From Anaerolineaceae bacterium (GTDB lineage: Bacteria > Chloroflexota > Anaerolineae > Anaerolineales > Anaerolineaceae): DNA of 47,801 nucleotides. Below, piece by piece: positions 1 to 47,801 of this stretch. Positions within the stretch are counted from its first letter, which is position 1. Each line of letters begins with the position of its first letter. The stretch lies in contig DAONEZ010000001.1 of NCBI GenBank assembly GCA_035403345.1, positions 1 through 47,801 on the forward strand, read 5' to 3'. The translations under genes and the position numbers were made by a program. Below the pieces are notes generated by a model. The model saw only the letters and a program-made list of their open reading frames with translations, was not told the DNA's origin and did not search any database.

Positions 1-1049
<1,049 letters not shown>

Positions 1050-1050
<1 letters not shown>

Positions 1051-1373
1051 TAATCCTCTCCCAACACCTTAAGATAAAGCCTGCCCTTGCTCACGTCCTC
1101 GGGAGCTTTTTCTCCCGGATTTCCAAATCCCAACCGTAAGGTGTCCTGTTCCACCAGGAAACGCCCTGCAAACTTGCCCAGCAGCCCCAGCGAGTGGCTG
1201 CTCTGATCCATAAAAATCAGGTCGCCTTCCACGGTATAAGTACCAGAGGATGTAATGCCCATGGCCGGGTACTCGGAGCGAAAGGTCCCATCCGGCTCAA
1301 ACTGGAAGACCAACCCCGCATACGCTTGTCCTTCAGGCTGCTGCCACTTTCCAACCAACGCGTTCATTCTCAA
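1050..1373 (-). CDS. small hypothetical protein, possibly a lipocalin-like/TIGR03067-like beta-barrel
   Basis: 107-aa ORF translationally coupled to the thiolase. The pattern [13 protein letters not shown]...[16 protein letters not shown] resembles small lipocalin-like proteins. No firm family call. Confidence 0.5.
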
Positions 1374-1385
1374 TCCGATCCTTTC

Positions 1386-2696
1386 CTAGAAATGGGGCAC
1401 GATGCCCAGGCGCATGATCTCTTCCTTGAGCCAATCCTGGAAGGCAGGGTTGGCAATGCGGATCAAAGCCTCAGCGCGGTCGCGCAGGCAGAGACCCTTG
1501 AGGTCCGCAGTGCCGAACTCGGTCACCACGGTATCCACATCGTGACTGGGCACGGTCACCTCAGCCCCTTCGGAGAGGATCGGGACGATGGTGGAGATCT
1601 CGTTATTGCGGGCGGAGGAACGCAGGGCGATGATGCCGCGTCCGCCCTCTGAAAGCTGTGCGCCGCGGTGGGTATCCAATTGTCCGCCGGTACCAGAGAA
1701 GTGCTTGTGCCCGATGGATTGAGAGCACACCTGACCCATCAGGTCCACTTGCAGGGCGGTGTTGATGCTGATCATCTTGTGATTCCTGCCAATCACATAG
1801 GGGTCATTGGTGATGCGTCCCTGCTGGAATTCAACCCCCAGGTTGTTGTTAACGAAGTCGTACAATTTTTGCGTACCCAGGGCAAAAGCGCCAACCATTT
1901 TGCCCTTCCACTGGGTCTTGCAGCGGTTCGTGATGACCCCGGCGTTATACAGGTCCACCATGCCGTCAGTGAACATTTCGGTATGGATGCCCAGGTCCTT
2001 GCGCTGCAGGAGGAAGGGGGTGATGGCGTTAGGGATGCCGCCGATGCCAAGCTGCAGCGTGGAACCGTCTTCGATCAGTTCCGCGATGTAGCGTCCAATG
2101 GCTTCCTCGGCTTCGGTTGGCGCGACCACCGGCAATTCCGGCAAAGGAGCGTTGTTTTCAACCAGGTAATCCACCTGCGAGAGGTGAACCTGGGTATCTC
2201 CAAGCGTCCAGGGCAGGTTTTCGTTGATCTCAAGGATGACCAGGTCAGCCGCCTCGATCAGTTGTTTCTCCAGCACCAATCCCAATGAAAGCGACATGTA
2301 TCCGCGTGAATCAGGCGGAGTGGCGGTGCCGAGAAAGACGTTGACTCGGTTCTTGTTGGCATATAACTTCCGCGTGGAAGCCTGGTGAAGATTATTTGGG
2401 ATGTAGGACTCACGTCCCTGGCTGTGCACCTTGCGATCCGCGTTGCCGTAAAACCAGTTTTCGATGAAAAAGTGCCCTTCCATGGACGGATCCAGCACAA
2501 AGCTGTAGGATCCCAGCGGCAGGCATACCCACACATGAACATCTTCCAGCCGGTCGCGGTGATTCCCCAATTCCGAGAGCAATCCCGGGGGTTCGGAGGC
2601 AGCCATGGCCACCCCTACCCGGTCATGGGACTTCACCTTGCCGACAGCCTCAGGGATGCTCAATAACTTCGAATGGTAGAGTTCTTTTGTGTCCAT
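1386..2696 (-). CDS. acetyl-CoA hydrolase/transferase family protein (4-hydroxybutyrate / butyryl-CoA:acetate CoA-transferase-like)
   Basis: 436 aa. Family hallmarks LQLGIGGIPNA, HTEMFTDG and GTGGQLDTHRGA. Lies 6 nt downstream of the KAS-III stop. Confidence 0.85.
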   Translation of the reverse strand: MDTKELYHSKLLSIPEAVGKVKSHDRVGVAMAASEPPGLLSELGNHRDRLEDVHVWVCLPLGSYSFVLDPSMEGHFFIENWFYGNADRKVHSQGRESYIPNNLHQASTRKLYANKNRVNVFLGTATPPDSRGYMSLSLGLVLEKQLIEAADLVILEINENLPWTLGDTQVHLSQVDYLVENNAPLPELPVVAPTEAEEAIGRYIAELIEDGSTLQLGIGGIPNAITPFLLQRKDLGIHTEMFTDGMVDLYNAGVITNRCKTQWKGKMVGAFALGTQKLYDFVNNNLGVEFQQGRITNDPYVIGRNHKMISINTALQVDLMGQVCSQSIGHKHFSGTGGQLDTHRGAQLSEGGRGIIALRSSARNNEISTIVPILSEGAEVTVPSHDVDTVVTEFGTADLKGLCLRDRAEALIRIANPAFQDWLKEEIMRLGIVPHF

Positions 2697-2702
2697 ACGC
2701 TC

Positions 2703-3689
2703 CTAAGGCATGATGAACGCAGAACCTGCCTGGTTGTAGCCCACCCCGGAGCCAACGAACAGCACCAGGTCACCGGAATGTACCTTGCCCTGGCTGACAG
2801 CGTCATCAAAGGCCATCGGCAGGCAGGCGGAACCGGTGTACCCAAAGCGATCCATCACGAAATGGGCTTTTTCAAAGGGAAGACCGAGCGACTCCTGTAC
2901 CAGCTTGATGCTCCCCAGGCGCACCTGGGTGTAGATCACCAGGTCGGCCTCCTGAAGGTCGAAGTTGCCATTCTTCGCCAGTTCGCGCATGCGCGCCGGC
3001 CAGCCCTCGTGATTCACTTCCGGCGGAAACGGCGTGATCAATTTGACTTTGGTGCGCCCGGCTTTCAGGCTGTCCTCGGAGACGGGTTCGTAGGTGCCGC
3101 CGGAGTATATGCCCCAGTGCTTGTGATACGAACCATCCGCAGCGAAGGTGGAGGAGACAAAGCCGGGTTTCTCGCTGGCGGTCAGAATGGCTGCGCCCGC
3201 ACCGTCGCCATAGAAGAAGGACATAACGTCATTCTCCAGGTCAGCCAGTTTGTGCATCATGTAAGCGCCGATGACCATGACATACTTCAAGCCAGGATTG
3301 GCGCTGATCAGGCCGGCTGCCAAGTTCAATCCGGTTGGAAAGGACGCACAGGCACAACCAACATCAAAGGTGCCGGCGTTCTTTGCACCCAGCTTGTGCT
3401 GTACCACAACAGAGGTGGCCGGGGTGATGTAATCCGGGCTGTCAGTGCCCAGGATGATCAGCCCCAGGTCTTCCGGATTGAGACCAGCATTGGCCAGCGC
3501 TTTCTTGCCAGCCTCCACAGCCAGGTCGGATGTCGCCCAGTCAGGTGGGGCATAAAAACGGGTTTTGATACCGGACGAAGCCTCGAATTTATCGATGACG
3601 ACGCCAAAGCGCTCCTTCATGGCTGCGTTGGTGACCTCAATTTCGGGCAGGTAAGCCCCGGTTGAGATGATGCTTGCATAACGTGTCAT
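2703..3689 (-). CDS. 3-oxoacyl-ACP/CoA synthase III (FabH-like KAS III)
   Basis: Track ORF 2703..3824 trimmed to ATG 3689 (MTRYASIISTGAYLPE...), preceded by GGAGCAGAA. Active-site Cys context FDVGCACASF. C-terminal GSGVGYNQAG. Confidence 0.85.
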   Translation of the reverse strand: MTRYASIISTGAYLPEIEVTNAAMKERFGVVIDKFEASSGIKTRFYAPPDWATSDLAVEAGKKALANAGLNPEDLGLIILGTDSPDYITPATSVVVQHKLGAKNAGTFDVGCACASFPTGLNLAAGLISANPGLKYVMVIGAYMMHKLADLENDVMSFFYGDGAGAAILTASEKPGFVSSTFAADGSYHKHWGIYSGGTYEPVSEDSLKAGRTKVKLITPFPPEVNHEGWPARMRELAKNGNFDLQEADLVIYTQVRLGSIKLVQESLGLPFEKAHFVMDRFGYTGSACLPMAFDDAVSQGKVHSGDLVLFVGSGVGYNQAGSAFIMP

Positions 3690-3702
3690 ATTCTGCTCCG
3701 TT

Positions 3703-4467
3703 CTAGGTGCCCAGGACGATCCCGCCATCCACGCTGATGGTGGTGCCGTGGAGGTAGGCGGCTTCGTCAGTGGAAAGCCACAGGTATGTATTGGCGATGT
3801 CCTCGGGTTCTCCCAGCCGGCCAAGTGGGGTCTTGGCTCGCATGCCTGCCAGAACCTCCTCGGGCATCTTGGCCACCATTTCAGTCATGATGAAGCCAGG
3901 AGCGACGGCATTGACACGGATGTTGTAGCGGCCAAGCTCACGCGCCCACACTTTGGTCATGCCAATCACAGCCGCCTTGGTGGCGACGTAATTCGTCTGG
4001 CCAAAATTACCGTACAGTCCCACCACTGAGGAGGCATTGAGGATCACGCCTGAATTTTGTTTGATCATGTAGGGCGCGACCGCCTGGGTGCAATTGAAAA
4101 CGCCCTTCAGGTTGACCGAGATCACCAGGTCGAACGCTTCTTCGCTCATCTGTTTCACCAATTCGCCATCCTTCATCTTGACGAATTGCGCGTCGCGGGT
4201 GATGCCCGCATTGTTCACCAGGATGTCCACGCGGCCGAATTTGGCCACGACGCCATCCACCCACCCCTGCACTTCCGCGCGGTTGGTCACATCCACCTTG
4301 TTGAACAGGGCGTTTGGACCAAGCGTTTTCACCAATGTGTTTCCAAGTTCCTCGGAAACATCACAAATGACCACCGTCGCGCCTTCCCTGGCAAATACCT
4401 GGGCGGTTGCCTTGCCAATACCGGCAGCGCCGCCAGTGATCAAAGCCACTTTCCCGTTTAACCGCAT
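3703..4467 (-). CDS. short-chain dehydrogenase/reductase, 3-oxoacyl reductase (FabG-like)
   Basis: 254 aa. Motifs TGGAAGIGKA, NNAG and the S...YVATKAA catalytic triad. AGGAGGAAAG RBS upstream. Confidence 0.9.
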   Translation of the reverse strand: MRLNGKVALITGGAAGIGKATAQVFAREGATVVICDVSEELGNTLVKTLGPNALFNKVDVTNRAEVQGWVDGVVAKFGRVDILVNNAGITRDAQFVKMKDGELVKQMSEEAFDLVISVNLKGVFNCTQAVAPYMIKQNSGVILNASSVVGLYGNFGQTNYVATKAAVIGMTKVWARELGRYNIRVNAVAPGFIMTEMVAKMPEEVLAGMRAKTPLGRLGEPEDIANTYLWLSTDEAAYLHGTTISVDGGIVLGT

Positions 4468-4536
4468 CAGCTTTCCTCCTGTAGATGTGATAAATTTTCT
4501 AAGTCAATGAATGACTCTGGATTTTGTAGTTATATA

Positions 4537-4565
4537 GTAACCATCGCTGGTTACAAATCGGTTAC
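4537..4565. promoter_or_regulatory. inverted repeat GTAACC-N6-GGTTAC plus a third GGTTAC half-site, upstream of the acyl-CoA operon
   Basis: Read directly: gtaaccatcgctggttacaaatcggttac, about 70-100 nt upstream of the SDR start at 4467. Confidence 0.4.
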
Positions 4566-4663
4566 AGAACCACATTAAATTCCTGGAAATTGAAACCAAT
4601 TCTGGGTTTTCAAGGAATCGGAGGTTTATATCGTTTAAATGGGAAATATTCGCTTTTTTTCAC

Positions 4664-4702
4664 TAAAAAAAGAGAGGGGGAGTTCCCTGGAGGGAACTCC
4701 CG
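4664..4702 (-). terminator. rho-independent terminator after the PHP gene
   Basis: On the minus strand, GGGAGTTCCC-tcca-GGGAACTCCC is followed by CCTCTCTTTTTTT. Confidence 0.75.
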
Positions 4703-4811
4703 TTATCTGTTTTCGTGACAGGTGAATGGATCAGGTCACGCGAACCCTAAAACCCACCCTGGTCTCCTCAACACCTATACCGATTCAGCGTTGGTAAAAC
4801 GGCGTTACGTC

Positions 4812-6140
4812 TTAATCAAAATAGATCGGATTCGACACCAGCGCAGGTATTGCCGGAGTGTTCGGAATAAACTGCCGTAGCACCTGTACGCGCGTAAAGC
4901 CAGGCGCGCTCATGTGGTTTTTGACCTCCAGCTCACCCGCGCCGCCGACCTGCCACTGTGCGGCAACCCCGGCAGCCGTGATCACCTGCAGCGTGTCGCC
5001 GGCCGCAAGGTTGCCCGCTGTTATGCGCACTTCCTGAGTTTCTGCAAATGTCACGCTTTCTCCCAACTTGGCGTCCCCTGCGTACATCTCAACAATTGGT
5101 CCATCCGGCGCAAAGCTGACAAAGCCCCTGCCCTTTCGCACGGCCTCCAGGATATCCATTTCTCCCGCGGAATTCGAATACACGCAATTGGTCGGTCCAC
5201 CGGGATACAGGAATAGCTCGCTCTTATGAAAGTCGCTGCCGCCTACTGCCGGTAGTTTCTTCCCTGCAACCAGCATGGCATGCCAGGTGCCCACTGCGCG
5301 AAAATTCGACTCGCGCATGGGTCCGTTCCAGATCTCGTAGCAATCAAAAGGCAGTTGCGCCAGGTCGAACAGGAACGGGCAGCCTTCATCAAAAGGATGA
5401 TCGATGATGATCAACGCTCCGCGCTCCCTGGCGGATGCGAACCGCTTTGCAGCTTCCTCGGGCGTGTTGGTGAAGAACGGCTCGTCATAAGCCCGGTCCA
5501 GACCCAGGAAGTTGGAATGGCCCTGGTAATGCGTCCACTCCACGCCGGGGATGATCGTTAATCCCGGCACGCGCGGCAGGCCGGCATGCGCCACCATCTG
5601 GTTGTGGTCGGTGATGGCGATGAAGTCCAGCCCCTGGCTTTTCGCCACGGCTGCCAATTCCGCGGCAGTCAGCACCCCATCCGAGGCAATGGTGTGCATG
5701 TGCAGGTCGCCTTTCAAGAGACGGCGGTGCTTGGGCGTAAAACTCAGCTCATAGGTGACGTTAACCCCTGGCTCTGCTACCCGGTAAACCCCCACCAGGA
5801 TGCCCCACTCGCCCGGCATCAGCGCACCCGGCTGGTAACCCGGCGTTGCGAAGGTTTCAGAAAGGGTGACTTCAGTCTTATCCGCGCCGGATGCGCCTGC
5901 CTGCGTCCCATCAGGCCGTACCAACCCCAGGTCGATGGTGTTCACTTTTTCGCGGGAGCGGAAGACACCATTTTCAACCGCCTCCTCCTTTGCCCGCATG
6001 CGCTCGTAGGAATACCGCAGGGTAAAACTTTCCGTGTCCGGCGGCATGCTGAACGGGATAGTAAAGTACGTCCCCCGCTGTTTCGGTTCGACGAAGTATT
6101 GGATGGTACGGAATTTGTTATCAGCGTTGTCCTGGGTCAT
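4812..6140 (-). CDS. PHP-domain metallohydrolase (CehA/McbA-like) with an N-terminal beta-sandwich extension
   Basis: 442 aa. PHP motifs GDLHMHTIASDG, FIAITDHN and GGSDFH. The start abuts the esterase stop (TAGATG). Confidence 0.8.
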   Translation of the reverse strand: MTQDNADNKFRTIQYFVEPKQRGTYFTIPFSMPPDTESFTLRYSYERMRAKEEAVENGVFRSREKVNTIDLGLVRPDGTQAGASGADKTEVTLSETFATPGYQPGALMPGEWGILVGVYRVAEPGVNVTYELSFTPKHRRLLKGDLHMHTIASDGVLTAAELAAVAKSQGLDFIAITDHNQMVAHAGLPRVPGLTIIPGVEWTHYQGHSNFLGLDRAYDEPFFTNTPEEAAKRFASARERGALIIIDHPFDEGCPFLFDLAQLPFDCYEIWNGPMRESNFRAVGTWHAMLVAGKKLPAVGGSDFHKSELFLYPGGPTNCVYSNSAGEMDILEAVRKGRGFVSFAPDGPIVEMYAGDAKLGESVTFAETQEVRITAGNLAAGDTLQVITAAGVAAQWQVGGAGELEVKNHMSAPGFTRVQVLRQFIPNTPAIPALVSNPIYFD

Positions 6141-6920
6141 CTAAAATCCTTCCGGCATGGGTCCGTACATATCTTCCAGCACCAGGCGGATGGCGGAATC
6201 CCAGTACGGCCAGTCATGTCGCCCCTCGCCTTCGTGGTAGATACAATTCACGCCCAACTGCTTGCAGGCGTCGCGGAAGATCAGGCTCAACGGATAAAGG
6301 TCATCCTGGCGCCCGCAGGTAATGATGAGCTGAGGCAGGCTCTCCGGATGAGCGGCGCCCCTCTGCAGCCAGACTGCCGGGTCATGTTCGCTGCCGGGCA
6401 GCTCTTCCAGCGGTCCAAACAGGTTTCTGAAGCCCTCCTTGCGCTTATCATCCGGGTCCATGCCCATGATGGAGAGCGAGAGCACACCCGAGAGGCTGGC
6501 AGCCGCGCGGAACAGGTCCGGCCGCACCAACCCGCATTTGATGGCACCATATCCTCCCATGGAGAGCCCGGCAACGCAAGTCTTTTCGCACCGCGGCTGG
6601 ATACCGAACACATCCTGCAGGTATTTGGGCAGCTCCTCGGTGATGTAAGTGAAATAATTCTGCCCATCCGGCTGGTCGGTGTAGAAGCTGCGCCCTGCGC
6701 TGGGCATGACCACCACCAGCCCGTAACGTCTTGCCAGCACCTCGATCATGGAGTAACGCGGCCAGGCGGAGGCATCATCGCTCAGCCCATGTAGCAGGTA
6801 GAGCACCTCGCGCTGCGCCACAGGAACCTCTCCCATTCCCCGGGGATCGGGCAGAATAACTTTGAGCGACAGGTTCATACCCACCGCTTCAGATACATGT
6901 TCAATATGGAATAGTGCCAT
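6141..6920 (-). CDS. esterase family protein (esterase D / tributyrin-esterase-like alpha/beta hydrolase)
   Basis: 259 aa. LLHGLSDD and the nucleophile elbow GLSMGGYGA. The start abuts the transporter stop (TAAATG). Confidence 0.85.
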   Translation of the reverse strand: MALFHIEHVSEAVGMNLSLKVILPDPRGMGEVPVAQREVLYLLHGLSDDASAWPRYSMIEVLARRYGLVVVMPSAGRSFYTDQPDGQNYFTYITEELPKYLQDVFGIQPRCEKTCVAGLSMGGYGAIKCGLVRPDLFRAAASLSGVLSLSIMGMDPDDKRKEGFRNLFGPLEELPGSEHDPAVWLQRGAAHPESLPQLIITCGRQDDLYPLSLIFRDACKQLGVNCIYHEGEGRHDWPYWDSAIRLVLEDMYGPMPEGF

Positions 6921-8228
6921 TTACGCCTCCTGTTTCAGCGGGGGTTGTTCCACTTCCCTGGTGGGTTTATCAAATTTCATGAAGAAGGAGAAAATAAAAC
7001 TGATGACCATCATGGCAGCCGGCAAGGCTGCGATGAGAAAACGGGCTGCGTCCCCAGGACGCGGACCCGGGTTGTTGCCACTTTCAAACTGGTAGAGGAC
7101 AGAAATCAGCAGGAAACCGGCGCTGACGAACAACCCGCTCAGTCGGTTCATGAAGCCCAGCGCGTTGGAGATGATGCCCTCGCGATGCAGGTTGTACTTG
7201 CGCGTGTCTTCGTCCATGATCTTCGCGCCGATCAAGTCCATGGTGGTGATGACTCCGGCAAAGCCGAAGCCCACCAGGGCTGCGAAAATGATACCGGTGA
7301 TCAGCGAATTGGCGAAGTAGAGCGGCACGAAAGCCACCGCCAGCGCAACCAGTGCAGCCCGCCACACGGGCATCAACCCGAACTTTTTGACCAGTTGCGC
7401 CCAGAGTGCCACGCAGGCAATGGCGATGATAAGCACGGAGGCGAACAGGATGGAGGTCTGACCGCTGGAGATCTGCAGCGTGTACTTGGCGAAGAACGGC
7501 ATGGCAGCCAGTACCAGGCTCATGGCTGCGCTGTAAAAGGCGTTGGCGAACCCCGCCACCCAGAACTTCCAGTTGACCAGCAGGCTCTTGATGCTGTGCC
7601 ACAGGCGCGGCTTTTCTTCGTGGATATCAGTAACAGCTTCGTGGCTGGTGAATGTCATGTACAGGATGACCGCGCCACCCAGGATACCGTAAAGGATGGC
7701 AGTGGTGCTGAAGCCAATGGCGTTGGTGATAATGGGGGTAAGCGCTATGGAGATGATCATCGCTACCAGTTGGAAAGCCTGGCGCAACGCATTGGCCTTG
7801 GCGCGGCTGGCATCATCCTTGAACAGCTCCGGGAAGAGTGCGCCGTAGTTGGCGTTGATCACCGAATCCAGCGTACCTGTGAGTATGTAGAACAGCGCGC
7901 AGTATGCGAACAGCGAGGTTCCGCTGAGGAAAGCCGGCGTGCTGTAAAAGGCGATCAAGCCCAGCGCCAGCAGCGGCGTGCCGATAGTGAGCCATGGGCG
8001 TCGCCTGCCCCAGCGCGATCGCGTGCGGTCTGAGAGGTAACCGTACACAGGATTGTCGATGGCATCGATGAAAGTGTAGATGAGCAGCATCAATGACATC
8101 TGTTTGGTGGTCATGCCCAGTTGGTCCACGTAGAAGATGGCCGCGTAAGTTTTGAGCATGTTGATGGGGATGGACGTGCCGAACATCCCTACGGCATAAT
8201 TAAAAGTCTTCAGGTTTGGTTTCGCCAT
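6921..8228 (-). CDS. glycoside-pentoside-hexuronide (GPH):cation symporter family MFS transporter
   Basis: Track ORF trimmed to ATG 8228 (MAKPNLKTFNYAVGMFGTSIP...) with GGAGAT RBS. About 12 hydrophobic segments. GPH-type motif DRTRSRWGRRRPW. Confidence 0.85.
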   Translation of the reverse strand: MAKPNLKTFNYAVGMFGTSIPINMLKTYAAIFYVDQLGMTTKQMSLMLLIYTFIDAIDNPVYGYLSDRTRSRWGRRRPWLTIGTPLLALGLIAFYSTPAFLSGTSLFAYCALFYILTGTLDSVINANYGALFPELFKDDASRAKANALRQAFQLVAMIISIALTPIITNAIGFSTTAILYGILGGAVILYMTFTSHEAVTDIHEEKPRLWHSIKSLLVNWKFWVAGFANAFYSAAMSLVLAAMPFFAKYTLQISSGQTSILFASVLIIAIACVALWAQLVKKFGLMPVWRAALVALAVAFVPLYFANSLITGIIFAALVGFGFAGVITTMDLIGAKIMDEDTRKYNLHREGIISNALGFMNRLSGLFVSAGFLLISVLYQFESGNNPGPRPGDAARFLIAALPAAMMVISFIFSFFMKFDKPTREVEQPPLKQEA

Positions 8229-8367
8229 TAGAGAGGATCTCCTGTTTTTCCAGCCTTTCGAGCAATTTGGTCCACTGAGATAATTATCCATCAATTATGA
8301 AAAACGAGAGTAGAGAAACGAGAACCGAGATTTGTAGTCCGGAAAAATTGACCAGGTGGTTGTTTTT

Positions 8368-8495
8368 GTGAGACCTGTGTCATCAGTGGTCAGATTTCCC
8401 AGGATCAAGTTCAAACTCCCGGAGTCAAAAAAGCAGACTCAGGGAGATGACTTCGTTCTTCCCCGGGAGTCTGGTTTACGACTCCCGGGGCTTGC
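8368..8495 (+). repeat. copy 1 of a ~128-bp direct repeat carrying two REP-like hairpins
   Basis: gtgagacctgtgtcatcagtggtcagatttcccaggatcaagt...ccccgggagtctggtttacgactcccggggcttgc. Near-identical to 8584..8709 except for a ~12-nt variable core. Confidence 0.9.
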
Positions 8496-8583
8496 ACTAA
8501 TAACGTGACCTCGTGAAAAAGTCGAAAAGAACGAGAAAGAGAATGACATCATGAGCCTCCATCGGTCTTTGATTGGATTATCT

Positions 8584-8709
8584 GTGAGATCTGTGTCATC
8601 AGTGGTCAGATTTCCCAGGATCAAGTGCAAACTCCCGGAGTCAAAAAGCAGACTCCGGGAGGGATATTTAATTTCCCCGGGAGTCTGGTTTACGACTCCC
8701 GGGGCTTGC
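8584..8709 (+). repeat. copy 2 of the ~128-bp direct repeat
   Basis: Contains perfect hairpins CTCCCGGAGTC-N8-GACTCCGGGAG and CCCCGGGAGTC-N8-GACTCCCGGGG. Confidence 0.9.
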
Positions 8710-8731
8710 CCTACACTGGACCAGGTGAAAG

Positions 8732-8761
8732 CTCCCGGAGTATAAGAACATACTCCGGGAG
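8732..8761. repeat. additional REP-like hairpin of the same family
   Basis: CTCCCGGAGTAT-aagaac-ATACTCCGGGAG. Confidence 0.8.
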
Positions 8762-8924
8762 AGATACCAAGTCTTCCCTCAATTGATTTTTGATTACCTG
8801 ATTCCTGATTGCCTGATTACAGATTTCCATTTTTCGTGCTTTTCGTCTAATTTCGATTTTTTTACGTGTTCTGCTTTTTCCCGACATAAAGTTGCGATAA
8901 AATCAACCTGAAAGGAATTCTCCC

Positions 8925-10040
8925 ATGCCAAAAACCAACCCCATTGTGGATGCCTACAGGGCCGAACGCGCCAGCGCACTGCTCTACGAGACCCTGGCGG
9001 ACATAGAAAAAGACACGCGTATCGCCGAGGTATACCGGCGCATCGCCAAAACCGAGATCAAGCACGCTGAGAAATGGGTGCACCAGGCTAAGGACGCCGG
9101 CCTGGTGCTCGAGGAGTACAAACCCGACCTTCGTACACGCATGCTCATCCGCCTGGGCAAGCGTTTTGGCCCGTCCATGATCCTGCCTGCCATGCAGGGC
9201 ATGGAAAAAAGCGGCTCACGGGCTTACCAGAAGATGGAAAATGCCATGGGCATGAGCGCAGAGGAAAGCTCGCATGACCGCCTGTTGACCCAGATCACCT
9301 CCACGGTGCGCGGCGGGATCGCCGGCGGCGTGCTGGCGCAGTTGGAAGGACGCCACCGCTCTGCGGGCGGTAATGCCCTGCGCGCGGCCGTGCTGGGCGC
9401 CAACGACGGGCTGGTCTCCAACCTGAGCCTTGTGATGGGCGTGGCAGGGGCCACCCTGGCCGGTAAAGAAGTACTCATCGCTGGCGTGGCGGGGTTGCTG
9501 GCAGGCGCCATCTCCATGGCACTGGGCGAGTGGCTCTCGGTCACCTCTTCACGCGAACTCTACACCCACCAGGTGGCTACTGAAAAACAGGAGATCGAGA
9601 CCGCTCCGGAAGAAGAAGCGGAAGAGCTGGCACTTATTTATGAATCGCGCGGTCTCACTCGTGAGAATGCGCGCACGCTTGCTAACCAGATCCTGTCCAA
9701 CAAGGACTCCGCGTTGGACACCCTGGCGCGCGAAGAATTGGGCATCGACCCGGACGAACTGGGCGGATCCGCCTGGGAGGCAGCCATTACATCCTTCATT
9801 CTCTTCGCCCTGGGAGCCATCCTGCCGGTAGCGCCCTTCTTCTTCGCCTCCGGCATGGTAGCTGTGTTCTGGAGCATCGGGCTGAGCGTGCTTGGCTTGT
9901 TCGCGCTGGGCGCAGTCATCACGTTATTCACCGGACGCGGCTTGTTGTATTCCGGCTTGCGCATGGTGCTGTTCGGGCTGTTGGCTGCTGGGGTCACCTT
10001 TGGCATCGGGCGACTGATTGGGGTCAGTATCAGTGGATAG
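8925..10040 (+). CDS. VIT1/CCC1-family iron/manganese transporter with N-terminal ferritin-like (erythrin) domain
   Basis: 371 aa. N-terminal four-helix-type segment (AERASALLYETLA...EIKHAEKW). C-terminal VIT1 motifs LRAAVLGANDGLVSNLSLVMGVAG and ISMALGEWLSV, plus TM helices. Confidence 0.85.
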   Translation: MPKTNPIVDAYRAERASALLYETLADIEKDTRIAEVYRRIAKTEIKHAEKWVHQAKDAGLVLEEYKPDLRTRMLIRLGKRFGPSMILPAMQGMEKSGSRAYQKMENAMGMSAEESSHDRLLTQITSTVRGGIAGGVLAQLEGRHRSAGGNALRAAVLGANDGLVSNLSLVMGVAGATLAGKEVLIAGVAGLLAGAISMALGEWLSVTSSRELYTHQVATEKQEIETAPEEEAEELALIYESRGLTRENARTLANQILSNKDSALDTLAREELGIDPDELGGSAWEAAITSFILFALGAILPVAPFFFASGMVAVFWSIGLSVLGLFALGAVITLFTGRGLLYSGLRMVLFGLLAAGVTFGIGRLIGVSISG

Positions 10041-10107
10041 GAAATAAATAACAAAAATAATGGCTACGCGAAATGCTTAGAATCAATATTTCCAGGTAAG
10101 AGAACAA

Positions 10108-10133
10108 TAAACCGGCAGAAGTTCTGCCGGTTT
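10108..10133. terminator. bidirectional hairpin between convergent VIT1 and bfr genes
   Basis: AAACCGGCAGAA-g-TTCTGCCGGTTT, flanked by A/T on both sides. Confidence 0.7.
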
Positions 10134-10150
10134 ATGCTTATTTCGGAAAT

Positions 10151-10618
10151 TTACCCGATCTGCTCGACCAGGTAGTTCTGGATGCCCATTTGCTCGATCT
10201 GGTCCAACTGGGTTTCGATCCAGTCGATATGTGCTTCCTCGTCAGCCAGTATGTCTTCCAGCATCTCGCGCGAACCGTTATCAGCTTCTTCGGTGCACAG
10301 CTTGATCGCGCTATTGTAGGCCGCAATGGCACCCTCTTCAGCGGCATGGTCGCTGGTCAGCATGCCCTCCACTTTTGGGGCGATGTGCATCTTGTTCAGG
10401 TTGCTTACGACCGGCAGCCCTTCCAGGAACAGGATGCGCCCGATGTGCTTTTCAGCATGTTTCATCTCGTCGATGGCGCGCTTCTCGATCTTTTCAGCCA
10501 GTTCGTTGTAACCCCAATCGGCGCACATTTCAGCATGCACCATGTACTGGCTGACAGCGGTGAGCTCATCCGCCAGCAGGAAATTGAGCATGTCGATCAC
10601 TTTTTGAGAGCCTTTCAT
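10151..10618 (-). CDS. bfr: bacterioferritin
   Basis: Track ORF trimmed to ATG 10618 ([31 protein letters not shown]...) with AAGGAGG RBS. About 155 aa. Ferroxidase ligand pattern E..EMKH..E..H and EEAHIDW. Confidence 0.9.
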
Positions 10619-10723
10619 TGAAACCTCCTTAATCTTTAACACCAGTATACCGATTTTTCGGCAAAAGGGCAAAAGAAAATGGCACCCATTCCAACCGGTG
10701 CCATCCACTTTGTGTGAATCCAG

Positions 10724-11650
10724 TTATTGTCTTCCGTGCGTCAGGCGCGGATCGAGCGCGTCGCGCAAGCCGTCGCCCAGCAGGTTGAAGCCCAGCACGG
10801 TGAGCATAATGGCGATGCCCGGGAAAATGACCAAGTGGGGCGCGCTGAAGATGCTGTTCTTTTCCTCGCCCAGCATCAGTCCCCACTCCGGTCGCGGCGG
10901 CTCGGCGCCCAGCCCCAGGAAGGATAGCGCGGCGGCGTCCAGGATGGCGGTGGCAATGCCCAGGGTGCCCTGCACAATGAGCGGGGTGATGGCATTGGGC
11001 AGGATGCGCTGGAACAGCAGGCGCATGGGCGATGCACCCAGGGCGCGCGCGGCCTGTACGTAGTCCAACTCCTTGACCGACAGCACGGTGGAGCGCACCA
11101 GCCTTGCAAAGCGCGGGATGGAGACGATGCCGATAGCCAGCAGGGCGTTGATCAGCCCCGTACCCAGCACCGAAACGATGGCGATGGCCAGCAGCAGGCT
11201 GGGGAACGCCATCAGCACGTCCATCAGGCGCATCAGGATGTTATCCACCGCCCCTCCGGCATATGCGGCAATCGCTCCAATCAGCGTGCCGATCAGGATG
11301 GCAAACACCATGGTCGCCAGGCCAATTTGCAGCGACAGGCGCGAACCATAAATGACGCGCGAGAACAGGTCACGGCTGTTGCCGTCAATGCCGAACAAAT
11401 GCTGCTGCTCCTCTTTCGGGCAGCCCAGCAGGTGTACACAGGGGGTATCCCGCCGCTTCTGGTCCTTGAGCAGTTGCGTGGGGTCATAAGGCGCGATCAC
11501 CGGCGCGAAGATGGCGATGAGCACCAGCAAGCCCAGGATGATGATGCCGGCTTTGCCGGAACTATGCCGCCAGAGGTGGCGCATAGCCTCCCGAAACGGT
11601 GAGCGGCGCTTACTGGTAAATTCTTTGGGGAATTCGGTCACGTTTTGCAT
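10724..11650 (-). CDS. ABC peptide/nickel-type transporter permease (DppC/OppC-like)
   Basis: Trimmed to ATG 11650 (GGGAGG RBS, 10 nt after the upstream stop). BPD_transp_1-type EAA loop region ARALGASPMRLLFQRILPN. Confidence 0.9.
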   Translation of the reverse strand: MQNVTEFPKEFTSKRRSPFREAMRHLWRHSSGKAGIIILGLLVLIAIFAPVIAPYDPTQLLKDQKRRDTPCVHLLGCPKEEQQHLFGIDGNSRDLFSRVIYGSRLSLQIGLATMVFAILIGTLIGAIAAYAGGAVDNILMRLMDVLMAFPSLLLAIAIVSVLGTGLINALLAIGIVSIPRFARLVRSTVLSVKELDYVQAARALGASPMRLLFQRILPNAITPLIVQGTLGIATAILDAAALSFLGLGAEPPRPEWGLMLGEEKNSIFSAPHLVIFPGIAIMLTVLGFNLLGDGLRDALDPRLTHGRQ

Positions 11651-11660
11651 GCTGCCTCCC

Positions 11661-12737
11661 CTAGTCCACGCGTATGCGCGGGTCAAGATACGCATACGAT
11701 AGGTCCACGATAAGATTGACGAATACGAAGATGAGGGCGATCACCAGGGTGAAGCCCTGCACAACCGGGTAATCACGTGCCAGGATGGCCGACACGAGTG
11801 CGGTGCCCATTCCCGGCAGGGTGAACACGGTCTCGGTAAGCACCGCGCCTGATAGCAGGCTGCCGGTCTCGATGCCAATAATGGTAACGATGGGGATCAT
11901 GGCGTTGCGCATGGCGTGTTTACGGATCACGCGGCTTTCCTGCATGCCCTTGGCACGCGCCGTGCGGATGTAATCCAGTCCCACCACTTCCAGCAGGCTG
12001 GAGCGCGTCATGCGCGCGATGATGGACATTGGTATGGTGCCCACGGCTACAGCCGGCAGGATCAGGTGCTTGAGTGAATCCCAGAACACCTTCCAGTCAC
12101 CGGTAATGATCACGTTCACCAGAACGGTATTGGACATCAGGTCAATAATAAACTTTTTGAATCCGGTCAGGTTGGTCAGACCCCAGACCTCATCCAGGTT
12201 CTGTAAGGCCACCCCAGCGGTGAAGCGCGCAGAGGGTGGTAGAACAAACGGCGTGCCTTTGAGCTCCAGGGCGAAGACATACGCCAGGAGCAAGCCCAGC
12301 CAGAAAACCGGCATGGACACACCGATATTGGCAATGATCATAGTGATAGTATCCAGGATGGTGTTGCGTTTGAGGGCGGAGATCACCCCCAGGAGCACAC
12401 CAACTGTGGTAGAGAACAGCATGGCGCTCATGGTCAATTCCATGGTCAGCGGCAGGCGTTCCGAAAGCAGGTCCATCACCGGACGGGTGAAGCGGATGGA
12501 ATCCCCCAAGTCTAATTTAGCCAGGTTGCCCAGGTAGCGCCCGAATTGTACGAAAATATTGTCATTCAAACCATAACGCTCCAGGAAGAGCGCACATTTC
12601 GCTGGAGTAGCGCGTTCCCCAAGCATGGTCACGCAAGGGTCACCCGGGATGAGGCGCACGATAATGAACGTCACCAGGATGACACCCAACAAGACAGGCA
12701 GTAATAATAAGATGCGGCGGCCAATGAATTGGGTCAT
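11661..12737 (-). CDS. ABC peptide/nickel-type transporter permease (DppB/OppB-like)
   Basis: 358 aa. Typical N-terminus MTQFIGRRILLLLPVLLGVILVTFIIVRLIPGDP. EAA region YIRTARAKGMQESRVIRKHAMRNA. Confidence 0.9.
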   Translation of the reverse strand: MTQFIGRRILLLLPVLLGVILVTFIIVRLIPGDPCVTMLGERATPAKCALFLERYGLNDNIFVQFGRYLGNLAKLDLGDSIRFTRPVMDLLSERLPLTMELTMSAMLFSTTVGVLLGVISALKRNTILDTITMIIANIGVSMPVFWLGLLLAYVFALELKGTPFVLPPSARFTAGVALQNLDEVWGLTNLTGFKKFIIDLMSNTVLVNVIITGDWKVFWDSLKHLILPAVAVGTIPMSIIARMTRSSLLEVVGLDYIRTARAKGMQESRVIRKHAMRNAMIPIVTIIGIETGSLLSGAVLTETVFTLPGMGTALVSAILARDYPVVQGFTLVIALIFVFVNLIVDLSYAYLDPRIRVD

Positions 12738-12808
12738 TTATCTTCTCTCAAGATCAATTATCCGGATGGGGTTGGGGATCCAACCCCATCCGTGATTTAG
12801 AACAGGTA

Positions 12809-14539
12809 TTACTCTACAGTGTAGCCTGCTTCGATGAGCAGTTCCTTGGCTTTTTCAGGATTGAACTCAAGCCAGGGGATGTTGGGGCTTGCGCCGGGGG
12901 TCACGAAGGCCGGCACGAAGCTATCGGAAACGGTTGAACCGATCGCATAGTACTGGTCAACGATCCTTTGGCGGTCGATCGCGTAGGCAATGGCCTGGCG
13001 GACCAACGGATTGTCGAACGGAGCAATGGTGTTGTTGAATCCGATGTAGAAGATGTTGAAGCCGAGGCGGGGATACAACTTGAGGTTGGCATCCGCTTCG
13101 ATCCCGGCGATGTCATCCGGACCCGGATTGTCAATGCCATTCACAGTGCCGGCCTGGAGTTCAAGCACGCGCTGTGCGGATTGTTCAGACCAGCGGAAGA
13201 TGAGCTTCTGGGTCTTGGCTTTCTCGCCCCAGTAGTTGGGGTTGGCTTCGTAAACAACGCTGTCGCCGCGATTCCATTCTTTCACGATGTAGGGACCGGT
13301 GCCATTGGGGGCATCGCTCATCCTAACGGAATCGCCGCTGTTGGCATCCAGGTAATCCTTATCCTGGATGGCGAACACGGAGAAGGCCACCTTGGAGGCG
13401 AAGGCAGGATCAGCATAGCACAGGGTGAATTTCACGGTTGAGGCATCCACCGCTTCGATGGATTTGAACTCGCCGCCGTACTCGCAATCCGGTGCGGTCA
13501 GGGAGAGCAGTCCACCGTTATCAACCAGGGTGGCGACACTGGATTCGGCATTGAGGAAGGAGCCAAAGAAAGCACCGAAGTACTCAAAGCTGCCGGTGCG
13601 GCCGACATGATTTGGGCTGGCGGCATCCCAGTAGGAGGCGAAAGTAGCCACTACATCGTTGACATCGAAGTCAGCGCCATTGTGGAACTTGACGCCCTGG
13701 CGGATCTTGAAGGTGTACTCTGTCAGGTCCGCATTGGGTGCATAGCTCTCAGCCAGGCTGGGAACAACATCTGTTCCGCCGATGCTGAAGCCAAGCAGCG
13801 CTTCGTAGACCTGCTCGCAAGCGCGCAAGGTCTCGCCATCGGTCTCGTCAGAGCACCACAGGGCAGCAGGCTCGCCGTTCTGCATCCAGACGAACTGGTC
13901 GGTGCCGTTGCTCATCACGCTGAAGTTCTCATTGCCCAGCGGGCTTGAGTGAGCACCTTCCACGTTGGCCTGGTAAACGGTTGAGGAACCACCGTTGGCT
14001 ACCGGGATCATCATGAGGTAGTCTTTGAGCATCTGGTTGACGGTGTCATAATGGCCCTGGCGTGCAGCCGGGTCGGAGAGTTTGGCGGCAGCATTGATCT
14101 CAGCCACCATGTCCTCATACAGATTGCCAAACTGCAGGTTGTTGGCGTTGGCGAAGTGGTAATCGTAGAAGTTGGTCGCATCGGGATAGTCAGCGTTCCA
14201 GCCCAACAGGTAGAAACCCTTCTCTCCGGCGGCGGTGGCGTCAATGAACGCAGCGGATTCCATTTCTTCCAGCGTTACATCGATGCCGACTTCCTTCAAT
14301 TGTGCCTGGATTTCCTGGGCAACTTTGTCAGGTGAAGGCAGGTAAGCGCGATCCACCACGCGGAAGGACAGGGTGATCTTCAGCGGGTTGGAGGCAACAG
14401 GCGCTTCGGTGGCTACCGGGGCTTCCGTAACAACGGGAGCTTCCGTGGCAACCGGGGCTTCGGTGGCTTTGGCGCAGGCCGTGAGTGCCATGGCTGCGAC
14501 CAAAACGATACTTAGAACGAACAATAGTCGACGTTTCAT
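12809..14539 (-). CDS. family-5 (peptide/nickel) ABC substrate-binding lipoprotein, apparently circularly permuted
   Basis: Trimmed to ATG 14539 (AAGGAGAA RBS). Signal peptide plus lipobox LTAC. 4x (A/V)TEAPV linker. Canonical C-terminal lobe segment (LKITLSF...GWNADYPDATNF...) comes before the canonical N-terminal segment (DQFVWMQNGEPAALW...GPYIVKEW...NPEKAKELLIEAGYTVE-stop). Confidence 0.85.
   Translation of the reverse strand: MKRRLLFVLSIVLVAAMALTACAKATEAPVATEAPVVTEAPVATEAPVASNPLKITLSFRVVDRAYLPSPDKVAQEIQAQLKEVGIDVTLEEMESAAFIDATAAGEKGFYLLGWNADYPDATNFYDYHFANANNLQFGNLYEDMVAEINAAAKLSDPAARQGHYDTVNQMLKDYLMMIPVANGGSSTVYQANVEGAHSSPLGNENFSVMSNGTDQFVWMQNGEPAALWCSDETDGETLRACEQVYEALLGFSIGGTDVVPSLAESYAPNADLTEYTFKIRQGVKFHNGADFDVNDVVATFASYWDAASPNHVGRTGSFEYFGAFFGSFLNAESSVATLVDNGGLLSLTAPDCEYGGEFKSIEAVDASTVKFTLCYADPAFASKVAFSVFAIQDKDYLDANSGDSVRMSDAPNGTGPYIVKEWNRGDSVVYEANPNYWGEKAKTQKLIFRWSEQSAQRVLELQAGTVNGIDNPGPDDIAGIEADANLKLYPRLGFNIFYIGFNNTIAPFDNPLVRQAIAYAIDRQRIVDQYYAIGSTVSDSFVPAFVTPGASPNIPWLEFNPEKAKELLIEAGYTVE
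14396..14467 (-). repeat. in-frame 18-nt tandem repeat (4x) encoding the (A/V)TEAPV linker
   Basis: ATEAPVATEAPVVTEAPVATEAPV directly after the lipobox Cys. Confidence 0.85.
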
Positions 14540-14680
14540 TTCTTTTCTCCTTGTTGATTGATTGGAACCGTCCGGGTTTCGCCTTTCGAAACCCATTTCT
14601 GCGAACTGATTTGCCTTAGTAATGTGACCACCTCCTTTGTACGAACAGGATCATCTACTCAACAATCGAACGTCTTTCGA

Positions 14681-15673
14681 TCAGGCTAACCAACAGGCAA
14701 CAGAATGCCCGGGAGTCTTCTCAATAAATGCGGGCTCCTCCACCGAACACTGCGCCACGGCAATGGGGCAGCGCGGGTGAAAGCGGCAGCCTTTGGGCGG
14801 GTTAACCGGGTTGGGCACGTCGCCCTTGAGGATGGTACGCTGGCGCTTGAGCCGCGGATCGGGGATGGGGATGGCGGACATGAGCGCGCGGGTGTAGGGG
14901 TGCAGCGGGTTGCGGAAGAGTTCATCGCGGTCGGTCAGCTCCACCATCTTACCCAGGTACATCACCGCCACGCGGTTGGAGATGTGCTCCACCACGCCCA
15001 GGTTGTGGGCAATGAAGAGATAGGTCAGGCCCAGGTCCTTCTGCAGGTCTTTGAGGATGTTGAGCACCTGCGACTGGATGGACACGTCCAGGGCGGAAAC
15101 GGGTTCGTCACAAACGATGAAACGCGGGTTCAATGCCAGTGCGCGCGCTATGCCGATGCGCTGGCGCTGACCGCCGGAGAATTCGTGCGGGTAGCGGCGG
15201 GCATGGTATTCCTCCAACCCCACCTTCTTGAGCATATCAATTACCATGCGGTAACGGTCCTTGCGGTTGCCCACGCTGTGGATATCCAGTCCTTCCATCA
15301 CCGAGTCGCCAATTTGGACGCGCGGGTCCAGCGAAGCATAGGGATCCTGGAAGATGATCTGCATGTCCTTACGTACGGCTTTGAGTTCCTTGCCGCTTAG
15401 CTTGAGCACGTCCTTGCCGTCAAATTGGACAGAACCAGCGGTGGGTTCCGTCAGGCGCAGCACGGTGCGTCCCACGGTGGTCTTACCGCAGCCGGACTCC
15501 CCTACCAGTCCCAGCGTTTCCCCATCGCGCACGGTGAAACTCACGTCATCCACCGCCTGGACGTGCGCAGAAACGCGCTGCAGGATGCCGGTGCGCACCT
15601 CGTAGTATTTCTTGAGGTTCTTAACGACCATCAAGTCTTTTTGGGTGTTCCTGGAGGAAGCTGATTCAATCAT
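14681..15673 (-). CDS. ABC transporter ATP-binding protein (OppF/DppF-like)
   Basis: Walker [10 protein letters not shown], signature FSGGQRQR, Walker [14 protein letters not shown]-terminal oligopeptide-type extension. Confidence 0.9.
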
Positions 15674-15731
15674 GCTTTTGTCCTTTAAAATCCTTAGGCT
15701 GCATGTCTACATGCCGCATTTGGATAAGAAA

Positions 15732-16766
15732 TTAGACCTTTAGGGGAGCCTGGTGACCTTCGTAATCGGTGTAGAGCCAGCAGCGAACAGAGCGCGCGGA
15801 ACCGGCATCCACCAGTTGCGGCTCGTGCTTGTTGCAGATGTCCAACCCGTACTCCTGGCGCAGCTTGCAGCGCGGGGCAAAACGGCAGCCGGGCGGCAGG
15901 TCCACCAGGTTTGGCACCAGCCCGGGGATGACCTCCAGGCGGTCCACCACATTGCCAAGCACAGGGATGGAGCCGATCAGGCCCTGTGTGTAGGGGTGCA
16001 GCGGGCGCTCAAAGAGCTGCGCCACATCCGCGAATTCCACGATCTCGCCGGCGTACATCACCGCCACGCGGTCAGCCATCTCGGCGATGACGCCCAGGTC
16101 GTGCGTGATGAGGATGACAGCCGTGTTGGTTTTTGTGCGCAGCTCACGGATCAGGTCCAGGATCTGCGCCTGGATGGTGACATCCAGCGCTGTGGTGGGC
16201 TCGTCGGCGATCAACAGCGAAGGCGAGAGCGCCAGCGCCATGGCGATCATCACGCGCTGGGCCTGTCCACCGGACATCTCGTGCGGGTAAGCGAAGGCTT
16301 TTTGTTCAGGATTGGGGATGCCCACCTGGGTGAGCAGTTCAACGGCTTTCTTCCAGGCTTCCTTCTTTTTCATGCCCTTGTGCAGCATGAGCACCTCGGC
16401 CACCTGGTCGCCCACCCTGAAGACCGGGTTGAGGCTGGATTGCGGCTGCTGGAAGATCATGGAGATGCGGTCGCCGCGCATTTTGACCATCTCGGCATCT
16501 GAGAAATCGAGGATGTTCTTACCCTCGAAGAGGATCTCGCCACCGGTGATGCGCCCCGGAGGGCTGACCAGGCGCAGGATGGAGAAGGAGCTGACGCTCT
16601 TGCCGCAGCCAGACTCGCCTACCAGCCCGAGGACTTCGCCGCTCTTGACGGAAAAATCCACTCCGTCCACAGCTTTTACCACGCCGTCTTCGGTAAAGAA
16701 GTAGGTTTTCAGGTTACGAACTTCGAGCAGGGTCTTGCCTGGTTGTGCGGTCGTTCTGTCGCTCAT
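15732..16766 (-). CDS. ABC transporter ATP-binding protein (OppD/DppD-like)
   Basis: Walker [10 protein letters not shown], signature MSGGQAQR, Walker [13 protein letters not shown]. Confidence 0.9.
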
Positions 16767-17005
16767 CGTTCACTCCATCAATGCCAGTTGCGGTTTAGTG
16801 AAAACGGGCACATCTTGTGGTATTAACAAATTGACTCCCGCGGAGTCTCACCTGTTACAACCATTAATCTGTGCGCCGGACAAAGCCTATTGATTCAGAA
16901 CGTTAATATAATTGTTCGAGTATACAACTATTTCTGAAAAATACAATAGGTGAATTTCATATTACAGATATTTTAAGAAAAATACAAGGGGGAAAATATT
17001 GAACA

Positions 17006-17105
17006 GTGATTAGTAACCAGGGATTAGTGAATAGGGACTACCTGCTTAAGATATTAGGACTCCTGCGCCAAATCACTAATCACTATTCACCAATCACTAT
17101 ACACT
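17006..17105. repeat. imperfect inverted pair of AATCACT-type heptad tracts immediately upstream of the recombinase gene
   Basis: Left arm gtgattagtaaccagggattagtgaatag. Right arm has 5 tandem heptads: AATCACT AATCACT ATTCACC AATCACT ATACACT (17071..17105). GATTAGTGAATAG pairs with CTATTCACCAATC at 12 of 13 positions. Confidence 0.75.
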
Positions 17106-17128
17106 TCCTTCCGGTGTACAATCAAAAT

Positions 17129-18163
17129 ATGCCGCCTGACAAAGAGATCCAGCCCCTGCTGCCCGGAGACCTGGCGCGCCTGATCGGCGAGAGCGCCAAC
17201 CAGGCCGCCGCGCGCACGCGCTTCCAGGAGTACCGTTCGCGCCGCGCCGAGCACACGCTGCGACGGCAGGACGCTGACCTGGCGTTGTTCCACGAGTTCC
17301 TCGAGCTTGCCAACCTGCGCACGGGCGACCTGGCGCAGGACGCGGCTGCCTGGCGACCGGTGACCTGGGGCCTGGTGGAAGCATATGTGAAGTGGCAATT
17401 AAATGAAGGCTACGCGGTAAAAAGCATCAACGTACATCTTTCCACCATTAAAACCTATGCACGCCTGGCCATGCAGTCCGGCACGCTCATGCCGCAGGAA
17501 TACGCCCTGATCCACGCGGTGCAGGGCTACTCGTACCGCGAGCAGGTACGCATCGACCAAAAGCGCCCGGTGCAGCGCATCGGGCTGAAGAAATCCGCGC
17601 CTGTCAAGATCACCAGCGAACAGGCCGCGCAGCTCAAGACCCAGCCCGATACCCCCCAGGGACGGCGCGATGCCCTGCTGATGTGCCTGCTGCTGGAGCA
17701 TGGACTGCGCGTGGGCGAGGTGACGCGCCTGGACGTATCCAACGTGGACCTGGCCGAGCGCGCCTTGCGCTTCTTCCGCCCCAAGGTGAACAAGGAACAG
17801 GTGCACCACCTGACACGCGACACCCTAACCGCCATGACCGCCTACCGTGATTGCGGGGACATGCCCATCAGCGGGGCGCTGTTGCGGCGCAGTAAAAAGA
17901 ACGAAGAACTGGGCTCACCGGGCATGACAGAGCGCGCCGTGACGGCGCGCGTATGCCTGCTGGGCGAGCGCCTGGGCATCCTGGGGCTCAGCGCGCACGA
18001 CTGCCGCCACTTCTGGGCCACCTCCGCCGCGCGCGCCGGAACCGATCCTTTCGTGCTGCAGGAAGCCGGCGGCTGGTCCTCGCTGGCCATGCCGCGCCGC
18101 TACGTGGAAGATAACGAAGTGGCCAACGAGGGTCTCCGCCTGGAAAAACCAGCCCAGGACTGA
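17129..18163 (+). CDS. tyrosine recombinase / phage-integrase-family site-specific recombinase
   Basis: Trimmed to ATG 17129 (MPPDKEIQPLL...). N-terminal SAM-like domain. Catalytic signature GLRVGEV ... HDCRHFWAT ... GGWSS ... RRY. Confidence 0.85.
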   Translation: MPPDKEIQPLLPGDLARLIGESANQAAARTRFQEYRSRRAEHTLRRQDADLALFHEFLELANLRTGDLAQDAAAWRPVTWGLVEAYVKWQLNEGYAVKSINVHLSTIKTYARLAMQSGTLMPQEYALIHAVQGYSYREQVRIDQKRPVQRIGLKKSAPVKITSEQAAQLKTQPDTPQGRRDALLMCLLLEHGLRVGEVTRLDVSNVDLAERALRFFRPKVNKEQVHHLTRDTLTAMTAYRDCGDMPISGALLRRSKKNEELGSPGMTERAVTARVCLLGERLGILGLSAHDCRHFWATSAARAGTDPFVLQEAGGWSSLAMPRRYVEDNEVANEGLRLEKPAQD

Positions 18164-18202
18164 TCCCCACCCTTCTCCTCCTCACCTCAATTTTCTCACT
18201 CA

Positions 18203-18244
18203 AATAAGATAATATTGACAATTATTATCTTATTAATATATACT
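18203..18244 (+). promoter_or_regulatory. sigma70-like promoter (TTGACA-N18-TATACT) whose -35 is bracketed by an 11-bp inverted repeat
   Basis: AATAAGATAAT-attgacaatt-ATTATCTTATT, then TATACT at 18239..18244, about 40 nt upstream of the MscS start. Confidence 0.55.
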
Positions 18245-18284
18245 ATGCATGGCAATTGGCCTTTCTATGGTTTGGAGGTGTAAG

Positions 18285-19904
18285 ATGCTCGTTCTATTGG
18301 GGTTCAACATACCTTTGCCGCCCGCCTTGTCTTTCCTGGCAAGTAAACCTGCTACTTTCCTGCTCAACCTGGCAGCCTGGTTCCTCATCGCCCTGCTGGT
18401 CAATTTTGTGCTCCTGCGCCTGCTCAAGCGCCTCACACGCCGCATCCCCGGCGAACTGGAGGACATCATTCTTGGCATCGTCAGCACGCCCCTGGTGCTG
18501 CTGGTGCTCCTGGCGGGCATCCGGTCCTCGCTCCACATCCTCGCGCTTTCTGAAGCAGTGCTCAAATGGGAGCGCGTGGTCTTTCTCACCATCCTGGTGC
18601 TGGTTCTCTCGCACGTGCTGGGCCGGCTGATCAAGGAAGTGCTGGTCTTTTACGGGGAGCGCTGGGCGGCGCGCACGGAATCGCGCCTGGATGACGTGCT
18701 GGTACCCGTGCTCAACCTGTTCGGCCCGTTGGTGCTGGTCACCATCGCCGCGCTGATCATCCTGCCGTTGTGGGGAGTCAATGTCACCTCTGTGCTGCTC
18801 GGCGCGGGGGTGTTGGGATTGGTGCTGGGGCTGGCGCTGCAGGAGACCCTGGGCAACATCTTTTCCGGCATCACCATCCTGGTGGAAGCGCCCTTCAAAA
18901 AGCACGACCTCATCCTGCTGCCGGATGGCCGCACCTGCGAGGTGGTGCGCCTGGGCATCCGCTCCACAACCTTCTTTTCGCTGGACGAACAGGCTACCAT
19001 TTACATTCCCAACAAGGTGCTGGAAACCAACACCCTGGTGAACCTCACCAAGCCCACCGCCGAGCAGCGCTATTCCATCGACATCCACGTGCACGCCGGC
19101 AGCGACCTGGCCAGGTTACAGTCGAACATATTGGACATCGCCCGCGGTCACCCTGCTCTGCTGGCGTCGGACACCTCCAAAAAGCTGGAAGCCGTCGAGT
19201 GGCTGGGCAATGCGATCCGGTTGAGGGCGCAACGCCTGCCTGCGGGAGAACCTGCACGGCTGCGGCTTGAGGAAGAAGCGGCTAGGAACCGGAAATCAAT
19301 CGAAAAGCTAGCGCTGGATGGCATGTTCAATCAACACGTGTGCGAATTGCGCGCTTCCCTGGCCAGCCTGCGCACCGAGATCAGCAGCCGCGAGGACGGC
19401 GGTTTGAGCAGCGTGGAACGCCAGGAACTATTCTGCAACTTTATCTCGCCGGTCGAGAACGCTGTGGAGCGCTGCCTGCACGCCGCCCGGGCCTGGCTAG
19501 AGGCGGACGATCCCTGGGTGCAGCCCAACGAAGGCCGCGCCCAGGCACGACTGTGGCAGAAGCGCAACGAGCAACTGCAATTGCATTGGGAACGCCTCAA
19601 AAAAGCCCTGCTGGAGGTCAGCTCACAACGCGAACTGCGCCTGGATGAGAGCACCCTGGATATGCTGAAATGGATCAAGAAGGAGTACAAGATCCCGCCC
19701 AGTTACTGGAAGGACCCGGTGGTGTCTGTGAAAGAGTTGAGCGCTGACAGCGCGCTGCTGCAGCTTTCGTATTACGTGGACAACATCCGCCTGGAACACG
19801 ACGGGCGCCCGCGGCGCGTGCGCGACGAGTTATCGCGCATGATCCACGAACTGCTGCAGGAACCCGCCCGGGAGCAAACGCCCGACCTGCTGATATCAAG
19901 GTAA
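18285..19904 (+). CDS. mechanosensitive ion channel family protein (MscS-like) with long C-terminal helical extension
   Basis: Start ATG 18285 follows GGAGGTGTAAG. TM helices followed by the MscS core LGNIFSGITILVEAPFKKHDLILLPDGRTCEVVRLGIRSTTF. Confidence 0.85.
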   Translation: MLVLLGFNIPLPPALSFLASKPATFLLNLAAWFLIALLVNFVLLRLLKRLTRRIPGELEDIILGIVSTPLVLLVLLAGIRSSLHILALSEAVLKWERVVFLTILVLVLSHVLGRLIKEVLVFYGERWAARTESRLDDVLVPVLNLFGPLVLVTIAALIILPLWGVNVTSVLLGAGVLGLVLGLALQETLGNIFSGITILVEAPFKKHDLILLPDGRTCEVVRLGIRSTTFFSLDEQATIYIPNKVLETNTLVNLTKPTAEQRYSIDIHVHAGSDLARLQSNILDIARGHPALLASDTSKKLEAVEWLGNAIRLRAQRLPAGEPARLRLEEEAARNRKSIEKLALDGMFNQHVCELRASLASLRTEISSREDGGLSSVERQELFCNFISPVENAVERCLHAARAWLEADDPWVQPNEGRAQARLWQKRNEQLQLHWERLKKALLEVSSQRELRLDESTLDMLKWIKKEYKIPPSYWKDPVVSVKELSADSALLQLSYYVDNIRLEHDGRPRRVRDELSRMIHELLQEPAREQTPDLLISR

Positions 19905-19930
19905 AATTAGGTCACTGCAGGAAAGGCTGT

Positions 19931-20125
19931 GTGACCATGGATCGCTGGCGTTCTCTTTTTTCTAATCTTAACCTTGCGGACGGCATCCTGGCGGGGCTGT
20001 TCCTGCTGGTGATGGCGCTGCTGGGCAACAGCCTGGCACCCGGACCGGGTGCACTCATCGGCATCCTGGCAGCGATCGTGCTGCTGGTCATCGCCAAGCG
20101 CAAGCGGGATAAATTACAAAAATAA
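19931..20125 (+). CDS. small hypothetical membrane protein
   Basis: 64-aa ORF with two hydrophobic helices and a KRKRDKLQK tail. No homology call. Start codon uncertain (GTG 19931 or ATG 19937). Confidence 0.4.
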   Translation: MTMDRWRSLFSNLNLADGILAGLFLLVMALLGNSLAPGPGALIGILAAIVLLVIAKRKRDKLQK

Positions 20126-20149
20126 TCCCGAAATCCCGAAATAACTCAA

Positions 20150-20181
20150 TTGACATAACTCTACAGTAAGTGTAGAGTTAT
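20150..20181 (+). promoter_or_regulatory. regulator-gene promoter (TTGACA-N17-TAGAGT) overlapped by dyad ACTCTACA-N5-TGTAGAGT
   Basis: ttgacATAACTCTACAgtaagTGTAGAGTTAT. The dyad (20158..20178) sits 5 bp further from the -35 than in the three target promoters. Confidence 0.65.
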
Positions 20182-20208
20182 GTAATATTATCGACAGGCA
20201 GGCGCAGG

Positions 20209-21039
20209 ATGAGATTCACCATCGGGCAGATCTCCAAACTCACCGGGATATCCGCTAGCGGCATCCGCTATTATGAAGAAGCGGGCGTGATCTCCCCCGT
20301 GCGAGGGAAGAACGGCAAGTACCGCGATTTCTCCATGCACGAGCTGCAACTGCTACTCACGTGCAAGCAATACCGTGATTGCGGGTTTAGTTTGCCCGAA
20401 TCCGTTGAACTGCTGAATAAGTCCGGCGTGCAGGACGTGCGGGATCAACTGGCCACACTGGCAGCGAAATTGAAGCAGACCATCACCCACAATCAACTGC
20501 TATATGAACTCATCGAACAGAAAAGCAATGAACTGGAATGTTTGTTTCACGAAGAGCCCTGCTGCGAATTGATCAATCATCCTGCGCTCTACCGCTTCAA
20601 GCTCTGGCAGCCGGGCGCGCCTGAGGAGATCTGTTTACCAGACGACCAGGTTGTTTATTGGATGAAACTAGCCCCATTCACTGACTCCTGTCTGCTGCTT
20701 TCCGCGGAAAACTTCCTCAACGGCACAGGCGACCTGGAGACGGATTGGGGTATGTCGATCGATGAGCGCTACGCCCAGGGTTTGAACCTGCAAACAGGGC
20801 CGCATGGAGTGTACTTCTCCTCCGGCGAGTGCGTGAAAACAGTGGTCCCGGTTACGGATGACCTGTGCATCCCCTCCGCCACTCTGCAACCTGCGCGCAA
20901 CTTTATGCTGAAACACCGGCTGCAGATGAGAGCCCCGGTTATCTCACGGATGTTTTACCTCACCAACACCAAAAACCGCTTCCAGCGCTACGACGAGCTT
21001 TGGATCCCGGTTGAGCAGGCAATTAAAGGTATTGGATGA
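20209..21039 (+). CDS. MerR-family transcriptional regulator with C-terminal effector-binding (GyrI-like, BmrR-type) domain
   Basis: 276 aa. N-terminal HTH MRFTIGQISKLTGISASGIRYYEEAGVISP..GKYRDFS, coiled-coil linker, ~165-aa C-terminal domain. Confidence 0.85.
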   Translation: MRFTIGQISKLTGISASGIRYYEEAGVISPVRGKNGKYRDFSMHELQLLLTCKQYRDCGFSLPESVELLNKSGVQDVRDQLATLAAKLKQTITHNQLLYELIEQKSNELECLFHEEPCCELINHPALYRFKLWQPGAPEEICLPDDQVVYWMKLAPFTDSCLLLSAENFLNGTGDLETDWGMSIDERYAQGLNLQTGPHGVYFSSGECVKTVVPVTDDLCIPSATLQPARNFMLKHRLQMRAPVISRMFYLTNTKNRFQRYDELWIPVEQAIKGIG

Positions 21040-21857
21040 AATTCAGTATCAGTCAAATCTCCAGGTTAACCGGTCTATCGCCCAGCGGCATCCGCTTTTA
21101 CGAGCGAACAGGCGTCATCTCCCCGCTGCGCAGTCCCCATGGCAAATACCGCGATTTTTCCATGCAGGAGCTGCAGTTGCTGCTCAATTGCAAGCAATAC
21201 CGAGATTGCGGATTCAGCATGAAGGAATCGCTGGAGCTTTTGAACAACTCCACGGTGCAGGATGTGAAAGAGCAATTGACGCTCCAATGCGAAAAACTTG
21301 AACAAATGGTTACCGAAAAACAACTGCTCCTGGAGCTGCTCAAACGCAAGACCCGTGAGATCGACTGCCTGTATCAAGAGCAGCCCTGCATTGAATTGAG
21401 CACCCTGCCCGCTGTGTTCCGCTTCAAACTCTGGCAACCCGGCGCGCAGGAAGGCAGCTTCACGCCCTATAATGAGGTCCTGCGCTGGCTCGAACTTGCG
21501 CCGCTGACCGTCTCCAGCCTGCTCATCCCGCAGGAGAGTTTCCTGCATGGCACGGGGAACCTCCAGGCGGATTGGGGTCTGTCCATTGAGGCCAGTTACT
21601 TGGAGCGCCTCAAGCGATCCACCGGAGCCTTCAGTGTGCATCACCCGCAGGCGATGTGCGTGCACACCTTTGTGAAGGTAAATGTAGATATGAGCATCCC
21701 GGCGGCGGAGTTGGAACCCGCCCGGAAGTTCATTGAGGAGCACCACCTGCAGGTCAACGGGCCGATCATCACAGGTCTGTTCTACCTGACCAACTACGCT
21801 GAAAAGCTCACGCGCATTGACCAGTTGCGCATACCGGTAATTCCTGCCCTTTCGTAA
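21036..21857 (+). CDS. MerR-family transcriptional regulator, paralog of the upstream gene
   Basis: 273 aa. MKFSISQISRLTGLSPSGIRFYERTGVISP..GKYRDFS. ATGA start/stop overlap with the preceding gene. Colinear similarity over the full length. Confidence 0.85.
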   Translation: MKFSISQISRLTGLSPSGIRFYERTGVISPLRSPHGKYRDFSMQELQLLLNCKQYRDCGFSMKESLELLNNSTVQDVKEQLTLQCEKLEQMVTEKQLLLELLKRKTREIDCLYQEQPCIELSTLPAVFRFKLWQPGAQEGSFTPYNEVLRWLELAPLTVSSLLIPQESFLHGTGNLQADWGLSIEASYLERLKRSTGAFSVHHPQAMCVHTFVKVNVDMSIPAAELEPARKFIEEHHLQVNGPIITGLFYLTNYAEKLTRIDQLRIPVIPALS

Positions 21858-21886
21858 ATTCACTTCCACCAATTTGTTAAAAACCC

Positions 21887-21917
21887 TTGACTTTACACAT
21901 TGTGTAGAGTGTATGCT
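21887..21917 (+). promoter_or_regulatory. MerR-type promoter TTGACT-N19-TATGCT containing dyad ACTTTACA-N5-TGTAGAGT
   Basis: ttgACTTTACAcattgTGTAGAGTgtatgct. The -10 ends 83 nt before ATG 22000. Confidence 0.75.
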
Positions 21918-21999
21918 ATTCACATTGTGAGGTGGAGAGCTGGACATCAAGTACGCCTTTCACCTGGCTAATCCCAATATTTTTGATCGGAGGAGTAAG

Positions 22000-23976
22000 A
22001 TGAGCAAGCCGAAGAAATTGAATCTGTCACGTCGAGATTTCATCAAAGGGGCAGCCATGGCAACCGGAGCAGGCATCCTGGCCGGCTGCGCACCCAAGGT
22101 GGCTGGAACTCTGACACCGACTGAGGCTCCTGCTGGACCGTCAGCACCAGCAGCCGCTGAACCGGGCGGCGGTGGAATGCCGTTTGGTAACCCTGCCACA
22201 CCTGCCACTGCTCCAGCCGGTTATGTCCTGGGATACACCAGCCAGGTGGATTGGCTGGGCAAGCCCCCTGTCATCGCCGACGCAGATATCGCTGATACAA
22301 AAGATGTCGAATTTTTAGTCATTGGTGCCGGGCATGCTGGTCTAATGGCTGCATTGAGTGCCGTGGAATTGGGTAAGAAGACCGCCATAATTGAAAAACG
22401 GGACGAAGCTGGATTCTATACCGATTACTGGCACCGCGTGGGTGAGGATATCGGTCATGTGAACTCCAAATGGTTGATTGACCGCGGTTATGGTCCTTAT
22501 GATACCGGTGAGATCGTGGATGAGTTCGTCAAGCGTTCCGGCGGACGGGTTGACCCGCGCCTTATCAAAATGTATGTTGAAAATTCCGGCGCTATGTTCG
22601 ACCATATGGTCGAAATCTACAAATCTTATGAAGATTTGCGCAAGGAACGCTTCAGCAAAGTGGAATTCACATATATTGGCGAAAATCCAAGTACAGTCAC
22701 ATACGATTTCTCGAACATGATGAGCGAGGAAATGCTCTTCAACCAGACTCAAAAAGGTCTCAAAGGCAGCGATTATCCCATTGAACTTAACGGATATAAG
22801 ACCTGGCCGACCAATGCCATGTTCCAGGGACCTGTGCTGCATCAACCCGTGATGCCGTTTGTGTCTGCTTTGCGCTATTTTGAAACGTTCATGGATCAGA
22901 AGGTGAAAGACCTGGGCGGTGAATACTACTACGAGCACACCGCAATCGTGCTCACCCAGGATGAAAGCGGCGCAGTCACAGGTGCGGTCGTCCAGAACAA
23001 AGAGGGGAAATACATCAAATTCGCGGCCTCCAAGGGTGTCCTGGTTGCCACTGGTGACTTCGGCGCCAACTCTGATATGTGCTGGGCGCTGATCAATGAC
23101 CAGATGGAGTGGGCGGAACGCGCCGGCAAAGCCAGGGGGCAGCTGGCTGGTATGTACCAGGATGGAGCTGGTCACAAAATGTGCTGCTGGGCTGGCGGAA
23201 TGATCGAACCGCTTCCGCGTCCCACCATGGGCATGGCCTCTGCAGCCGGTGGACCGTGGGGCATGACCCCCATGCTGCAACTTAATGCCGATGCAAAGCG
23301 CTACGCCAACGAAGCAGCTATCTGCTGGCTTGGACACGTAGCCTTAAGGCAACCCAAAGGTTTGTTGACATCTGTGACCGACAGCAAGTACATGGATTCG
23401 ATCACAATTGCAGGGCTCGATCACGGTGGACCCAACTTTGGACGCGGCGACCTGTGGGAGAAGGATTTCCAGGAAGATATGGCCAAGGTAATGGGTACCG
23501 GTTCCGCTGGTTCCCCTGTTCGAGGAATCACCGTCGCCGAGCGAAACGCCTCCAAGGTTTATGGCGCTAACACGCTCGAGGAACTGGCTGGTTACCTGGG
23601 GTATGAAGGCGCACTGGCAAAGACCTTCGTTGACTCGATCAACCGTTACAATGAGCTGTGCAAATCCGGGTTTGATGCTGACTACGGCAAGGATCCGAAG
23701 GCATTGATTCCCATCGACACTCCGCCGTTCTACGGCGTGGTAGGTCAGAACTCTGGACAAATGTCTATCGGACTGGTCACCCTGGCGGGTATGCTTACGG
23801 ATGAGAACCTGAACGTACTCAATAAGGAAGGCAAACCCATAAAGGGTCTCTATGTGGCCGGCAACACGTTGGGCGGTCGTTATGGCGAAGCGTATGTCAC
23901 GCCGTACGCAGGCAACTCGGTCGGCATGGCGCTCACGCACGGCTGGCTGGTCGGGAAAACCATCGCCGCATTGTAA
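22000..23976 (+). CDS. Tat-exported lipoprotein, FAD-dependent oxidoreductase (FAD_binding_2 / fumarate-reductase-KstD superfamily-like)
   Basis: 658 aa. Twin-arginine motif SRRDFIKGAA, lipobox LAGC, Pro/Ala/Gly linker, dinucleotide fold FLVIGAGHAGLMAA, C-terminal GLYVAGNTLGG...GNSVGMALTHG. Confidence 0.85.
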   Translation: MSKPKKLNLSRRDFIKGAAMATGAGILAGCAPKVAGTLTPTEAPAGPSAPAAAEPGGGGMPFGNPATPATAPAGYVLGYTSQVDWLGKPPVIADADIADTKDVEFLVIGAGHAGLMAALSAVELGKKTAIIEKRDEAGFYTDYWHRVGEDIGHVNSKWLIDRGYGPYDTGEIVDEFVKRSGGRVDPRLIKMYVENSGAMFDHMVEIYKSYEDLRKERFSKVEFTYIGENPSTVTYDFSNMMSEEMLFNQTQKGLKGSDYPIELNGYKTWPTNAMFQGPVLHQPVMPFVSALRYFETFMDQKVKDLGGEYYYEHTAIVLTQDESGAVTGAVVQNKEGKYIKFAASKGVLVATGDFGANSDMCWALINDQMEWAERAGKARGQLAGMYQDGAGHKMCCWAGGMIEPLPRPTMGMASAAGGPWGMTPMLQLNADAKRYANEAAICWLGHVALRQPKGLLTSVTDSKYMDSITIAGLDHGGPNFGRGDLWEKDFQEDMAKVMGTGSAGSPVRGITVAERNASKVYGANTLEELAGYLGYEGALAKTFVDSINRYNELCKSGFDADYGKDPKALIPIDTPPFYGVVGQNSGQMSIGLVTLAGMLTDENLNVLNKEGKPIKGLYVAGNTLGGRYGEAYVTPYAGNSVGMALTHGWLVGKTIAAL

Positions 23977-24000
23977 TTGCATCAAACTAAAAGTCGTTCC

Positions 24001-24034
24001 GGGGACTGCTGAGATTTCAGCAGTCCCCTTTTTT
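24001..24034 (+). terminator. rho-independent terminator
   Basis: GGGGACTGCTGA-gatt-TCAGCAGTCCCC followed by TTTTTT. Confidence 0.85.
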
Positions 24035-24079
24035 ATCAAAGCCAGTTGAAGAAAATAAAAAAATGAATCAAGAAACCAC

Positions 24080-24110
24080 TTGACTCTACAGTAGCTGTAG
24101 AGTCTATAAA
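24080..24110 (+). promoter_or_regulatory. MerR-type promoter TTGACT-N19-TATAAA containing dyad ACTCTACA-N5-TGTAGAGT
   Basis: ttGACTCTACAGtagCTGTAGAGTCtataaa (23-bp perfect palindrome). The -10 ends 82 nt before ATG 24192. Confidence 0.8.
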
Positions 24111-24191
24111 TATAGATGCAGGGGTGCGATTTTTGTAGATTCCGCCTCTTGCGGTGTTCCTGTTCCACATTCCATTCTGTCGGAGGAGAAG

Positions 24192-25919
24192 ATGAACAAG
24201 AAAGTAGATCTATCCCGTCGTAACTTTATGAAGGGGGCGGCGCTGGCTACCGGCGCCGGGATCCTGGCAGGCTGTGCACCCAAGACATCCACCCAGGCTC
24301 CAGCTGCACCCCAGGCACCGGTTGCTGCTGGTGCGCTGGACTGGCTGGGAACTGAGCCGGAGATCAAGGACATCGCAGAGACCGTTGAGAGCGATGTAAT
24401 CGTCATCGGCGCTGGCACCGGCGGTGCGTACGTGGCAGCCTCCTGCCTGGAAAAAGGGCTGAAGGTCGTTTTGCTGGAAAAGAACGACAAGCCCAGCACA
24501 GTACGCAACGACTGGGGTGCCATCGGTTCGAAGTGGCAGATCGAAGGCGGTGCCAAGGGATTGGATAAAGCCACCATCCTGCATTATCACGCCATGTATT
24601 GCGCCAACCGCATCGACCAGCGTTTGCCGCGCATCTGGGCGGATGAGAGCGCTGAAGCGATCGATTGGATCGGCGACCTCATCATCAGCAAGGGCGGCAT
24701 GTTCGATTGGGAAGGCGGCTACGAACCCGATTTTGAGCACACATCCTCCTATCCCAAGTTCCCCACCGGTCATAGCGCTTTCTGGCCTGGTCCTGACCTG
24801 AGCACCGCCAAGATGATGAAGGAATATATCGAGGGTATGGGCGGCAAGTACTATTTTGAGACACCTTTTGTGAAATTTGAGCATGAGGGTAAGAAGGTCA
24901 AAGCCGCCATTGGCAAGACCAAAGATGGCAAGTACATCCGCTTCGTGGGTAAAAAAGGCATCGTGCTGGCTACCGGCGGCTACCAGGGCAATGTGGAGAT
25001 GCTCAAGGCACTACAGCCGCAGGACCTGATGGTGATGAGCCCCATGGCAGGCCAACCCTCTCACACCGGTGACGGTCACAAAGCCTGCCTGTGGATGGGC
25101 GCTGCGTTTGACGAGTGCCACACCAGCATGATCTTCGACCGCTGGGGACTGCTGCCAAACGAGGTGACCGCCACCCAAACTGTTCCAACTTTGTTCTGGC
25201 TGGGCTCACAGCCCTGGCTCAAGGTGAACCTGCTGGGCGAGCGTTTCTGTAACGAGTCGCAGCCGTACGACTTCATCGTACACGCCGCTGCGCGCCAGCC
25301 GGGTAAGTGCTACGCCGCCATCATGGATTCTACCTGGTTCCAACAGGTACAGGAATTCCAGACAGTAGGCTGCAGCCGTATCTTCCCCTTCCCCAATGGC
25401 AGCCCGAACGATCAGCCCTTCTATGTTCCGCCTGGCACCGACCTGAAAGCCATTGAAGAGAACGGCAAGAAGATCTGGCAGGGCTACATCGACAGCGGTC
25501 ACCTGCAGCAGGCAGATACCCCTGAGGAATTGGCCAAAAAGTTGAACATCCCTGAGGCTACCTTCGCCGCAACCTTCAAGCGCTACAACGAACTGGCCAA
25601 GGCAGGCGAGGACCAGGACTTCTTCAAGGATTCCTACCGCTTCCTGCCGCTTGAGAAACCCCCTTATTACGGCATTCGCCTGACCGGCATGATCCTCTCC
25701 ACCATGGATGGCATCCGCATCGATACGCAAATGCGCCCCCTGGATGAGGAAAACGTACCGTTCGAGGGTCTACATGTCATCGGAGACACCTCAGGCAGTT
25801 ACTTCGCCCACACTTACCCCAACCTGTTCACCGGCTACGCCAACGGTCGCACCACCGTGTACGCCCGCCGCGTAGCGCGCATCCTGGCTGGCGAGCCCGT
25901 GGATCTGCCGAAAGCATAA
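24192..25919 (+). CDS. Tat-exported lipoprotein, FAD-dependent oxidoreductase (paralog 2)
   Basis: 575 aa. SRRNFMKGAALATGAGILAGC, VIVIGAGTGGAYVAA, ATGGYQGN, GLHVIGDTSGSYFAHTYPNLFTGYANGRT. Confidence 0.85.
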   Translation: MNKKVDLSRRNFMKGAALATGAGILAGCAPKTSTQAPAAPQAPVAAGALDWLGTEPEIKDIAETVESDVIVIGAGTGGAYVAASCLEKGLKVVLLEKNDKPSTVRNDWGAIGSKWQIEGGAKGLDKATILHYHAMYCANRIDQRLPRIWADESAEAIDWIGDLIISKGGMFDWEGGYEPDFEHTSSYPKFPTGHSAFWPGPDLSTAKMMKEYIEGMGGKYYFETPFVKFEHEGKKVKAAIGKTKDGKYIRFVGKKGIVLATGGYQGNVEMLKALQPQDLMVMSPMAGQPSHTGDGHKACLWMGAAFDECHTSMIFDRWGLLPNEVTATQTVPTLFWLGSQPWLKVNLLGERFCNESQPYDFIVHAAARQPGKCYAAIMDSTWFQQVQEFQTVGCSRIFPFPNGSPNDQPFYVPPGTDLKAIEENGKKIWQGYIDSGHLQQADTPEELAKKLNIPEATFAATFKRYNELAKAGEDQDFFKDSYRFLPLEKPPYYGIRLTGMILSTMDGIRIDTQMRPLDEENVPFEGLHVIGDTSGSYFAHTYPNLFTGYANGRTTVYARRVARILAGEPVDLPKA

Positions 25920-25940
25920 TCATACAGAACTTACCCAAAA

Positions 25941-25973
25941 TCAGCCCTCTTTCCCGAGAGGGTTGATTTTTTT
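25941..25973 (+). terminator. rho-independent terminator
   Basis: TCAGCCCTCT-ttcccg-AGAGGGTTGA (one G-U pair) followed by TTTTTTT. Confidence 0.8.
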
Positions 25974-26055
25974 CCAGGCATCAGATCCGATGCCATTTGC
26001 CAATATCAGGGCAGAATGTCATCATTTATTAGAGAAAGAACTCACCACAGTATCC

Positions 26056-26086
26056 TTGACTCTACAGTAACTGTAGAGTTTACAAT
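26056..26086 (+). promoter_or_regulatory. MerR-type promoter TTGACT-N19-TACAAT containing dyad ACTCTACA-N5-TGTAGAGT
   Basis: ttGACTCTACAGtaaCTGTAGAGTttacaat. The -10 ends 80 nt before ATG 26166. Confidence 0.8.
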
Positions 26087-26165
26087 AACGCGCTTCTAAT
26101 AGGATCTATGCCAGATCCGCTTATCAGTAGCAAGCCCAATTTTTATCCCTATATGGAGGAGCAAG

Positions 26166-27890
26166 ATGAGCAAAATAATAGATCAGTCCCGTCGTAACTT
26201 CATGAAAGGCGCAGCCCTGGCTACCGGCGCAGGTATCCTGGCCGGATGCGCGCCCAAAGTAGCCGCACCCGCTCCCGCGGCCACTGATGCACCGGCTGCT
26301 GCAGGTCCGGTGGATTGGCTAGGTGTTGAGCCCGAGATCGGCGATGTGGCCGAAACCGTGGAAACCGATGTCGTCGTGATTGGCGCTGGTACCGGCGGTG
26401 CTTACACAGCCGCGTCCTGCCTTGAAAAGGGTCTGCAGGTCGTGATCCTTGAAAAAGGTAAAACTGTCAGCACCCTGCGCAATGACTGGGGTTCCGTGGA
26501 TTCAAAATGGCAGCAGGCTGAAGGCGTGAAGCTCGACAAAGCCGCTATCCTGCACGTTCATTCCATGTACTCAGCCAACCGCATCGACCAACGCCTGCCC
26601 AAGATTTGGTTGGAAGAAAGCGGCGCTGCCATCACCTGGATCGGCGAGCTTCTCGAGAGCAAAGGCGCTAAATTCTATTACGAAGGCGGCTACGAACCCG
26701 ATTTCTCCCCCACCACCTACCCCAAGTTCCCCACCGGTCACAGCGGCGACTTCCCCAAGGGCACCGATGGCGCTTCCATCATGAAAGCGTACATCGAGGA
26801 ACTCGGCGGCAAGTATTACTTTGAGACCCCCTTCGTCAAGTTCGAACATGACGGCAAAAAAGTAACCGCCGCCATCGCCCAGAACAAAGAAGGCAAGTAC
26901 ATTCGTTTCATCGGCAAAAAAGGCATCGTCCTTTCCACCGGTGGTTACCAGGGCAACGTGGACATGCTCAAAGCCCTGCAGCCCGCTGATGTCATGCTCA
27001 TGATGCCCCCCGCTCCTGGCCCCAACTCTGGTGACGGCATCAAGGCTTGCCTGTGGATGGGCGCTGCCATGGACGAAACCCATGCCTCCATGCTGTTCGA
27101 CCGCATGGGATTGCTCCCCAACGAAACCCCTGCCAACATGACCGTGCCCGGGTTCTTCTGGCTCGGATCACAGCCCTGGCTCAAGGTGAACCTGCTGGGC
27201 GAGCGCTTCGTCAACGAATCTGGCCCCTATGATTTCATCCTGCATGCCGCTGCCCGCCAGCCCGGCGCAACCTACTGCGCCATCATGGACGCCGATTGGT
27301 TCAAACAGGTACAGCAGTACCAGACCATGGGCTGTTCCCGCATCTATCCCTTCCCCAATGGCAGCCCCAATGACGTCTTCAAGACCGGCGGACTGGAATC
27401 CACAGGGACCGACCTGGCAGTCATCGAACAGGAATGGACCGCCATCCTGGAAGGGTTGAAGACAAGCGGACACCTGCAGCAGGCCGATACCCCCGAAGAA
27501 CTGGCCGCCAAGCTGAACATCCCCGCGGAAACCTTTGCAGCCACCGTTGCGCGATACAATGAACTGGCCGCCGCCGGCGAAGACACTGACTTCTACAAGG
27601 ATTCCTACCGCCTGATGCCGCTCGCCAAGGCACCCTACATGGGCATCCGCCTGACCGGCTGGCTGCTCTCCACCCTCGATGGCATCCGCATCGACACCCA
27701 GATGCGCCCCATGGACGCCAACAACGTGCCCTTCGAAGGCCTGCATTTGGTCGGTGATTCCTCCGGCAGCTACTTCGCCCACACCTACCCCAACCTGTTC
27801 ACCGGGTATGCCAACGGCCGCACCACCACCTTTGCCCGCCGCGTAGCCCGCGTCCTGGCTGGTGAGCCTGTTGAATTGCCGAAAGCCTAA
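26166..27890 (+). CDS. Tat-exported lipoprotein, FAD-dependent oxidoreductase (paralog 3, close to paralog 2)
   Basis: 574 aa. Colinear with 24192..25919, roughly 70% identical by eye. Same Tat, lipobox and FAD motifs. Confidence 0.85.
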   Translation: MSKIIDQSRRNFMKGAALATGAGILAGCAPKVAAPAPAATDAPAAAGPVDWLGVEPEIGDVAETVETDVVVIGAGTGGAYTAASCLEKGLQVVILEKGKTVSTLRNDWGSVDSKWQQAEGVKLDKAAILHVHSMYSANRIDQRLPKIWLEESGAAITWIGELLESKGAKFYYEGGYEPDFSPTTYPKFPTGHSGDFPKGTDGASIMKAYIEELGGKYYFETPFVKFEHDGKKVTAAIAQNKEGKYIRFIGKKGIVLSTGGYQGNVDMLKALQPADVMLMMPPAPGPNSGDGIKACLWMGAAMDETHASMLFDRMGLLPNETPANMTVPGFFWLGSQPWLKVNLLGERFVNESGPYDFILHAAARQPGATYCAIMDADWFKQVQQYQTMGCSRIYPFPNGSPNDVFKTGGLESTGTDLAVIEQEWTAILEGLKTSGHLQQADTPEELAAKLNIPAETFAATVARYNELAAAGEDTDFYKDSYRLMPLAKAPYMGIRLTGWLLSTLDGIRIDTQMRPMDANNVPFEGLHLVGDSSGSYFAHTYPNLFTGYANGRTTTFARRVARVLAGEPVELPKA

Positions 27891-27915
27891 GTATTTTTTG
27901 CACAATAGATGAATC

Positions 27916-27950
27916 TCAGCCCTTGCCTATCAGGCAGGGGCTGATTTTTC
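27916..27950 (+). terminator. rho-independent terminator
   Basis: TCAGCCCTTGCCT-atc-AGGCAGGGGCTGA followed by TTTTT. Confidence 0.8.
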
Positions 27951-27994
27951 TTCACGTGATACACTAATTAAATGATTTCACTGGAGGTGTAGGG

Positions 27995-28852
27995 ATGAAA
28001 CGGATGATTGTCAACGCGGATGATTATGGGCATACCCCCGGAGTGGCGCAGGGCATCCGCCGGGCCCACCTGCAGGGTATCGTCACCTCCACGAGCGCCA
28101 TGATGAACCGCCCGGCGGCGTTCGCCGAGGTGGCCCGGACTGCGGAGCTCTGCCCGCGGCTGGGCGTAGGCGTGCACCTGGTGCTCACCTCGGGTGTGCC
28201 CGAGCTGCCGCCGGAGCAGGTGCCTTCGCTGGTACTGCCGGATGGGCATTTCCCCAGGCTGGATGGGTTTATCGACCGGCTGCCCGGGCTGAATCTGGAC
28301 GAGGTCAGCGCGGAATGGCACGCCCAGGTGGAAAAATTCATCCAGGCGCGCGAGGCGCTGCCCGACCACCTGGATTCACACCACCACTCATCGTATTTCA
28401 CCGCGCCCCTGTTCGAGCGCATGCTGCGCCTGGCAGAGGAACTGGGTTGCCCAATACGCAAACCATTTGCCGAAATGTCAGCCGCCGGGGCGGAATACCT
28501 GCCCGCGCACCTGGCAGGAGCACCGGGGTACGGCTACACCCCAGAACAGGGACAGCGCTTGCCGCTCACCACGGATAAATTCATCACCGCTTTCTGCGAC
28601 CAGGGGGCTACCCTGGAAAACCTGCTGCACATCCTGCGTGAGATACGCGACGACCATCATCATGAGACCTTTGAGCTCATGTGCCACCCTGCCGTGGTAA
28701 ACGAGGAACTGATGGCCATCTCGGACTATAACGAACCGCGCGGTCGTGAGTTGGAAATACTGACCAGCGCGGAGATGAAGGCCGCAGTAAAAGCAGCTGG
28801 CATTGAATTGATCAGTTTTGGGCAACTGCTAAAGACCTGGCAGGCAGATTAA
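27995..28852 (+). CDS. YdjC/ChbG-family carbohydrate deacetylase
   Basis: 285 aa. N-terminal MIVNADDYGHTPGV motif and HLDSHHH metal-site motif typical of the YdjC family. GGAGGTGTAGGG RBS. Confidence 0.85.
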   Translation: MKRMIVNADDYGHTPGVAQGIRRAHLQGIVTSTSAMMNRPAAFAEVARTAELCPRLGVGVHLVLTSGVPELPPEQVPSLVLPDGHFPRLDGFIDRLPGLNLDEVSAEWHAQVEKFIQAREALPDHLDSHHHSSYFTAPLFERMLRLAEELGCPIRKPFAEMSAAGAEYLPAHLAGAPGYGYTPEQGQRLPLTTDKFITAFCDQGATLENLLHILREIRDDHHHETFELMCHPAVVNEELMAISDYNEPRGRELEILTSAEMKAAVKAAGIELISFGQLLKTWQAD

Positions 28853-29141
28853 TACAGCATAATTCCGCGATTTTGCGGAGTAATTTGCCATATCTGAGTG
28901 ATGGATGGATGTAGGCGGCACTCCAGGTAAATCCCTCTATCTCCTTCATCAGGGGAGCGGCTGTTCATAATAACAAGTTCAGGCACTAATTCTCTCATAT
29001 GTCCAATGAAATTCGCATCCAGGCTACTGATGATCTCCCCTTGACTGATTGTTTCAGTGCAAGAGCCCACTCCCACGCAACCTCGAGGTCATCGCTGATG
29101 ACCAACTCAAGCTCCATGGTACTCAGTCCTTCCTGATTCAT
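28849..29141 (-). pseudogene. possible frameshifted small gene in an AT-rich gap
   Basis: ATG 29141 opens a 50-codon frame (MNQEGLSTMELELVISDDLEVAWEWALALKQSVKG...). It continues sensibly only after a -1/+1 shift into track ORF 28849..29076 (...GEIISSLDANFIGHMRELVPELV...). No family recognised. Confidence 0.25.
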
Positions 29142-29318
29142 TTTTTATCAACATCCTTATATAAATCTATTACTGCTCAGGTATGGTTGATAGCCTGACC
29201 AGGAGTATTTCGTCGAGATAAAAAAATACCGTATCCCTTCTATTAATTCCTCGTCATTAATTATGACTCAATCAGGTAACGAACCTGGTTTCCCGAATTA
29301 ATGATAATAGGAGGTAAG

Positions 29319-30008
29319 ATGAAACGCACAATTGTATTTGCCACCGTTTTGACGGTCATTGTCCTGCTGGTCTCAGCCTTCGCTATCCCTGTGAAACAGG
29401 TGTCCGCCGCGGCTCAGGTCGGGGGCTCTAATTACATTCCCACGCCGCTCGCTCCAGTGAACATGATCATGACCACCACGCCTGAGTACAAATGGACCAG
29501 GGTAGAAAATGCCACCCAGTATCGTTTCAGGGTCTTCGAAGGCACAAATACTCAAGCCAAATTTACCAGGACCGTAATGGCCCAAAACTGCTACTCAACC
29601 TATTGCGCAGTCACTCCCGGAAATAAGCTCGAATCAAAGAAGTACCAGTGGCAGGTGCAGGCTTATGTCAACGGTCAATGGAGGGGGTATTCCAACCGCA
29701 AGCATTTCAGCATTGTTGTTCCTGTCCCGCTTGAACCGGCAGGGATCATCAACGACAACACCCCGACATTTGCTTGGACTGTAGTCGAGGGAGCCTCCCA
29801 ATACCGCTTCCAGGTGTTCAAAGCCGGAACAACCATGGTGTACTACAAGAATATCGTTCCTGTTGCTAATTGTGACACGACAAAATGCTCCTTCACCATC
29901 ACCAAGGAACTCCCCGAAGGGAAGTACCGCTGGAAAGTTCAGGCATTTATCGGGACCGACTGGAGGCCCTATTCCATCCTGAAATACTTCACGGTCGATA
30001 TGGATTAA
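29319..30008 (+). CDS. secreted protein made of two tandem copies of the ~90-aa C-x4-C module found at the N-termini of the 40.8-47.8 kb array
   Basis: Start ATG 29319 after AGGAGGTAAG. Signal peptide MKRTIVFATVLTVIVLLVSAFA. Module 1: TPEYKWTRVENATQYRFRVF...CYSTYC...YQWQVQA. Module 2: TPTFAWTVVEGASQYRFQVF...CDTTKC...YRWKVQA. Confidence 0.8.
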   Translation: MKRTIVFATVLTVIVLLVSAFAIPVKQVSAAAQVGGSNYIPTPLAPVNMIMTTTPEYKWTRVENATQYRFRVFEGTNTQAKFTRTVMAQNCYSTYCAVTPGNKLESKKYQWQVQAYVNGQWRGYSNRKHFSIVVPVPLEPAGIINDNTPTFAWTVVEGASQYRFQVFKAGTTMVYYKNIVPVANCDTTKCSFTITKELPEGKYRWKVQAFIGTDWRPYSILKYFTVDMD

Positions 30009-30032
30009 CTGGATTGCTTACATGGGGACTGT

Positions 30033-30067
30033 TGCAGGGTGCAGATTTGCACCCTGCATTGTTTTTT
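30033..30067 (+). terminator. rho-independent terminator
   Basis: TGCAGGGTGCA-gatt-TGCACCCTGCA followed by TTGTTTTTT. Confidence 0.85.
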
Positions 30068-30083
30068 ATCGGATTTCAAAACT

Positions 30084-30545
30084 TCAGGTCCTGGGCAGCA
30101 GGTAATCCAACACAGCTTTCCAATCCTTAAACTTGTCTGACCCGAATTTGATCAACTCACCCCGGAAATCCTTCGCCTTATCCTTGAAGTCATCGTCCAC
30201 CAGGAAATCCCCCATGTTTAGTTCCTTATGAGGTGTCAGGATCAAACGCTTGTGCGCTTCAGGCTCCAAATAGCGCTGCACCCAGAGTAACTTGTCCGAC
30301 CAGGCAGTCGGATTCTTCCAGGGGGCAGTCGACAGGATATAAGTATCGAAGTGATCTGACAGGGTTTTATACGCCTCAATGGCTCCTGGCATAGGATCCA
30401 TCAGGGCAAAAATACCGGGGATCTCATCTTCCTTGCCGCGCTCAATAAAATCTGCATAGATTGGTGAGACCCGTTTCAATCCGGACTTAAAATCCACCAG
30501 GGTATTATCCATGTCGATATACAAGATCTTCCGCTTTTCATTCAT
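30084..30545 (-). CDS. HAD-superfamily 5'(3')-deoxyribonucleotidase-like phosphatase
   Basis: 153 aa. Motif I YIDMDNTLVDF. Size and pattern typical of the NT5C/YorS family. Confidence 0.75.
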   Translation of the reverse strand: MNEKRKILYIDMDNTLVDFKSGLKRVSPIYADFIERGKEDEIPGIFALMDPMPGAIEAYKTLSDHFDTYILSTAPWKNPTAWSDKLLWVQRYLEPEAHKRLILTPHKELNMGDFLVDDDFKDKAKDFRGELIKFGSDKFKDWKAVLDYLLPRT

Positions 30546-30560
30546 AATTCCCTCCTCATA

Positions 30561-31565
30561 TTATTTTACCGCATACGCCCTTTCGATCGTACCTCCGGGC
30601 AGGAAGTTACTATTGAAATAGACCAGCGCTTGGGCGCGGTTGCCCGCGCTCTCCTGCGCATCGCAGATCACCTCGCCGAACAACGCCAGGTCAATAATGG
30701 CGCGCTCAAAGCGGTAATATGCCAGAGCTTCGCGATCCACCTGCACGTCGCCGTACCCATGCATGAACAAGCGCTCTTCCTCTTCTGGCGTGTGTCCGCG
30801 GAAGCCCTGCGCGCCGCCCGGGAACATCAGGTCACGTTCCCTGGGCGCTAACACGGGGTCGTCCCAATCGAGGATGAACAACCTGCCGCTGCCATTCTCG
30901 ATAAACACGTTGCCGGCATGCAAGTCAGCGTGACACAGCACGAACTCACACGGAGTATCACGCAGGCGCTGCGCCAGGTGCCCAGTCCGCTTGAGTACAT
31001 CCTTCAGCAAGCCGGAATGTCCACGCAGGCTCTCCTCCATCTGTATGAGGATTGGATCACCTGAGTCCATACGATCTGCCCGTTCCAGCAATCCGGTCAG
31101 GAACTGCCGGTAACGCAGGGAATAGTCGTCACACGGGATCTGCTTCCGCAAGGCATCCGGCAGGCTGAGGTCATGCGCCTTGCGAATGGTTTGCCCCAAC
31201 TCGATCCAGTTTTCATCGCTCAGGGCAATCTCGTAGCCATCCCTGCCACCCACAAACGGCAGGACGATGAGCTTCACCTCCCCCAGGTCTGCCCAAGGGC
31301 TGCCAGAGCGGGTCAGCCGCGGCGCGATCACCTGTTGGAAGCCCTGCAAATTGAGGTAATGCGGAAGGTGAACAGAAAAGGGAGAGAAGTTCCTCAACCT
31401 CAGCTTGACAAAGACCGATTCACCATCCTGCGAAATGGCTTGATAGACCGCGGTGTTAGCATCCGCGCCCAGCGGCAGGAAGGTCAGTACCTGTGCTTGA
31501 ATATCAAAATGCTGCTCCAGGCCGGCCAGGATGCGCGCGTCAGGGTAATCCGGTCGTTCAAGCAT
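30561..31565 (-). CDS. phosphotransferase-family kinase (APH/choline-kinase-like)
   Basis: Catalytic loop LCHADLHAGNVF and FILDWDD. Start ambiguous: ATG 31565 avoids overlap with the upstream gene, whereas the track start 31610 is a TTG. Confidence 0.8.
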   Translation of the reverse strand: MLERPDYPDARILAGLEQHFDIQAQVLTFLPLGADANTAVYQAISQDGESVFVKLRLRNFSPFSVHLPHYLNLQGFQQVIAPRLTRSGSPWADLGEVKLIVLPFVGGRDGYEIALSDENWIELGQTIRKAHDLSLPDALRKQIPCDDYSLRYRQFLTGLLERADRMDSGDPILIQMEESLRGHSGLLKDVLKRTGHLAQRLRDTPCEFVLCHADLHAGNVFIENGSGRLFILDWDDPVLAPRERDLMFPGGAQGFRGHTPEEEERLFMHGYGDVQVDREALAYYRFERAIIDLALFGEVICDAQESAGNRAQALVYFNSNFLPGGTIERAYAVK

Positions 31566-31575
31566 GGATGACTTG

Positions 31576-31944
31576 TCAGGCTTTTCGCCCCAGGTACCAG
31601 TCGCGGTCAATAAGCAGCAGGATCATGGGAAGAAACACTGCCGCCATCACAGCCAGGTCCACCCAGCCCACGTTATCGAAAAGGATCACCAGGAAGGTGG
31701 CAAAGAGCGCGAGCATGGTCAGGTACCAGGCCGGGCGGACCCGCTTGCGCAACAGCCGCGCGAGCACCACCAGAACAACTGCCGCCAGGATGGAGATCCC
31801 GCCAATACCCCAGCGGTACAGCCCGCCCTCGGGCAACGCGGGGTGCAGCCCCAACAGGATGATCACGCCTAAGATCAGCCACATCAACGCTTCGATCAGT
31901 AGTAGAACCTGGGTGATTCTTACACTTATTGGCAGTTCTTTCAT
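31576..31944 (-). CDS. hypothetical integral membrane protein
   Basis: 122 aa with four hydrophobic helices. Lies 1 nt after the GNAT stop. No family call. Confidence 0.6.
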   Translation of the reverse strand: MKELPISVRITQVLLLIEALMWLILGVIILLGLHPALPEGGLYRWGIGGISILAAVVLVVLARLLRKRVRPAWYLTMLALFATFLVILFDNVGWVDLAVMAAVFLPMILLLIDRDWYLGRKA

Positions 31945-31945
31945 A

Positions 31946-32563
31946 TTATCCTTTCTTGAGAGGTGCCGGGATTTGGTAGCGCATGATGACTTGCGTTTCC
32001 GTCGCGTCCTGCACCTTCACAAACCCGGCTTCGCTGAAGACCGAAGCAATGCCCATGAAACCCTGATAACGGGTTAGTTTCTTTCCCTTTAACAACTCGC
32101 AATCCATATCCAGGGGGTAGGCTTCGACCACCTGCGCTCCATGCGCTGCGGCGTAGTCCACAGCTCCGTGCAGGAGCTGTGCCATCATCCCCGTGCGGCG
32201 GTGTTTACGCTCCACGTAGAAGCACACGATGGACCACACCGGGGTGTCATCCACCCGTTTGAACATTTTGGAGCGCTCCAGTCCGGCGTAGTCCTCGCGC
32301 GGGCCAATCGAGCACCAACCTGCTACCTCACCGTCCTCATACGCCAGCAGCCCAGGAGAAAGCTCATGATCAGTTAGTTCCTGCATCAGCGCCCTGGTGC
32401 CTGCCCCGTGGGTGTGGTTGTATTCCTTAAAGGGCATGCGCCAGAACATGCACCAGCAGCCGGCATATGCTCCGTTGCTGCCAAAGAGTTGCTCCACGTC
32501 GTTCCAGCGCTCAGAAGTAGCCGGGTGAATTTCATATTTGCCAGCTAATAGACCAGCATTCAT
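31946..32563 (-). CDS. GNAT-family N-acetyltransferase
   Basis: 205 aa. Acetyl-CoA-binding region CFYVERKHRRTGMMAQLLHGAVDYAAAHGAQVVEAYP. Confidence 0.75.
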   Translation of the reverse strand: MNAGLLAGKYEIHPATSERWNDVEQLFGSNGAYAGCWCMFWRMPFKEYNHTHGAGTRALMQELTDHELSPGLLAYEDGEVAGWCSIGPREDYAGLERSKMFKRVDDTPVWSIVCFYVERKHRRTGMMAQLLHGAVDYAAAHGAQVVEAYPLDMDCELLKGKKLTRYQGFMGIASVFSEAGFVKVQDATETQVIMRYQIPAPLKKG

Positions 32564-32585
32564 TGTAATCTTCTCCTGATAATGG

Positions 32586-33602
32586 CTATGCGAATGCCAA
32601 TTTCAAGAATTTCAGCGCGCGCAGCGTGACCCACTCGCTGGGTTCGCCTTTCTTCCCATAGCTCAGCCATGTCTTACCGCTGTAATCGTACTCCAACATC
32701 CAACGCCCGTTGGCGTCCTGTTTGGAAAGGATCAAGTCGACCAGTTTCGCCAGGCGCGCATCCCTACCATATCCCAGGGCAGCCAGCGCATGGGCAAGCT
32801 GGAGTAGATCGGTGATGTAGAACACCGGGAAGCCGAACTTCCACCAGGCCCGATTGGGCGGGATGCCCCCCGGCGTGGGATAGGCCGCCGTGGCCGGGTC
32901 AACGCTGAATAGAAACTCCACGCCCTTCTGAATGCCGCGTTCGATCAAGGGCGTGCGCATTTCCAGCGGAACCTTGCCGAAAGCCATCATCACCTTCACC
33001 GCCCCCCAGGCACAGGGTTGACCCCCGTTCGCACCACAGGCAAAGTTGGGGCCGCATTTGTACGCATAGTATTTGACCAGCGCATGTTTCTCCCCAGCTT
33101 GAGCCACGCCCTCCCCCGTCTGGCTGCGTGCCAGCCAGTCAAAGGCTGCGGCCAGGCGCTCGTCCCAATAGCCCAATTCCAGCAGTGCCCAGGTGAGGTT
33201 GCCCTGCAGGCAATCGAAGGTGCCGCCCGAAGCCTTGTTATAGGAAAACCGCCCACCTTCCGCCAGGGCATGATCCAGCATGTAACGGCAGGCCGTCGCG
33301 ATGCGCGCATCGGCTTCAACCGAAGCACCCAGTTGCGCCAGCAGTTGCAGCGCCCACACGCTGGAGCGGTACTTGGGTCCATACCCGGGTCCGGGCTTCT
33401 GCCACCAGCCCTCAGGGTCCATCTGATCGAGGATGTGCGCGATGGGACCGCTTGCATGCGCAGCCTGTCGGACTGCCAGGTACCCGGCTCCGCCCGGCGG
33501 GGTATCCAGCAGGTCCCGCACGGCAGCGTGACGCACCGCTGGCGACTTACTTTCCATCAACCAGGTCAGGCTGTCACCCTTCAAAACGTCAGTCCAGGTC
33601 AT
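32586..33602 (-). CDS. hypothetical protein, possibly alpha/alpha-toroid (prenyltransferase/terpene-cyclase-repeat-like)
   Basis: 338 aa. Repeated aromatic/Gly-rich helical hairpins (GWW, QGNLTWALLELGYWD, DANGRW). Weak family call. Confidence 0.55.
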   Translation of the reverse strand: MTWTDVLKGDSLTWLMESKSPAVRHAAVRDLLDTPPGGAGYLAVRQAAHASGPIAHILDQMDPEGWWQKPGPGYGPKYRSSVWALQLLAQLGASVEADARIATACRYMLDHALAEGGRFSYNKASGGTFDCLQGNLTWALLELGYWDERLAAAFDWLARSQTGEGVAQAGEKHALVKYYAYKCGPNFACGANGGQPCAWGAVKVMMAFGKVPLEMRTPLIERGIQKGVEFLFSVDPATAAYPTPGGIPPNRAWWKFGFPVFYITDLLQLAHALAALGYGRDARLAKLVDLILSKQDANGRWMLEYDYSGKTWLSYGKKGEPSEWVTLRALKFLKLAFA

Positions 33603-33738
33603 AAAGCACCTCCATCACTGATTAAGATTATAGCAATTTGAGCGGCAATTAGAATACCGAGAATTGAGAAATGAGAATAGGCAAAAAAAGCCCGGCATCT
33701 CATATTAAGATACCGGGCGAGTTCAAGAAAGATGATGC

Positions 33739-34737
33739 TTAATTTCCCGGGACGGACTCTTTCCTCAGTGACTTGCGCACAAGCTTGACCAGTTCCACAA
33801 CCGTGTCAACCACGGTCACCACCAGGGCAATGCCGAAGGCAAGGCGGAAGCTTTCCATGCCCAGCACCTGGATGTTTTCAGCAATGTCCTCGCCAAACTT
33901 TACCAGGCTGGGGAACAATCCACTGGAGCCGTGCGCCGCCAGCCAGGCAGTATGCCCCTGGTAAAGCAGGACCAACACGCCGATGCTCAACAGGTTGACT
34001 GCCACCTGGGCGACACGGCTGCCGGTCGTCCAACGCCCCTGCCACAACAAGTACACATTCAATCCGATGCCGGCCAGCAGCGCCAGGATGATCCAGCCCA
34101 TGTATTGTGCGATGACCGGGTCAGGGTAGAACGCGCCGCCCGGGAACGTGATGAAGCCAATTTTGCCGGGGAAAGCCGCCAGCAAGCCCAGGAAAATGCT
34201 GCCAAAAACGATGCCCACGATCTGCTCGGATGGTTTGACTTTTTCATCCTCCTCGAACGCCGGCAAGGTTTTCGGATCCCATGCCTCTTTTTCCTTCAGG
34301 TCGGGATTCACTCCGAAGTGCTGCAGGATGAGGAAAACGATCACCACGGAACCCAGGGCAGCAGGGATGCTATTGACCAGCCCGGCCCAGGCGTTCCAGC
34401 CTGCGGCATGCGCCTCGCCAGCCAACAACCCCACGGCAATCGCAACAAGTTGCCCGCCGATCGTTGCTGCCAGGACGATCAGAGCCACCATCCGGAAGAC
34501 TGGATAGAGCTCCGGTCCGATCAGGTACTGCCGGCCGCCGGTGTAAGAAGCTGCCACCTTTGTGGGTTCCCCGGTCTCCTTGAGCAGCTCTGCTACATCC
34601 TCCTCGCTGGCCTGTCCGCCGAAGCGCTCTTCGAGGGTGTCGTTCAGGTGCGACCGCAGTTCGGCCAGGATGTCCGCGCGGTTCTTCGCGGGCAGGCGGC
34701 GACCCACTGCATGTAAATAACGTTCAACTAGGTTCAT
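33739..34737 (-). CDS. membrane protein with N-terminal HAAS/DUF1700-type domain (PadR-associated sensor/anti-regulator)
   Basis: MNLVERYLHAVGRRLPAKNRADILAELRSHLNDTLEE followed by about 6 TM helices. Lies 12 nt downstream of the PadR gene. Confidence 0.75.
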   Translation of the reverse strand: MNLVERYLHAVGRRLPAKNRADILAELRSHLNDTLEERFGGQASEEDVAELLKETGEPTKVAASYTGGRQYLIGPELYPVFRMVALIVLAATIGGQLVAIAVGLLAGEAHAAGWNAWAGLVNSIPAALGSVVIVFLILQHFGVNPDLKEKEAWDPKTLPAFEEDEKVKPSEQIVGIVFGSIFLGLLAAFPGKIGFITFPGGAFYPDPVIAQYMGWIILALLAGIGLNVYLLWQGRWTTGSRVAQVAVNLLSIGVLVLLYQGHTAWLAAHGSSGLFPSLVKFGEDIAENIQVLGMESFRLAFGIALVVTVVDTVVELVKLVRKSLRKESVPGN

Positions 34738-34749
34738 TCTTTCCTCCGT

Positions 34750-35100
34750 TTACTTTTCAATCTGTTCCAAAAGACTCTGCACCACGCGGCTGAGCTTCTG
34801 CCATTCTCCGGACAAGGAAGCCAATACCTCCCTGCCCTGCGGGCTGATCACGTAGTACCGGCGCGGTCTGGCACCATCCACCACCCAGGAACTCTGCAGT
34901 AATCCCTGGGATTCGAGCCGGCGCAGCATGGGGTACAACGTGCCCTGGTCCATCTCAACCCCGGCCGCGGTCAGATCCCCGATCAAGGCATAGCCGTACT
35001 TGTTTTCCTGCAACATGCACAGCACCGCCAGAGGCAGGGCACCCCGCCTCAACTCCTGTGAAAGATTGTCCAACTGCTCGTTCTGGTTTTGTGTTTTCAT
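34750..35100 (-). CDS. PadR-family transcriptional regulator
   Basis: Trimmed to ATG 35100. Winged-helix core YGYALIGDL...GTLYPMLRRLESQGLLQSSW. Confidence 0.85.
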   Translation of the reverse strand: MKTQNQNEQLDNLSQELRRGALPLAVLCMLQENKYGYALIGDLTAAGVEMDQGTLYPMLRRLESQGLLQSSWVVDGARPRRYYVISPQGREVLASLSGEWQKLSRVVQSLLEQIEK

Positions 35101-35103
35101 GCT

Positions 35104-35135
35104 TACAGTATACTGTATATCACACAATATGTCAA
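35104..35135 (-). promoter_or_regulatory. PadR promoter TTGACA-N17-TATACT with overlapping 14-bp perfect palindrome TACAGTATACTGTA; likely a near-leaderless transcript
   Basis: Minus strand reads TTGACAtattgtgtgatatacagTATACTgtaagcATG. The -10 ends 6 nt before the ATG. Palindrome at 35104..35117. Confidence 0.6.
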
Positions 35136-35171
35136 GTCTTTTAATATACCAATATTCATAATAATTTCAAA

Positions 35172-35209
35172 TATTAAGAAATACAGGGCAGGTAATCTTC
35201 CTGCCCTGT
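35172..35209 (-). terminator. rho-independent terminator after the DUF2202 gene
   Basis: Minus strand: ACAGGGCAGG-aagatta-CCTGCCCTGT followed by ATTTCTTAATATTT. Confidence 0.65.
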
Positions 35210-35234
35210 GCCTGATTCGATAAAATTTTCAGAA

Positions 35235-36044
35235 TTACCTGCCCCGGCCGCGTCCCTGCCCGCCAGCGCGCATGCCGGCTCCTCTGTCCATGGCGGAGTT
35301 TCCGCGCGTCACCTGGGTGGCTGCGTACTCCTCCTCGGTCATGTACTGCGGCTGGTAGGTCGTGCCGGTCTGAACCTGGTAGTTGGTGGCAAAGGCGTTC
35401 AGATGCATGTAGGAAGCCTTACGCAGGTTCTCGAACACAACCTGGATGTCCTGCTGATCAGTCTGTTCCAGGCGCTCATCGAGGTCGAGGATGTCCACTT
35501 CTTCGATGGCCCCGCCCACAAGCAAGGCGTCCTTGAGGGAGGTTTGACCTTTGGCGATCAACTCATCATACAAAGCCTGCAGGTCAGCATTGGTGAAAAC
35601 GCCGGCTTTCGTGGAGGCAGGATCAGCGACGCCATAACGGTCGAGAAGTTCAAGAACCGCATCCGCGTGTACCTGTTCGCTCGCGGCGATCCGCTCGAAT
35701 ACCGCCAGATCCCATTTTTTAGCTAAAACAGTGTACACATCATGGGCCAGCTTTTCTTCCTCGCGCATGTACAGCAGCGCATCCTTCTCTGCCTGGCTCA
35801 ACTCACCCAGGGGGAGATTGTCGATCAGTGACCCGGACTGGTTATAACCCAGGTAGCCGTTTTCAGCGTTGCCGATGGGCGAGCAGTTTCCAAGAGTCCC
35901 TGAAGCTCGTCCGATCCCATTGCCGTACCCATTCCCGGATGTTCCCAGGGAACCAGCCTGAACATTTTCTATTGTGAAAGCGCCAAAAACGAGCAGCACT
36001 GCCAGGCTAACCAATATAGAAACACGAACCATTTTCTTTTTCAT
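35235..36044 (-). CDS. secreted ferritin-like DUF2202-family protein
   Basis: 269 aa. Signal peptide, Gly-rich linker, then LSQAEKDALLYMREEEKLAHDVYTVL...ASEQVHADAV. Gly/Arg-rich tail. Confidence 0.7.
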   Translation of the reverse strand: MKKKMVRVSILVSLAVLLVFGAFTIENVQAGSLGTSGNGYGNGIGRASGTLGNCSPIGNAENGYLGYNQSGSLIDNLPLGELSQAEKDALLYMREEEKLAHDVYTVLAKKWDLAVFERIAASEQVHADAVLELLDRYGVADPASTKAGVFTNADLQALYDELIAKGQTSLKDALLVGGAIEEVDILDLDERLEQTDQQDIQVVFENLRKASYMHLNAFATNYQVQTGTTYQPQYMTEEEYAATQVTRGNSAMDRGAGMRAGGQGRGRGR

Positions 36045-36315
36045 TTTTTCTCCTTGAACTTCTAAATGTTTATTCTTGCCTGTTGTTGCATGTAATATAC
36101 AGGAAACAGAGATTGGATTGGTTTATTTTTGGTAAATCCGGACCTTCTGAATGAACAACTTATCCGCGAATTCGCGCGAATTCTTTGAATTTTTAATTGT
36201 ATTTTTAGTGTCTTTGGTCCTCTTTCGTGGTTTTAGTGTTCTGAACTTAAGATCGATCCACTAATTTCACGAATTTCTCGGATTTTTAAGATCATTTTTA
36301 ATGACTTTCTATAAG

Positions 36316-36398
36316 ATTTTATAAGTGTTTTTCGATTATTTTGTGGTTTTCGTGTTCGGCTCTTGTTCTTTTCAGTATCATCTGTGCTATCTGCGGAC
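36316..36398 (+). repeat. dispersed ~80-bp intergenic element (partner in inverse orientation at 46536..46616)
   Basis: attttataagtgtttttcgattattttgtggttttcgtgttcggctcttgttcttttcagtatcatctgtgctatctgcgga aligns with the reverse complement of 46536..46616 (attttatgtctttcgattttttttccgtggttttcgtgttctggtcttcttctgtgatatctgtgttatctgtgga). Confidence 0.8.
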
Positions 36399-36468
36399 AT
36401 CATTATTATTTCCACCTTTCGCCTGGTGTAAAATCAAAGCGCAAGCATTTTTCCTAAAAAGGACCCTT

Positions 36469-37518
36469 ATGCCCCATCCTCAACATGTTCCCCTGGTTGA
36501 AGTCACGCGCGGCACCGTCGTCGAATCCATCCATTACGGCTCGCTGGCTGTCTGCGATCCACTCGGCAACCTGGTTGCATCGGTAGGCGACCCCGACGCC
36601 GTGGTCTTCCTGCGCTCCTCCTCCAAGCCTTTCCAGGTTCTGCCTCTGGTGGAGCACGGCGGCATGGAGCGCTTAGGGCTGACCGAGCGTGAGTTGGCGG
36701 TCATGTGCGCCTCGCACCACGGCACGGATGAGCACGTGCGCGTCATTACAGGCCTCCAGGCCAAACTGGGAGTCACGCCTGATGATCTGCTGTGCGGCAT
36801 GCACACCCCTAGTGACCCAGCCACGGCCGAGCGCATGCTGCTGAACCACGAACCTAACTCTCCCCTGCGCCATAACTGCTCTGGCAAGCACACCGGCATG
36901 CTGGCGCAGTGCCTGTTGTTCGGTTACCCCACCACGGACTACATCAACCCGGCCCATCCCCTGCAGCAGCGCATCCTGCGCACCTTCAGCGAGATGACGG
37001 ATGTCCCCCTGGAACAGATTGAATTGGGCACCGACGGCTGCTCCGCCCCTGTTTTTGCCGTTCCGCTGCGCGCTGGGGCACTGTCCTTTGCCCGCCTGGC
37101 CGATCCCTCGCTGCTGACTGAGCCGCGCCGCTCTGCCCTGCAGCGCATCTTCAACGCCATGTGCACCAACCCGGACATGGTGGCCGGACCCGGCGCGTTC
37201 GACACGACTTTGATGACCGCCGGAGCCGGCCGCATCCTCACCAAGGGCGGCGCGGAGGGTTACCAGGCTGTGGCGGTGATTCCCGGAGCTTGCGGCGCGG
37301 GCAGCCCGGCCTACGGCATCACCCTCAAGATCTCAGATGGCGACCTGGGCGGCAGCCGCGCGCGCACCACCGCTGCGGTGGAAGCCCTGTATCAACTTGG
37401 TGCTCTTTCCTCTGATCAGCTTGAGAGCCTGAAAGAATACACCCGTCGACCGGTGTATAACTGGCGGCACATCGAAGTAGGCGAAGTGCGTGCCTGTTTC
37501 ACTCTCACAAATCAATAG
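36469..37518 (+). CDS. asparaginase family 2 protein (L-asparaginase II, Rhizobium-type)
   Basis: Trimmed to ATG 36469 (MPHPQHVPLVEVTRGTVVESIHYG...). Motifs RSSSKPFQ, CASHHG and NCSGKHTGML. Confidence 0.85.
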   Translation: MPHPQHVPLVEVTRGTVVESIHYGSLAVCDPLGNLVASVGDPDAVVFLRSSSKPFQVLPLVEHGGMERLGLTERELAVMCASHHGTDEHVRVITGLQAKLGVTPDDLLCGMHTPSDPATAERMLLNHEPNSPLRHNCSGKHTGMLAQCLLFGYPTTDYINPAHPLQQRILRTFSEMTDVPLEQIELGTDGCSAPVFAVPLRAGALSFARLADPSLLTEPRRSALQRIFNAMCTNPDMVAGPGAFDTTLMTAGAGRILTKGGAEGYQAVAVIPGACGAGSPAYGITLKISDGDLGGSRARTTAAVEALYQLGALSSDQLESLKEYTRRPVYNWRHIEVGEVRACFTLTNQ

Positions 37519-37548
37519 AAGATTCAATTACCAGTCTATTTAATAACA

Positions 37549-37583
37549 AAAGATCCCCGCACCGGCGTGGTGCAGGGATCTTC
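37549..37583. terminator. bidirectional hairpin between convergent asparaginase and methyltransferase genes
   Basis: AGATCCCCGCACC-ggcgt-GGTGCAGGGATCT with A-run upstream and T-containing tail downstream. Confidence 0.65.
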
Positions 37584-37598
37584 AAGTATCTACTTATG

Positions 37599-38987
37599 TC
37601 AGGCTTTCCGCCTGAACAGGTACAACGTGCGGTCGCTGCCTGGAATGGCTTCCTTGGCCATCAGATCAAAACAGCCGGCGAAAGCCTTTTCAAAGCCCGC
37701 CTCGTTGTATTGGTCGAAGATATCCTTGCGCGTGGCCAACAGGCGCTTGACCTGCGAGTCACTCTTGGGGACGAATTCAACGATCGCCCATTTACCGGCG
37801 GCAGCGAAGAATTGCGCCACCGAATCCAGCGGCACATTGTTGGAAATGGCCAAGTGGTGAATGAGCGCCAGTGCCATCACCAGGTCAACCGGACCGCGGT
37901 CCAGGAATGAATCCCGCTCGGCATGAGCCCAACCGAGCGCGGAACTGGGATTGGTGAGGTCGATGACCAGAGGCAGCAGGTGCTGCTCTGAGCCGGCTTT
38001 GAGCGCCAGGTAATCCTGCTCCACGGCAGCCGGGTCGATATCGCTGGCAATGGTCTCGATACCGCGGCGCGAGGCTTCGCGGCTGAACAAGCCATTGTTC
38101 GCGCCCAGGTCCCAGGCGGTATTTGGTGCAGCCTGCTCAATAAGGCTGCCCACGATGGCCCCCTTGGCTTTGAGGGCGTCATCGGAATAGTTGGTGGCCT
38201 GGTAATAAGCCCCCCACTCGGTGCCTTTCGGCTCCCATTTGAGTGGTTGGATGGTCTTTTCCAGCGAGTTGAACAGGTTGAGCAATGCGCCCTTGCTCAT
38301 CTGCACAGCGCTTGCCTGAGCGGACGGTTTGTCGGCGTACTGCTTTTGCGCCCTGGCGTGCAGGTGAATATGCAGCGCCAGCCCGGAGAGGCCAATGGCT
38401 GTCTTGCCAGGCAGCAGCTGCGCTGCCAGGTCGAGCGGAATGCCGTCGATGTACACCCGCAGCAATTGCGTCAGGCGGATATCCACCAGTGATGCCAAAG
38501 CCAGCGGTGCCAGGAAGTGCTGGCAGAACTGGCGGTAGCCGTCCCAGGCAGCGCCTTCCTTATAATTATCAAATGAAAGCGTATCGATCAGGATGGGCTT
38601 GCCGTTGATGAACTGGACGTTGTAAGCGCTGGCGTCCTTGAGCAGCATCCCCTTTTCCAAACCCAGGCGCGCCGCCGACAGGGTGAGCAGGGCTGCGTCT
38701 TTGATCTGTGAAAAGCTCCACTCATAGGGGTAGGAGATGAACGGCACCACCTGCGGTTGGAGCACCTTGTAGGCTAACTCCGGAAGCGCAGGCGCGGTGG
38801 TGCTCTCACTGTGTGCGATGAGCATTCCGGACTTGACCAACGCGTCGTAAAGTCCACCGGTCATGAATTTGTCATAAGCTGCGCGGTAAACCTGGTTTAC
38901 CTGGCGGTATAAGGTTCCCTCGCGGCGGAAGATGAACCCGCTCGGGTCGCGGAACGAAGCTGAACTGCGTTCAAAGTCCGGGTTCAT
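37599..38987 (-). CDS. class I SAM-dependent methyltransferase with large N-terminal domain (NoeA-like)
   Basis: 462 aa. N-terminal FRDPSGFIF. SAM motif I AWDLGANNGLFS and motif post-I IASDID. Confidence 0.8.
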   Translation of the reverse strand: MNPDFERSSASFRDPSGFIFRREGTLYRQVNQVYRAAYDKFMTGGLYDALVKSGMLIAHSESTTAPALPELAYKVLQPQVVPFISYPYEWSFSQIKDAALLTLSAARLGLEKGMLLKDASAYNVQFINGKPILIDTLSFDNYKEGAAWDGYRQFCQHFLAPLALASLVDIRLTQLLRVYIDGIPLDLAAQLLPGKTAIGLSGLALHIHLHARAQKQYADKPSAQASAVQMSKGALLNLFNSLEKTIQPLKWEPKGTEWGAYYQATNYSDDALKAKGAIVGSLIEQAAPNTAWDLGANNGLFSREASRRGIETIASDIDPAAVEQDYLALKAGSEQHLLPLVIDLTNPSSALGWAHAERDSFLDRGPVDLVMALALIHHLAISNNVPLDSVAQFFAAAGKWAIVEFVPKSDSQVKRLLATRKDIFDQYNEAGFEKAFAGCFDLMAKEAIPGSDRTLYLFRRKA

Positions 38988-39187
38988 TCCTCGGGCTTTT
39001 CCTTTTCCTCTTCAGTAGGCTGCGGCGGTACATATTTTTCGCCCTTGAGGAAGGCGCGGATGCGCCCCCAGAAGACCTTCGCCAGAATACCGAGGCCGCC
39101 CAACAAACCGGCAGCCAGTAATTGCACCAACAAGCTGCCCGAACCGGGATCAAGATAATTCAGTTTAAAAAGGATAAAGCCCATCAT
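38984..39187 (-). CDS. small membrane protein translationally coupled to the methyltransferase
   Basis: 67 aa. One hydrophobic helix (GSGSLLVQLLAAGLLGGLGILA) plus an acidic tail. 4-nt overlap with the downstream start. Confidence 0.55.
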   Translation of the reverse strand: MMGFILFKLNYLDPGSGSLLVQLLAAGLLGGLGILAKVFWGRIRAFLKGEKYVPPQPTEEEKEKPEE

Positions 39188-39324
39188 TATTCTCCAGGGT
39201 GGATTTAGGCGATAATTATAACCCTTTCCCGGTATAAACTTGCGGGTTCACTCATCCAGGGAGTTGAAACCAGCCTGATTTCTGCATATACTATAGGTGA
39301 AAACACGCTGCCGAGGAGGTTGGT

Positions 39325-39555
39325 ATGAACGTTATCCCCCTGCTGGATGAATCCCTGCAACTCGAGATCTTTTACGAGGGCTCGGATTGCGACCTGGATG
39401 ACAATATCTGCGTCCGCATCACCGAATCCTGCCTGGAGGAAGAGAAGATCTTCGTGCATGACGAGAGCAACCTGTACCTGACCGCAGACCAGGCCAACGC
39501 CATCATCGCCGCCCTGCAAAAAGCCGTGCAAAAGAGCACCGCCCAAAAGAAGTGA
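39325..39555 (+). CDS. small acidic hypothetical protein
   Basis: 76 aa. Strong RBS GAGGAGGTTGGT before the ATG. The antisense 113-aa ORF lacks an RBS. Confidence 0.55.
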   Translation: MNVIPLLDESLQLEIFYEGSDCDLDDNICVRITESCLEEEKIFVHDESNLYLTADQANAIIAALQKAVQKSTAQKK

Positions 39556-39571
39556 TCAGAGAACCTGCGAG

Positions 39572-40192
39572 GTGAGCATGGAAAAGATCGATCTGCGCAA
39601 GCGTTATAAATCCCTGTATTCCCCTTCCACCAAAGGCTTCTCCCTAATCGAGATCCCTCCCCTGAATTACCTGATGATCGACGGACATGGTGACCCCAAT
39701 ACCTCGCAGCGCTTCCAGGACGCGCTGCAAACGCTCTACTCCATCTCCTACACGCTCAAGTTTGCGCTCAAGAAATCACAGGGCGTAGATTTTACCGTGA
39801 TGGGATTGGAAGGACTATGGTGGATGCCGGACATGCGCGAATTCACCGTGGAGCGCAAGGCGGACTGGGATTGGACGCTGCTCATGCTGCAGCCGGATTT
39901 CATTACCCCGCAGATGATAGAGGAGATCGCCCGCAGCCTGACCGCCAAAGGCAAAGCCCCCCTGGCGGCCGAGACGCGCCTGGAGACCCTTGAAGAAGGA
40001 CTATGCGTGCAGATCCTCTATATTGGTGCTTACAAGGACGAAGGTACTGTTATCGCGGGCATGCACGCCTTCATTGCCGACCAGGGATATATGCGTACCG
40101 GCAAGCACCATGAGATCTACCTGAGCGACATGCGCCGCGTGGCACCGGAGAAGAACCGCACCATCCTGCGCCAGCCGATAAAAAAAGCCTGA
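39572..40192 (+). CDS. GyrI-like small-molecule-binding domain protein
   Basis: About 205 aa (GTG 39572 or ATG 39578). Pattern YLMIDGHGDPN...GLEGLWW...ILYIGAYKDEG...HHEIYLSD is typical of stand-alone GyrI-like proteins. Confidence 0.75.
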   Translation: MSMEKIDLRKRYKSLYSPSTKGFSLIEIPPLNYLMIDGHGDPNTSQRFQDALQTLYSISYTLKFALKKSQGVDFTVMGLEGLWWMPDMREFTVERKADWDWTLLMLQPDFITPQMIEEIARSLTAKGKAPLAAETRLETLEEGLCVQILYIGAYKDEGTVIAGMHAFIADQGYMRTGKHHEIYLSDMRRVAPEKNRTILRQPIKKA

Positions 40193-40196
40193 CCTG

Positions 40197-40610
40197 TCAG
40201 GTCAGAGCTTTGGCTTCTTCACTCAATTCTTTCTCTTTATCCGATTCAGGCACCAGCACGATACCGTGCGGCAGCGGTTTTCCATCCAGGTCAACATGGA
40301 TGAAAGTGATAAATCCGCGCACAGCCAGTTTGCCGCCCGCCCGTACCTCTATGTTGCTCACGATCTTGGTCTCGCCGGTGAGCACCGCGCGGCTGGTGAA
40401 AGTCACTAATTCGCCTTTTTTAATCGGGCGGGTGAAGGTCATGCCGTGGATCTTCAGGCAGACTATATTCTCAGGCTTGGTCATTGAAGCGGCTGAAATG
40501 AATCCGGACTCAACGAACCATTCCGCTGTGCGACCTGCGTAGAGGGTACCGTGATGGTTCAGGTCTTCCCCTTTTACAAGATGAACACTGGTAAAGATAG
40601 GAATCGCCAT
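40197..40610 (-). CDS. hotdog-fold acyl-CoA thioesterase
   Basis: 137 aa. DLNHHGTLYAGRTAEWFVESG is typical of the YciA/4HBT-type family. Confidence 0.8.
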   Translation of the reverse strand: MAIPIFTSVHLVKGEDLNHHGTLYAGRTAEWFVESGFISAASMTKPENIVCLKIHGMTFTRPIKKGELVTFTSRAVLTGETKIVSNIEVRAGGKLAVRGFITFIHVDLDGKPLPHGIVLVPESDKEKELSEEAKALT

Positions 40611-40677
40611 TTTTTCTCCTTAATTAACTTACCTATTGTACTGCTGAACTGCCGCCTAACATGATCAACGGAAAATG

Positions 40678-40706
40678 ATTGAAATTGGGCAACGAATATT
40701 GTATGA
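40678..40706 (+). promoter_or_regulatory. sigma70-like promoter TTGAAA-N17-TATGAT for array gene A
   Basis: Read directly. Followed 6 nt later by GGACTCCAGTT. Confidence 0.6.
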
Positions 40707-40807
40707 TGGAAATGGACTCCAGTTTTCTCCATCGTTGATACATATTATTTTCATCCCTGGATCATTGCCCTGGAGGGGGAATGAGAATTCCTGTGTGGGA
40801 GGGAGAA

Positions 40808-41761
40808 ATGAGAACAAAGTTTTCACGCGTGTTGATCTTGCTGGTGTTGGTGACGTTCCTGACCGCTGCTTTTCTGCCGCAGTCACTAGTGCAGGCACAG
40901 GGAGTGCCGCTTGGAGGGATCGTTCCCGTGCTGCTCAGCCCGCACGATACCATCCTGGCGAAGAACCCCACTTACAAGTGGACACCGGTGTTCGGCGCGG
41001 AGGTGTACCAGTACCAGGTGTGGAAAGGCAGCACAAAAGTGCTGGATAAGTCACCCGATGCTGATATTTGCTCAGACAGCCTGTGTGAACGGACACCGGC
41101 ATTTACCCTGGGGTATTACGCCTACAAGTGGCGCGTGCGGGCCCGGATCGATGGCTCGTGGAAAGCGTGGTCGGCTTACATGAACTTCACCGTTTCGCCG
41201 CCAAGTTTCTCGTCCACTTTCAATAACGAGATGAACGGCTGGGCCAAGATGTCCGGCAAGGATTATTACAAGTCGTCCACATATATTTACACCCTGGGTA
41301 TGGCGAACTGGTGGTCAACCCTGCGCCGCACCAGCGGTCAGTACACCGATTTTAAGTATTCCGCCAATATGAAACGACCTTCAGGGTATTCCCCCAACTA
41401 CCTGGTCATCCGCATGGGATCGAATACCCTGCCCACCAATGGACGCTGGTATCCGGGGTACTATTTCGGCTATGACAACTGGGGAAACTGCTTCATTTTT
41501 GAAATGAGCACAACAGGTTCCTCTACCACCCTCTTCTACAAACCAGCCTGCCCGGTGAACAAGATGGGCTGGAATGTTATAACTGTAGAGGCGATCGGTT
41601 ACAAATTCTGGTTTTATGTAAACGGCAGCCTGATGAAATTCTTTACAGACCTCACGTTCCCCCGGGGGTACGTCGGGATCGCCAGTTATCGCAATTCAAC
41701 AGCATCCCAGACCTTCTACGTAGATTGGGCCAAGTTGGTAGTAAAGGAAACCGCGCAATAG
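40808..41761 (+). CDS. array paralog A: secreted protein, N-terminal C-x4-C module plus C-terminal ConA-like (DUF1080/LamG-like) domain
   Basis: ATG 40808 after GGGAGGGAGAA (alternative ATG 40781). Signal peptide. NPTYKWTPVFGAEVYQYQVW...CSDSLC...YKWRVRA. C-terminal domain has GW..., YTDFKYS, WYPGYYFGY, GWNVITVEAIGYKFWFYVNG, YVDWAKL. Confidence 0.85.
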   Translation: MRTKFSRVLILLVLVTFLTAAFLPQSLVQAQGVPLGGIVPVLLSPHDTILAKNPTYKWTPVFGAEVYQYQVWKGSTKVLDKSPDADICSDSLCERTPAFTLGYYAYKWRVRARIDGSWKAWSAYMNFTVSPPSFSSTFNNEMNGWAKMSGKDYYKSSTYIYTLGMANWWSTLRRTSGQYTDFKYSANMKRPSGYSPNYLVIRMGSNTLPTNGRWYPGYYFGYDNWGNCFIFEMSTTGSSTTLFYKPACPVNKMGWNVITVEAIGYKFWFYVNGSLMKFFTDLTFPRGYVGIASYRNSTASQTFYVDWAKLVVKETAQ

Positions 41762-41782
41762 GTCCTGCAACCTATCGTACAA

Positions 41783-41813
41783 AGGCAGGTTCTCAAGGAA
41801 CCTGCCTATTTAA
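41783..41813 (+). terminator. rho-independent terminator
   Basis: AGGCAGGTTC-tcaa-GGAACCTGCCT followed by ATTTAAT. Confidence 0.65.
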
Positions 41814-41868
41814 TCCACCATACGACAATTAATCCTAAATATTGGTGTGGACAGATCGATCCTCTTGC

Positions 41869-41897
41869 TTGACTTTGCTGGAAAAATCCCGTATTAT
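41869..41897 (+). promoter_or_regulatory. sigma70-like promoter TTGACT-N17-TATTAT for array gene B
   Basis: Read directly. Confidence 0.6.
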
Positions 41898-41949
41898 TAT
41901 GATAATAAATATCTTAATACTCTTTATTATCGTGAGAATTGGAGGAGAT

Positions 41950-42915
41950 GTGAAAAAGCTGCACCTGTTCGGTTCTTTGTTGATGCTGGTTGTGCTGATA
42001 GCTGCTCTCCTGCCGGTTGGCAGTGTTTCTGCCTCACAAGCGGGCAGGACCATCAGCTACATCCCTGTGACAACCACCCCGCTGGGTACCATCACTGACA
42101 CCACCCCTCTTTACCGGTGGACCCGAGTTTATACAGCCACCAAGTATCAATTCCAGGTATTTAAAGGCACTACGAAACTGCTGGATAAAACGGTTAAAAG
42201 CAGCGTGTGCGGAGCGGTGTACTGTTTTCAAACCCCTAGCCTGACCCTTGGCTACAACGTTTACAAATGGCGCGTGCGTGCCTTCGTAGGAGGTGCGTGG
42301 GGGGCCTACTCTGCATTCAGGACATTTACCATCTCCGCGCCCTCATTTGATACCCAGTTCAACTACGGCAGCACGGGGGGATGGGCGCGAAAATCCGGCG
42401 GAACTTGGGACTTGAGTGGTTTTTCCTATCATACCGAAGGGCTCCCCGACAAGTGGACCAATGCTTACTATACAGGCGGGCAATATACCGATTTTGACTA
42501 TTCTGCCCAGGTCTGGCGCTACGGCAATGATCCTGTTTACCTGGCAGTCCGAATGGGATCTACCGTGGGTCTATCAATGGATAAATGGTACCCGGGTTAC
42601 TATTTTGGATATAACAACCAGGGATATTACGCAATCTGGCGAGTGGCAAGTTACGGCGGGGAGCAGGAAATTGTCAGTGGATTGATCACCCCGGCTGTTA
42701 ACCAGAATGGGTGGAATACCCTGAGAGTAAAAGCTGTCGGCAACCAGTTCTGGTATTACATCAACAACATGCTGGTTTACAACTTTACTGATACCAGTTC
42801 AGAGAAACGCTTACGCGGCTTTGTAGGTGTTGCCACCTACCGCAATCCAGCATCTTTAACTTACGGTTTTTACATGGATTACGCCAAACTGGATGTGATC
42901 AAGACCCCCCAGTAG
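41950..42915 (+). CDS. array paralog B
   Basis: GTG 41950 after GGAGGAGAT. Signal peptide KKLHLFGSLLMLVVLIAALLPVGSVSA. TPLYRWTRVYTATKYQFQVF...CGAVYC...YKWRVRA. C-terminal WYPGYYFGY, GWNTLRVKAVGNQFWYYINN, YMDYAKL. Confidence 0.8.
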   Translation: MKKLHLFGSLLMLVVLIAALLPVGSVSASQAGRTISYIPVTTTPLGTITDTTPLYRWTRVYTATKYQFQVFKGTTKLLDKTVKSSVCGAVYCFQTPSLTLGYNVYKWRVRAFVGGAWGAYSAFRTFTISAPSFDTQFNYGSTGGWARKSGGTWDLSGFSYHTEGLPDKWTNAYYTGGQYTDFDYSAQVWRYGNDPVYLAVRMGSTVGLSMDKWYPGYYFGYNNQGYYAIWRVASYGGEQEIVSGLITPAVNQNGWNTLRVKAVGNQFWYYINNMLVYNFTDTSSEKRLRGFVGVATYRNPASLTYGFYMDYAKLDVIKTPQ

Positions 42916-43259
42916 ACTCCAGTTTTAGTGCTTCGTCAATACAAAGGAGGCGGACTTGTTTCCCGCCTCCTATTCAAATATTGACCTCGATGGCAACTAT
43001 CCATTCACCCATAAGCGGTTAACTGGATTGAAAGTTCACATCTGATATTGATAAATTAACACACCCTTCATCGCTCTCCTTCAATACTTCTACGGGTACC
43101 TGGCATAAGTAACACATGGGCTGCCGGGCAAGCCAAGGTTTCCAATTGCATCCTCTCTATTGGTTTTTAAAAGCCGTCTTTACGTCGAATGCGAAAAAGG
43201 GTGATTCTACCCTTATTGTAATTTCATGGAGTTCAAATCCAGTCTACTTGCCCGACAGA

Positions 43260-43288
43260 TTGTTTTTCGCCAGTTAAAGTCGTATTAT
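43260..43288 (+). promoter_or_regulatory. candidate promoter TTGTTT-N17-TATTAT for array gene C
   Basis: Weak -35. Followed 6 nt later by GGAGTCCAGTT, as in gene A. Confidence 0.4.
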
Positions 43289-43388
43289 TTAATTGGAGTC
43301 CAGTTACCCTCACCGTTGCCACATAAATTTTACGAACCAGGACCATCGACCCGAAATGAAAATATGGATACCTGTTTGGGAGAAAAAC

Positions 43389-44372
43389 ATGCACACTAAA
43401 CCGTCTCCTCTGATTTTGATGCTGGTCGTGGTGACGTTCCTGGCCGCATCGATCCTGCCTGAAGCCGGAGTGAGTGCCCAGGGAGAGACGGCTGGAGCGA
43501 ATGTCCCCGCCCCGCTACGACCTCTCAACACGATCGAATCGAAGACTCCAACCTATACCTGGACAAAAGTCGTTGGCGCGACGAATTACCAGTACCAGGT
43601 GTACAAGGATACGACCAGGTTGGCGGATGTAAGGCTTCCTGCAACCGTGTGCGGTACATCTGCCTGTTCGCATAAGCCAACCCTCGTATTGACCTTTGAG
43701 ACCCACAAATGGCGGGTGCGTGCCAGGGTCTCAGGTAGTTGGATGCCGTGGTCAGAATACGCGGTATTCTTCGTGTCGGCTCCATCATTCGATTCCAGTT
43801 TCAACGGCTCAATGGCAGGGTGGAAGTCCAGGAGCGCTGCCAAATGGATGCTCCAGCCCGCGAAAGTGATTGCGCATGGTGAACTGATGAAGTGGTCGTC
43901 GCTTTATCGTTCCAGCGGGTTATTCAAAGACTTCCGCTACACCGCCTGGGTGAATCGCTATCACCCGAACGGGAATAGCTGCCTGGCATTCCGCATGGGC
44001 TCATTGACTGGATCCGAATATGACGATTGGTATCCGGGGTATCTATTCTGCCTTGGGGAGGATTGGCAATTCATCATCCTCCGTTATGATGCTCCTGAGT
44101 CCTACACTACCTTGCATGATTACACCCCCTCTTCATCTATAATTCTGGATGCCTGGAATGAACTGGAAGTGGTCGCGCAGGGGGATCGCTTTGATTTCTA
44201 CATTAACTGTGACCACGTTGCCACTGTTATAGATGATACCTACGACCGGGGATATGTAGGGATAACCATGTTCAAGAACTCCGGTTCCTTCACAACTCTC
44301 ATGGTGGATTGGGCAAAACTATCAGTGCTTGGAAAGCTCAGGGATTATCGGAACGAAGCCGCGGGAAGGTGA
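43389..44372 (+). CDS. array paralog C
   Basis: ATG 43389 (alternative 43356). TPTYTWTKVVGATNYQYQVY...CGTSAC...HKWRVRA. C-terminal WYPGYLF, AWNELEVVAQGDRFDFYIN, MVDWAKL. Confidence 0.8.
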   Translation: MHTKPSPLILMLVVVTFLAASILPEAGVSAQGETAGANVPAPLRPLNTIESKTPTYTWTKVVGATNYQYQVYKDTTRLADVRLPATVCGTSACSHKPTLVLTFETHKWRVRARVSGSWMPWSEYAVFFVSAPSFDSSFNGSMAGWKSRSAAKWMLQPAKVIAHGELMKWSSLYRSSGLFKDFRYTAWVNRYHPNGNSCLAFRMGSLTGSEYDDWYPGYLFCLGEDWQFIILRYDAPESYTTLHDYTPSSSIILDAWNELEVVAQGDRFDFYINCDHVATVIDDTYDRGYVGITMFKNSGSFTTLMVDWAKLSVLGKLRDYRNEAAGR

Positions 44373-44427
44373 AACGGTTATAATACCTCTGCCTGGCATC
44401 TGATCTTTTCGACCGGAGGTAAACTTT

Positions 44428-45429
44428 ATGATTCTTAAAACGGGCGCGAAATCCGTCCTGTTTGGATTTCTGATGTTCACTCTGTTGATGGCCACATTGG
44501 TCACACAAACCACCCCAGCTTTCGCCCTTTCGACCTCTCCGGCTGCCGTATCTGCCCCGCAGCCGCTTGAGCCCAACAAGGTCATCACCGACACCACCCC
44601 CACCTACCGTTGGACGCAGGTGAGCGGCGCTTCTTCATACGTGCTGCAGGTATTGAAGGAATACAGCAACACGGTGGTCTATAGCTATACGGTCAGCAGT
44701 TTGGGGGCGTGTTATTCGGGCACGTGCTCCTACACCCCCGCGCAGAAGCTGCAGAGTTACGGTTATCGCTGGCGCGTGCGCGTCTCAGGCTCAACAATTG
44801 CCTGGTCGCCCCTGACCATGTTCTACATTCGCGCTACTGATTACAAAGCGCACCACTTTACCTACGGACTCATGTACCACTGGCAGCGTAAGTCCGGCGG
44901 AACCTGGTGGGCGCAATATGATGGCGGCAAGCAGGGTTACCTGGTATCAGAAGGCTTACCGGACAAATGCTCGGCTGCTGTGCACTACGTCAGCAGCACT
45001 TATGACAACTTCATTGCCGAGACGAAGATGATGATCACCGGCGCTCCCTCCGGCGGGAGATACCCCGAGGCTTACCTGGCGCTGCGTATGAAGAACAACG
45101 TGAACGCTGCCACGCAGTGCTGGTACGGCGGTTACCTGTTCGGTTATTCGCGCGACGGTAAATATAGTTTCTGGAAGATGCAACCCAACGGCACCTGGAC
45201 TGCGCTCATCCCGCCCACATTTACCAGCCTGATCAAAACCTCTGATTGGAACAACTTCAAGGTGTCAGCCAATAAGAGCAATTTCTACCTGTTCATAAAC
45301 GGGAAACCAGTCGGGAGCGTCACTGACAGCAGCTATTCCATCGGTTATCTTGGCTTTGAGATGGTCAACCACGGCGCAGTGCAAACAAAGTTCTACGCGG
45401 ACTGGCTCACCATCGAGCCGCTTCCATAA
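44428..45429 (+). CDS. array paralog D
   Basis: GGAGGTAAACTTT RBS. TPTYRWTQVSGASSYVLQVL...CYSGTC...YRWRVRV. C-terminal WYGGYLFGY, DWNNFKVSANKSNFYLFINGK, YADWLTI. Confidence 0.85.
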   Translation: MILKTGAKSVLFGFLMFTLLMATLVTQTTPAFALSTSPAAVSAPQPLEPNKVITDTTPTYRWTQVSGASSYVLQVLKEYSNTVVYSYTVSSLGACYSGTCSYTPAQKLQSYGYRWRVRVSGSTIAWSPLTMFYIRATDYKAHHFTYGLMYHWQRKSGGTWWAQYDGGKQGYLVSEGLPDKCSAAVHYVSSTYDNFIAETKMMITGAPSGGRYPEAYLALRMKNNVNAATQCWYGGYLFGYSRDGKYSFWKMQPNGTWTALIPPTFTSLIKTSDWNNFKVSANKSNFYLFINGKPVGSVTDSSYSIGYLGFEMVNHGAVQTKFYADWLTIEPLP

Positions 45430-45450
45430 GTACCGGGGAAGGAACCTTCA

Positions 45451-45486
45451 AAATGGCAGGCGAAGCAAAGCCTGCCATTTTATTTC
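45451..45486 (+). terminator. rho-independent terminator
   Basis: AAATGGCAGGC-gaagcaaa-GCCTGCCATTT followed by TATTT. Confidence 0.75.
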
Positions 45487-45493
45487 CAACTAT

Positions 45494-45522
45494 TTGACTT
45501 TGATGGCTACATATTGTAAGAT
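45494..45522 (+). promoter_or_regulatory. sigma70-like promoter TTGACT-N17-TAAGAT for array gene E
   Basis: Read directly. Confidence 0.6.
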
Positions 45523-45550
45523 TTTTACAAATAGCTCATTTGGAGGGAAG

Positions 45551-46519
45551 ATGGATAAGAGAACCCGTTCGATCGTTGTACTCATCACTGCATGGATCGC
45601 TCTCACGCTACTTGCCGGTGTGTTTCTGCCTGCCGCCAGCGTCAGCGCCAGGCAGATCACCATCCCTACCCCGCTTTCCCCCACCAGCATCATCACGGAT
45701 AAGACTCCCACCTTCACCTGGAGCGCGGTGACCGGGGCGAAAACCTACCAGCTCGAGGTCTGGCGCAACTCCGAGCGAATATACATCGAGGACGTTGCCT
45801 CGACCAATTGCAGTGCTGGCACCTGTGCCTACACGCCAGCGAAAAGTCTCATGATCGTAGGGTACAAATGGCGCGTTAATGTAAAAGGGAACCCCTTTTC
45901 TGCATTCAAGTCCTTCATCATCTCACGTCCGCCCTGGAACATCCGCGACGGTTTCCCGGGAGATATGATGCTGTGGGAGACCAAAGCCGGCGGAAAATGG
46001 AGCGTGAGCGACAAGGCTATCTACTCCAAGGGGCTGCCGCAAAAGTATTCCTCGATCTATTACACCTGGAGCCGGGCTTACGCCGATTATGAGATCAGCT
46101 CCAAACTTAAAGTGGAAGGCAGCCCGGTGGGTGGGGTTTACCCCGAGGCTTACATCGCGGTGCGCATGGACAGCCACGTTAAGGCCACTGATCTGGCCTG
46201 GTACAGCGGCTACCTGTTCGGCTACTACTCAAATGGCAAATATGCCGTGTGGAAGATGAACAAGGACGAATCACGCACCGCGCTGGCCGGTCCTACCTAT
46301 TCACCTTATATCCACAAGAATGGCAGTTACAGCAACTGGAACTGGCTGCGCGTGGTGGTGGATGGGAACAAATTAGATTACTACATGAATGACCAACTAT
46401 TGGTTTCGCTCAAGGATAGTTCCTACAGCATCGGTTTCCTGGGCTTTGAGATGAAAAACCCCGGCAGCACACCCACAACCATGTATGTGGATTGGGTCTC
46501 GGTCTACCTCATTGAGTAA
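45551..46519 (+). CDS. array paralog E
   Basis: ATG 45551 after GGAGGGAAG. The track ORF start 45350 lies inside gene D. TPTFTWSAVTGAKTYQLEVW...CSAGTC...YKWRVNV. C-terminal WYSGYLFGY, NWNWLRVVVDGNKLDYYMND, YVDWVSV. Confidence 0.85.
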   Translation: MDKRTRSIVVLITAWIALTLLAGVFLPAASVSARQITIPTPLSPTSIITDKTPTFTWSAVTGAKTYQLEVWRNSERIYIEDVASTNCSAGTCAYTPAKSLMIVGYKWRVNVKGNPFSAFKSFIISRPPWNIRDGFPGDMMLWETKAGGKWSVSDKAIYSKGLPQKYSSIYYTWSRAYADYEISSKLKVEGSPVGGVYPEAYIAVRMDSHVKATDLAWYSGYLFGYYSNGKYAVWKMNKDESRTALAGPTYSPYIHKNGSYSNWNWLRVVVDGNKLDYYMNDQLLVSLKDSSYSIGFLGFEMKNPGSTPTTMYVDWVSVYLIE

Positions 46520-46535
46520 ACCGGAATCAATCCAC

Positions 46536-46616
46536 AGATAACACAGATATCACAGAAGAAGACCAGAACACGAAAACCACGGAAAAAAAATCGAAAGACA
46601 TAAAATTGTTTATTTA
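46536..46616 (-). repeat. inverse-orientation copy of the ~80-bp dispersed element at 36316..36398
   Basis: See the 36316..36398 entry. About three quarters of positions match by eye. Confidence 0.8.
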
Positions 46617-46663
46617 TTAATGGCAATTCCGGAACCCGTAGAAAACTATAGCCTGATAACCGG

Positions 46664-46694
46664 GAACCGTGAAGAACACTTCACGGTTCTTTTA
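46664..46694 (+). terminator. hairpin plus T-run, candidate terminator
   Basis: GAACCGTGAAG-aaca-CTTCACGGTTC followed by TTTTAT. Confidence 0.6.
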
Positions 46695-46780
46695 TCCTGG
46701 TTTTCTTTTTTCATAATTACTATTCACTGTTCACAATTTTCGAAGTCAGTTCTCGGTTCTCTCTTCTCGTTTTGTCCCAG

Positions 46781-46836
46781 ATTACTAATTACTGATTACT
46801 ATCCACTAATCACCAACCACTATGCACCAATCACTG
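46781..46836 (+). repeat. eight tandem degenerate heptads (consensus A-T-C/T-A-C-T/C-A)
   Basis: ATTACTA ATTACTG ATTACTA TCCACTA ATCACCA ACCACTA TGCACCA ATCACTG. Ends 11 nt before the -35 of gene F. Confidence 0.85.
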
Positions 46837-46847
46837 TTCCCTTATGG

Positions 46848-46876
46848 TTGACAGCCTGCCCGTCCCGTTTTATGAT
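46848..46876 (+). promoter_or_regulatory. sigma70-like promoter TTGACA-N17-TATGAT for array gene F
   Basis: Read directly. Shares TATGATGGAAAT with the gene A promoter. Confidence 0.65.
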
Positions 46877-46941
46877 GGAAATATCACAAGCGGGTGCGGA
46901 CATCAACCTGTTCGCCGCGCCTGCCACACAGGAGGATCCAA

Positions 46942-47801
46942 ATGAATCAGAAAACCATCCGGGTCAGCATTCTGACCATGGCCATCGCGCTGGCACTGTT
47001 CGTGTCGGCCATCCTGCCCGCCGGAGCGGTCTCCGCCGGCAGCGCGCCCGCCGCGGCCGTCACCGTACCCACCATCCTGGGACCCAAAATGACCACGCTG
47101 GACACCACCCCCATTTACAAGTGGACGAAGGTAACCAACGCCACCATGTACCAGTACCAGGTGTTTCTTAACGGCACCAAGGTGCTGGATAAAACCCCCG
47201 AAGCCGCGGATGTCTGCGGCGCGACCACCTGCCAGAAGGAACCCGCCTTCACCCTGGGTCTCAACCACTACCAGTGGCGTGTGCGCGCGCGCATCGGCTT
47301 CAACACCTGGACGGCCTGGACTTACTTCACCGATTTTTACGTCTCTCCCCAGCCCTTCACTGCACCTTTTAACGGATCAAAGCCTGGCTGGTCAAAGTTG
47401 GGCAGCGCAAGCTGGGCCACGATCTACGGCAAGCACCTGTACACCAACGGTCTGCCGGGTAAATTCTCGTCGATCTATTACAACAAGGGTCAGTTCTCTG
47501 ACTTCAACTTCAGTGCGCTGGTGAAGCGCGAGAACAGCAGCAAGCCCAATTACATCGTTGTGCGCGCCGGAAGCCTGGTGAAAGCTGGCAACGAGGAATG
47601 GTACCCGGCTTACATGTTCGGTTATACCAACAACGGCGAATTTGCAGTGATGTACTACAACGGCAGCTCGCACACTATGATCCAGGACTGGACCGCCACG
47701 CCGGCCATCATCAAGAACGGCTGGAATGAGCTCAAAGTGGATGCCTACGGCAAGACCTTCAAATTCTACATCAACGGCACGCTGGTGAAGCAGTTCAACA
47801 G
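46942..47801 (+). CDS. array paralog F (3' end runs off window)
   Basis: Absent from the ORF track. Hand translation from ATG 46942 after AGGAGGATCCAA gives MNQKTIRVSILTMAIALALFVSAILPAGAVSA...TPIYKWTKVTNATMYQYQVF...CGATTC...YQWRVRA...GWSKLGSASW...FSDFNFS...WYPAYMFGY...GWNELKVDAYGKTFKFYINGTLVKQFN. Confidence 0.85.
   Translation, partial: MNQKTIRVSILTMAIALALFVSAILPAGAVSAGSAPAAAVTVPTILGPKMTTLDTTPIYKWTKVTNATMYQYQVFLNGTKVLDKTPEAADVCGATTCQKEPAFTLGLNHYQWRVRARIGFNTWTAWTYFTDFYVSPQPFTAPFNGSKPGWSKLGSASWATIYGKHLYTNGLPGKFSSIYYNKGQFSDFNFSALVKRENSSKPNYIVVRAGSLVKAGNEEWYPAYMFGYTNNGEFAVMYYNGSSHTMIQDWTATPAIIKNGWNELKVDAYGKTFKFYINGTLVKQFN

Follow-up and report, generated by a model that had tools for sequence, protein, structure and literature searches.

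A family-5 substrate-binding protein of an Anaerolineaceae Dpp-type operon is a circular permutant that was probably rotated twice

The window, that is, the whole 47,801-nt stretch of DNA analysed here, is best explained as genomic DNA of an Anaerolineaceae bacterium that is uncultured and comes from activated sludge or wastewater, and it carries a gene for a substrate-binding protein (SBP) at a locus with the order dppD-dppF-SBP-dppB-dppC-bfr, in which a ferritin gene flanks the SBP operon (Table 1). The domains encoded on both sides and a GGAG sequence 7 nt upstream of the start codon agree with an earlier sequence-only reading of this DNA, which had described a dppD-dppF-SBP-dppB-dppC operon with a ribosome-binding site. 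The open reading frame extends over 12809..14596 (minus strand), and Met at 14539 (MKRR...) is the start found in homologues. The 74-nt spacer between the SBP gene and dppB folds with a ΔG of -32 kcal/mol (z = -4.7). The signal peptide, the lipobox LTAC and the four (A/V)TEAPV repeats noted earlier are all present in the sequence. The tether DNA consists of 4.2 copies of an 18-nt tandem repeat (14393-14467, TRF), and one run, X7, has one additional 18-nt unit. Residues 21-47, which cover the tether region, have a pLDDT below 50 in an AF2 model. MKRR followed by a hydrophobic stretch and LTAC, together with the Pro/Thr-rich disordered tether, is visible in sequence and model, and the gene product is thus predicted to be a bacterial lipoprotein.

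Table 1. Features of the SBP gene and its operon (window positions; aa, residues of the SBP; all on the minus strand)
Feature	Position	Strand	Basis or remarks
DppD-like ATPase (ABC_tran + oligo_HPY)	15732..16766	-	domain match
DppF-like ATPase (ABC_tran + oligo_HPY)	14681..15673	-	domain match
Ribosome-binding site GGAG	14547..14550	-	7-nt spacer to ATG at 14539; sequence read
CDS, circularly permuted family-5 substrate-binding protein (predicted lipoprotein), 576 aa	12809..14539	-	order signal-tether-C-A-linker-B; ORF, SBP_bac_5, HbpA/DppA alignments, homologue starts
Signal peptide and lipobox LTAC, aa 1-22, MKRRLLFVLSIVLVAAMALTAC	14474..14539	-	sequence; predicted
Pro/Thr/Ala/Glu-rich tether, aa 23-49, 4x (A/V)TEAPV	14393..14473	-	TRF; AF2 model pLDDT
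Segment C, aa 50-212	13904..14392	-	canonical C-terminal third (HbpA ~353-498); carries R64 and D117
NGT, aa 211-213, fusion of ancestral C- and N-termini	13901..13909	-	alignment to 8z1y_F; B-C-A motif
Segment A, aa 213-331	13547..13903	-	canonical N-terminal ~100 residues (HbpA ~24-120)
Re-joined A-B linker, aa 332-344, ESSVATLVDNGGL	13508..13546	-	no counterpart in canonical proteins
Segment B1/X, aa 345-508	13016..13507	-	remainder of domain II; domain I; first hinge-crossing strand
Segment B2/Y, aa 509-576	12812..13015	-	first part of lobe 2; helix PEKAKELLIEAGY is the new C-terminus
GC-rich intercistronic hairpin, SBP stop codon to dppB	12765..12790	-	folding of 74-nt spacer
DppB-like permease (BPD_transp_1)	11661..12737	-	scoop-loop Glu41-Arg42 conserved (MLGERATP)
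DppC-like permease (OppC_N + BPD_transp_1)	10724..11695	-	domain match

The SBP matches the SBP_bac_5 profile (PF00496) with 291.5 bits against a cut-off of 32.4 (E = 1.3e-86), in two stretches that are not colinear: residues 258-574 correspond to profile positions 2-279 of 368, and the N-terminal part of the protein matches the remaining profile. A phmmer search of the PDB gave the same picture. Against HbpA/GbpA (3m8u), residues 235-324, 357-573 and 60-202 align to 24-120, 125-342 and 353-498, respectively, and the order is swapped likewise in the alignment to E. coli DppA; identity to canonical cluster-C SBPs is about 26-31%. These results confirm true circular permutation of a family-5/cluster-C SBP, as the sequence-only reading had proposed and as the swapped Pfam match that it expected now bears out. 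We refer to the canonical order as A-B-C and to that of the window protein as C-A-B, and divide B into B1 (X) and B2 (Y). Segment C contributes hinge 2, the final strand of lobe 1 and the second part of lobe 2; segment A supplies the initial strand of domain I and the beginning of domain II. The lobes and hinges are those defined for the fold in PMC10924461, in which the canonical termini are adjacent. In the alignment, F216 of the window protein corresponds to DppA precursor residue 31 (mature residue 3) and S207 to residue 530/535, so the two old termini are joined with almost nothing in between; the short NGT linker claimed earlier thus holds, with at most three residues by the DppA alignment. 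This junction has a pLDDT of 83-91 in the AF2 model and a dN/dS of about 0.14. (NGT, at 13901-13909, lies about 90 nt from 13990-14010, where read mapping had been proposed.) The A-B junction spans 33 residues in the window protein versus 5 in HbpA, an insert of about 28 residues. In the AF2 model the linker and the following LSLTAPD form a β-hairpin (strands 338-341 and 344-348), and the dN/dS of the linker, about 0.25, is relaxed.

The new termini lie in a loop flanked by helix PEKAKELLIEAG and by the strand bearing the carboxylate-binding Arg. They align to about residues 340/345 of mature DppA, within lobe 2 and about 80 residues beyond hinge crossing 1, and not at the hinge, where they had been placed before. 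This position depends in part on the domain boundaries that we take DppA to have. It was otherwise derived from the DppA alignment and the lobe and hinge layout of PMC10924461; the MppA paper states no such boundaries. The chain would thus start in the middle of lobe 2, pass through hinge 2 and the fused old termini into lobe 1, cross hinge 1 and end in lobe 2. The AF2 model of the window protein (pLDDT 80.5, pTM 0.77) has ordered junctions, and the model of P0065, an orthologue with the order B-C-A (pLDDT 90, pTM 0.86), shows the same secondary-structure elements, rotated; 386 residues of the latter superpose on Gly-Leu-bound DppA at 2.2 Å. The top Foldseek matches are all cluster-C SBPs, with about 380-390 columns aligned in the best ones; the alignment covers only about 380 residues because the aligner is sequential. 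Sequence and fold searches of the PDB with both models returned only canonical proteins and no B-C-A or C-A-B topology. The models are best explained by an ordinary two-lobe cluster-C fold that would be kept, with only the chain connectivity departing from the canonical one.

C-A-B is not the only rearranged order in this family. All four rotations of the four-segment chain exist (AXYC, XYCA, YCAX and CAXY), and the third rotation, B2-C-A-B1, also has its termini in lobe 2. Furthermore, P0235, from a four-member cluster found in four sources, has converged on C-A-B from a canonical lineage, and it independently uses the same lobe-2 loop for its new termini. This supports at least two independent re-permutations of a permuted parent and, in an unrelated lineage of canonical order, a convergent second use of the lobe-2 loop.

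The gene is functional by every available test, namely dN/dS, transcription and conservation of ligand residues, as had been thought probable from the sequence. The dN/dS of the gene is about 0.12 (against 26 orthologues), with purifying selection over all segments and junctions. Metatranscriptomes contain the gene, and some of their contigs cross the C-A junction. A pseudogene or non-functional fusion is ruled out by dN/dS and the RNA evidence. R64 and D117 correspond in the alignment to R383 and D436 of DppA, which form salt bridges to the dipeptide carboxylate and α-amino group, respectively (PMC12136057). Both are conserved in all topologies; within C-A-B, Arg is kept in 66 of 66 scored sequences (2 gaps) and Asp in 68 of 68. 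The role of E41/R42 in DppB's scoop loop has been described (PMC12136057), and this pair is conserved in the neighbouring permease. As the ligand-contact Arg and Asp and the scoop Glu-Arg are all conserved, the function is probably canonical dipeptide-type uptake, judging from these residues. The protein would be a membrane-tethered Venus-flytrap receptor that binds a dipeptide-like ligand whose amino group and carboxylate are both free and delivers it to DppBC. The NCBIfam equivalog for DppA (NF043070) is not reached (182.4 bits versus a cut-off of 1005), nor does any of the SapA, NikA, GsiB, OppA and CntA equivalogs reach its cut-off. Bacterioferritin and VIT1 genes are conserved neighbours, syntenic in 12 of 28 C-A-B loci, which could hint at a metal-chelate substrate.

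The rotation would have shifted the attachment of the lipid tether, formerly on lobe 1, to lobe 2. The data support recurrent permutation in the Dpp-type family of Anaerolineae; that this family is a natural hotspot of serial permutation in which such moves are adaptive, the tether shift altering closure and docking, is conceivable but in our view doubtful. We also consider it unlikely that the tether shift, or the new connectivity near the ligand Arg, changed docking, closure kinetics or specificity, possibly towards a metal-chelate or other non-peptide ligand. The lobe-2 loop reused in P0235, the lobe-2 termini of the third rotation and the synteny with bfr and VIT1 could be read in this way, and the authors who described the sole other natural SBP permutant speculated on a link with tethering (PMC4990184). 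However, neither the residues that contact the ligand nor the scoop pair of DppB have changed, and bfr is also a neighbour of the B-C-A sisters, so the context did not change with topology. Moreover, with a tether of this length and disorder, little should depend on where it is attached; given about 27 flexible residues, its relocation was probably nearly neutral.

The closest relatives of the window protein are B-C-A proteins (83% identical over C-A and 73% over B). Their signal peptide and tether are homologous too (64% identical in P0065), and the nearest of them occupy the same dppD-dppF-SBP-dppB-dppC-bfr locus. They share the C-A junction motif S-N-G-x-D-x-FVWMQNGEP. Among the best 150 representatives clustered at 50% identity, 95 are B-C-A and 14 are canonical, the latter all at or below about 35% identity, and C-A-B proteins like that of the window make up a single cluster. 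B-C-A proteins are found in Leptolinea, Bellilinea, Longilinea, Thermoflexus and Anaerolinea, and their identity to the window protein ranges from 85% down to about 35%. A permutation-corrected tree placed C-A-B within B-C-A in 100 of 100 bootstraps and grouped it with 12 B-C-A sisters in 93 of 100; the successive outgroups of the C-A-B clade (12, 25, 33, 52 ... 128) are all B-C-A. These trees are neighbour-joining trees on Kimura distances and not maximum-likelihood trees. Strict monophyly of C-A-B is weak (56/100 and 27/60) because P0050, a member with a long linker, floats at the base. Since C-A-B is nested in B-C-A, NGT is an inherited fusion, and it was a second, recent rotation that gave rise to the present termini. 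Thus, the window protein is probably a second-generation permutant of an ordinary Dpp-type receptor, A-B-C to B-C-A to C-A-B. An old A-B-C to B-C-A event would have founded a large Anaerolineae family, and in one Anaerolineaceae lineage the orthologous gene, in the same operon, would have been rotated again.

A single step, in which a tandem duplication of a canonical A-B-C gene was truncated directly to C-A-B and produced NGT and the present termini in the same event, has precedents of a kind: tandem-fused A-B-C-A-B-C proteins occur in the superfamily (P0160, P0267), and P0235, with the same cut loop, resembles a direct product of this type. For the window protein it is nevertheless very unlikely, as its clade lies deep inside B-C-A diversity and has C-A junction, signal peptide, tether and operon in common with B-C-A sisters that are 73-85% identical, far above the canonical relatives, and as its A-B junction is not canonical but holds an insert that resembles B-C-A termini. 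The opposite polarity, with C-A-B as the older form from which B-C-A proteins were derived, draws on the weak C-A-B monophyly and on the similarity between linker and termini, which is symmetric and gives no direction alone. We regard it as highly improbable: the B-C-A form is broad in identity range, clusters and genera and supplies every successive outgroup, whereas the C-A-B proteins of this lineage fall into a single cluster at 50% identity and occur solely in uncultured Anaerolineaceae, and many independent C-A-B to B-C-A events at an identical cut would be required.

The search for orthologues with the same permutation, which the sequence-only reading had called for, recovered the C-A-B order over 100% of the length in about 68 protein clusters (90% identity) and in the genomes of about 28 GTDB species, which excludes chance. 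The carriers are uncultured Anaerolineaceae, with sequences from NCBI, ENA, JGI and Logan that are 73-97% identical. Although the sequence is metagenome-derived and the tether contains repeats, there is a negligible chance that the gene is an artefact (a collapsed tandem duplication, a chimeric contig or a tail-to-head fusion of neighbouring SBP genes), given these genomes and clusters from several sources, the presence of the locus in at least 20 runs from about 9 studies, an independent 33.7-kb contig that covers 12500-14900 with 6 mismatches and no indels, gaps or joints, the presence of just one signal peptide and one stop codon, and purifying selection across segments and junctions. The mis-assembly that had been raised as a concern is refuted by this contig and the many genomes.

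Duplication followed by truncation had been read from the termini as one event. For the second rotation it is the most plausible mechanism; a single event starting from a canonical gene is contradicted by the nesting of C-A-B in the B-C-A tree. The mature coding region would have been duplicated head to tail and fused in frame, and the 5' copy of B and the 3' copy of C-A would then have been lost. The parental B-C-A termini would be adjacent, since the cut falls in one loop. What remains as the linker would be the old C-terminal tail, a tether remnant and the old N-terminal strand. The sequences are consistent with this: the linker, FLNA-ESSVA-TLVDNGGLLSLTAPDCEYGG, looks like the B-C-A tail FLNAPAE (followed by the stop codon), a tether remnant and the N-terminal strand of B-C-A proteins (...SVFPVESNGLLSETAPDCEYGG). 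Some variants have a longer linker with an additional Pro/Thr-rich stretch, AVGEGTPTPAPVAP. They have one origin (AVGEGTP...P), occur in both main C-A-B subclades and are inconsistently basal (P0050 is basal in one tree), so as polarity markers of the rotation they are only suggestive. No redundant or partly truncated intermediates (XYCAX, CAXYC, XYCAXYCA) were found among 390 sequences, and no leftover A, B or C fragments or paralogues in the 47.8-kb window; thus, the duplication route is what we infer from the junctions.

The best sequence and fold matches, E. coli DppA (1DPP, 8Z1Y) and Haemophilus parasuis HbpA/GbpA (3M8U), belong to the same Pfam family and have in common with the window protein the ligand Arg and Asp, DppBCDF-type partners and the scoop Glu-Arg of DppB, and they have the two-lobe three-domain fold that is predicted for it. 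Their termini are in domain I of lobe 1, whereas those of the C-A-B protein are in lobe 2; in addition, the window protein has the β-hairpin linker of about 28 residues between A and B and two additional conserved Cys pairs (C229-C241 and C352-C372), and it is a predicted lipoprotein of a monoderm instead of a periplasmic protein. The B-C-A SBPs of Anaerolineae, for instance those of Leptolinea tardivitalis YMTK-2, Leptolinea sp. HRD-7, Anaerolinea thermophila, Bellilinea and Thermoflexus, are positional orthologues, 65-85% identical per segment, with the same C-A fusion motif and Cys pairs and with signal peptide, tether and operon in common. They differ in the cut point: B-C-A proteins are opened at the A/B boundary (domain II of lobe 1, profile ~54/55), and the window protein at the B/C boundary (in lobe 2, at profile position ~280). 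These B-C-A SBPs are annotated only as 'ABC transporter substrate-binding protein', and we found no description of them as permuted.

The founding natural circularly permuted SBP is Tp0684/TpMglB-2 of Treponema pallidum ('Type Ic / Cluster Bc'), whose homologues occur mostly in organisms with tethered SBPs (PMC4990184). Like the window protein, TpMglB-2 is a natural permutant; it has a lipid tether, as is predicted for the window protein, and it retains ligand binding and closure (PMC4990184). It is, however, a sugar-binding cluster B protein, in which three N-lobe strands were moved to the C-terminus with a fourth hinge crossover, and its permuted part is almost without sequence similarity (13%), so its origin is unclear (PMC4990184). 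The window protein belongs to cluster C by all sequence and fold matches, and two lobe crossings suffice according to the segment mapping. Its similarity extends across all segments, so its history can be traced. DNA methyltransferase classes, swaposins and transaldolases are among the classical cases in which several rotations of one fold coexist, explained by tandem duplication, fusion and terminal truncation. Unlike in those families, the two rotations here divide positional orthologues that are still about 75-85% identical, so the rotation is recent and the junctions are still readable. In the open-access literature, we found no solved structure of, or paper on, a permuted family-5/cluster-C SBP.

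Thus, beside the one natural permuted ABC SBP that we found described before (TpMglB-2, cluster B), the peptide/nickel family 5 contains all four orders. The permuted proteins carry annotations as ordinary or hypothetical SBPs, and pipelines that rely on profiles or coverage will break them up, shorten them or put them into wrong clusters. The family marks three surface loops as tolerating new termini in a widely used biosensor scaffold. The pair of C-A-B and B-C-A proteins is close to a natural experiment for permutation by duplication, and the series allows the effect of connectivity and tether position on Venus-flytrap dynamics and docking to be tested.

The minus-strand open reading frame 12809..14596 is real, and the Met at 14539 (MKRR...) is the start in homologues. 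Upstream of this Met, the frame stays open for 19 codons (14540-14596, minus strand; MGFERRNPDGSNQSTRRKE-); homologues start without this extension, which automatic gene callers might wrongly include. The protein begins with a signal peptide and the lipobox LTAC, followed by a disordered Pro/Thr/Ala/Glu tether. One contig from the wastewater run X7 has one more 18-nt tether unit, which shows that the population varies in tether length. The Pfam SBP_bac_5 profile matched the protein in two stretches (E=1.3e-86). Against HbpA/GbpA (3m8u), residues 235-324 align to 24-120, 357-573 to 125-342 and 60-202 to 353-498, and the alignment to E. coli DppA shows the same swapped pattern. With segments defined in HbpA numbering as A (~24-120), B (~125-342) and C (~353-498), the full order is signal-tether-C-A-B. 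The fused old termini almost abut: F216 corresponds to residue 3 of mature DppA, and S207 matches residue 530 of 535. The alignments to 3m8u and DppA bear out the sequence-only reading in its description of the sequence, the canonical domain order and the short NGT linker, and the two SBP_bac_5 matches are, as it expected, in swapped order and not colinear. Orthologues with the same permutation, which it proposed to look for, exist: the C-A-B order is shared over full length by 68 of the 120 best homologue clusters (identity 73-97%; from NCBI, ENA, JGI and Logan) and, in the same operon, by ~28 GTDB species genomes, all of them uncultured Anaerolineaceae MAGs.

The remaining 52 clusters have the order signal-tether-B-C-A. 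One of them, P0065, shares 83% identity with the window protein across C-A (282 aa) and 73% across B (229 aa); the two proteins also have homologous signal peptides and tethers. B-C-A proteins and the window protein have the fused C-A junction SNG-x-D-x-FVWMQNGEP in common. The locus order dppD-dppF-SBP-dppB-dppC-bacterioferritin (SBP, substrate-binding protein) is also common to both; because of this match, the B-C-A relatives are positional orthologues of the window SBP. B-C-A hosts include cultured Leptolinea, and also Bellilinea, Longilinea, Thermoflexus and Anaerolinea thermophila. A deeper search covered 1.84 billion 50%-identity representatives, and the best 150 matches were classified. 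Besides fragments, these comprised 95 full-length B-C-A proteins (61% down to ~35% identity), 14 canonical A-B-C proteins, every one at or below ~35%, and the window's C-A-B form as one cluster. Deeper clusters, where named, are again from Anaerolineaceae. Many B-C-A representatives have long N-terminal extensions (P0122-P0125, P0132, P0134, P0148, P0182; 700-1390 aa), and in some proteins (P0385, P0389 and P0247) an SBP_bac_3 (PF00497) domain is fused ahead of the family-5 domain.

Segments were aligned one by one and joined in canonical order for neighbour-joining. In these distance-based trees, which are not reliable at depth (for instance on a single origin of B-C-A), the C-A-B clade fell inside B-C-A in 100/100 bootstraps, and C-A-B together with 12 B-C-A sisters was recovered in 93/100. 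Stepwise outgroups to the C-A-B clade (12, 25, 33, 52 ... 128) were all B-C-A until the first canonical sequence. About 19 B-C-A proteins without the family Cys pair were placed near canonical sequences. Bootstraps support strict monophyly of C-A-B weakly (56/100), as the member P0050 has an unstable basal position; a single origin of window-type C-A-B is favoured by junctions that are both unique and shared. Tree nesting and these junctions indicate that the fusion of the ancestral termini (C-A) is old and inherited. The present termini come from a second rotation, B-C-A to C-A-B.

The C-A-B cut point lies between ...PEKAKELLIEAGYTVE(stop) and (tether)SNPLKITLSF, and the sequence at this cut is unbroken in B-C-A (...AAGYDDANPLKITLSF). 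B-C-A proteins end with FLNAPAE(stop), and their first strand after the tether is, e.g., SVFPVESNGLLSETAPDCEYGG (P0069) or AYEAMKVEAPDCEYGG (P0109). In the window protein, the re-joined A-B link is FLNA-ESSVA-TLVDNGGLLSLTAPD-CEYGG. Four C-A-B clusters (P0003, P0035, P0046 and P0050), which are spread over both main subclades, with P0050 basal in one tree, have an extended link that includes residues rich in Pro and Thr, FLNAP-AAVGEGTPTPAPVAP-...NGLLS, as expected of the product of a tail-tether-head fusion. We infer a duplication-then-loss route for the second rotation, which fits the junctions: the B-C-A mature coding region would have been duplicated head to tail, and C-A-B would remain once B had been lost from the 5' copy and C-A from the 3' copy. 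No B-C-A-B-C-A intermediate was found among 390 sequences, and no remnants of lost segments were found in the window. Two or more complete canonical A-B-C units occur in tandem in single predicted proteins, P0160 (1202 aa) and P0267 (1137 aa), both from other parts of the superfamily, and P0229 (2754 aa), which are either real genes or gene-calling fusions. Such proteins are the kind of fused duplicate required by the permutation-by-duplication model. A tyrosine recombinase gene (Phage_integrase family; 17006-18163, plus strand) lies divergently upstream of the operon and has no evident link to the permutation.

A third order, signal-tether-B2-C-A-B1, in which segment B is split, is encoded at the genome loci L033 and L035 and is common to 17 clusters (P0270-P0286). 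These proteins start with PLSYEKVRQAIAMGIDRQ... and end with ...FYIGLNNNVQP(stop). Their operon is SBP-dppB-dppC-dppD-dppF, and their closest relatives are another B-C-A set (64-78% identity). Their A-B1 link, FLE(E/K)PPATATxxKYExxxCDYGG, looks like a tail, a tether remnant and a head. A tree built jointly from 332 sequences unites each re-permuted set with its own B-C-A relatives, excluding the other set, in 60/60 bootstraps. The third type is derived independently from a different B-C-A subclade. When B1 and B2 are written as X and Y, all four rotations of A-X-Y-C are found (AXYC 13, XYCA 234, YCAX 17, CAXY 68). The lipoprotein P0235, which has a poly-Glu tether, is also C-A-B, and its cut falls in the lobe-2 loop that is cut in the window protein as well. 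Its cluster has 4 members (including P0390-P0392) from JGI, ENA, Logan and NCBI, on contigs up to 440 kb. P0235 is 57-63% identical to its nearest relative, the canonical P0247, and only 30% to the window protein, and it looks like a convergent, independent permutation event. The cut points of the permutation types are given as Pfam profile coordinates in the table.

Coordinates of features at the window locus and of SBP_bac_5 profile matches across permutation types
Feature	Position	Strand	Remarks
VIT1-family iron-transporter gene	8925-10040	+	ferritin-like N-terminal domain; convergent, adjoins bfr
Terminator-like hairpin	10107-10135		
Bacterioferritin gene (bfr)	10151-10621	-	directly after dppC
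Perfect GC-rich hairpin	12765-12790	-	GAUGGGGUUGG-AUCC-CCAACCCCAUC; between SBP stop (12809) and dppB start (12737)
C-A junction of window protein (NGT)	nt 13901-13909	-	
Tether-coding 18-nt tandem repeat	14393-14467	-	4.2 copies
Ribosome-binding site GGAG	7 nt upstream of Met at 14539	-	
Third-type SBP genes	L033:5824-7551; L035:5899-7557		Anaerolineae MAGs
Pfam match, window protein	residues 258-574		profile 2-279 of 368
Pfam match, P0235	residues 286-579		profile 1-282
Pfam match, P0065 (B-C-A)	residues 59-366		profile 55-366
Pfam match, P0270 (third type)	residues 310-552		profile 2-212

AF2 modelled the window protein with pLDDT 80.5 and pTM 0.77, with an ordered C-A junction and the A-B linker as a beta-hairpin, and a B-C-A orthologue with pLDDT 90 and pTM 0.86, whose structural elements are the same but in rotated order. 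For the C-A-B model, matches by Foldseek, a sequential aligner, were limited to ~380 residues (TM no higher than 0.58); Foldseek aligned the B-C-A model to Gly-Leu-bound DppA over 386 residues (2.2 Å, TM 0.71). Searches with both predicted models found no PDB entry matching the C-A-B or B-C-A topology over full length. In the cluster-C fold, the N-terminal half and the final ~40 residues make up lobe 1; the residues between them form lobe 2, which two hinge segments tie to lobe 1, and the N- and C-termini are close together beside the domain I sheet strands (PMC10924461). Domain II of lobe 1 contains the termini of B-C-A proteins; those of the third type are in lobe 2, ~15 residues beyond hinge 1. 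The window protein's termini had been placed at the hinge, which is wrong; by the DppA alignment and the lobe-2 boundaries of DppA, 263-478 in the 1995 structure papers, they map to mature DppA ~340/345, ~80 residues past hinge 1 and inside lobe 2, just ahead of the strand ending in the carboxylate-binding Arg. The chain still crosses between the lobes just twice. For the window protein, the net change is a lipid tether on lobe 2, and the change of topology is presumably neutral. The window protein has two Cys pairs, C229/C241 (nt ~13817-13855) and C352/C372 (nt ~13424-13486); one is just past the fused old termini and the other is at the B-C-A N-terminus. Their motifs, WCSDETDGETLRAC and CEYGG...FTLC, are kept in ~90% of all permuted types and are missing in canonical relatives. 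The permuted connectivity may be stabilised by disulfides at these pairs.

R64 and D117 of the window protein align to DppA R383 and D436, which form salt bridges with the carboxylate and amino group of the dipeptide and also with the DppB scoop-loop residues E41/R42 (PMC12136057). The Arg and Asp are kept in C-A-B (R in 66/66 scored, with 2 gaps; D in 68/68), in the third type (17/17 each), in about 85-90% of B-C-A (R 195/234, D 204/234) and in canonical relatives (12/13 each). The window DppB has Glu41-Arg42 (MLGERATP) at the same positions as DppB E41/R42, and the partner domains are standard (ABC_tran+oligo_HPY twice, BPD_transp_1_N/BPD_transp_1 and OppC_N/BPD_transp_1). From these kept residues and standard partners, we conclude that the window protein is probably a canonical Venus-flytrap receptor that docks in the usual orientation. 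A dipeptide-like compound is slightly more likely than not to be its ligand; the protein reaches no NCBIfam equivalog threshold. The substrate may instead be a metal chelate, given the conserved bacterioferritin/VIT1 neighbours: 12 of 28 C-A-B loci, and B-C-A sister loci too, show synteny for bfr and often for the VIT1 gene. This linkage may hint at a metal-related substrate or may be coincidental.

At least 20 sequencing runs on wastewater, sludge or sediment, drawn from ~9 studies, contain the locus. The region 12500-14900 is covered by one independent contig of 33.7 kb, which differs by 6 substitutions and has neither indels nor joints, this read evidence being contig-based and unable to show local depth. 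An artefact origin of the C-A-B order is ruled out by the 68 clusters, the ~28 genomes and this contig. Compared with 26 orthologues, the mature window protein has a dN/dS of ~0.12 (dN 0.14; dS ~1.2, which is near saturation), with ~0.14 at the C-A junction and ~0.25 at the A-B linker. Metatranscriptomes contain 10-34% of the gene's words; contigs of the two cleanest RNA-Seq runs lie only on the window SBP and bacterioferritin genes, and RNA-Seq contigs cross the C-A junction. The SBP gene is in use. RNA-Seq contigs from two runs cover this gene and not the permease genes, and bfr is one of the few genes represented. The 74-nt SBP-dppB spacer folds at -32 kcal/mol (z = -4.7), and its hairpin may be an intercistronic mRNA stabiliser or an attenuator giving excess SBP.

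T. pallidum TpMglB-2 (cluster B) is a natural permuted SBP; it differs in that its permutation requires a fourth hinge crossover and its permuted part has almost no sequence similarity (PMC4990184). We found no other natural permuted SBP in the open-access literature, nor a report there of a permuted family-5/cluster-C SBP, which is no proof of absence. That proteins become circularly permuted by duplication is well known, and the window permutation is therefore not new in kind. Its unusual side lies in four things taken together: one family has all the rotations, re-permutation has been serial, a recent event lies between positional orthologues and has left readable junctions, and one loop has been reused convergently.

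Follow-up and report, generated by a model that had tools for sequence, protein, structure and literature searches.

Twin, probably BmrR-like regulators and a shared 21-bp dyad in the 19-bp-spacer promoters of predicted exported flavoenzymes from an Anaerolineaceae bacterium

We begin by considering the described systems that lie closest to the locus. The metal-sensing MerR regulators (MerR, CueR, ZntR, PbrR/CadR) combine a helix-turn-helix (HTH) with a coiled coil and act on promoters with 19-20 bp spacers, and the outer arms of their operators (e.g., zntA, pbrA) are also TTGACTCT...AGAGT-like. BmrR of Bacillus subtilis likewise has its operator dyad inside a 19-bp spacer. On the target side, flavin reductases often have a dedicated regulator encoded next to them, and their substrates act as inducers (bioRxiv 10.1101/2022.12.26.521950). 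The regulators described in that work, on gut bacteria, are two-component, generic cytosolic HTH or transmembrane proteins, and the term MerR occurs nowhere in it.

The window, i.e., the whole stretch of 47.8 kb that was analysed, contains the features collected in Table 1. An earlier note on this DNA had proposed two tandem paralogous MerR genes joined by an ATGA overlap, and both the gene arrangement and the family hold, with Pfam MerR_1 found in reg1 and reg2 (E 2e-12 and 2e-11). The GyrI-like C-terminal domain proposed in the same place stands at the level of the fold and not at that of the family databases: Pfam and NCBIfam give no such match in either regulator or in 10 sampled relatives, and the NCBIfam matches that do exist score far under every equivalog cut-off. 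The AlphaFold models of the two regulators (pLDDT 88.5 and 89.4) have a helix at residues 74-113 and an alpha/beta C-terminal domain (both predicted at pLDDT 88-89). The top structural match of both models is full-length BmrR (E about 1e-10, TM 0.58), and BrlR, EcmrR, CtaZ and isolated GyrI-like domains are matched as well, the isolated domains modestly (TM 0.50-0.57). A profile-profile comparison (hhalign) aligns the two proteins end to end with regulators that carry a Pfam GyrI-like domain, at 98.6% probability. CueR is matched in the N-terminal half (TM 0.6-0.78), but where the metal sensors have a metal-binding loop domain, reg1 and reg2 have an alpha/beta domain of 160 aa. With their length of about 275 aa, MerR HTH, long coiled coil and predicted GyrI-like fold, they resemble BmrR, EcmrR and BrlR, and differ from BmrR in a C-terminal domain too diverged for Pfam PF06445. 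We thus regard them as probable BmrR-like members of the MerR family, in which a winged HTH and a long coiled-coil dimerisation helix would be followed by a small-molecule-binding domain of GyrI-like fold.

Table 1. Features of the regulator-flavoenzyme locus, in positions of the window
Feature	Position	Strand	Remarks
-35 hexamer TTGACA, regulator promoter	20150..20155	+	TTGAC(A/G) at this 2-bp distance from the dyad in 8 loci
Operator copy 1, ACTCTACAGTAAGTGTAGAGT	20158..20178	.	shifted register; putative autorepression site
-10 hexamer TAGAGT, regulator promoter	20173..20178	+	formed by the right arm of operator 1; spacer to the -35 of 17 bp; promoter scan
reg1, 276 aa	20209..21039	+	MerR HTH, coiled coil, GyrI-like-fold domain (predicted)
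reg2, 273 aa	21036..21857	+	54% identical to its paralogue reg1, whose end it overlaps (ATGA)
flav1 promoter	21887..21917	+	TTGACT 21887-21892, operator copy 2 21890-21910, TATGCT 21912-21917; 19-bp spacer
flav1, 658 aa	22000..23976	+	TAT signal, lipobox (LAGC), FAD_binding_2
Intrinsic terminator 3' of flav1	24001..24028	+	terminator scan
flav2 promoter	24080..24110	+	TTGACT 24080-24085, operator copy 3 24083-24103, TATAAA 24105-24110; 19-bp spacer
flav2, 575 aa	24192..25919	+	TAT signal, lipobox, FAD_binding_2
Terminator-like hairpin 3' of flav2	25945..25973	+	CCCTCT/AGAGGG, then TTGATTTTTTT; read from sequence
flav3 promoter	26056..26086	+	TTGACT 26056-26061, operator copy 4 26059-26079, TACAAT 26081-26086; 19-bp spacer
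flav3, 574 aa	26166..27890	+	TAT signal, lipobox, FAD_binding_2; 72% identical to flav2
Intrinsic terminator 3' of flav3	27916..27944	+	terminator scan

A pattern search of the whole window finds the dyad ACTYTACA-N5-TGTAGAGT exactly four times (0.03 expected), at the four positions within 6 kb that had been reported and nowhere else. As many as 8 or more dyad strand-hits were reached in 0 of 100 shuffles of the window sequence, and relaxing the search to at most 3 mismatches gives no further credible site in the window. Copy 4 is a perfect 21-bp palindrome. In all three flavoenzyme promoters the fourth base of the -35 is also the first of the dyad, and a single base pair separates the end of the dyad from the -10, a common register that had been noted before and is read directly from the sequence; the distance from the end of the -10 to the ATG, given earlier as 80-83 nt, measures 82, 81 and 79 nt for flav1, flav2 and flav3 and was approximately right. 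Each gene is indeed followed by a terminator-like hairpin of its own, two of them called by the scan and one by reading, since for the flav2 stem (25945-25962) the scan lists the minus strand only. The description of the three enzymes as paralogous suits flav2 and flav3, and has to be qualified for flav1, with its identity of only some 28% to each of them.

Does the arrangement exist elsewhere? A set of 21 sites in this activation register was drawn from the window, nine GTDB Anaerolineaceae genomes and metagenome/Logan contigs. Information content is high in the stretch that runs from TTGACT over the dyad to TAnnnT and nowhere else, the flanks being unconserved, and the spacer is 19 bp in 21/21 sites, which lends strong support to the proposed 19-bp-spacer promoters. 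The regulators at the compared loci share no more than 40-46% identity with those of the window, and a footprint kept beside such diverged regulators points to a real regulatory unit. The 19-bp spacer is kept also in distant family members whose dyads differ, and 37 nt of the flav1 promoter region occur identically in locus L084. In each of the nine Anaerolineaceae genomes, one or two flav2/3-like genes (64-85% identical) are immediately preceded by a homologous regulator gene, whose product has 42-46% identity to reg1; the dyad is absent before the second flavoenzyme gene in L002, L007 and L008. Related contigs have the shared operator-promoter also before flavoenzyme genes with no regulator beside them, which makes the "compact regulon" of the earlier note slightly too narrow a term.

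Our joint reading, in which BmrR-like regulators, ligand-switched flavoenzyme promoters with 19-bp spacers, autorepression from a shifted operator and two sensors belong together, is one that we hold with good confidence. The layout of the sequence, its conservation, the gene linkage and the (predicted) domain folds are observations; binding, the direction of regulation, ligand dependence and the enzymes' chemistry and role we infer. Regulator dimers would sit on the 21-bp dyad, which occupies the over-long 19-bp spacer in each flavoenzyme promoter; without ligand these promoters would have their -35 and -10 out of phase and be weak. Once a small molecule from the cytoplasm has been taken up as ligand, the dimer on the DNA would untwist and bend the spacer and realign the hexamers, and three monocistronic genes would be turned on, whose predicted products are TAT-exported, lipid-anchored FAD_binding_2 flavoenzymes. 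The mechanism is an ordinary, textbook-style on-switch; new are the target genes (exported flavin enzymes) and the twin sensors, in an uncultured Anaerolineae bacterium. Unlike BmrR, the system has predicted TAT-exported flavoenzymes and not efflux pumps as targets, two tandem paralogues with three separately terminated target genes, and regulators with a promoter of their own, its operator shifted by 5 bp, where a BmrR-type regulator lies downstream in the target operon. A difficulty for the activation model is that it requires a cytoplasmic site of action for the ligand of a system whose enzymes are predicted to be exported.

Among solved structures, flav3 has its closest homologues (E 1e-20 to 1e-16) in the urocanate reductase UrdA, the flavocytochrome c3 fumarate reductase and the 3-ketosteroid dehydrogenase KstD, with which it shares the FAD_binding_2 fold; identity to them is low, however, and every NCBIfam equivalog cut-off is missed widely. 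Because flav3 has Tyr at the Arg of the fumarate reductase motif ELTTRD and LSTLDG in place of HHTMGG, its substrate is probably neither fumarate nor urocanate. Like the reductases of Little et al. (bioRxiv 10.1101/2022.12.26.521950), these predicted exported FAD_binding_2 enzymes are encoded beside a dedicated transcription factor, and the inducer-equals-substrate logic of the respiratory flavin reductases would then apply to the module of the window. Unlike those systems, the host is Anaerolineaceae-like, and a domain search finds no FMN_bind or cytochrome module in the enzymes; nor is there an electron-input module or partner gene beside them.

At 91 metagenome loci, including gut metagenomes, the same promoter-operator of 24 nt stands before MatE genes, and at those examined the MatE gene is closely followed by one for a MerR + GyrI-like regulator, the classical BmrR arrangement. 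BmrR-like regulators with a Pfam GyrI-like domain in gut metagenomes have literally the same promoter, TTGACTCTACA-N5-TGTAGAGT. Since it also serves MATE efflux operons, the promoter-operator design is generic and BmrR-like. This raises the possibility of a broad xenobiotic or stress response in place of a substrate-specific induction of respiratory reductases: promiscuous GyrI-like pockets would, as in BmrR, sense many hydrophobic or aromatic toxicants, and the exported flavoenzymes would detoxify them outside the cell with no energy conservation. The missing electron-input modules and partner genes, the replaced catalytic Arg and HHTMGG motif of flav3, and wider-family relatives that adjoin MatE, MFS/SDR or Zn-ADH genes all fit such a role. 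Characterised exported FAD_binding_2 enzymes, however, are mostly substrate-induced reductases of narrow specificity (bioRxiv 10.1101/2022.12.26.521950), flavin reductases occur in 4/8 informative neighbourhoods of distant relatives, and two diverged sensors with three enzymes point to discrimination between compounds. We regard a general stress response as possible, if on the unlikely side.

We turn our attention to the two sensors. Reg1 and reg2 are 74% identical in their DNA-reading heads, 46% in the coiled-coil helix and 47% in the sensor domains. The tandem pair is old: both regulators have orthologues in L084-L086 (67% and 50%), as does flav1 (90%), and each of the three operator contexts is present there too. 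In L081 a single deletion joins reg2 codons 1-67 to flav1 codons 599-658 and spares reg1 as well as a flav2/3-type gene, operator included; this joint loss suggests a tuning of reg2 to flav1, a link that is based on few lineages and on this one contiguous deletion. Gene co-occurrence and the natural deletion thus favour different tuning, in which each paralogue would most likely report a ligand of its own to a common set of operators, reg2 being associated with flav1 and reg1 with genes of the flav2/flav3 type. Alternatively, the two could work chiefly as a heterodimer, an asymmetric sensor that would occupy all four dyads and have its 1:1 ratio kept by ATGA co-translation. The overlapping stop and start codons, the tandem arrangement conserved in L084-L086 and the single operator type read by such similar heads are consistent with this. 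We nevertheless think it unlikely, because the dimerisation helices have diverged so far, 46 nt separate the two genes in L084, L081 has reg1 alone with operator and flavoenzyme gene intact, and a single regulator suffices in 9/9 GTDB genomes.

We consider next the regulators' own promoter. Its dyad starts 2 bp past TTGACA, so that operator 1 sits 5 bp, half a helical turn, downstream of its place in the other three promoters, the displacement that the earlier note had seen and read as autoregulation. The comparison supports this reading and makes it more precise: TTGAC(A/G)-N2-dyad, the shifted register, is found in 8 loci, with TA(G/A)AGT conserved, the ATG only 22-30 nt past the dyad and no TAnnnT 3' of it in the shifted-register relatives. 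The promoter is a normal one with a 17-bp spacer, and TTGACA-17-TAGAGT scores 10/12, the top sigma-70-like site within 19900-28100. Here the -35 would pair with TAGAGT at the optimal distance, and because this -10 is the dyad's own right arm, autorepression is implied: a bound dimer would cover it. Four Anaerolineaceae loci (L005, L007, L008, L009) have no operator upstream of the regulator, and autoregulation is therefore not universal.

Could the regulators be plain repressors also at the flavoenzyme promoters, the dyad between -35 and -10 blocking RNA polymerase until a ligand frees the protein, with no MerR-type distortion of the DNA? Certain MerR-family members, e.g., HspR, are repressors, HspR is among the weak N-terminal NCBIfam matches, and the operator overlaps core promoter elements at 4/4 sites. 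Simple occlusion, however, does not explain the upkeep of a crippling spacer length in all 21 sites and in the distant relatives, and the sole 17-bp-spacer promoter is the regulators' own; we consider this very unlikely. A reading of the four dyads as dispersed repeats, hairpins or the ends of a mobile element, unconnected with the adjacent regulators, is hardly credible, for although they are strongly palindromic (single-strand DNA folding z-scores down to -6.3) and an integrase gene lies 2 kb upstream, the window holds no further copies, Rfam gives no match, the register to -35 and -10 is fixed where regulators are only about 43% identical and flanks unconserved, and the predicted transcription starts lie downstream of the dyads.

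The operator, a 21-bp dyad ACTYTACA-N5-TGTAGAGT, is found by pattern search at four positions of the 47.8-kb window, where 0.03 matches would be expected by chance. When up to three mismatches are allowed, the relaxed pattern gives no credible weaker copy in the whole window. Operators 2 to 4 (numbered in window order) precede the flavoenzyme genes flav1, flav2 and flav3 and share one register, in which the dyad runs from base 4 of the -35 hexamer to one base before the -10 hexamer. Operator 1 precedes the tandem MerR-type regulator genes reg1 and reg2, which share an ATGA overlap. An earlier note, made from the sequence alone, had described the four copies in 6 kb, the three same-register promoters with 19-bp spacers and a terminator for each gene, and the fourth copy shifted 5 bp downstream in front of the overlapping regulator genes. 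All of this is borne out by reading of the sequence, for the promoters and terminators together with a terminator scan, and no other copy is present in the window. The features are collected in the table.

Features of the regulator-flavoenzyme module, its flanks and related loci
Feature	Position	Strand	Description
Tyrosine recombinase gene	17006-18163	+	Phage_integrase family
MscS-type channel gene	18249-19904	+	upstream of the 64-aa ORF
64-aa ORF	19931-20125	+	predicted membrane protein
Regulator promoter -35	20150-20155		TTGACA
Extended palindrome	20153-20183		contains operator 1
Operator 1	20158 (start)		shifted register
reg1	20209-21039		MerR-type regulator
reg2	21036-21857		MerR-type regulator
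reg2 to flav1 promoter	21858-21886		without terminator-like structure
Operator 2, flav1 promoter	21890 (start)		TTGACT, 19-bp spacer, TATGCT (read from sequence); -10 end to ATG 82 nt
flav1	22000-23976		flavoenzyme
Hairpin after flav1	24001-24028		terminator-like (terminator scan)
Operator 3, flav2 promoter	24083 (start)		TTGACT, 19-bp spacer, TATAAA (read from sequence); -10 end to ATG 81 nt
flav2	24192-25919		flavoenzyme
Stem after flav2	25945-25962		terminator-like, then T-run (read from sequence)
Operator 4, flav3 promoter	26059 (start)		TTGACT, 19-bp spacer, TACAAT (read from sequence); -10 end to ATG 79 nt
flav3	26166-27890		flavoenzyme
Hairpin after flav3	27916-27944		terminator-like (terminator scan)
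YdjC-like gene	27995-28852	+	carbohydrate deacetylase family
Dyad-free promoter, L002	L002:12850-12900		after a terminator
Dyad-free promoter, L007	L007:12825-12870		after a terminator
Dyad-free promoter, L008	L008:12825-12870		after a terminator
reg2-flav1 fusion, L081	L081:3266-3626		compared with window 21036-23976

The gap between reg2 and the flav1 promoter is similarly short in the related locus L084, and since it holds no terminator, read-through from the regulator promoter could give basal flav1 expression. A search of 19900-28100 for regulatory RNAs that might lie in the 5' leaders (~70-75 nt) gives nothing in Rfam at E <= 1, and the whole window has no match at gathering score; a motif common to the three flavoenzyme leaders is not evident by eye. 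The half-sites are of the TACAC/GTGTA type at flav1 and of the TACAG/CTGTA type at flav2 and flav3, and the regulator site is a hybrid. A code with one half-site type per paralogue is rejected as a general rule because three single-regulator loci (L003, L004 and L006) have both types.

Within the GTDB species genomes, Anaerolineaceae MAGs (L001-L009) are the only source of full-length relatives of the two regulators, with 42-46% identity to reg1. All nine have one regulator gene, with one or two flav2/3-like genes (64-85% identical) immediately behind it. Combining the window with these nine genomes and the related loci L081, L084, L095, L099, L105, L112, L131 and L198, we align 21 activation-register sites on the dyad. 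The information is near-maximal over TTGACT-dyad-TAnnnT, with none in the flanks, and the spacer is 19 bp in every site. The location of the dyad within a sub-optimal 19-20 bp spacer, characteristic of the MerR family, is thus found in the three promoters of the window and in 18 related promoters, always in one register; the right arm is partly degenerate at L005, at L009 and at one of the L084 sites, the second. In L002, L007 and L008 a conserved ordinary promoter without a dyad, TTGAAT-N17-TACACT, precedes the second flavoenzyme gene, so paralogous enzymes are wired differently.

Operator 1 starts 2 bp after its -35 hexamer, 5 bp further from it than in the flav1-3 promoters. In the alignment of related sites this shifted register, TTGAC(A/G)-N2-dyad, is found at eight loci, where only 22-30 nt separate the dyad end from the start codon and no TAnnnT follows the dyad. 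The last six bases of the dyad itself, TA(G/A)AGT, are separated from the -35 by exactly 17 bp, and an independent consensus scan places TTGACA-17-TAGAGT as the top sigma-70-like site in 19900-28100 (10/12 matches). With two registers and one dyad, the dyad therefore serves two promoter designs. The first would be an under-wound 19-bp-spacer promoter that depends on the regulator, and the second a standard 17-bp-spacer promoter whose -10 would be covered by the bound regulator. The latter implies, as we infer from the sequence, negative autoregulation at the regulator promoter; a displacement of the dyad by 5 bp is predicted to convert an activatable promoter into a self-repressed one. The operator is absent before the regulator gene in four of the MAGs (L005, L007, L008 and L009).

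A longer perfect palindrome, ACATAACTCTACA...TGTAGAGTTATGT, whose arms measure 13 bp, also encloses operator 1; as single-strand DNA it folds at -11.6 kcal/mol (z-score -6.3). We reject this 31-bp extension (ACATA...TATGT) as a functional element and take it as incidental, because relatives do not conserve it.

Is this promoter-operator particular to the window? A scan of metagenome contigs for exact TTGACTYTACA-N5-TGTAGAGT gives at least 117 loci. Among the matches listed, the dyad is followed by a MATE efflux gene (~448 aa) at 91 loci, with central bases TACAA-N3-TTGTA, directly by a regulator gene (~275 aa, of the MerR plus GyrI-like kind) at four, and by a TAT-signal flavoenzyme gene at six, with central bases TACAG or TACAC. 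Many MATE-linked loci come from human-gut samples, and Pfam MatE is confirmed on one; those examined (among L087-L203) have a ~275-aa regulator gene, with Pfam MerR and GyrI-like matches, 3' of the MATE gene. Of the six loci with a flavoenzyme gene, three (L099, L112 and L198) are on contigs without a MerR gene, and the operator therefore marks unlinked regulon members too. These counts make the promoter-operator a generic BmrR-like design across phyla, no private invention of the window locus, which strengthens the mechanistic assignment and leaves less that is new about the locus. As seen in L087-L203, the 24-nt promoter-operator TTGACTCTACA-N5-TGTAGAGT ahead of the MATE gene belongs to a widespread bmr-bmrR-like operon.

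Both regulators have an N-terminal winged helix-turn-helix (HTH) of the MerR type (Pfam MerR_1, above cut-off with E 2e-12 in reg1 and 2e-11 in reg2), as the proposed MerR identity had predicted. They are 54% identical overall; the HTH and wing are the most alike (74%), and the long helix (46%) and C-terminal domain (47%) less so. The AlphaFold models (input alignment of 25 sequences; pLDDT 88.5 for reg1 and 89.4 for reg2) contain the HTH, a single helix at residues 74-113 and an alpha/beta domain. In both, this helix is predicted to be the antiparallel coiled-coil dimer helix of MerR proteins, and it superposes on those of CueR and BmrR. The earlier note had also called the C-terminal domain GyrI-like, a label that fails with sequence profiles and stands at the level of the fold. 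The C-terminal 160 residues of both proteins have no Pfam or NCBIfam match, GyrI-like or other, and the Pfam GyrI-like model PF06445 gives no match at E <= 0.01 in reg1 or reg2 and is likewise absent from 10 relatives. In a Foldseek search against the PDB the top match of both models is full-length BmrR (E 9e-11 and 3e-11, TM 0.58), followed by BrlR and EcmrR. The isolated GyrI-like matches (EcmrR, BrlR and BmrR C-domains, CtaZ, Rob) have a target-normalised TM of 0.50-0.58, the EcmrR, BrlR and BmrR domains giving 0.50-0.57 and CtaZ 0.58. In profile-profile comparison (hhalign) with eight MATE-linked regulators, residues 3-272 align to 9-278, end to end, at 98.6% probability, and all three of the eight scanned with Pfam match GyrI-like. 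Given these structural and profile-profile matches, the label is right at fold level: the modelled C-terminal domain matches the GyrI-like fold (duplicated beta-alpha-beta-beta) and has diverged past the Pfam model.

The window regulators conform to the MerR family in the features that could be tested, and their mode of action would be like that of BmrR, with a ligand activating transcription through untwisting or bending of the DNA. BmrR-type proteins take up cationic lipophilic ligands in an aromatic pocket that has a buried acidic residue. They differ from the BmrR subgroup, and from the MATE-linked regulators with the same operator, in having no Pfam GyrI-like match. They also differ from the subgroup in having no efflux-pump target, because all three activation-register promoters precede FAD_binding_2 genes; the neighbouring genes that were checked include no transporter gene.

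Searched with a profile of the regulators, a set of 1.84 billion representative proteins yields 120 clusters at E <= 1e-30 and 1630 at E <= 1e-10. Of the matches listed, almost all are full-length proteins of ~270 aa, and Pfam finds only the MerR HTH in ten sampled members. This is an annotation blind spot, at least 120 clusters of ~270-aa MerR regulators with a GyrI-like-fold domain that Pfam misses. The genomic context was looked up for ten members, two of which are on contigs too short, leaving eight informative. Their neighbours are a FAD_binding_2 flavoenzyme gene in four cases (three with an FMN_bind domain) and, in one case each, a MatE efflux gene, an MFS transporter gene with a short-chain dehydrogenase (SDR) gene, a Zn-dependent alcohol dehydrogenase gene, and a gene for a 447-aa protein of no known identity. 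The readable promoters again have TTGACx-N19-TAnnnT around a dyad. The first five informative neighbourhoods (4/5) suggested that the wider family consists of dedicated flavin-reductase regulators, a claim given up because the next three hold MatE, MFS/SDR and the unknown gene. Flavin-reductase linkage in this regulator branch is therefore recurrent, not exclusive.

The three target proteins contain the FAD_binding_2 catalytic domain (E 3e-29, 1e-31 and 1e-32). All carry an export signal by sequence motif, the twin-arginine SRR(D/N)F(I/M)KGAA and then a lipobox LAGC; Pfam TAT_signal is at or slightly under cut-off, and TIGR01409 is over cut-off for flav3. Identity between flav2 and flav3 is 72%, and flav1 shares only ~28% with them. 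All NCBIfam equivalog cut-offs are missed widely; the best score, 175 bits for vinyl phenol reductase, compares with a cut-off of 600. Among proteins of solved structure, urocanate reductase, flavocytochrome c3 fumarate reductase and KstD are the nearest homologues. We take the Arg of ELTTRD and the His of HxTMGG to be catalytic in fumarate and urocanate reductases. Unlike these enzymes, flav3 has neither the catalytic Arg nor the HHTMGG motif: its SGPYD aligns to ELTTRD with Tyr in place of Arg, and it reads LSTLDG in place of HHTMGG (residues about 355-362 and 505-512 cover both motifs). The substitutions hint at a chemistry other than carboxylate-enoate reduction. Pfam finds no electron-input module (multihaem cytochrome or FMN_bind) in any of the three proteins; FMN_bind is present in the enzymes that neighbour distant relatives of the regulators.

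We next consider why there are two regulators. In the related loci L084-L086, two regulators in tandem are accompanied by a flav1 orthologue (657 aa, 90% identical) and a flav2-like gene, with all three operator contexts and a flav1 promoter that equals that of the window over 37 nt. In a neighbour-joining tree, reg1 groups with the L084 regulator regA (67% identical) and reg2 with the L084 regulator regB (50%), and the two clades are jointly sister to the single-copy regulators. By this topology the duplication is old, and coincident with the presence of the flav1 type. The locus L081 is a close relative of the window locus (reg1 80% and MscS 87% identical), in which a deletion has brought codons 1-67 of reg2 up against codons 599-658 of flav1. 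The fusion looks in-frame and keeps the last 60 flav1 codons, and both genes were lost in one event; reg1 is retained intact behind the shifted operator, as is a flav2/3-type gene behind its own 19-bp promoter.

The reading that we favour is that the twins are differently tuned sensors, with reg2 probably serving flav1, because reg2 and flav1 co-occur and were lost jointly, and because the DNA-reading head is conserved while the sensor domains have diverged. The evidence for this tuning is thin, since both genes went in one contiguous deletion. Obligate reg1:reg2 heterodimers, which the tandem pair might also form, are less favoured because single regulators suffice in ten lineages. A more elaborate scheme, which we consider unlikely, would make the twins a logic device with two inputs and a single shared operator. 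In this scheme reg2 came with flav1, the two regulators bind different ligands and either compete for the four dyads or heterodimerise there, one compound or both together set the level of the three flavoenzymes and the sensors, and the branch is a recurrent sensor of flavin-reductase substrates across phyla. If it were true, the ligands of this BmrR-like branch could reveal the substrates of uncharacterised reductases.

The overall interpretation with which this analysis started is essentially correct and the finding real. New here are the unusual targets and the dual use of one dyad; the MerR paradigm is confirmed, not challenged. Flavin reductases are reported often to adjoin regulators and to be substrate-induced, in a study that does not mention MerR (Little et al., bioRxiv 10.1101/2022.12.26.521950). 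The nearest published case is the MerR neighbour of the enoate reductase fldZ in a 2025 preprint. No description of the regulator-flavoenzyme pairing or of the operator was found in the literature searched, and the operator strings ACTCTACA and TGTAGAGT searched with MerR gave only noise. Exported flavin reductases are a large enzyme class of anaerobes, most with unknown substrates. A dedicated sensor in the cytoplasm, with a defined operator, provides an experimental handle. Its activating ligand is the first compound to consider as substrate, and regulator and promoter could together be transferred to a host as a biosensor.

The flanks of the module offer several minor observations. The 64-aa ORF, which has no Pfam match, ends ~25 nt before the regulator promoter; both it and the MscS gene show synteny with the regulators in L081 and L084. 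C-terminal ends like its own (AKRRRD...) precede the regulator in L007-L009. The YdjC-like gene comes directly after the flav3 terminator, without an operator and with no evident link to the module. The tyrosine recombinase gene precedes the module at a distance of 2 kb, and the G+C content is 0.50 at 40001-44000, compared with 0.53-0.60 elsewhere in the window as profiled.

Follow-up and report, generated by a model that had tools for sequence, protein, structure and literature searches.

Three consecutive genes for FAD enzymes with export signals, lying in a stretch of DNA where a redox partner is nowhere evident, raise the question of how the enzymes are controlled and where they would obtain electrons. 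We analyzed this locus in a 47.8-kb sequence (the window, i.e. the whole stretch of DNA under analysis) from an uncultured sludge bacterium of the Anaerolineae. Our preferred reading, which we hold to be reasonably probable, is that the three genes form an array, induced by a ligand, for flavin reductases that work outside the cytoplasm. Judged by sequence, the products are new members of an established class, that of extracytosolic flavin reductases, with putative substrates and reaction direction; enzymes of this kind probably let anaerobes discharge electrons onto organic compounds.

The genes, on the plus strand like all other features given below, encode reductase A (22000..23976, 658 aa), reductase B (24192..25919, 575 aa) and reductase C (26166..27890, 574 aa). 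The initial annotation had described three ORFs of these sizes with twin-arginine and lipobox starts; the coordinates and the motif were confirmed. Each N-terminus reads ..SRR(D/N)F(I/M)KGAA..ATGAGILAGC, with the Cys of the lipobox L-A-G-C at residue 30 (A) or 28 (B and C). The TIGR01409 TAT_signal_seq model is passed by all three (29.8, 27.0 and 23.7 bits for A, B and C, respectively; cut-off 16.7). Among 112 full-length homologs of C, 110 have the RR motif and 83 have a strict lipobox pattern after it; hence the combination is not due to chance in these predicted N-termini. Most members of the Anaerolineae clade (at least 66% identity) are among these 83, and the few that the pattern missed end in an atypical ..QGC or ..PGC.

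Could the Tat signal and the lipobox be artefacts of mis-called starts, with A, B and C being ordinary cytoplasmic FAD oxidoreductases? The Pfam TAT_signal model, whose scores for the three N-termini reach the gathering cut-off at best or fall slightly below it, would agree with such a reading. We consider it extremely improbable and effectively refuted, given the TIGR01409 scores, a GGAGG Shine-Dalgarno sequence 6–8 nt before the ATG of each reductase gene, the conservation of the motif and of the lipobox among homologs, the Pro/Ala linker after the lipobox Cys and the AF2 model of C (pLDDT 87.8), where residues 1–45 are disordered and a folded domain follows. The evidence thus supports a predicted location for A, B and C as Tat-exported, lipid-anchored enzymes of the FAD_binding_2 superfamily. 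The surface-anchored flavoenzymes proposed initially stood up to the Tat, lipobox and FAD_binding_2 searches, and the N-termini passed the Tat/lipoprotein check.

PF00890 (FAD_binding_2) matched all three proteins in a Pfam scan (E-values from 3e-29 to 1e-32), which bears out the proposed membership in the fumarate reductase/KstD superfamily. B and C are 73.5% identical (∼70% had been estimated); A, correctly described as divergent, is 36.5–37.2% identical to B and C and, by sequence comparison, is a subfamily apart at 37% identity. Two motifs said to occur in each protein have one exception each: TGG(F/Y)..N is replaced in A by TGDFGAN, and GL(Y/H)V(A/I)G(N/D) is replaced in C by GLHLVGD. C has a tether after the lipobox as well, and the Pro/Ala/Gly tether of A is indeed longer, though not by ∼60 aa as had been thought: it measures ∼55 aa in total and so exceeds by only ∼32 aa the tethers of B and C, which are ∼20 aa long. 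The extra length of A beyond the tether comes from insertions within the catalytic and capping domains.

Profile searches, recommended in the initial annotation, assigned the enzymes to no known orthologous group: none of A, B and C reached a curated equivalog cut-off in NCBIfam. Among curated models, vinyl phenol reductase VprA (NF053717) scores highest with each of the three, at 120–175 bits, far under its 600-bit equivalog cut-off; its match to C, at 174.7 bits, covers residues 66–552, almost full length. KstD-type equivalogs score almost equally (97–120 bits versus cut-offs of 788–793). The best fold match of the C model is UrdA (E 1e-31, TM 0.84 on target), followed by Fcc3, KstD and cyclohexanone dehydrogenase. 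Pfam scans and sequence motifs revealed no haem, FMN_bind or Fe-S module within A, B or C; an alignment of 66 sequences shows just two invariant Cys residues, C295 and C390, which leaves no Fe-S site.

The active site of C was mapped by HMMER alignments to 4c3x, 7p18, 1qo8 and 6t85 (∼20% identity), with Fcc3 and KstD1 residues numbered as published. Y355 of C aligns with Fcc3 R402 and KstD1 Y318, Y541 with KstD1 Y487 and G547 with KstD1 G491; Y541 and G547 show no variation across the 66-sequence alignment, and conservation reaches at least 90% at Y355. Fcc3 H504 and R545 correspond to S502 and L544, respectively; the alignment is unreliable in the region of Fcc3 H365. By this alignment, B and C have the Tyr/Tyr/Gly set of 3-ketosteroid dehydrogenase and not the Arg/His set of fumarate and urocanate reductases, a refinement of the superfamily likeness noted initially. 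B and C are therefore unlikely to act on dicarboxylates; the predicted active-site residues fit an oxidative dehydrogenase and a reductase equally well. In reductase A the residue corresponding to R402/Y318 is not a Tyr, and A may thus follow a different chemistry.

Two BmrR-type MerR genes are situated directly upstream of the reductases. MerR1 (20209..21039, 276 aa) has a MerR HTH domain (Pfam MerR_1, E 2e-12), a coiled coil and a predicted GyrI-like C-terminal domain; the best PDB folds for its AF2 model (pLDDT 88.6) are BmrR structures 3iao, 3q5s and 1exi (TM 0.60–0.64), then BrlR and EcmrR. MerR2 (21036..21857, 273 aa) is a MerR1 paralog with 53.8% identity; since the MerR1 stop and the MerR2 start share 4 nt, the two genes are probably co-transcribed. 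The C-terminal domains of both proteins matched no Pfam GyrI-like model, and the GyrI-like assignment rests on the predicted fold (TM ∼0.6). We model MerR1 and MerR2 as BmrR-like ligand-sensing activators. The family is narrow, with 23 clusters in a search of 5.8 billion proteins.

Each reductase promoter shows the predicted MerR signature, a dyad operator within a 19-bp spacer. The promoter of A (21887..21917) consists of TTGACT (21887–21892), a 19-nt spacer and TATGCT (21912–21917), and its operator (21891–21909), CTTTACAC-ATT-GTGTAGAG, is of an ‘ACAC’ subtype. The promoters of B (24080..24110) and C (26056..26086) have TTGACT and a 19-nt spacer followed by TATAAA and TACAAT, respectively; their operators, CTCTACAG-TAG-CTGTAGAG (24084–24102) and CTCTACAG-TAA-CTGTAGAG (26060–26078), share the ‘ACAG’ subtype. 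In the promoter region of the merR operon (20150..20178), as read from the sequence, TTGACA is followed by a hybrid dyad, CTCTACAG-TAA-GTGTAGAG (20159–20177), and the candidate −10 box, TAGAGT, sits within this operator after a 17-bp spacer. The window contains exactly four operator sites, with none expected. Predicted intrinsic terminators follow A (24001..24035; 12-bp GC-rich stem and T run, ΔG −25 kcal/mol, z −6.8), B (25937..25976; −20.5 kcal/mol, z −4.8) and C (27916..27950; −28.4 kcal/mol, z −5.9). Each gene is thus a predicted unit of its own, with promoter, Shine-Dalgarno sequence, ORF and terminator, as the initial annotation had suggested; it had omitted the two MerR genes and the 19-bp-spacer dyad promoters, the mechanism behind separate tuning. 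The metatranscriptome evidence is sparse, and DNA carry-over may contribute to it.

The same operator element, TTGACTNTACA-N5-TGTAGAGT, occurs 110–150 bp upstream of orthologs at five loci in four distinct contexts (L001, L013/L014, L015 and L016). Gene calls exist for all of these loci but L001, and at each of the four a MerR gene is annotated beside the reductase. The element was not found at the TetR- or MalT-linked loci L006, L007 and L017, nor at L018. By these sequence comparisons, other Anaerolineae have kept the putative module of MerR, operator and reductase. Counts of MerR and reductase genes at the syntenic locus are 1 + 1 (L015), 1 + 2 (L013) and 2 + 3 (window), and in sister strains (L009 and L010) the middle gene differs (66% amino acid identity) between flanks that are 97–98% identical. 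The array may expand and alter via duplication and cassette replacement.

The absence of cytochrome, Fe-S and FMN-bind genes nearby, pointed out initially, holds for the whole window, and ApbE is likewise absent (Pfam scans of ∼36 ORFs). Orthologs in other Anaerolineae make the question of the electron donor less open than it had appeared. About 105 bp downstream of the gene for P0017, a protein that shares 79% identity with C, lies a gene for a 210-aa protein with a Pfam Cytochrom_NNT domain, an N-terminal TM helix and five CxxCH motifs. A same-strand reductase homolog is found within ∼650 bp of 17 out of 40 metagenomic relatives of this cytochrome; where flanks are complete, 6 of 11 loci are so paired, and in L019 and L031 the partners are direct B/C-type orthologs. 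Another ortholog (P0002, 83% identical) has ApbE and a TM-anchored FMN_bind protein ∼8 kb away, and in Clostridia relatives (∼55% identity) an FMN_bind domain is fused to the enzyme. Most ortholog loci (L013, L015, L016, L017 and L018) have no partner in cis. By analogy with the orthologs, the likeliest electron donor of the array is a NapC/NirT-type multihaem cytochrome encoded outside the window; an ApbE-flavinylated FMN-binding protein encoded elsewhere in the genome is less likely.

In the ligand-inducible array that we propose, a small compound, probably planar or aromatic, would enter the cytoplasm and bind the GyrI-like domain; the ligand-bound MerR dimer would untwist the over-long spacer and turn on the cognate reductase gene. 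MerR1 and MerR2 may split the targets, a division of labour suggested by the ‘ACAG’ operator common to B and C and the ‘ACAC’ variant at A. The enzyme would bind FAD in the cytoplasm, leave folded via Tat, be acylated at the lipobox Cys and stay tethered to the membrane's outer face. A membrane-anchored NapC/NirT-type multihaem cytochrome would carry electrons from the quinol pool to the reductase; there, an activated C=C bond would receive a hydride from FADH2 at its beta-carbon and the proton from a Tyr (Y355 and Y541 being the candidates in B and C). Substrates would most likely be enones or vinyl-/propenyl-aromatics rather than dicarboxylates.

The same residues would also suit dehydrogenases that act oxidatively, in the manner of KstD or cyclohexanone dehydrogenase; such enzymes would introduce a C=C bond beside the carbonyl of an extracellular substrate and pass electrons to the membrane chain via cytochrome or quinone; the role would then be catabolism, not an electron sink. 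The KstD1 Y318, Y487 and G491 equivalents in B and C agree with this, as do the fold matches to both dehydrogenases, the KstD-type scores so close to those of VprA and the finding of the organism in metagenomes of activated sludge, a setting that may offer oxygen or nitrate. We still judge it unlikely, since the nearest fold and the top curated model are those of reductases (UrdA and VprA), the fused FMN_bind relatives and NapC/NirT-adjoining orthologs fit respiratory-reductase wiring, and the characterized secreted members of the superfamily are reductases. Moreover, as far as is known, cultured Anaerolineae are strictly anaerobic fermenters and the KstDs characterized so far are cytoplasmic.

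Somewhat less likely again are reductases with no dedicated protein partner, supplied by soluble shuttles such as reduced free flavins and serving to detoxify reactive alkenes or to balance redox without energy conservation. The lack of a cis partner in the window and at most ortholog loci is what such enzymes would predict, and BmrR-type regulators, to which the MerR1 model is matched by fold, classically control responses to toxic compounds; yet a neighbouring cytochrome is seen repeatedly among orthologs and relatives, homologs with fused FMN_bind exist, and a lipid anchor at the membrane surface suits a membrane-bound donor.

Among characterized systems, UrdA of Shewanella oneidensis (6t85–6t88) and the flavocytochrome c3 fumarate reductases Fcc3/Ifc3 (1qjd, 1qo8) come closest in both sequence and fold. 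They share with A, B and C the two-domain FAD and capping architecture and the extracytoplasmic location (predicted here), but identity is only ∼20%, A, B and C lack the N-terminal FMN_bind domain of UrdA and the tetrahaem domain of Fcc3, and the Fcc3 residues for catalysis and carboxylate binding are replaced in B and C as described. KstD (4c3x, 7p18) and cyclohexanone dehydrogenase (8am3) have the same fold at 16–20% identity; B and C keep the KstD1 triad together with the local motif NES.PYD, whereas they are predicted Tat-exported lipoproteins of an anaerobe with a likely opposite reaction direction. VprA is cytoplasmic. Cgr1/Cgr2 of Eggerthella lenta form a pair of flavoprotein and separate multihaem cytochrome, but a Cgr2-like Fe-S cluster is missing here, only two Cys being invariant. 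A further such pair is known from Geobacter sulfurreducens AM-1, where Mrd, a Tat-exported FAD enzyme, takes electrons from the separate tetrahaem cytochrome Mcc (PMC4427408). A, B and C are likewise FAD-only flavoproteins with no haem or FMN relay of their own, and the P0017 ortholog has a gene pair of this kind; in the window, however, the cytochrome is not in cis and the enzymes are predicted to be lipid-anchored, and Mcc is soluble and periplasmic, whereas the cytochrome beside the orthologs is membrane-anchored and NapC/NirT-like.

The kinship with expanded secreted flavin-reductase families of anaerobes, suggested initially, agrees with the kind described in gut Eggerthellaceae, Erysipelotrichaceae and Burkholderiaceae (CrdA-D, CirA-D, IrdA, UrdA): secreted PF00890 reductases with adjacent regulators, LuxR-type transmembrane or two-component, some with an active-site Tyr instead of Arg (Little et al., bioRxiv 10.1101/2022.12.26.521950). 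These arsenals, with several paralogs per genome, resemble our array in the N-terminal export signal followed by a PF00890 domain, the regulator gene directly beside the reductase and the Tyr-for-Arg clades; Eggerthellaceae are among the named homologs (P0120, 53% identity to C; P0233, 46% to A). The array differs in its host (Chloroflexota, Anaerolineae) and habitat (wastewater, sludge, sediment), in predicted anchoring via a lipobox and Pro/Ala tether, and in BmrR-type MerR regulators at 19-bp-spacer promoters in place of LuxR-type or two-component ones. BmrR, EcmrR and BrlR, MerR-family activators that sense multiple drugs or ligands, share with the MerR1 model the full-length fold and, at their target promoters, the 19-bp spacer with a central dyad, at 11–16% identity. 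Their targets are efflux pumps, whereas the predicted targets here are reductase genes, governed, unlike in those systems, by tandem paralogs that have operators of two subtypes and a hybrid one before their own operon.

The three reductase genes of the + strand, A (22000-23976), B (24192-25919) and C (26166-27890), encode 658, 575 and 574 aa in the ORF listing, the lengths reported for the three FAD enzymes in the initial annotation. Their N-termini (..SRR(D/N)F(I/M)KGAA..ATGAGILAGC) combine a perfect S-R-R-x-F-x-K motif with an L-A-G-C lipobox, the h-region between them being short. The Tat signal that had been read from this motif passed a predictor check: isolated N-termini of A, B and C scored 29.8, 27.0 and 23.7 bits against TIGR01409 (cut-off 16.7), and the Pfam TAT_signal score was at threshold. 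The lipobox claim held as well; L-A-G-C, located at residues 27-30 of A and 25-28 of B and C (pattern [LVI][ASTVI][GAS]C), ends the signal h-region in all three proteins and is common to most of the Anaerolineae clade. Among 112 full-length homologs of C, 110 have the RR motif. In the Anaerolineae clade most of them fit the strict lipobox pattern as well, apart from a few with ..QGC or ..PGC at the end; sites in more distant relatives are mostly of signal-peptidase-I type. A start-codon artefact as the source of the N-terminal signals is effectively excluded. Pfam scans detected no tat gene among the ORFs of the 47.8-kb window, and genes for Lgt and Lsp are absent from it.

B and C form a close pair (73.5% identity) and A is divergent (36.5-37.2% identity to B/C), as had been estimated by eye. 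The extra tether noticed in A does exist; its size had been set too high, as the ∼55-aa tether exceeds the ∼20-aa Pro/Ala linker of B and C by only ∼32 aa. The remaining extra residues of A are insertions inside the enzyme. The quoted motif strings were slightly off: A reads TGDFGAN and C reads GLHLVGD.

Profile searches placed all three proteins in the FAD_binding_2 superfamily, as initially proposed (PF00890, E 3e-29 to 1e-32; 102.7, 110.8 and 113.9 bits with cut-off 20.4), with positions ∼1-412 of the 414 in the profile covered. The combination of a PF00890 domain and an export signal that characterizes extracytosolic respiratory flavin reductases (sensu Little et al.) is present in A, B and C. 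None of them falls into a well-characterized ortholog group, since all stay below every curated equivalog cut-off. The best curated model was that of the vinyl phenol reductase VprA (NF053717; 120.3, 144.5 and 174.7 bits, equivalog cut-off 600); the KstD equivalogs NF009478, NF009479 and NF005882 were not reached (97-120 bits, cut-offs 788-793), and flavocytochrome c, TcuA and other curated models left A, B and C far under the cut-offs. The proteins most similar to C (66-83% identity) come from metagenome-assembled genomes, some of them labelled Anaerolineaceae, Anaerolineae, Bellilinea or Chloroflexi. At ∼50-56% identity the homologs come from Clostridia, Christensenellales, Spirochaetia and Eggerthellaceae, and several of these carry a fused FMN_bind domain (PF04205). 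A stands in a subfamily of its own, in which the taxonomic pattern is repeated: environmental homologs at 55-75% identity, FMN_bind-fused forms of Clostridia at 49% and a Raoultibacter homolog at 46%. At least 20 metagenome runs from wastewater, sludge and sediment contained DNA near-identical to the locus.

The solved sequences closest to the reductases are UrdA (6t85, E 1e-20), Ifc3/Fcc3 and KstD from two organisms. An AlphaFold (AF2) model was built for C only, from an alignment of 66 homologs; with pLDDT 87.8 and residues 1-45 disordered, it has the two-domain fold of a Rossmann FAD domain and a capping domain. Foldseek searches with this model returned UrdA at the top (E 1e-31, TM 0.84 on target), followed by Fcc3, KstD1, AcmB and cyclohexanone dehydrogenase, all matches having 16-22% identity; those to UrdA, Fcc3, KstD and cyclohexanone dehydrogenase span E 1e-31 to 1e-23.

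To map the active site, HMMER alignments were read against the published residue numbering of Fcc3 (Arg402, His365, His504, Arg545) and KstD1 (Tyr318, Tyr487, Gly491). Arg402 of Fcc3, in motif ITTRD (ERRD in UrdA), is the proton donor, and Tyr318 in NESLPYD is the catalytic tyrosine of KstD1. Tyr355 of C, in motif NESGPYD, aligns with both Arg402 of Fcc3 and Tyr318 of KstD1, and Y541 and G547 of C align with Tyr487 and Gly491 of KstD1 (4c3x). Among the 66 sequences Y541 and G547 are invariant and Y355 is conserved in ≥90%. Thus, the KstD catalytic set Tyr318/Tyr487/Gly491 is matched in B and C, and A is without a match at the Y318 position. The Fcc3/UrdA set (catalytic Arg R402, His504 and Arg545) was not found in B and C, where alignments to 1qo8 and 6t85 put S502 at His504 and L544 at Arg545 (the Fcc3 H365 region aligns unreliably); A has Ile/Cys at R402. 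The invariant set of the A family is its own, including R434, E438, Y628 and Y632, with no Tyr at the R402/Y318 position. With the Arg/His set replaced, B and C are neither fumarate nor urocanate reductases. The layout of their catalytic residues is like that of KstD and of the ‘Tyr’ clades described among cinnamate and other reductases by Little et al. (bioRxiv 10.1101/2022.12.26.521950), a likeness that points to enones or vinyl-/propenyl-aromatics as candidate substrates of B and C rather than dicarboxylates.

A, B and C have no built-in module for electron entry (no CxxCH motif, no PF04205 match). A Cgr2-like Fe-S cluster is ruled out because only two cysteines, C295 and C390, are invariant among the 66 homologs. 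The initial annotation had seen no redox partner in cis; Pfam scans covered ∼36 ORFs of the window, essentially every sizeable one, without a match to any cytochrome, Fe-S, FMN_bind, ApbE or quinone-coupling gene, which rules out a partner hidden elsewhere in the window. The window has nothing to feed electrons to a FAD-only exported enzyme; evidence on the donor comes from orthologs and relatives. The gene of P0017, an ortholog of C from Chloroflexi HGW-10 (79% identical), is followed after ∼105 bp by a gene for a 210-aa protein with an N-terminal membrane helix, five CxxCH motifs and a match to Pfam Cytochrom_NNT (NapC/NirT family). Scanning metagenome contigs with this cytochrome yielded 40 related loci, 17 of which have a same-strand reductase homolog within ∼650 bp; among the 11 loci with full 6-kb flanks, 6 have such a homolog nearby. 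In two comparison loci (L019 and L031) the cytochrome is paired with direct B/C-type orthologs (77-84% identity over the fragments present). The locus of P0002, another ortholog of C (83% identical), has three PF00890 genes, with a TetR-ApbE-FMN_bind operon ∼8 kb away whose FMN_bind protein is membrane-anchored. Listed by locus, a NapC/NirT cytochrome adjoins orthologs at L007/L008 (in L007 at 11819-12451), L019 and L031, and ApbE with FMN_bind is near the ortholog at L006. Two precedents exist for a separately encoded donor, one of them being Cgr1/Cgr2. The other is Mrd, a Tat-exported FAD enzyme with the separate tetrahaem donor Mcc (PMC4427408). Judging from the neighborhoods of orthologs, the donor of A, B and C is most likely encoded in trans and a quinol dehydrogenase of NapC/NirT type; the alternative would be a flavinylated FMN carrier.

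Reading the three intergenic regions directly, we found the same promoter architecture ahead of A, B and C, all on the + strand: a -35 box TTGACT (at 21887, 24080 and 26056, respectively), a 19-nt spacer (ttacacattgtgtagagtg, ctacagtagctgtagagtc and ctacagtaactgtagagtt) and a -10 box (TATGCT, TATAAA and TACAAT), with a GGAGG Shine-Dalgarno sequence downstream of each promoter. A scan with the sigma-70 consensus missed these promoters because only spacers of 16-18 bp were allowed, and its match count was equal to the shuffled expectation. Every spacer contains an 8-3-8 dyad CTNTACAS-N3-STGTAGAG, a putative operator (at 21891, 24084 and 26060 for A, B and C); promoters activated by MerR proteins, such as bmr and merT, are typically marked by a dyad in the middle of a spacer that is over-long at 19 bp. 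The genes are followed by hairpin and U-tract terminators (dG -25, -20.5 and -28.4 kcal/mol; z -6.8, -4.8 and -5.9 for A, B and C). The independent promoters and terminators proposed for the three copies were therefore borne out, each gene having its own TTGACT-19-nt promoter and a strong terminator, and separate tuning of A, B and C now has a candidate mechanism in promoters of MerR type. Metatranscriptome contigs from wastewater and sludge cover fragments of all genes at low depth; these contigs cross the intergenic terminators with no transcript ends resolved, so DNA carry-over or read-through is possible.

The dyad occurs exactly four times in the window (0 expected from shuffles). The fourth occurrence, at 20159-20177, is situated just ahead of the merR operon, where it overlaps a promoter with a 17-bp spacer, a position which suggests that the operon is autoregulated. 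Between the MscS gene and this promoter there is a 62-aa hydrophobic ORF (19937-20125, +; MDRWRSLFSNLNLADGILAGLFLLVMALLGNSLAPGPGALIGILAAIVLLVIAKRKRDKLQK); a small ORF was called at the equivalent place in contigs of the sister strains L009/L010 (62 aa) and in the comparison loci L013/L014 (68 aa) and L015 (77 aa). The merR operon, directly upstream of the array, consists of the tandem genes MerR1 (20209-21039, 276 aa; PF13411 HTH, E 2e-12) and MerR2 (21036-21857, 273 aa; E 2e-11), whose products are 53.8% identical. The model of MerR1 (pLDDT 88.6) has an HTH domain, a 40-residue coiled-coil helix (residues 74-113) and a C-domain of alpha/beta type; over its full length it matches, among PDB structures, BmrR best (TM 0.60-0.64, E 6e-11), then BrlR and EcmrR. 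These ligand-sensing MerR activators with GyrI-like domains are thus similar to MerR1 in predicted fold. Pfam gave no match to a GyrI-like C-terminal domain in the MerR proteins even at E = 10, the assignment being suggested by the fold search. The regulator family is narrow (23 clusters among 5.8 billion proteins searched), and a literature search on MerR, the 19-bp spacer and GyrI returned nothing relevant. Elsewhere in the window, a HAAS-domain protein (33739-34737, -) has a PadR-family regulator (called in L009 at 18585-18935) as its upstream neighbor; the two are an anti-sigma-like sensor pair, apparently unrelated to the reductase array.

The operators fall into two forms, ‘ACAG/CTGT’ for B and C and ‘ACAC/GTGT’ for A. 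The auto-operator at 20159-20177 is a hybrid, with a left half-site of B/C type (CTCTACAG) and a right half-site of A type (GTGTAGAG). A hybrid operator and two MerR paralogs suggest either split operator specificity of MerR1 and MerR2 or a MerR1-MerR2 heterodimer. The wing of MerR1, PVRGKNGKYR, is like that of the MerR protein at L016, where the operator is ‘ACAC’; the wing of MerR2, PLRSPHGKYR, is like that at L015, where the operator is ‘ACAG’. Based on this wing similarity and one extra ‘ACAC’ example (L016), we hypothesize that MerR1 and MerR2 may be assigned to separate operator subtypes.

The element TTGACTNTACA-N5-TGTAGAGT was detected 110-150 bp upstream of ortholog reductase genes in L001, L013/L014, L015 and L016, and at all of these loci with gene calls (all but L001) a MerR gene directly adjoins the reductase. 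The element is absent at ortholog loci with TetR (L006) or MalT/LuxR-type regulators (L007, L017), as well as at L018. The locus L015 is syntenic with the window (ABC transporter, recombinase, MscS, small ORF, MerR, one reductase, YdjC, APH, GNAT) and L013 is partly so (VIT1, ferritin, recombinase, MerR, two reductases); hence, the copy number at the syntenic site varies, with 1, 2 or 3 reductase genes and 1 or 2 MerR genes. In the window, 8925-10708 is occupied by a 371-aa iron transporter of the VIT1 family, which is extended by a long stretch at its N-terminus, and by a divergently oriented ferritin, a pair syntenic with L013/L014. In the sister-strain contigs L009 and L010 the flanks have 96.7-98.5% nucleotide identity to the window. 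The middle gene differs (region 7947-9754 in both contigs, compared with 24107-25919 in the window); its product of 570 aa has 66% identity to B and 70.7% to C, and nucleotide homology breaks at 24107, directly past the B operator. This looks like a cassette replacement by recombination at the shared promoter/operator, and the array appears to evolve by duplication and cassette replacement.

A tyrosine recombinase (Phage_integrase with a SAM-like N-terminal domain) is encoded beside the array at 17006-18163 (+). Being syntenic in L009/L010, L013/L014 and L015, it is a conserved chromosomal gene and not a marker of recent insertion. An integron or mobile-element origin of the array, which the recombinase brought to mind, was judged unlikely given the synteny in L013 and L015, the housekeeping genes that separate recombinase from array, and the promoter and terminator that each ‘cassette’ has of its own rather than attC sites. 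The window also contains four tandem paralogs of 333-389 aa with 3keto-disac_hyd (DUF1080) / Laminin_G-like domains (41842-46519, +, possibly from 40781), preceded by a 326-aa ORF without a Pfam match; they form a further local expansion of paralogs and are probably secreted and glycan-related. In the Anaerolineae loci L006 (10001-16602), L017 and L018, 2-3 further Tat-type PF00890 genes occur within ∼20 kb, adjoined by different regulators (TetR, MalT/LuxR, two-component), which hints at genome-wide reductase arsenals in Anaerolineae.

The analysis shows how genes, promoters, operators and terminators are arranged, the signals for export and anchoring, the fold, which residues are replaced, and that the module is conserved; on this basis a model of ligand-inducible exported flavin reductases is proposed. 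A ligand would activate transcription of the reductase genes; the enzymes would be exported by Tat with FAD bound and then acylated; electrons would pass from quinol through a multihaem cytochrome to the reductase, and an activated alkene would be reduced by hydride and a proton from Tyr. We consider the model as a whole rather probable. Its main rival, in which A, B and C work as oxidative dehydrogenases, draws on the KstD-like residues; we regard it as unlikely. Another reading takes the proteins for detoxifying reductases that have no partner and are fed by soluble shuttles; it seems less likely still.

The inducible-reductase model can be carried further. Uncultured sludge Anaerolineae are usually regarded as plain fermenters; they may instead run organic-acceptor respiration, in which a multihaem quinol dehydrogenase of NapC/NirT type would pass electrons straight to lipid-anchored reductases that have FAD only and lack an internal relay of haem or FMN. 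The locus would then be a diversifying cassette array (1, 2 or 3 copies, strain-level gene replacement with the breakpoint at the operator) under a BmrR-type MerR pair with split specificity, ‘ACAG’ versus ‘ACAC’, that meets on the hybrid auto-operator, possibly as a heterodimer. We hold this joint reading only tentatively, as a somewhat doubtful whole.

Anaerolineae rank with the most abundant bacteria of digesters and wastewater plants, and also with the least understood. If A, B and C are inducible respiratory reductases, these organisms have another electron sink besides fermentation and may take part in the transformation of pollutants that are aromatics or enones. The MerR protein with its 31-bp promoter makes a compact sensor-promoter-enzyme module, and its ligand should give a lead to the substrate; with the strain variant, A, B and C make up a natural series of four related reductases in which structure and function of the Tyr-type active site can be studied; and the proposed transfer from a NapC/NirT cytochrome to a FAD-only lipoprotein is open to test. 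In the literature library that was searched, no paper ties Anaerolineae to these reductases. The picture of the enzyme class is unchanged; gut anaerobes and proteobacteria are known to have it. Arsenals of several secreted PF00890 paralogs, with regulators beside the reductase genes, are a known class (Little et al., bioRxiv 10.1101/2022.12.26.521950); the present locus is new in its lineage and habitat, in the tethering of the enzymes as lipoproteins, in its control by BmrR-type MerR proteins through two operator subtypes, and in the turnover of cassettes between strains.

Follow-up and report, generated by a model that had tools for sequence, protein, structure and literature searches.

A tandem array of predicted secreted proteins combining an FN3-like module with a ConA-like DUF1080/CBM66 domain in an Anaerolineae-type bacterium

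DUF1080 and CBM66 have been described as one domain under two names, and secreted DUF1080 proteins occur in multi-copy sets in polysaccharide-degrading Planctomycetes (PMC5673643). The ligands of CBM66 modules are levan or xanthan, and their partners are glycoside hydrolases or lyases (GH32, GH9, GH43) (PMC11002231). The CBM66 of the Bacillus subtilis levanase SacC (4azz, 4b1l, 4b1m) folds over about 165-185 aa into a ConA-like jelly roll and serves as a non-catalytic C-terminal appendage of a secreted enzyme. The corresponding Pfam family, PF06439 (DUF1080, "3-keto-disaccharide hydrolase"), with the 3-keto-alpha-glucoside lyase/hydratase BT2/AL2 and the JCSG structures 4jqt, 3h3l, 3u1x and 3osd, also includes enzymes; BT2 requires Glu103, Asn134, Glu164, Gln166, Tyr190, Lys245, Gln273 and His275 (bioRxiv 10.1101/2024.03.25.586180), and Thermogutta has an extracellular DUF1080 protein of only 23.7 kDa that was reported to be a broad endo-glucanase/xanthanase (PMC10881899). 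The fn3 (PF00041), Big_13 (PF19077) and Ig_Rha78A_N (PF25788) families share a seven-strand beta-sandwich and the consensus P-T-F-x-W ... Y-x-L-Q-V ... Y-Y-W-R-V-R-A ... W-S ... F-T with the N-terminal module described below. Many tandem copies are typical of spacer domains, and secreted proteases bearing CBMs are known, such as the mucinase-type peptidases with lectin-like modules. Both kinds of domain are brought together in a gene array of an Anaerolineae-type bacterium. The Anaerolineae, fermenting organisms that grow as filaments, are abundant in anaerobic digesters and sediments but poorly characterised.

The array was analysed in a stretch of 47,801 nucleotides from an Anaerolineaceae bacterium (GCA_035403345.1, DAONEZ010000001.1:1-47801; hereafter the window), in which six same-strand open reading frames (A to F) extend from position 40808 to the end of the window (Table 1), each encoding a signal peptide, an N-terminal module and a C-terminal domain. 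All six leaders are of the Sec type, ending in V-x-A or A-F-A, and are followed by a module of ~92 aa with an invariant C-x4-C and by a C-terminal domain of ~185 aa. The other paralogs are 29-43% identical in amino acids to A, which could alternatively start at the in-frame ATG at 40781. HMMs of the two parts matched only the six array ORFs and one further gene (E 1e-37 to 1e-83), which encodes two modules in tandem and in which these HMMs found no ConA-like domain. These two modules and the six array copies explain the eight module copies counted in the first-pass annotation, whose description of at least six tandem paralogous secreted proteins in three parts is borne out by the ORFs, leaders and HMM matches. 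The landmark motifs it listed are mostly correct, but several are not invariant: His replaces the Tyr before KWRVRA in C, which also carries WYPGYLFCL, G.DY stands in place of G.W in A, and Y.DF.YS deviates in C and D.

Table 1. Positions of the array genes, the two-module gene and the candidate transcription signals in the window
Feature	Position	Strand	Details
Paralog A	40808-41761	+	317 aa; signal peptide; FN3-like module 40925-41200; ConA-like domain 41201-41749
Paralog B	41950-42915	+	321 aa; GTG start; FN3-like module 42064-42339; ConA-like domain 42340-42903
Paralog C	43389-44372	+	327 aa; FN3-like module 43506-43781; ConA-like domain 43782-44330
Paralog D	44428-45429	+	333 aa; FN3-like module 44557-44835; ConA-like domain 44839-45423
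Paralog E	45551-46519	+	322 aa; FN3-like module 45665-45928; ConA-like domain 45929-46516
Paralog F	46942-47801	+	286/323 aa, cut at window end; FN3-like module 47068-47349; ConA-like domain from 47350
Two-module gene	29301-30008	+	235 aa, predicted secreted; tandem FN3-like C-x4-C modules 29439-29720 and 29721-30005
Promoter-like site upstream of A	40679-40707	+	TTGAAA, 17 nt spacer, TATGAT
Promoter-like site upstream of B	41869-41897	+	similar to site of A
Promoter-like site upstream of E	45494-45522	+	similar to site of A
Promoter-like site upstream of F	46848-46876	+	similar to site of A
Terminator-like hairpin after A	41784-41806	+	GC-rich, then T-rich tail
Terminator-like hairpin after B	42946-42970	+	similar to hairpin after A
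Terminator-like hairpin after D	45454-45477	+	tail TTTTATTT
Terminator-like hairpin after E	46664-46689	+	tail TTTTAT

A, B, E and F are each preceded by a promoter-like site, in agreement with the earlier proposal of separate promoters for at least four genes; 13 such sites were found against 6.6 +/- 2.2 in shuffles. A GC-rich hairpin of about -15 to -16 kcal/mol with a T-rich tail follows each of A, B, D and E, in line with the terminators proposed for several genes, and a generic terminator scan gave no enrichment (7 against 7.8 expected). Most of the paralogs would be transcribed from promoters of their own. The gap between C and D is 55 bp long and no hairpin was found in it; thus, these two genes may be co-transcribed.

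The N-terminal module had been presented as novel, which is not supported by its fold or its relatives. Its AF2 model (pLDDT 97.4) is a seven-strand beta-sandwich of the FN3/Ig-like (FN3/BIg) type, for which Foldseek retrieves the BIg domains of SiiE and cytokine-receptor FN3 domains at TM 0.64-0.70, with E of only about 5e-3. The profile of the window modules recruits 17,190 representative proteins, and a consensus drawn from 1564 of these copies scores above the Pfam gathering thresholds of Ig_Rha78A_N (36.9 bits), fn3 (31.3 bits) and Big_13 (30.6 bits), with the relative P0052 reaching 229 bits on Ig_Rha78A_N. The module thus maps to existing Pfam families at the superfamily level, whereas the eight window copies all fall below every Pfam cut-off: the best, in the two-module gene, scores 24.2 bits on Big_13 (E 4.9e-5; cut-off 27), the module of D gives E 0.21, and no other window module matched fn3, Big_13 or Ig_Rha78A_N. 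The window copies also differ from these three families in carrying C-x4-C, a subfamily feature present in about 27% of the family copies (both Cys in 422 of 1564, a single Cys in 20), and the pair probably forms a disulfide. Up to 39 tandem copies of the module occur in giant extracellular proteins.

The assignment of the C-terminal domain to ConA-like jelly rolls (DUF1080) holds on several lines of evidence. PF06439 matches all six genes, in three above the gathering cut-off of 26.8 bits (B 33.5, C 35.0, F 31.8) and in three below it (E 26.7, D 24.6 and A 18.4, the last with E 2.4e-3). The family profile of the domain matches the DUF1080 structure 4jqt at E 6.6e-11, which makes membership of the PF06439 superfamily secure, and by hmmsearch the CBM66 of levanase at E 4.4e-5 over 168 positions. 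Paralog B, chosen for AF2 modelling, is predicted to be all-beta (pLDDT 89.3, pTM 0.80), and Foldseek gave 354 matches in the PDB at E<=1e-3, with CBM66 and DUF1080 structures at the top, the best being CBM66 4azz (E 2e-8, TM 0.81 on target, rmsd 2.9), with the enzyme forms 8tda and 8v31 ranking behind it. The array domains share with CBM66 the fold, the length and the role of C-terminal appendage, but are only about 18% identical to it and have their own conserved W-Y-P-G-Y-x-F-G-Y strand. They share with PF06439 the sequence family, the fold and the occurrence in multi-copy sets of secreted proteins, but their scores lie around or under the cut-off.

That the array is an artefact of assembly, in which one or two genes were collapsed or expanded as repeats, is hardly conceivable. 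The tandem arrangement of paralogs and the many metagenomic contigs that stop inside the array speak for it; however, the identity between paralogs is far too low to confuse an assembler, and the identical gene order recurs in at least 14 contigs of different samples (ENA, Logan, JGI), as does the exact E protein. In these contigs F is complete (323 aa, the full form being present in L012-L014) and is followed by a seventh paralog, G, and in a sister strain, which has one extra gene, the order is kept at a nucleotide identity of 89-96%. The array thus does not collapse in independent assemblies and comprises no fewer than seven genes for predicted secreted proteins. The suggestion that the family is diversifying fared less well. 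Each of the paralogs A to E has an ortholog in a distant Anaerolinea MAG, and gene-wide dN/dS against the sister strain is 0.16-0.43; the paralogs are therefore old, under purifying selection and not demonstrably diversifying.

In relatives, S8, C1 and S1 proteases carry the combination of FN3-like and ConA-like domains as an appendage at the C-terminus. Among about a dozen fusion proteins surveyed, which do not amount to a census, the catalytic partners identified are all proteases or protease propeptides (Peptidase_S8 with I9, Peptidase_C1 with I42, Trypsin, and I9 with an unassigned region) and none is a glycoside hydrolase, unlike the partners of CBM66. The order of protease, Ig-like spacers and terminal beta-sandwich module (L002, L004, L007, L008, P0031, P0166) matches that of CBM-bearing secreted proteases, whereas the window genes encode the binding cassette alone. 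The fusion proteins also have a conserved C-terminal tail, S-x-E-Q-x-A-L-N-Q-A-A, whose sequence possibly represents a sorting signal, and in Pelolinea and UBA5211 proteins of ~1000 aa are organised as (FN3-FN3-ConA)x2 with acidic Thr/Pro/Glu linkers.

The array proteins are best regarded as non-catalytic, probably glycan-binding secreted proteins, a reading to which a probability of about 0.55 is given. Each gene would encode an exported soluble two-domain protein whose Sec signal peptide is cut at the V-x-A site; the FN3/Ig-like sandwich, its C'-E loop probably stapled by the Cys-x4-Cys disulfide, may act as a rigid spacer or stalk, and the ConA-like jelly roll of the DUF1080/CBM66 family would be a lectin- or CBM-like ligand-binding module, most probably for a glycan. 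In Anaerolineae the (FN3)n-ConA cassette also serves secreted proteases of the subtilisin, papain and trypsin types as their C-terminal targeting appendage, and the stand-alone paralogs may form a repertoire of binding proteins with different and long-established specificities. If the C-terminal domains were instead enzymes, either Thermogutta-like DUF1080 endo-glycanases or BT2-like 3-keto-glycoside lyase/hydratases, the array would be a set of secreted polysaccharide-degrading activities. PF06439 membership, the existence of DUF1080 enzymes of both kinds, the multi-copy secreted DUF1080 proteins of Planctomycetes (PMC5673643), the presence of GH16 laminarinases and BT2/AL2 among the significant Foldseek matches and two conserved Asp residues (D281 in 86% and D310 in 93% of domains) are in its favour. 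However, 42 C-terminal domains show no conserved column of Glu, Gln, Lys or His, and the BT2 metal and active-site residue set is absent from them, as judged through the 4jqt alignment and column composition rather than by direct alignment to BT2; where 4jqt has NSG, Q-x-E-x-D and Q-x-H, the family has P/N/E, (Y/L)-F-G-Y and A/T/E-x-Y/F/V/K. The GH16 motif E-[ILV]-D-[IVAF]-[VILMF](0,1)-E was found in none of the 42 domains and none of the six window proteins, and both structure and sequence match best to CBM66, which is non-catalytic, and to the compact 4jqt domain rather than to the 'fingered' enzymes. No Gfo/Idh/MocA oxidoreductase or sugar-phosphate-isomerase-like lyase of the 3-keto pathway adjoins the array, whose neighbours include GyrI-like, 4HBT thioesterase, methyltransferase and asparaginase II genes. 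An enzymatic role is therefore unlikely; the missing catalytic residues and the fusions, in which the cassette serves proteases as an accessory, favour binding over hydrolysis, so that of the two roles first proposed, binding or hydrolytic, the latter is the less favoured, though possible, perhaps through a residue set other than the known ones.

Besides sugars, proteins can be ligands of ConA-like and LamG domains. The array products might accordingly be protein-binding or structural proteins of the envelope or matrix, in which the ConA-like domain attaches to a protein or to a polymer of the cell's own envelope or sheath. Instead of capturing environmental glycans, they would then form or decorate the surface of the filament and hold proteases there. 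The giant proteins with FN3-like repeats, the ~1000-aa proteins of Pelolinea and UBA5211 and the tail of the fusion proteins are consistent with such a role, and tethering at the cell surface would fit the protease fusions equally well. The six window proteins, however, have no fusion-type tail, lipobox, transmembrane anchor or known wall-binding domain, and the closest characterised relatives bind soluble polysaccharides; a structural role is thus considered improbable. A bolder extension of the glycan-binding reading, quite doubtful at present, is a lineage-specific extracellular 'capture' system of Anaerolineae in which a dedicated FN3-ConA cassette directs secreted S8, C1 and S1 proteases to particular glycan-decorated substrates. 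Loci with 7 to 10 or more free cassettes in tandem, and with genes gained and lost between strains, would then provide a repertoire of specificities, the proteins serving as adaptors, as decoys or in substrate capture when anaerobic sludge is scavenged by proteolysis. The fusion tail might be a sorting or docking signal of a kind not yet described.

Each domain is a member of a known superfamily, and the pairing of an Ig-like spacer with a beta-sandwich binding module is commonplace; the array therefore raises no new mechanistic question and represents a new lineage-specific subfamily of known domains rather than a new kind of module. If the binding role is true, the array provides the lineage with a small repertoire of secreted lectin-like proteins restricted to it, and the link to proteases hints at how Anaerolineae target extracellular substrates. 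Its recognition would be of value in annotating many "hypothetical" proteins of the Chloroflexota secretome and might yield new CBM66 specificities.

Six paralogous genes (A to F) form the array, and the three-part layout proposed for them in the first-pass annotation is borne out by the open reading frames, the alignment and the HMM matches: a leader is followed by an N-module (about 92 aa, FN3-like, with C-x4-C) and a C-domain (about 185 aa, ConA-like). The leaders are predicted type-I signal peptides, in which a basic n-region leads into about 18 hydrophobic residues and a V-Q-A, V-S-A or A-F-A site; inspection revealed no lipobox Cys in any of the six. Paralogs B to F are alignable to A from end to end at 29-43% identity, and the alignment of A to F has 30 invariant columns, both Cys of C-x4-C among them. 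The landmark motifs described at first pass are essentially correct, although several are not strictly invariant. HMMs of the two domains, searched against all six reading frames of the window, matched only A to F and a further gene with two N-modules, which together explain the "8 module copies" counted earlier. The latter gene, which encodes a stand-alone secreted protein, sits among unrelated neighbours (YdjC, NT5C-like), 11 kb upstream of the array. In-frame ATGs precede the chosen starts of A and C with similar upstream peptides, and gene callers differ on the start of A in the related contigs L012 and L013 (326 aa vs 317 aa); these ATGs may represent either alternative true starts or a conserved RBS region.

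Features of the array and of the remaining window
Feature	Position	Strand	Description
Paralog A	40808-41761	+	317 aa
Paralog B	41950-42915	+	321 aa, GTG start
Paralog C	43389-44372	+	327 aa
Paralog D	44428-45429	+	333 aa
Paralog E	45551-46519	+	322 aa
Paralog F	46942 to window end	+	286 aa, cut
Gene with two N-modules	29301-30008	+	signal peptide, two tandem FN3-like C-x4-C modules, no C-domain
In-frame upstream ATG, A	40781-40807		MRIPVWEGE
In-frame upstream ATG, C	43353-43388		MKIWIPVWEKN
Sigma-70-like sites upstream of A, B, E, F		+	10/12, 10/12, 9/12, 11/12 matches, respectively
Best promoter-like site	46848-46876		in E-F spacer
Hairpin after A	41784-41806	+	GC-rich, T-rich tail, about -16 kcal/mol
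Hairpin after B	42946-42970	+	GC-rich, T-rich tail, about -16 kcal/mol
Hairpin after D	45454-45477	+	GC-rich, T-rich tail, about -16 kcal/mol
Hairpin after E	46664-46689	+	GC-rich, T-rich tail, about -16 kcal/mol
B-C spacer	42916-43388		473 bp
E-F spacer	46520-46941		422 bp
FAD_binding_2 gene 1	22000-23976	+	flavoprotein
FAD_binding_2 gene 2	24192-25919	+	flavoprotein
FAD_binding_2 gene 3	26166-27890	+	flavoprotein, TAT signal
Phage-integrase-family gene	17006-18163	+	PF00589, E 1.5e-22

The N-module had been regarded as a novel domain, a view that does not hold on wider searching. None of the six N-modules of A to F matched Pfam at E<=0.1 (for D, Big_13 scored E 0.21), the two-module gene matched Big_13 at E 4.9e-5 with 24.2 bits, under the cut-off of 27, the NCBIfam scan of the array proteins yielded no family, and comparison of the sequence with PDB chains gave only noise (E >= 0.4). 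When the eight copies were used in an exhaustive hmmsearch, however, the representative proteins recruited numbered 17,190 at E<=1e-3 (7,427 at 1e-10 and 1,396 at 1e-30), with as many as 39 copies in a single protein. A consensus built from 1564 recruited copies, PTLLSPAGTITDTTPTFSWSAVSGATSYQLQV...GTYYWRVRA...GGWGAWS...FTV, exceeds the gathering cut-offs of Ig_Rha78A_N (36.9), fn3 (31.3) and Big_13 (30.6), and the relative P0052 scores 229 bits on Ig_Rha78A_N; the family thus maps to existing Pfam models, while the window copies remain below their cut-offs. The AF2 model has seven strands (pLDDT 97.4), and its best PDB matches are SiiE BIg domains and cytokine-receptor and neural FN3 domains (TM 0.64-0.70, with a modest Foldseek E of about 5e-3). 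In this model the two Cys (Cys87 and Cys92 in B numbering) sit on either side of a four-residue turn linking strands C' and E, and in the broad family they occur together in 422 copies and singly in just 20, the pattern expected of a disulfide. The N-module is a sub-type, stapled by a predicted disulfide, of a very common FN3-like repeat poorly captured by current Pfam models.

The proposed ConA-like, DUF1080-type nature of the C-domain was confirmed by family, structure and profile comparisons. PF06439 (DUF1080, now "3-keto-disaccharide hydrolase") matches all six with 18-35 bits around a cut-off of 26.8 bits, accompanied by weaker Laminin_G_3 matches. The AF2 model of B, built on a 24-sequence alignment, is all-beta (pLDDT 89.3, pTM 0.80) and gave 354 Foldseek matches in PDB at E<=1e-3, led by the CBM66 of Bacillus subtilis levanase (4azz; E 2e-8, TM 0.81 on target, rmsd 2.9) and followed by the JCSG DUF1080 structures 4jqt, 3h3l, 3u1x, 3s5q and 3osd; further matches were GH16 laminarinases, lectins of the leguminous type, and 8tda and 8v31, the BT2/AL2 hydratases. 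By sequence, the family profile matches 4jqt at E 6.6e-11 and CBM66 at E 4.4e-5. DUF1080 and CBM66 are one domain under two names (PMC5673643), described as a 3-keto-glycoside lyase/hydratase (bioRxiv 10.1101/2024.03.25.586180), as a small endo-glucanase/xanthanase of broad specificity (PMC10881899) and as a non-catalytic module binding levan or xanthan (PMC11002231).

On the question of catalysis or binding, conservation was surveyed in 42 C-domains taken from the window and from related loci. Positions conserved among them (B numbering) are F137, W145, W153, G164, R201, W213, Y214, G216, Y217, F219, W255, N256, N272, D281, G290, G293 and D310. W213, Y214, G216, Y217 and F219 belong to one conserved strand, W213-Y214-P-G-Y217-x-F219. 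We take W255-N256 and N272 ("WN...V.A.G..F.FYING") to be a generic LamG/ConA strand motif, marking the fold and not the ligand. Residues D281 and D310 could be structural Ca2+ ligands, a catalytic role being less likely. The GH16 motif occurs in 0/42 C-domains, and no column of conserved Glu, Gln, Lys or His was found across them. The proposed metal/active site of BT2 comprises Glu103, Asn134, Glu164, Gln166, Tyr190, Lys245, Gln273 and His275, "highly conserved across 3183 homologs" (bioRxiv 10.1101/2024.03.25.586180); lacking any such column, these C-domains cannot contain this residue set. In the HMMER alignment with 4jqt, the N-S-G, Q-x-E-x-D and Q-x-H strands of the latter are aligned in the array family with P/N/E, (Y/L/M)-F-G-Y and (A/T/E)-x-(Y/F/V/K), respectively.

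Binding is favoured over hydrolysis mainly because the cassette, N-module(s) plus C-domain, forms the C-terminal end of secreted proteases, as is typical of non-catalytic targeting modules. Among the related loci and the top matches of the exhaustive search, N and C follow Inhibitor_I42 and Peptidase_C1 in L002 (798 aa) and Inhibitor_I9 and Peptidase_S8 in L008, C alone follows I9 and S8 in L007 (711 aa), and three N and C follow I9 and about 300 aa without family assignment in L004 (962 aa). N repeats and C likewise follow I42 and C1 in P0031 and Trypsin in P0166, C follows I9 and further sequence in P0141, and only N follows S8 in P0020 and P0040; no glycoside hydrolase partner was found in this survey. 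The C-domain stands at the end of 12 of the 150 best N-module proteins. The array proteins are probably non-catalytic binding proteins. A conserved tail, (I/V)S(P/A)EQxALN(Q/E)AA...G..GS.EG, follows each ConA-like domain of the large fusion proteins (L004 8618-11503; L005; L006 4786-7836 and 8195-11254; L007 1660-3792; L002 10577-12970), at the C-terminus and, in Pelolinea, additionally behind an internal ConA domain. It may act as a sorting, docking or cleavage signal and is absent from the six window paralogs.

Full-length relatives are rare: the word-indexed search of 5.8 billion proteins gave 22. A word-indexed search with the C-domain profile gave 12 proteins. Cluster look-up provided no name for the relatives except for P0020 ('subtilisin family serine protease'), and a literature search for Anaerolineae with DUF1080 found no paper. 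Eight loci were found in species-representative genomes, seven labelled Anaerolineae. The eighth, L001 (CAYVRM010000228.1), labelled 'uncultured Syntrophorhabdus sp.', duplicates part of the Anaerolinea MAG contig L002, with paralogs of equal HMM scores and lengths, and is probably a binning error in a public MAG. Tandem members number at least 10 in L002, at least 6 in L008 and 3 in L003; the cultured Pelolinea submarina MO-CFX1 (NZ_AP018437.1, 1.5627-1.5692 Mb) and UBA5211 have instead proteins of about 1000 aa arranged as linker-(N-N-C)-linker-(N-N-C). This distribution makes an Anaerolineaceae origin of the window most likely.

The array is genuine: repeat mis-assembly, a concern raised at first pass, was rejected, as the exact protein E occurs beside the same neighbours in at least 14 contigs, drawn from samples in ENA, Logan and JGI, and a sister strain is collinear. 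These contigs carry full-length F (323 aa) and, downstream, a seventh paralog G, in which a signal peptide is followed by TPTFQWKRV..., CGTTYC and the beginning of a ConA-like domain. Collinearity with the sister strain (L009, L010, L011) extends over window 31951-43038 (95.8% nucleotide identity) and 43471-45558 (89.2%); between B and C that strain has an extra intact paralog of about 320 aa (L009 11088-12635; also L010 and L011) that is absent from the window, indicating strain-level gain or loss; HMM and blastn searches of the B-C spacer found no remnant of it. In the neighbour-joining tree of the 42 C-domains, the partners are L002_2324 for A, L003_9977 for B, L002_3478 for D, L002_4609 for E and, less tightly, L003_8807 for C; the duplications in the window are thus older than the divergence from that Anaerolinea MAG. 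D and E share a clade that is closer to the Pelolinea fusion proteins, and the array in L008 arose by its own lineage-specific expansion.

The description of the array as 'diversifying' found no support in dN/dS (Nei-Gojobori), calculated between window and L009 orthologs; comparison between paralogs was rejected as saturated at their identity. The values are 0.59 for A, resting on a handful of substitutions, 0.20 for B, 0.43 for C and 0.16 for D, against 0.07-0.19 for flanking genes. Constraint on the array genes is somewhat relaxed, with no gene-wide positive selection in the A to D orthologs. Across window 31951-45558, dS is mosaic (0 in a DUF2202 gene, 0.005 in A, 0.5 in B and D), and this leap between adjacent genes suggests recent recombination between strains across the locus.

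The separate promoters and terminators proposed for individual genes are reasonable from the promoter-like sites (13 sigma-70-like sites in the region vs 6.6 +/- 2.2 in shuffles) and from the hairpins found by folding intergenic DNA, although a generic terminator scan of the region alone showed no enrichment; folding of the 55-bp C-D gap gave no hairpin. The E-F spacer is unusually long and holds A-rich and ATTACT/ATCAC-like reiterated stretches ahead of the best promoter-like site. Elsewhere in the window, three tandem FAD_binding_2 flavoprotein genes form a second, unrelated paralog array, with a TAT signal on at least the last, and a phage-integrase-family gene lies in otherwise chromosomal surroundings.

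The best description of the locus is that of a tandem family, specific to the Anaerolineae lineage, of secreted FN3-like plus DUF1080/CBM66-like proteins, which are probably non-catalytic binding proteins related to the targeting cassette of Anaerolineae secreted proteases. It does not introduce a new N-terminal domain; the array adds to known kinds of domain.
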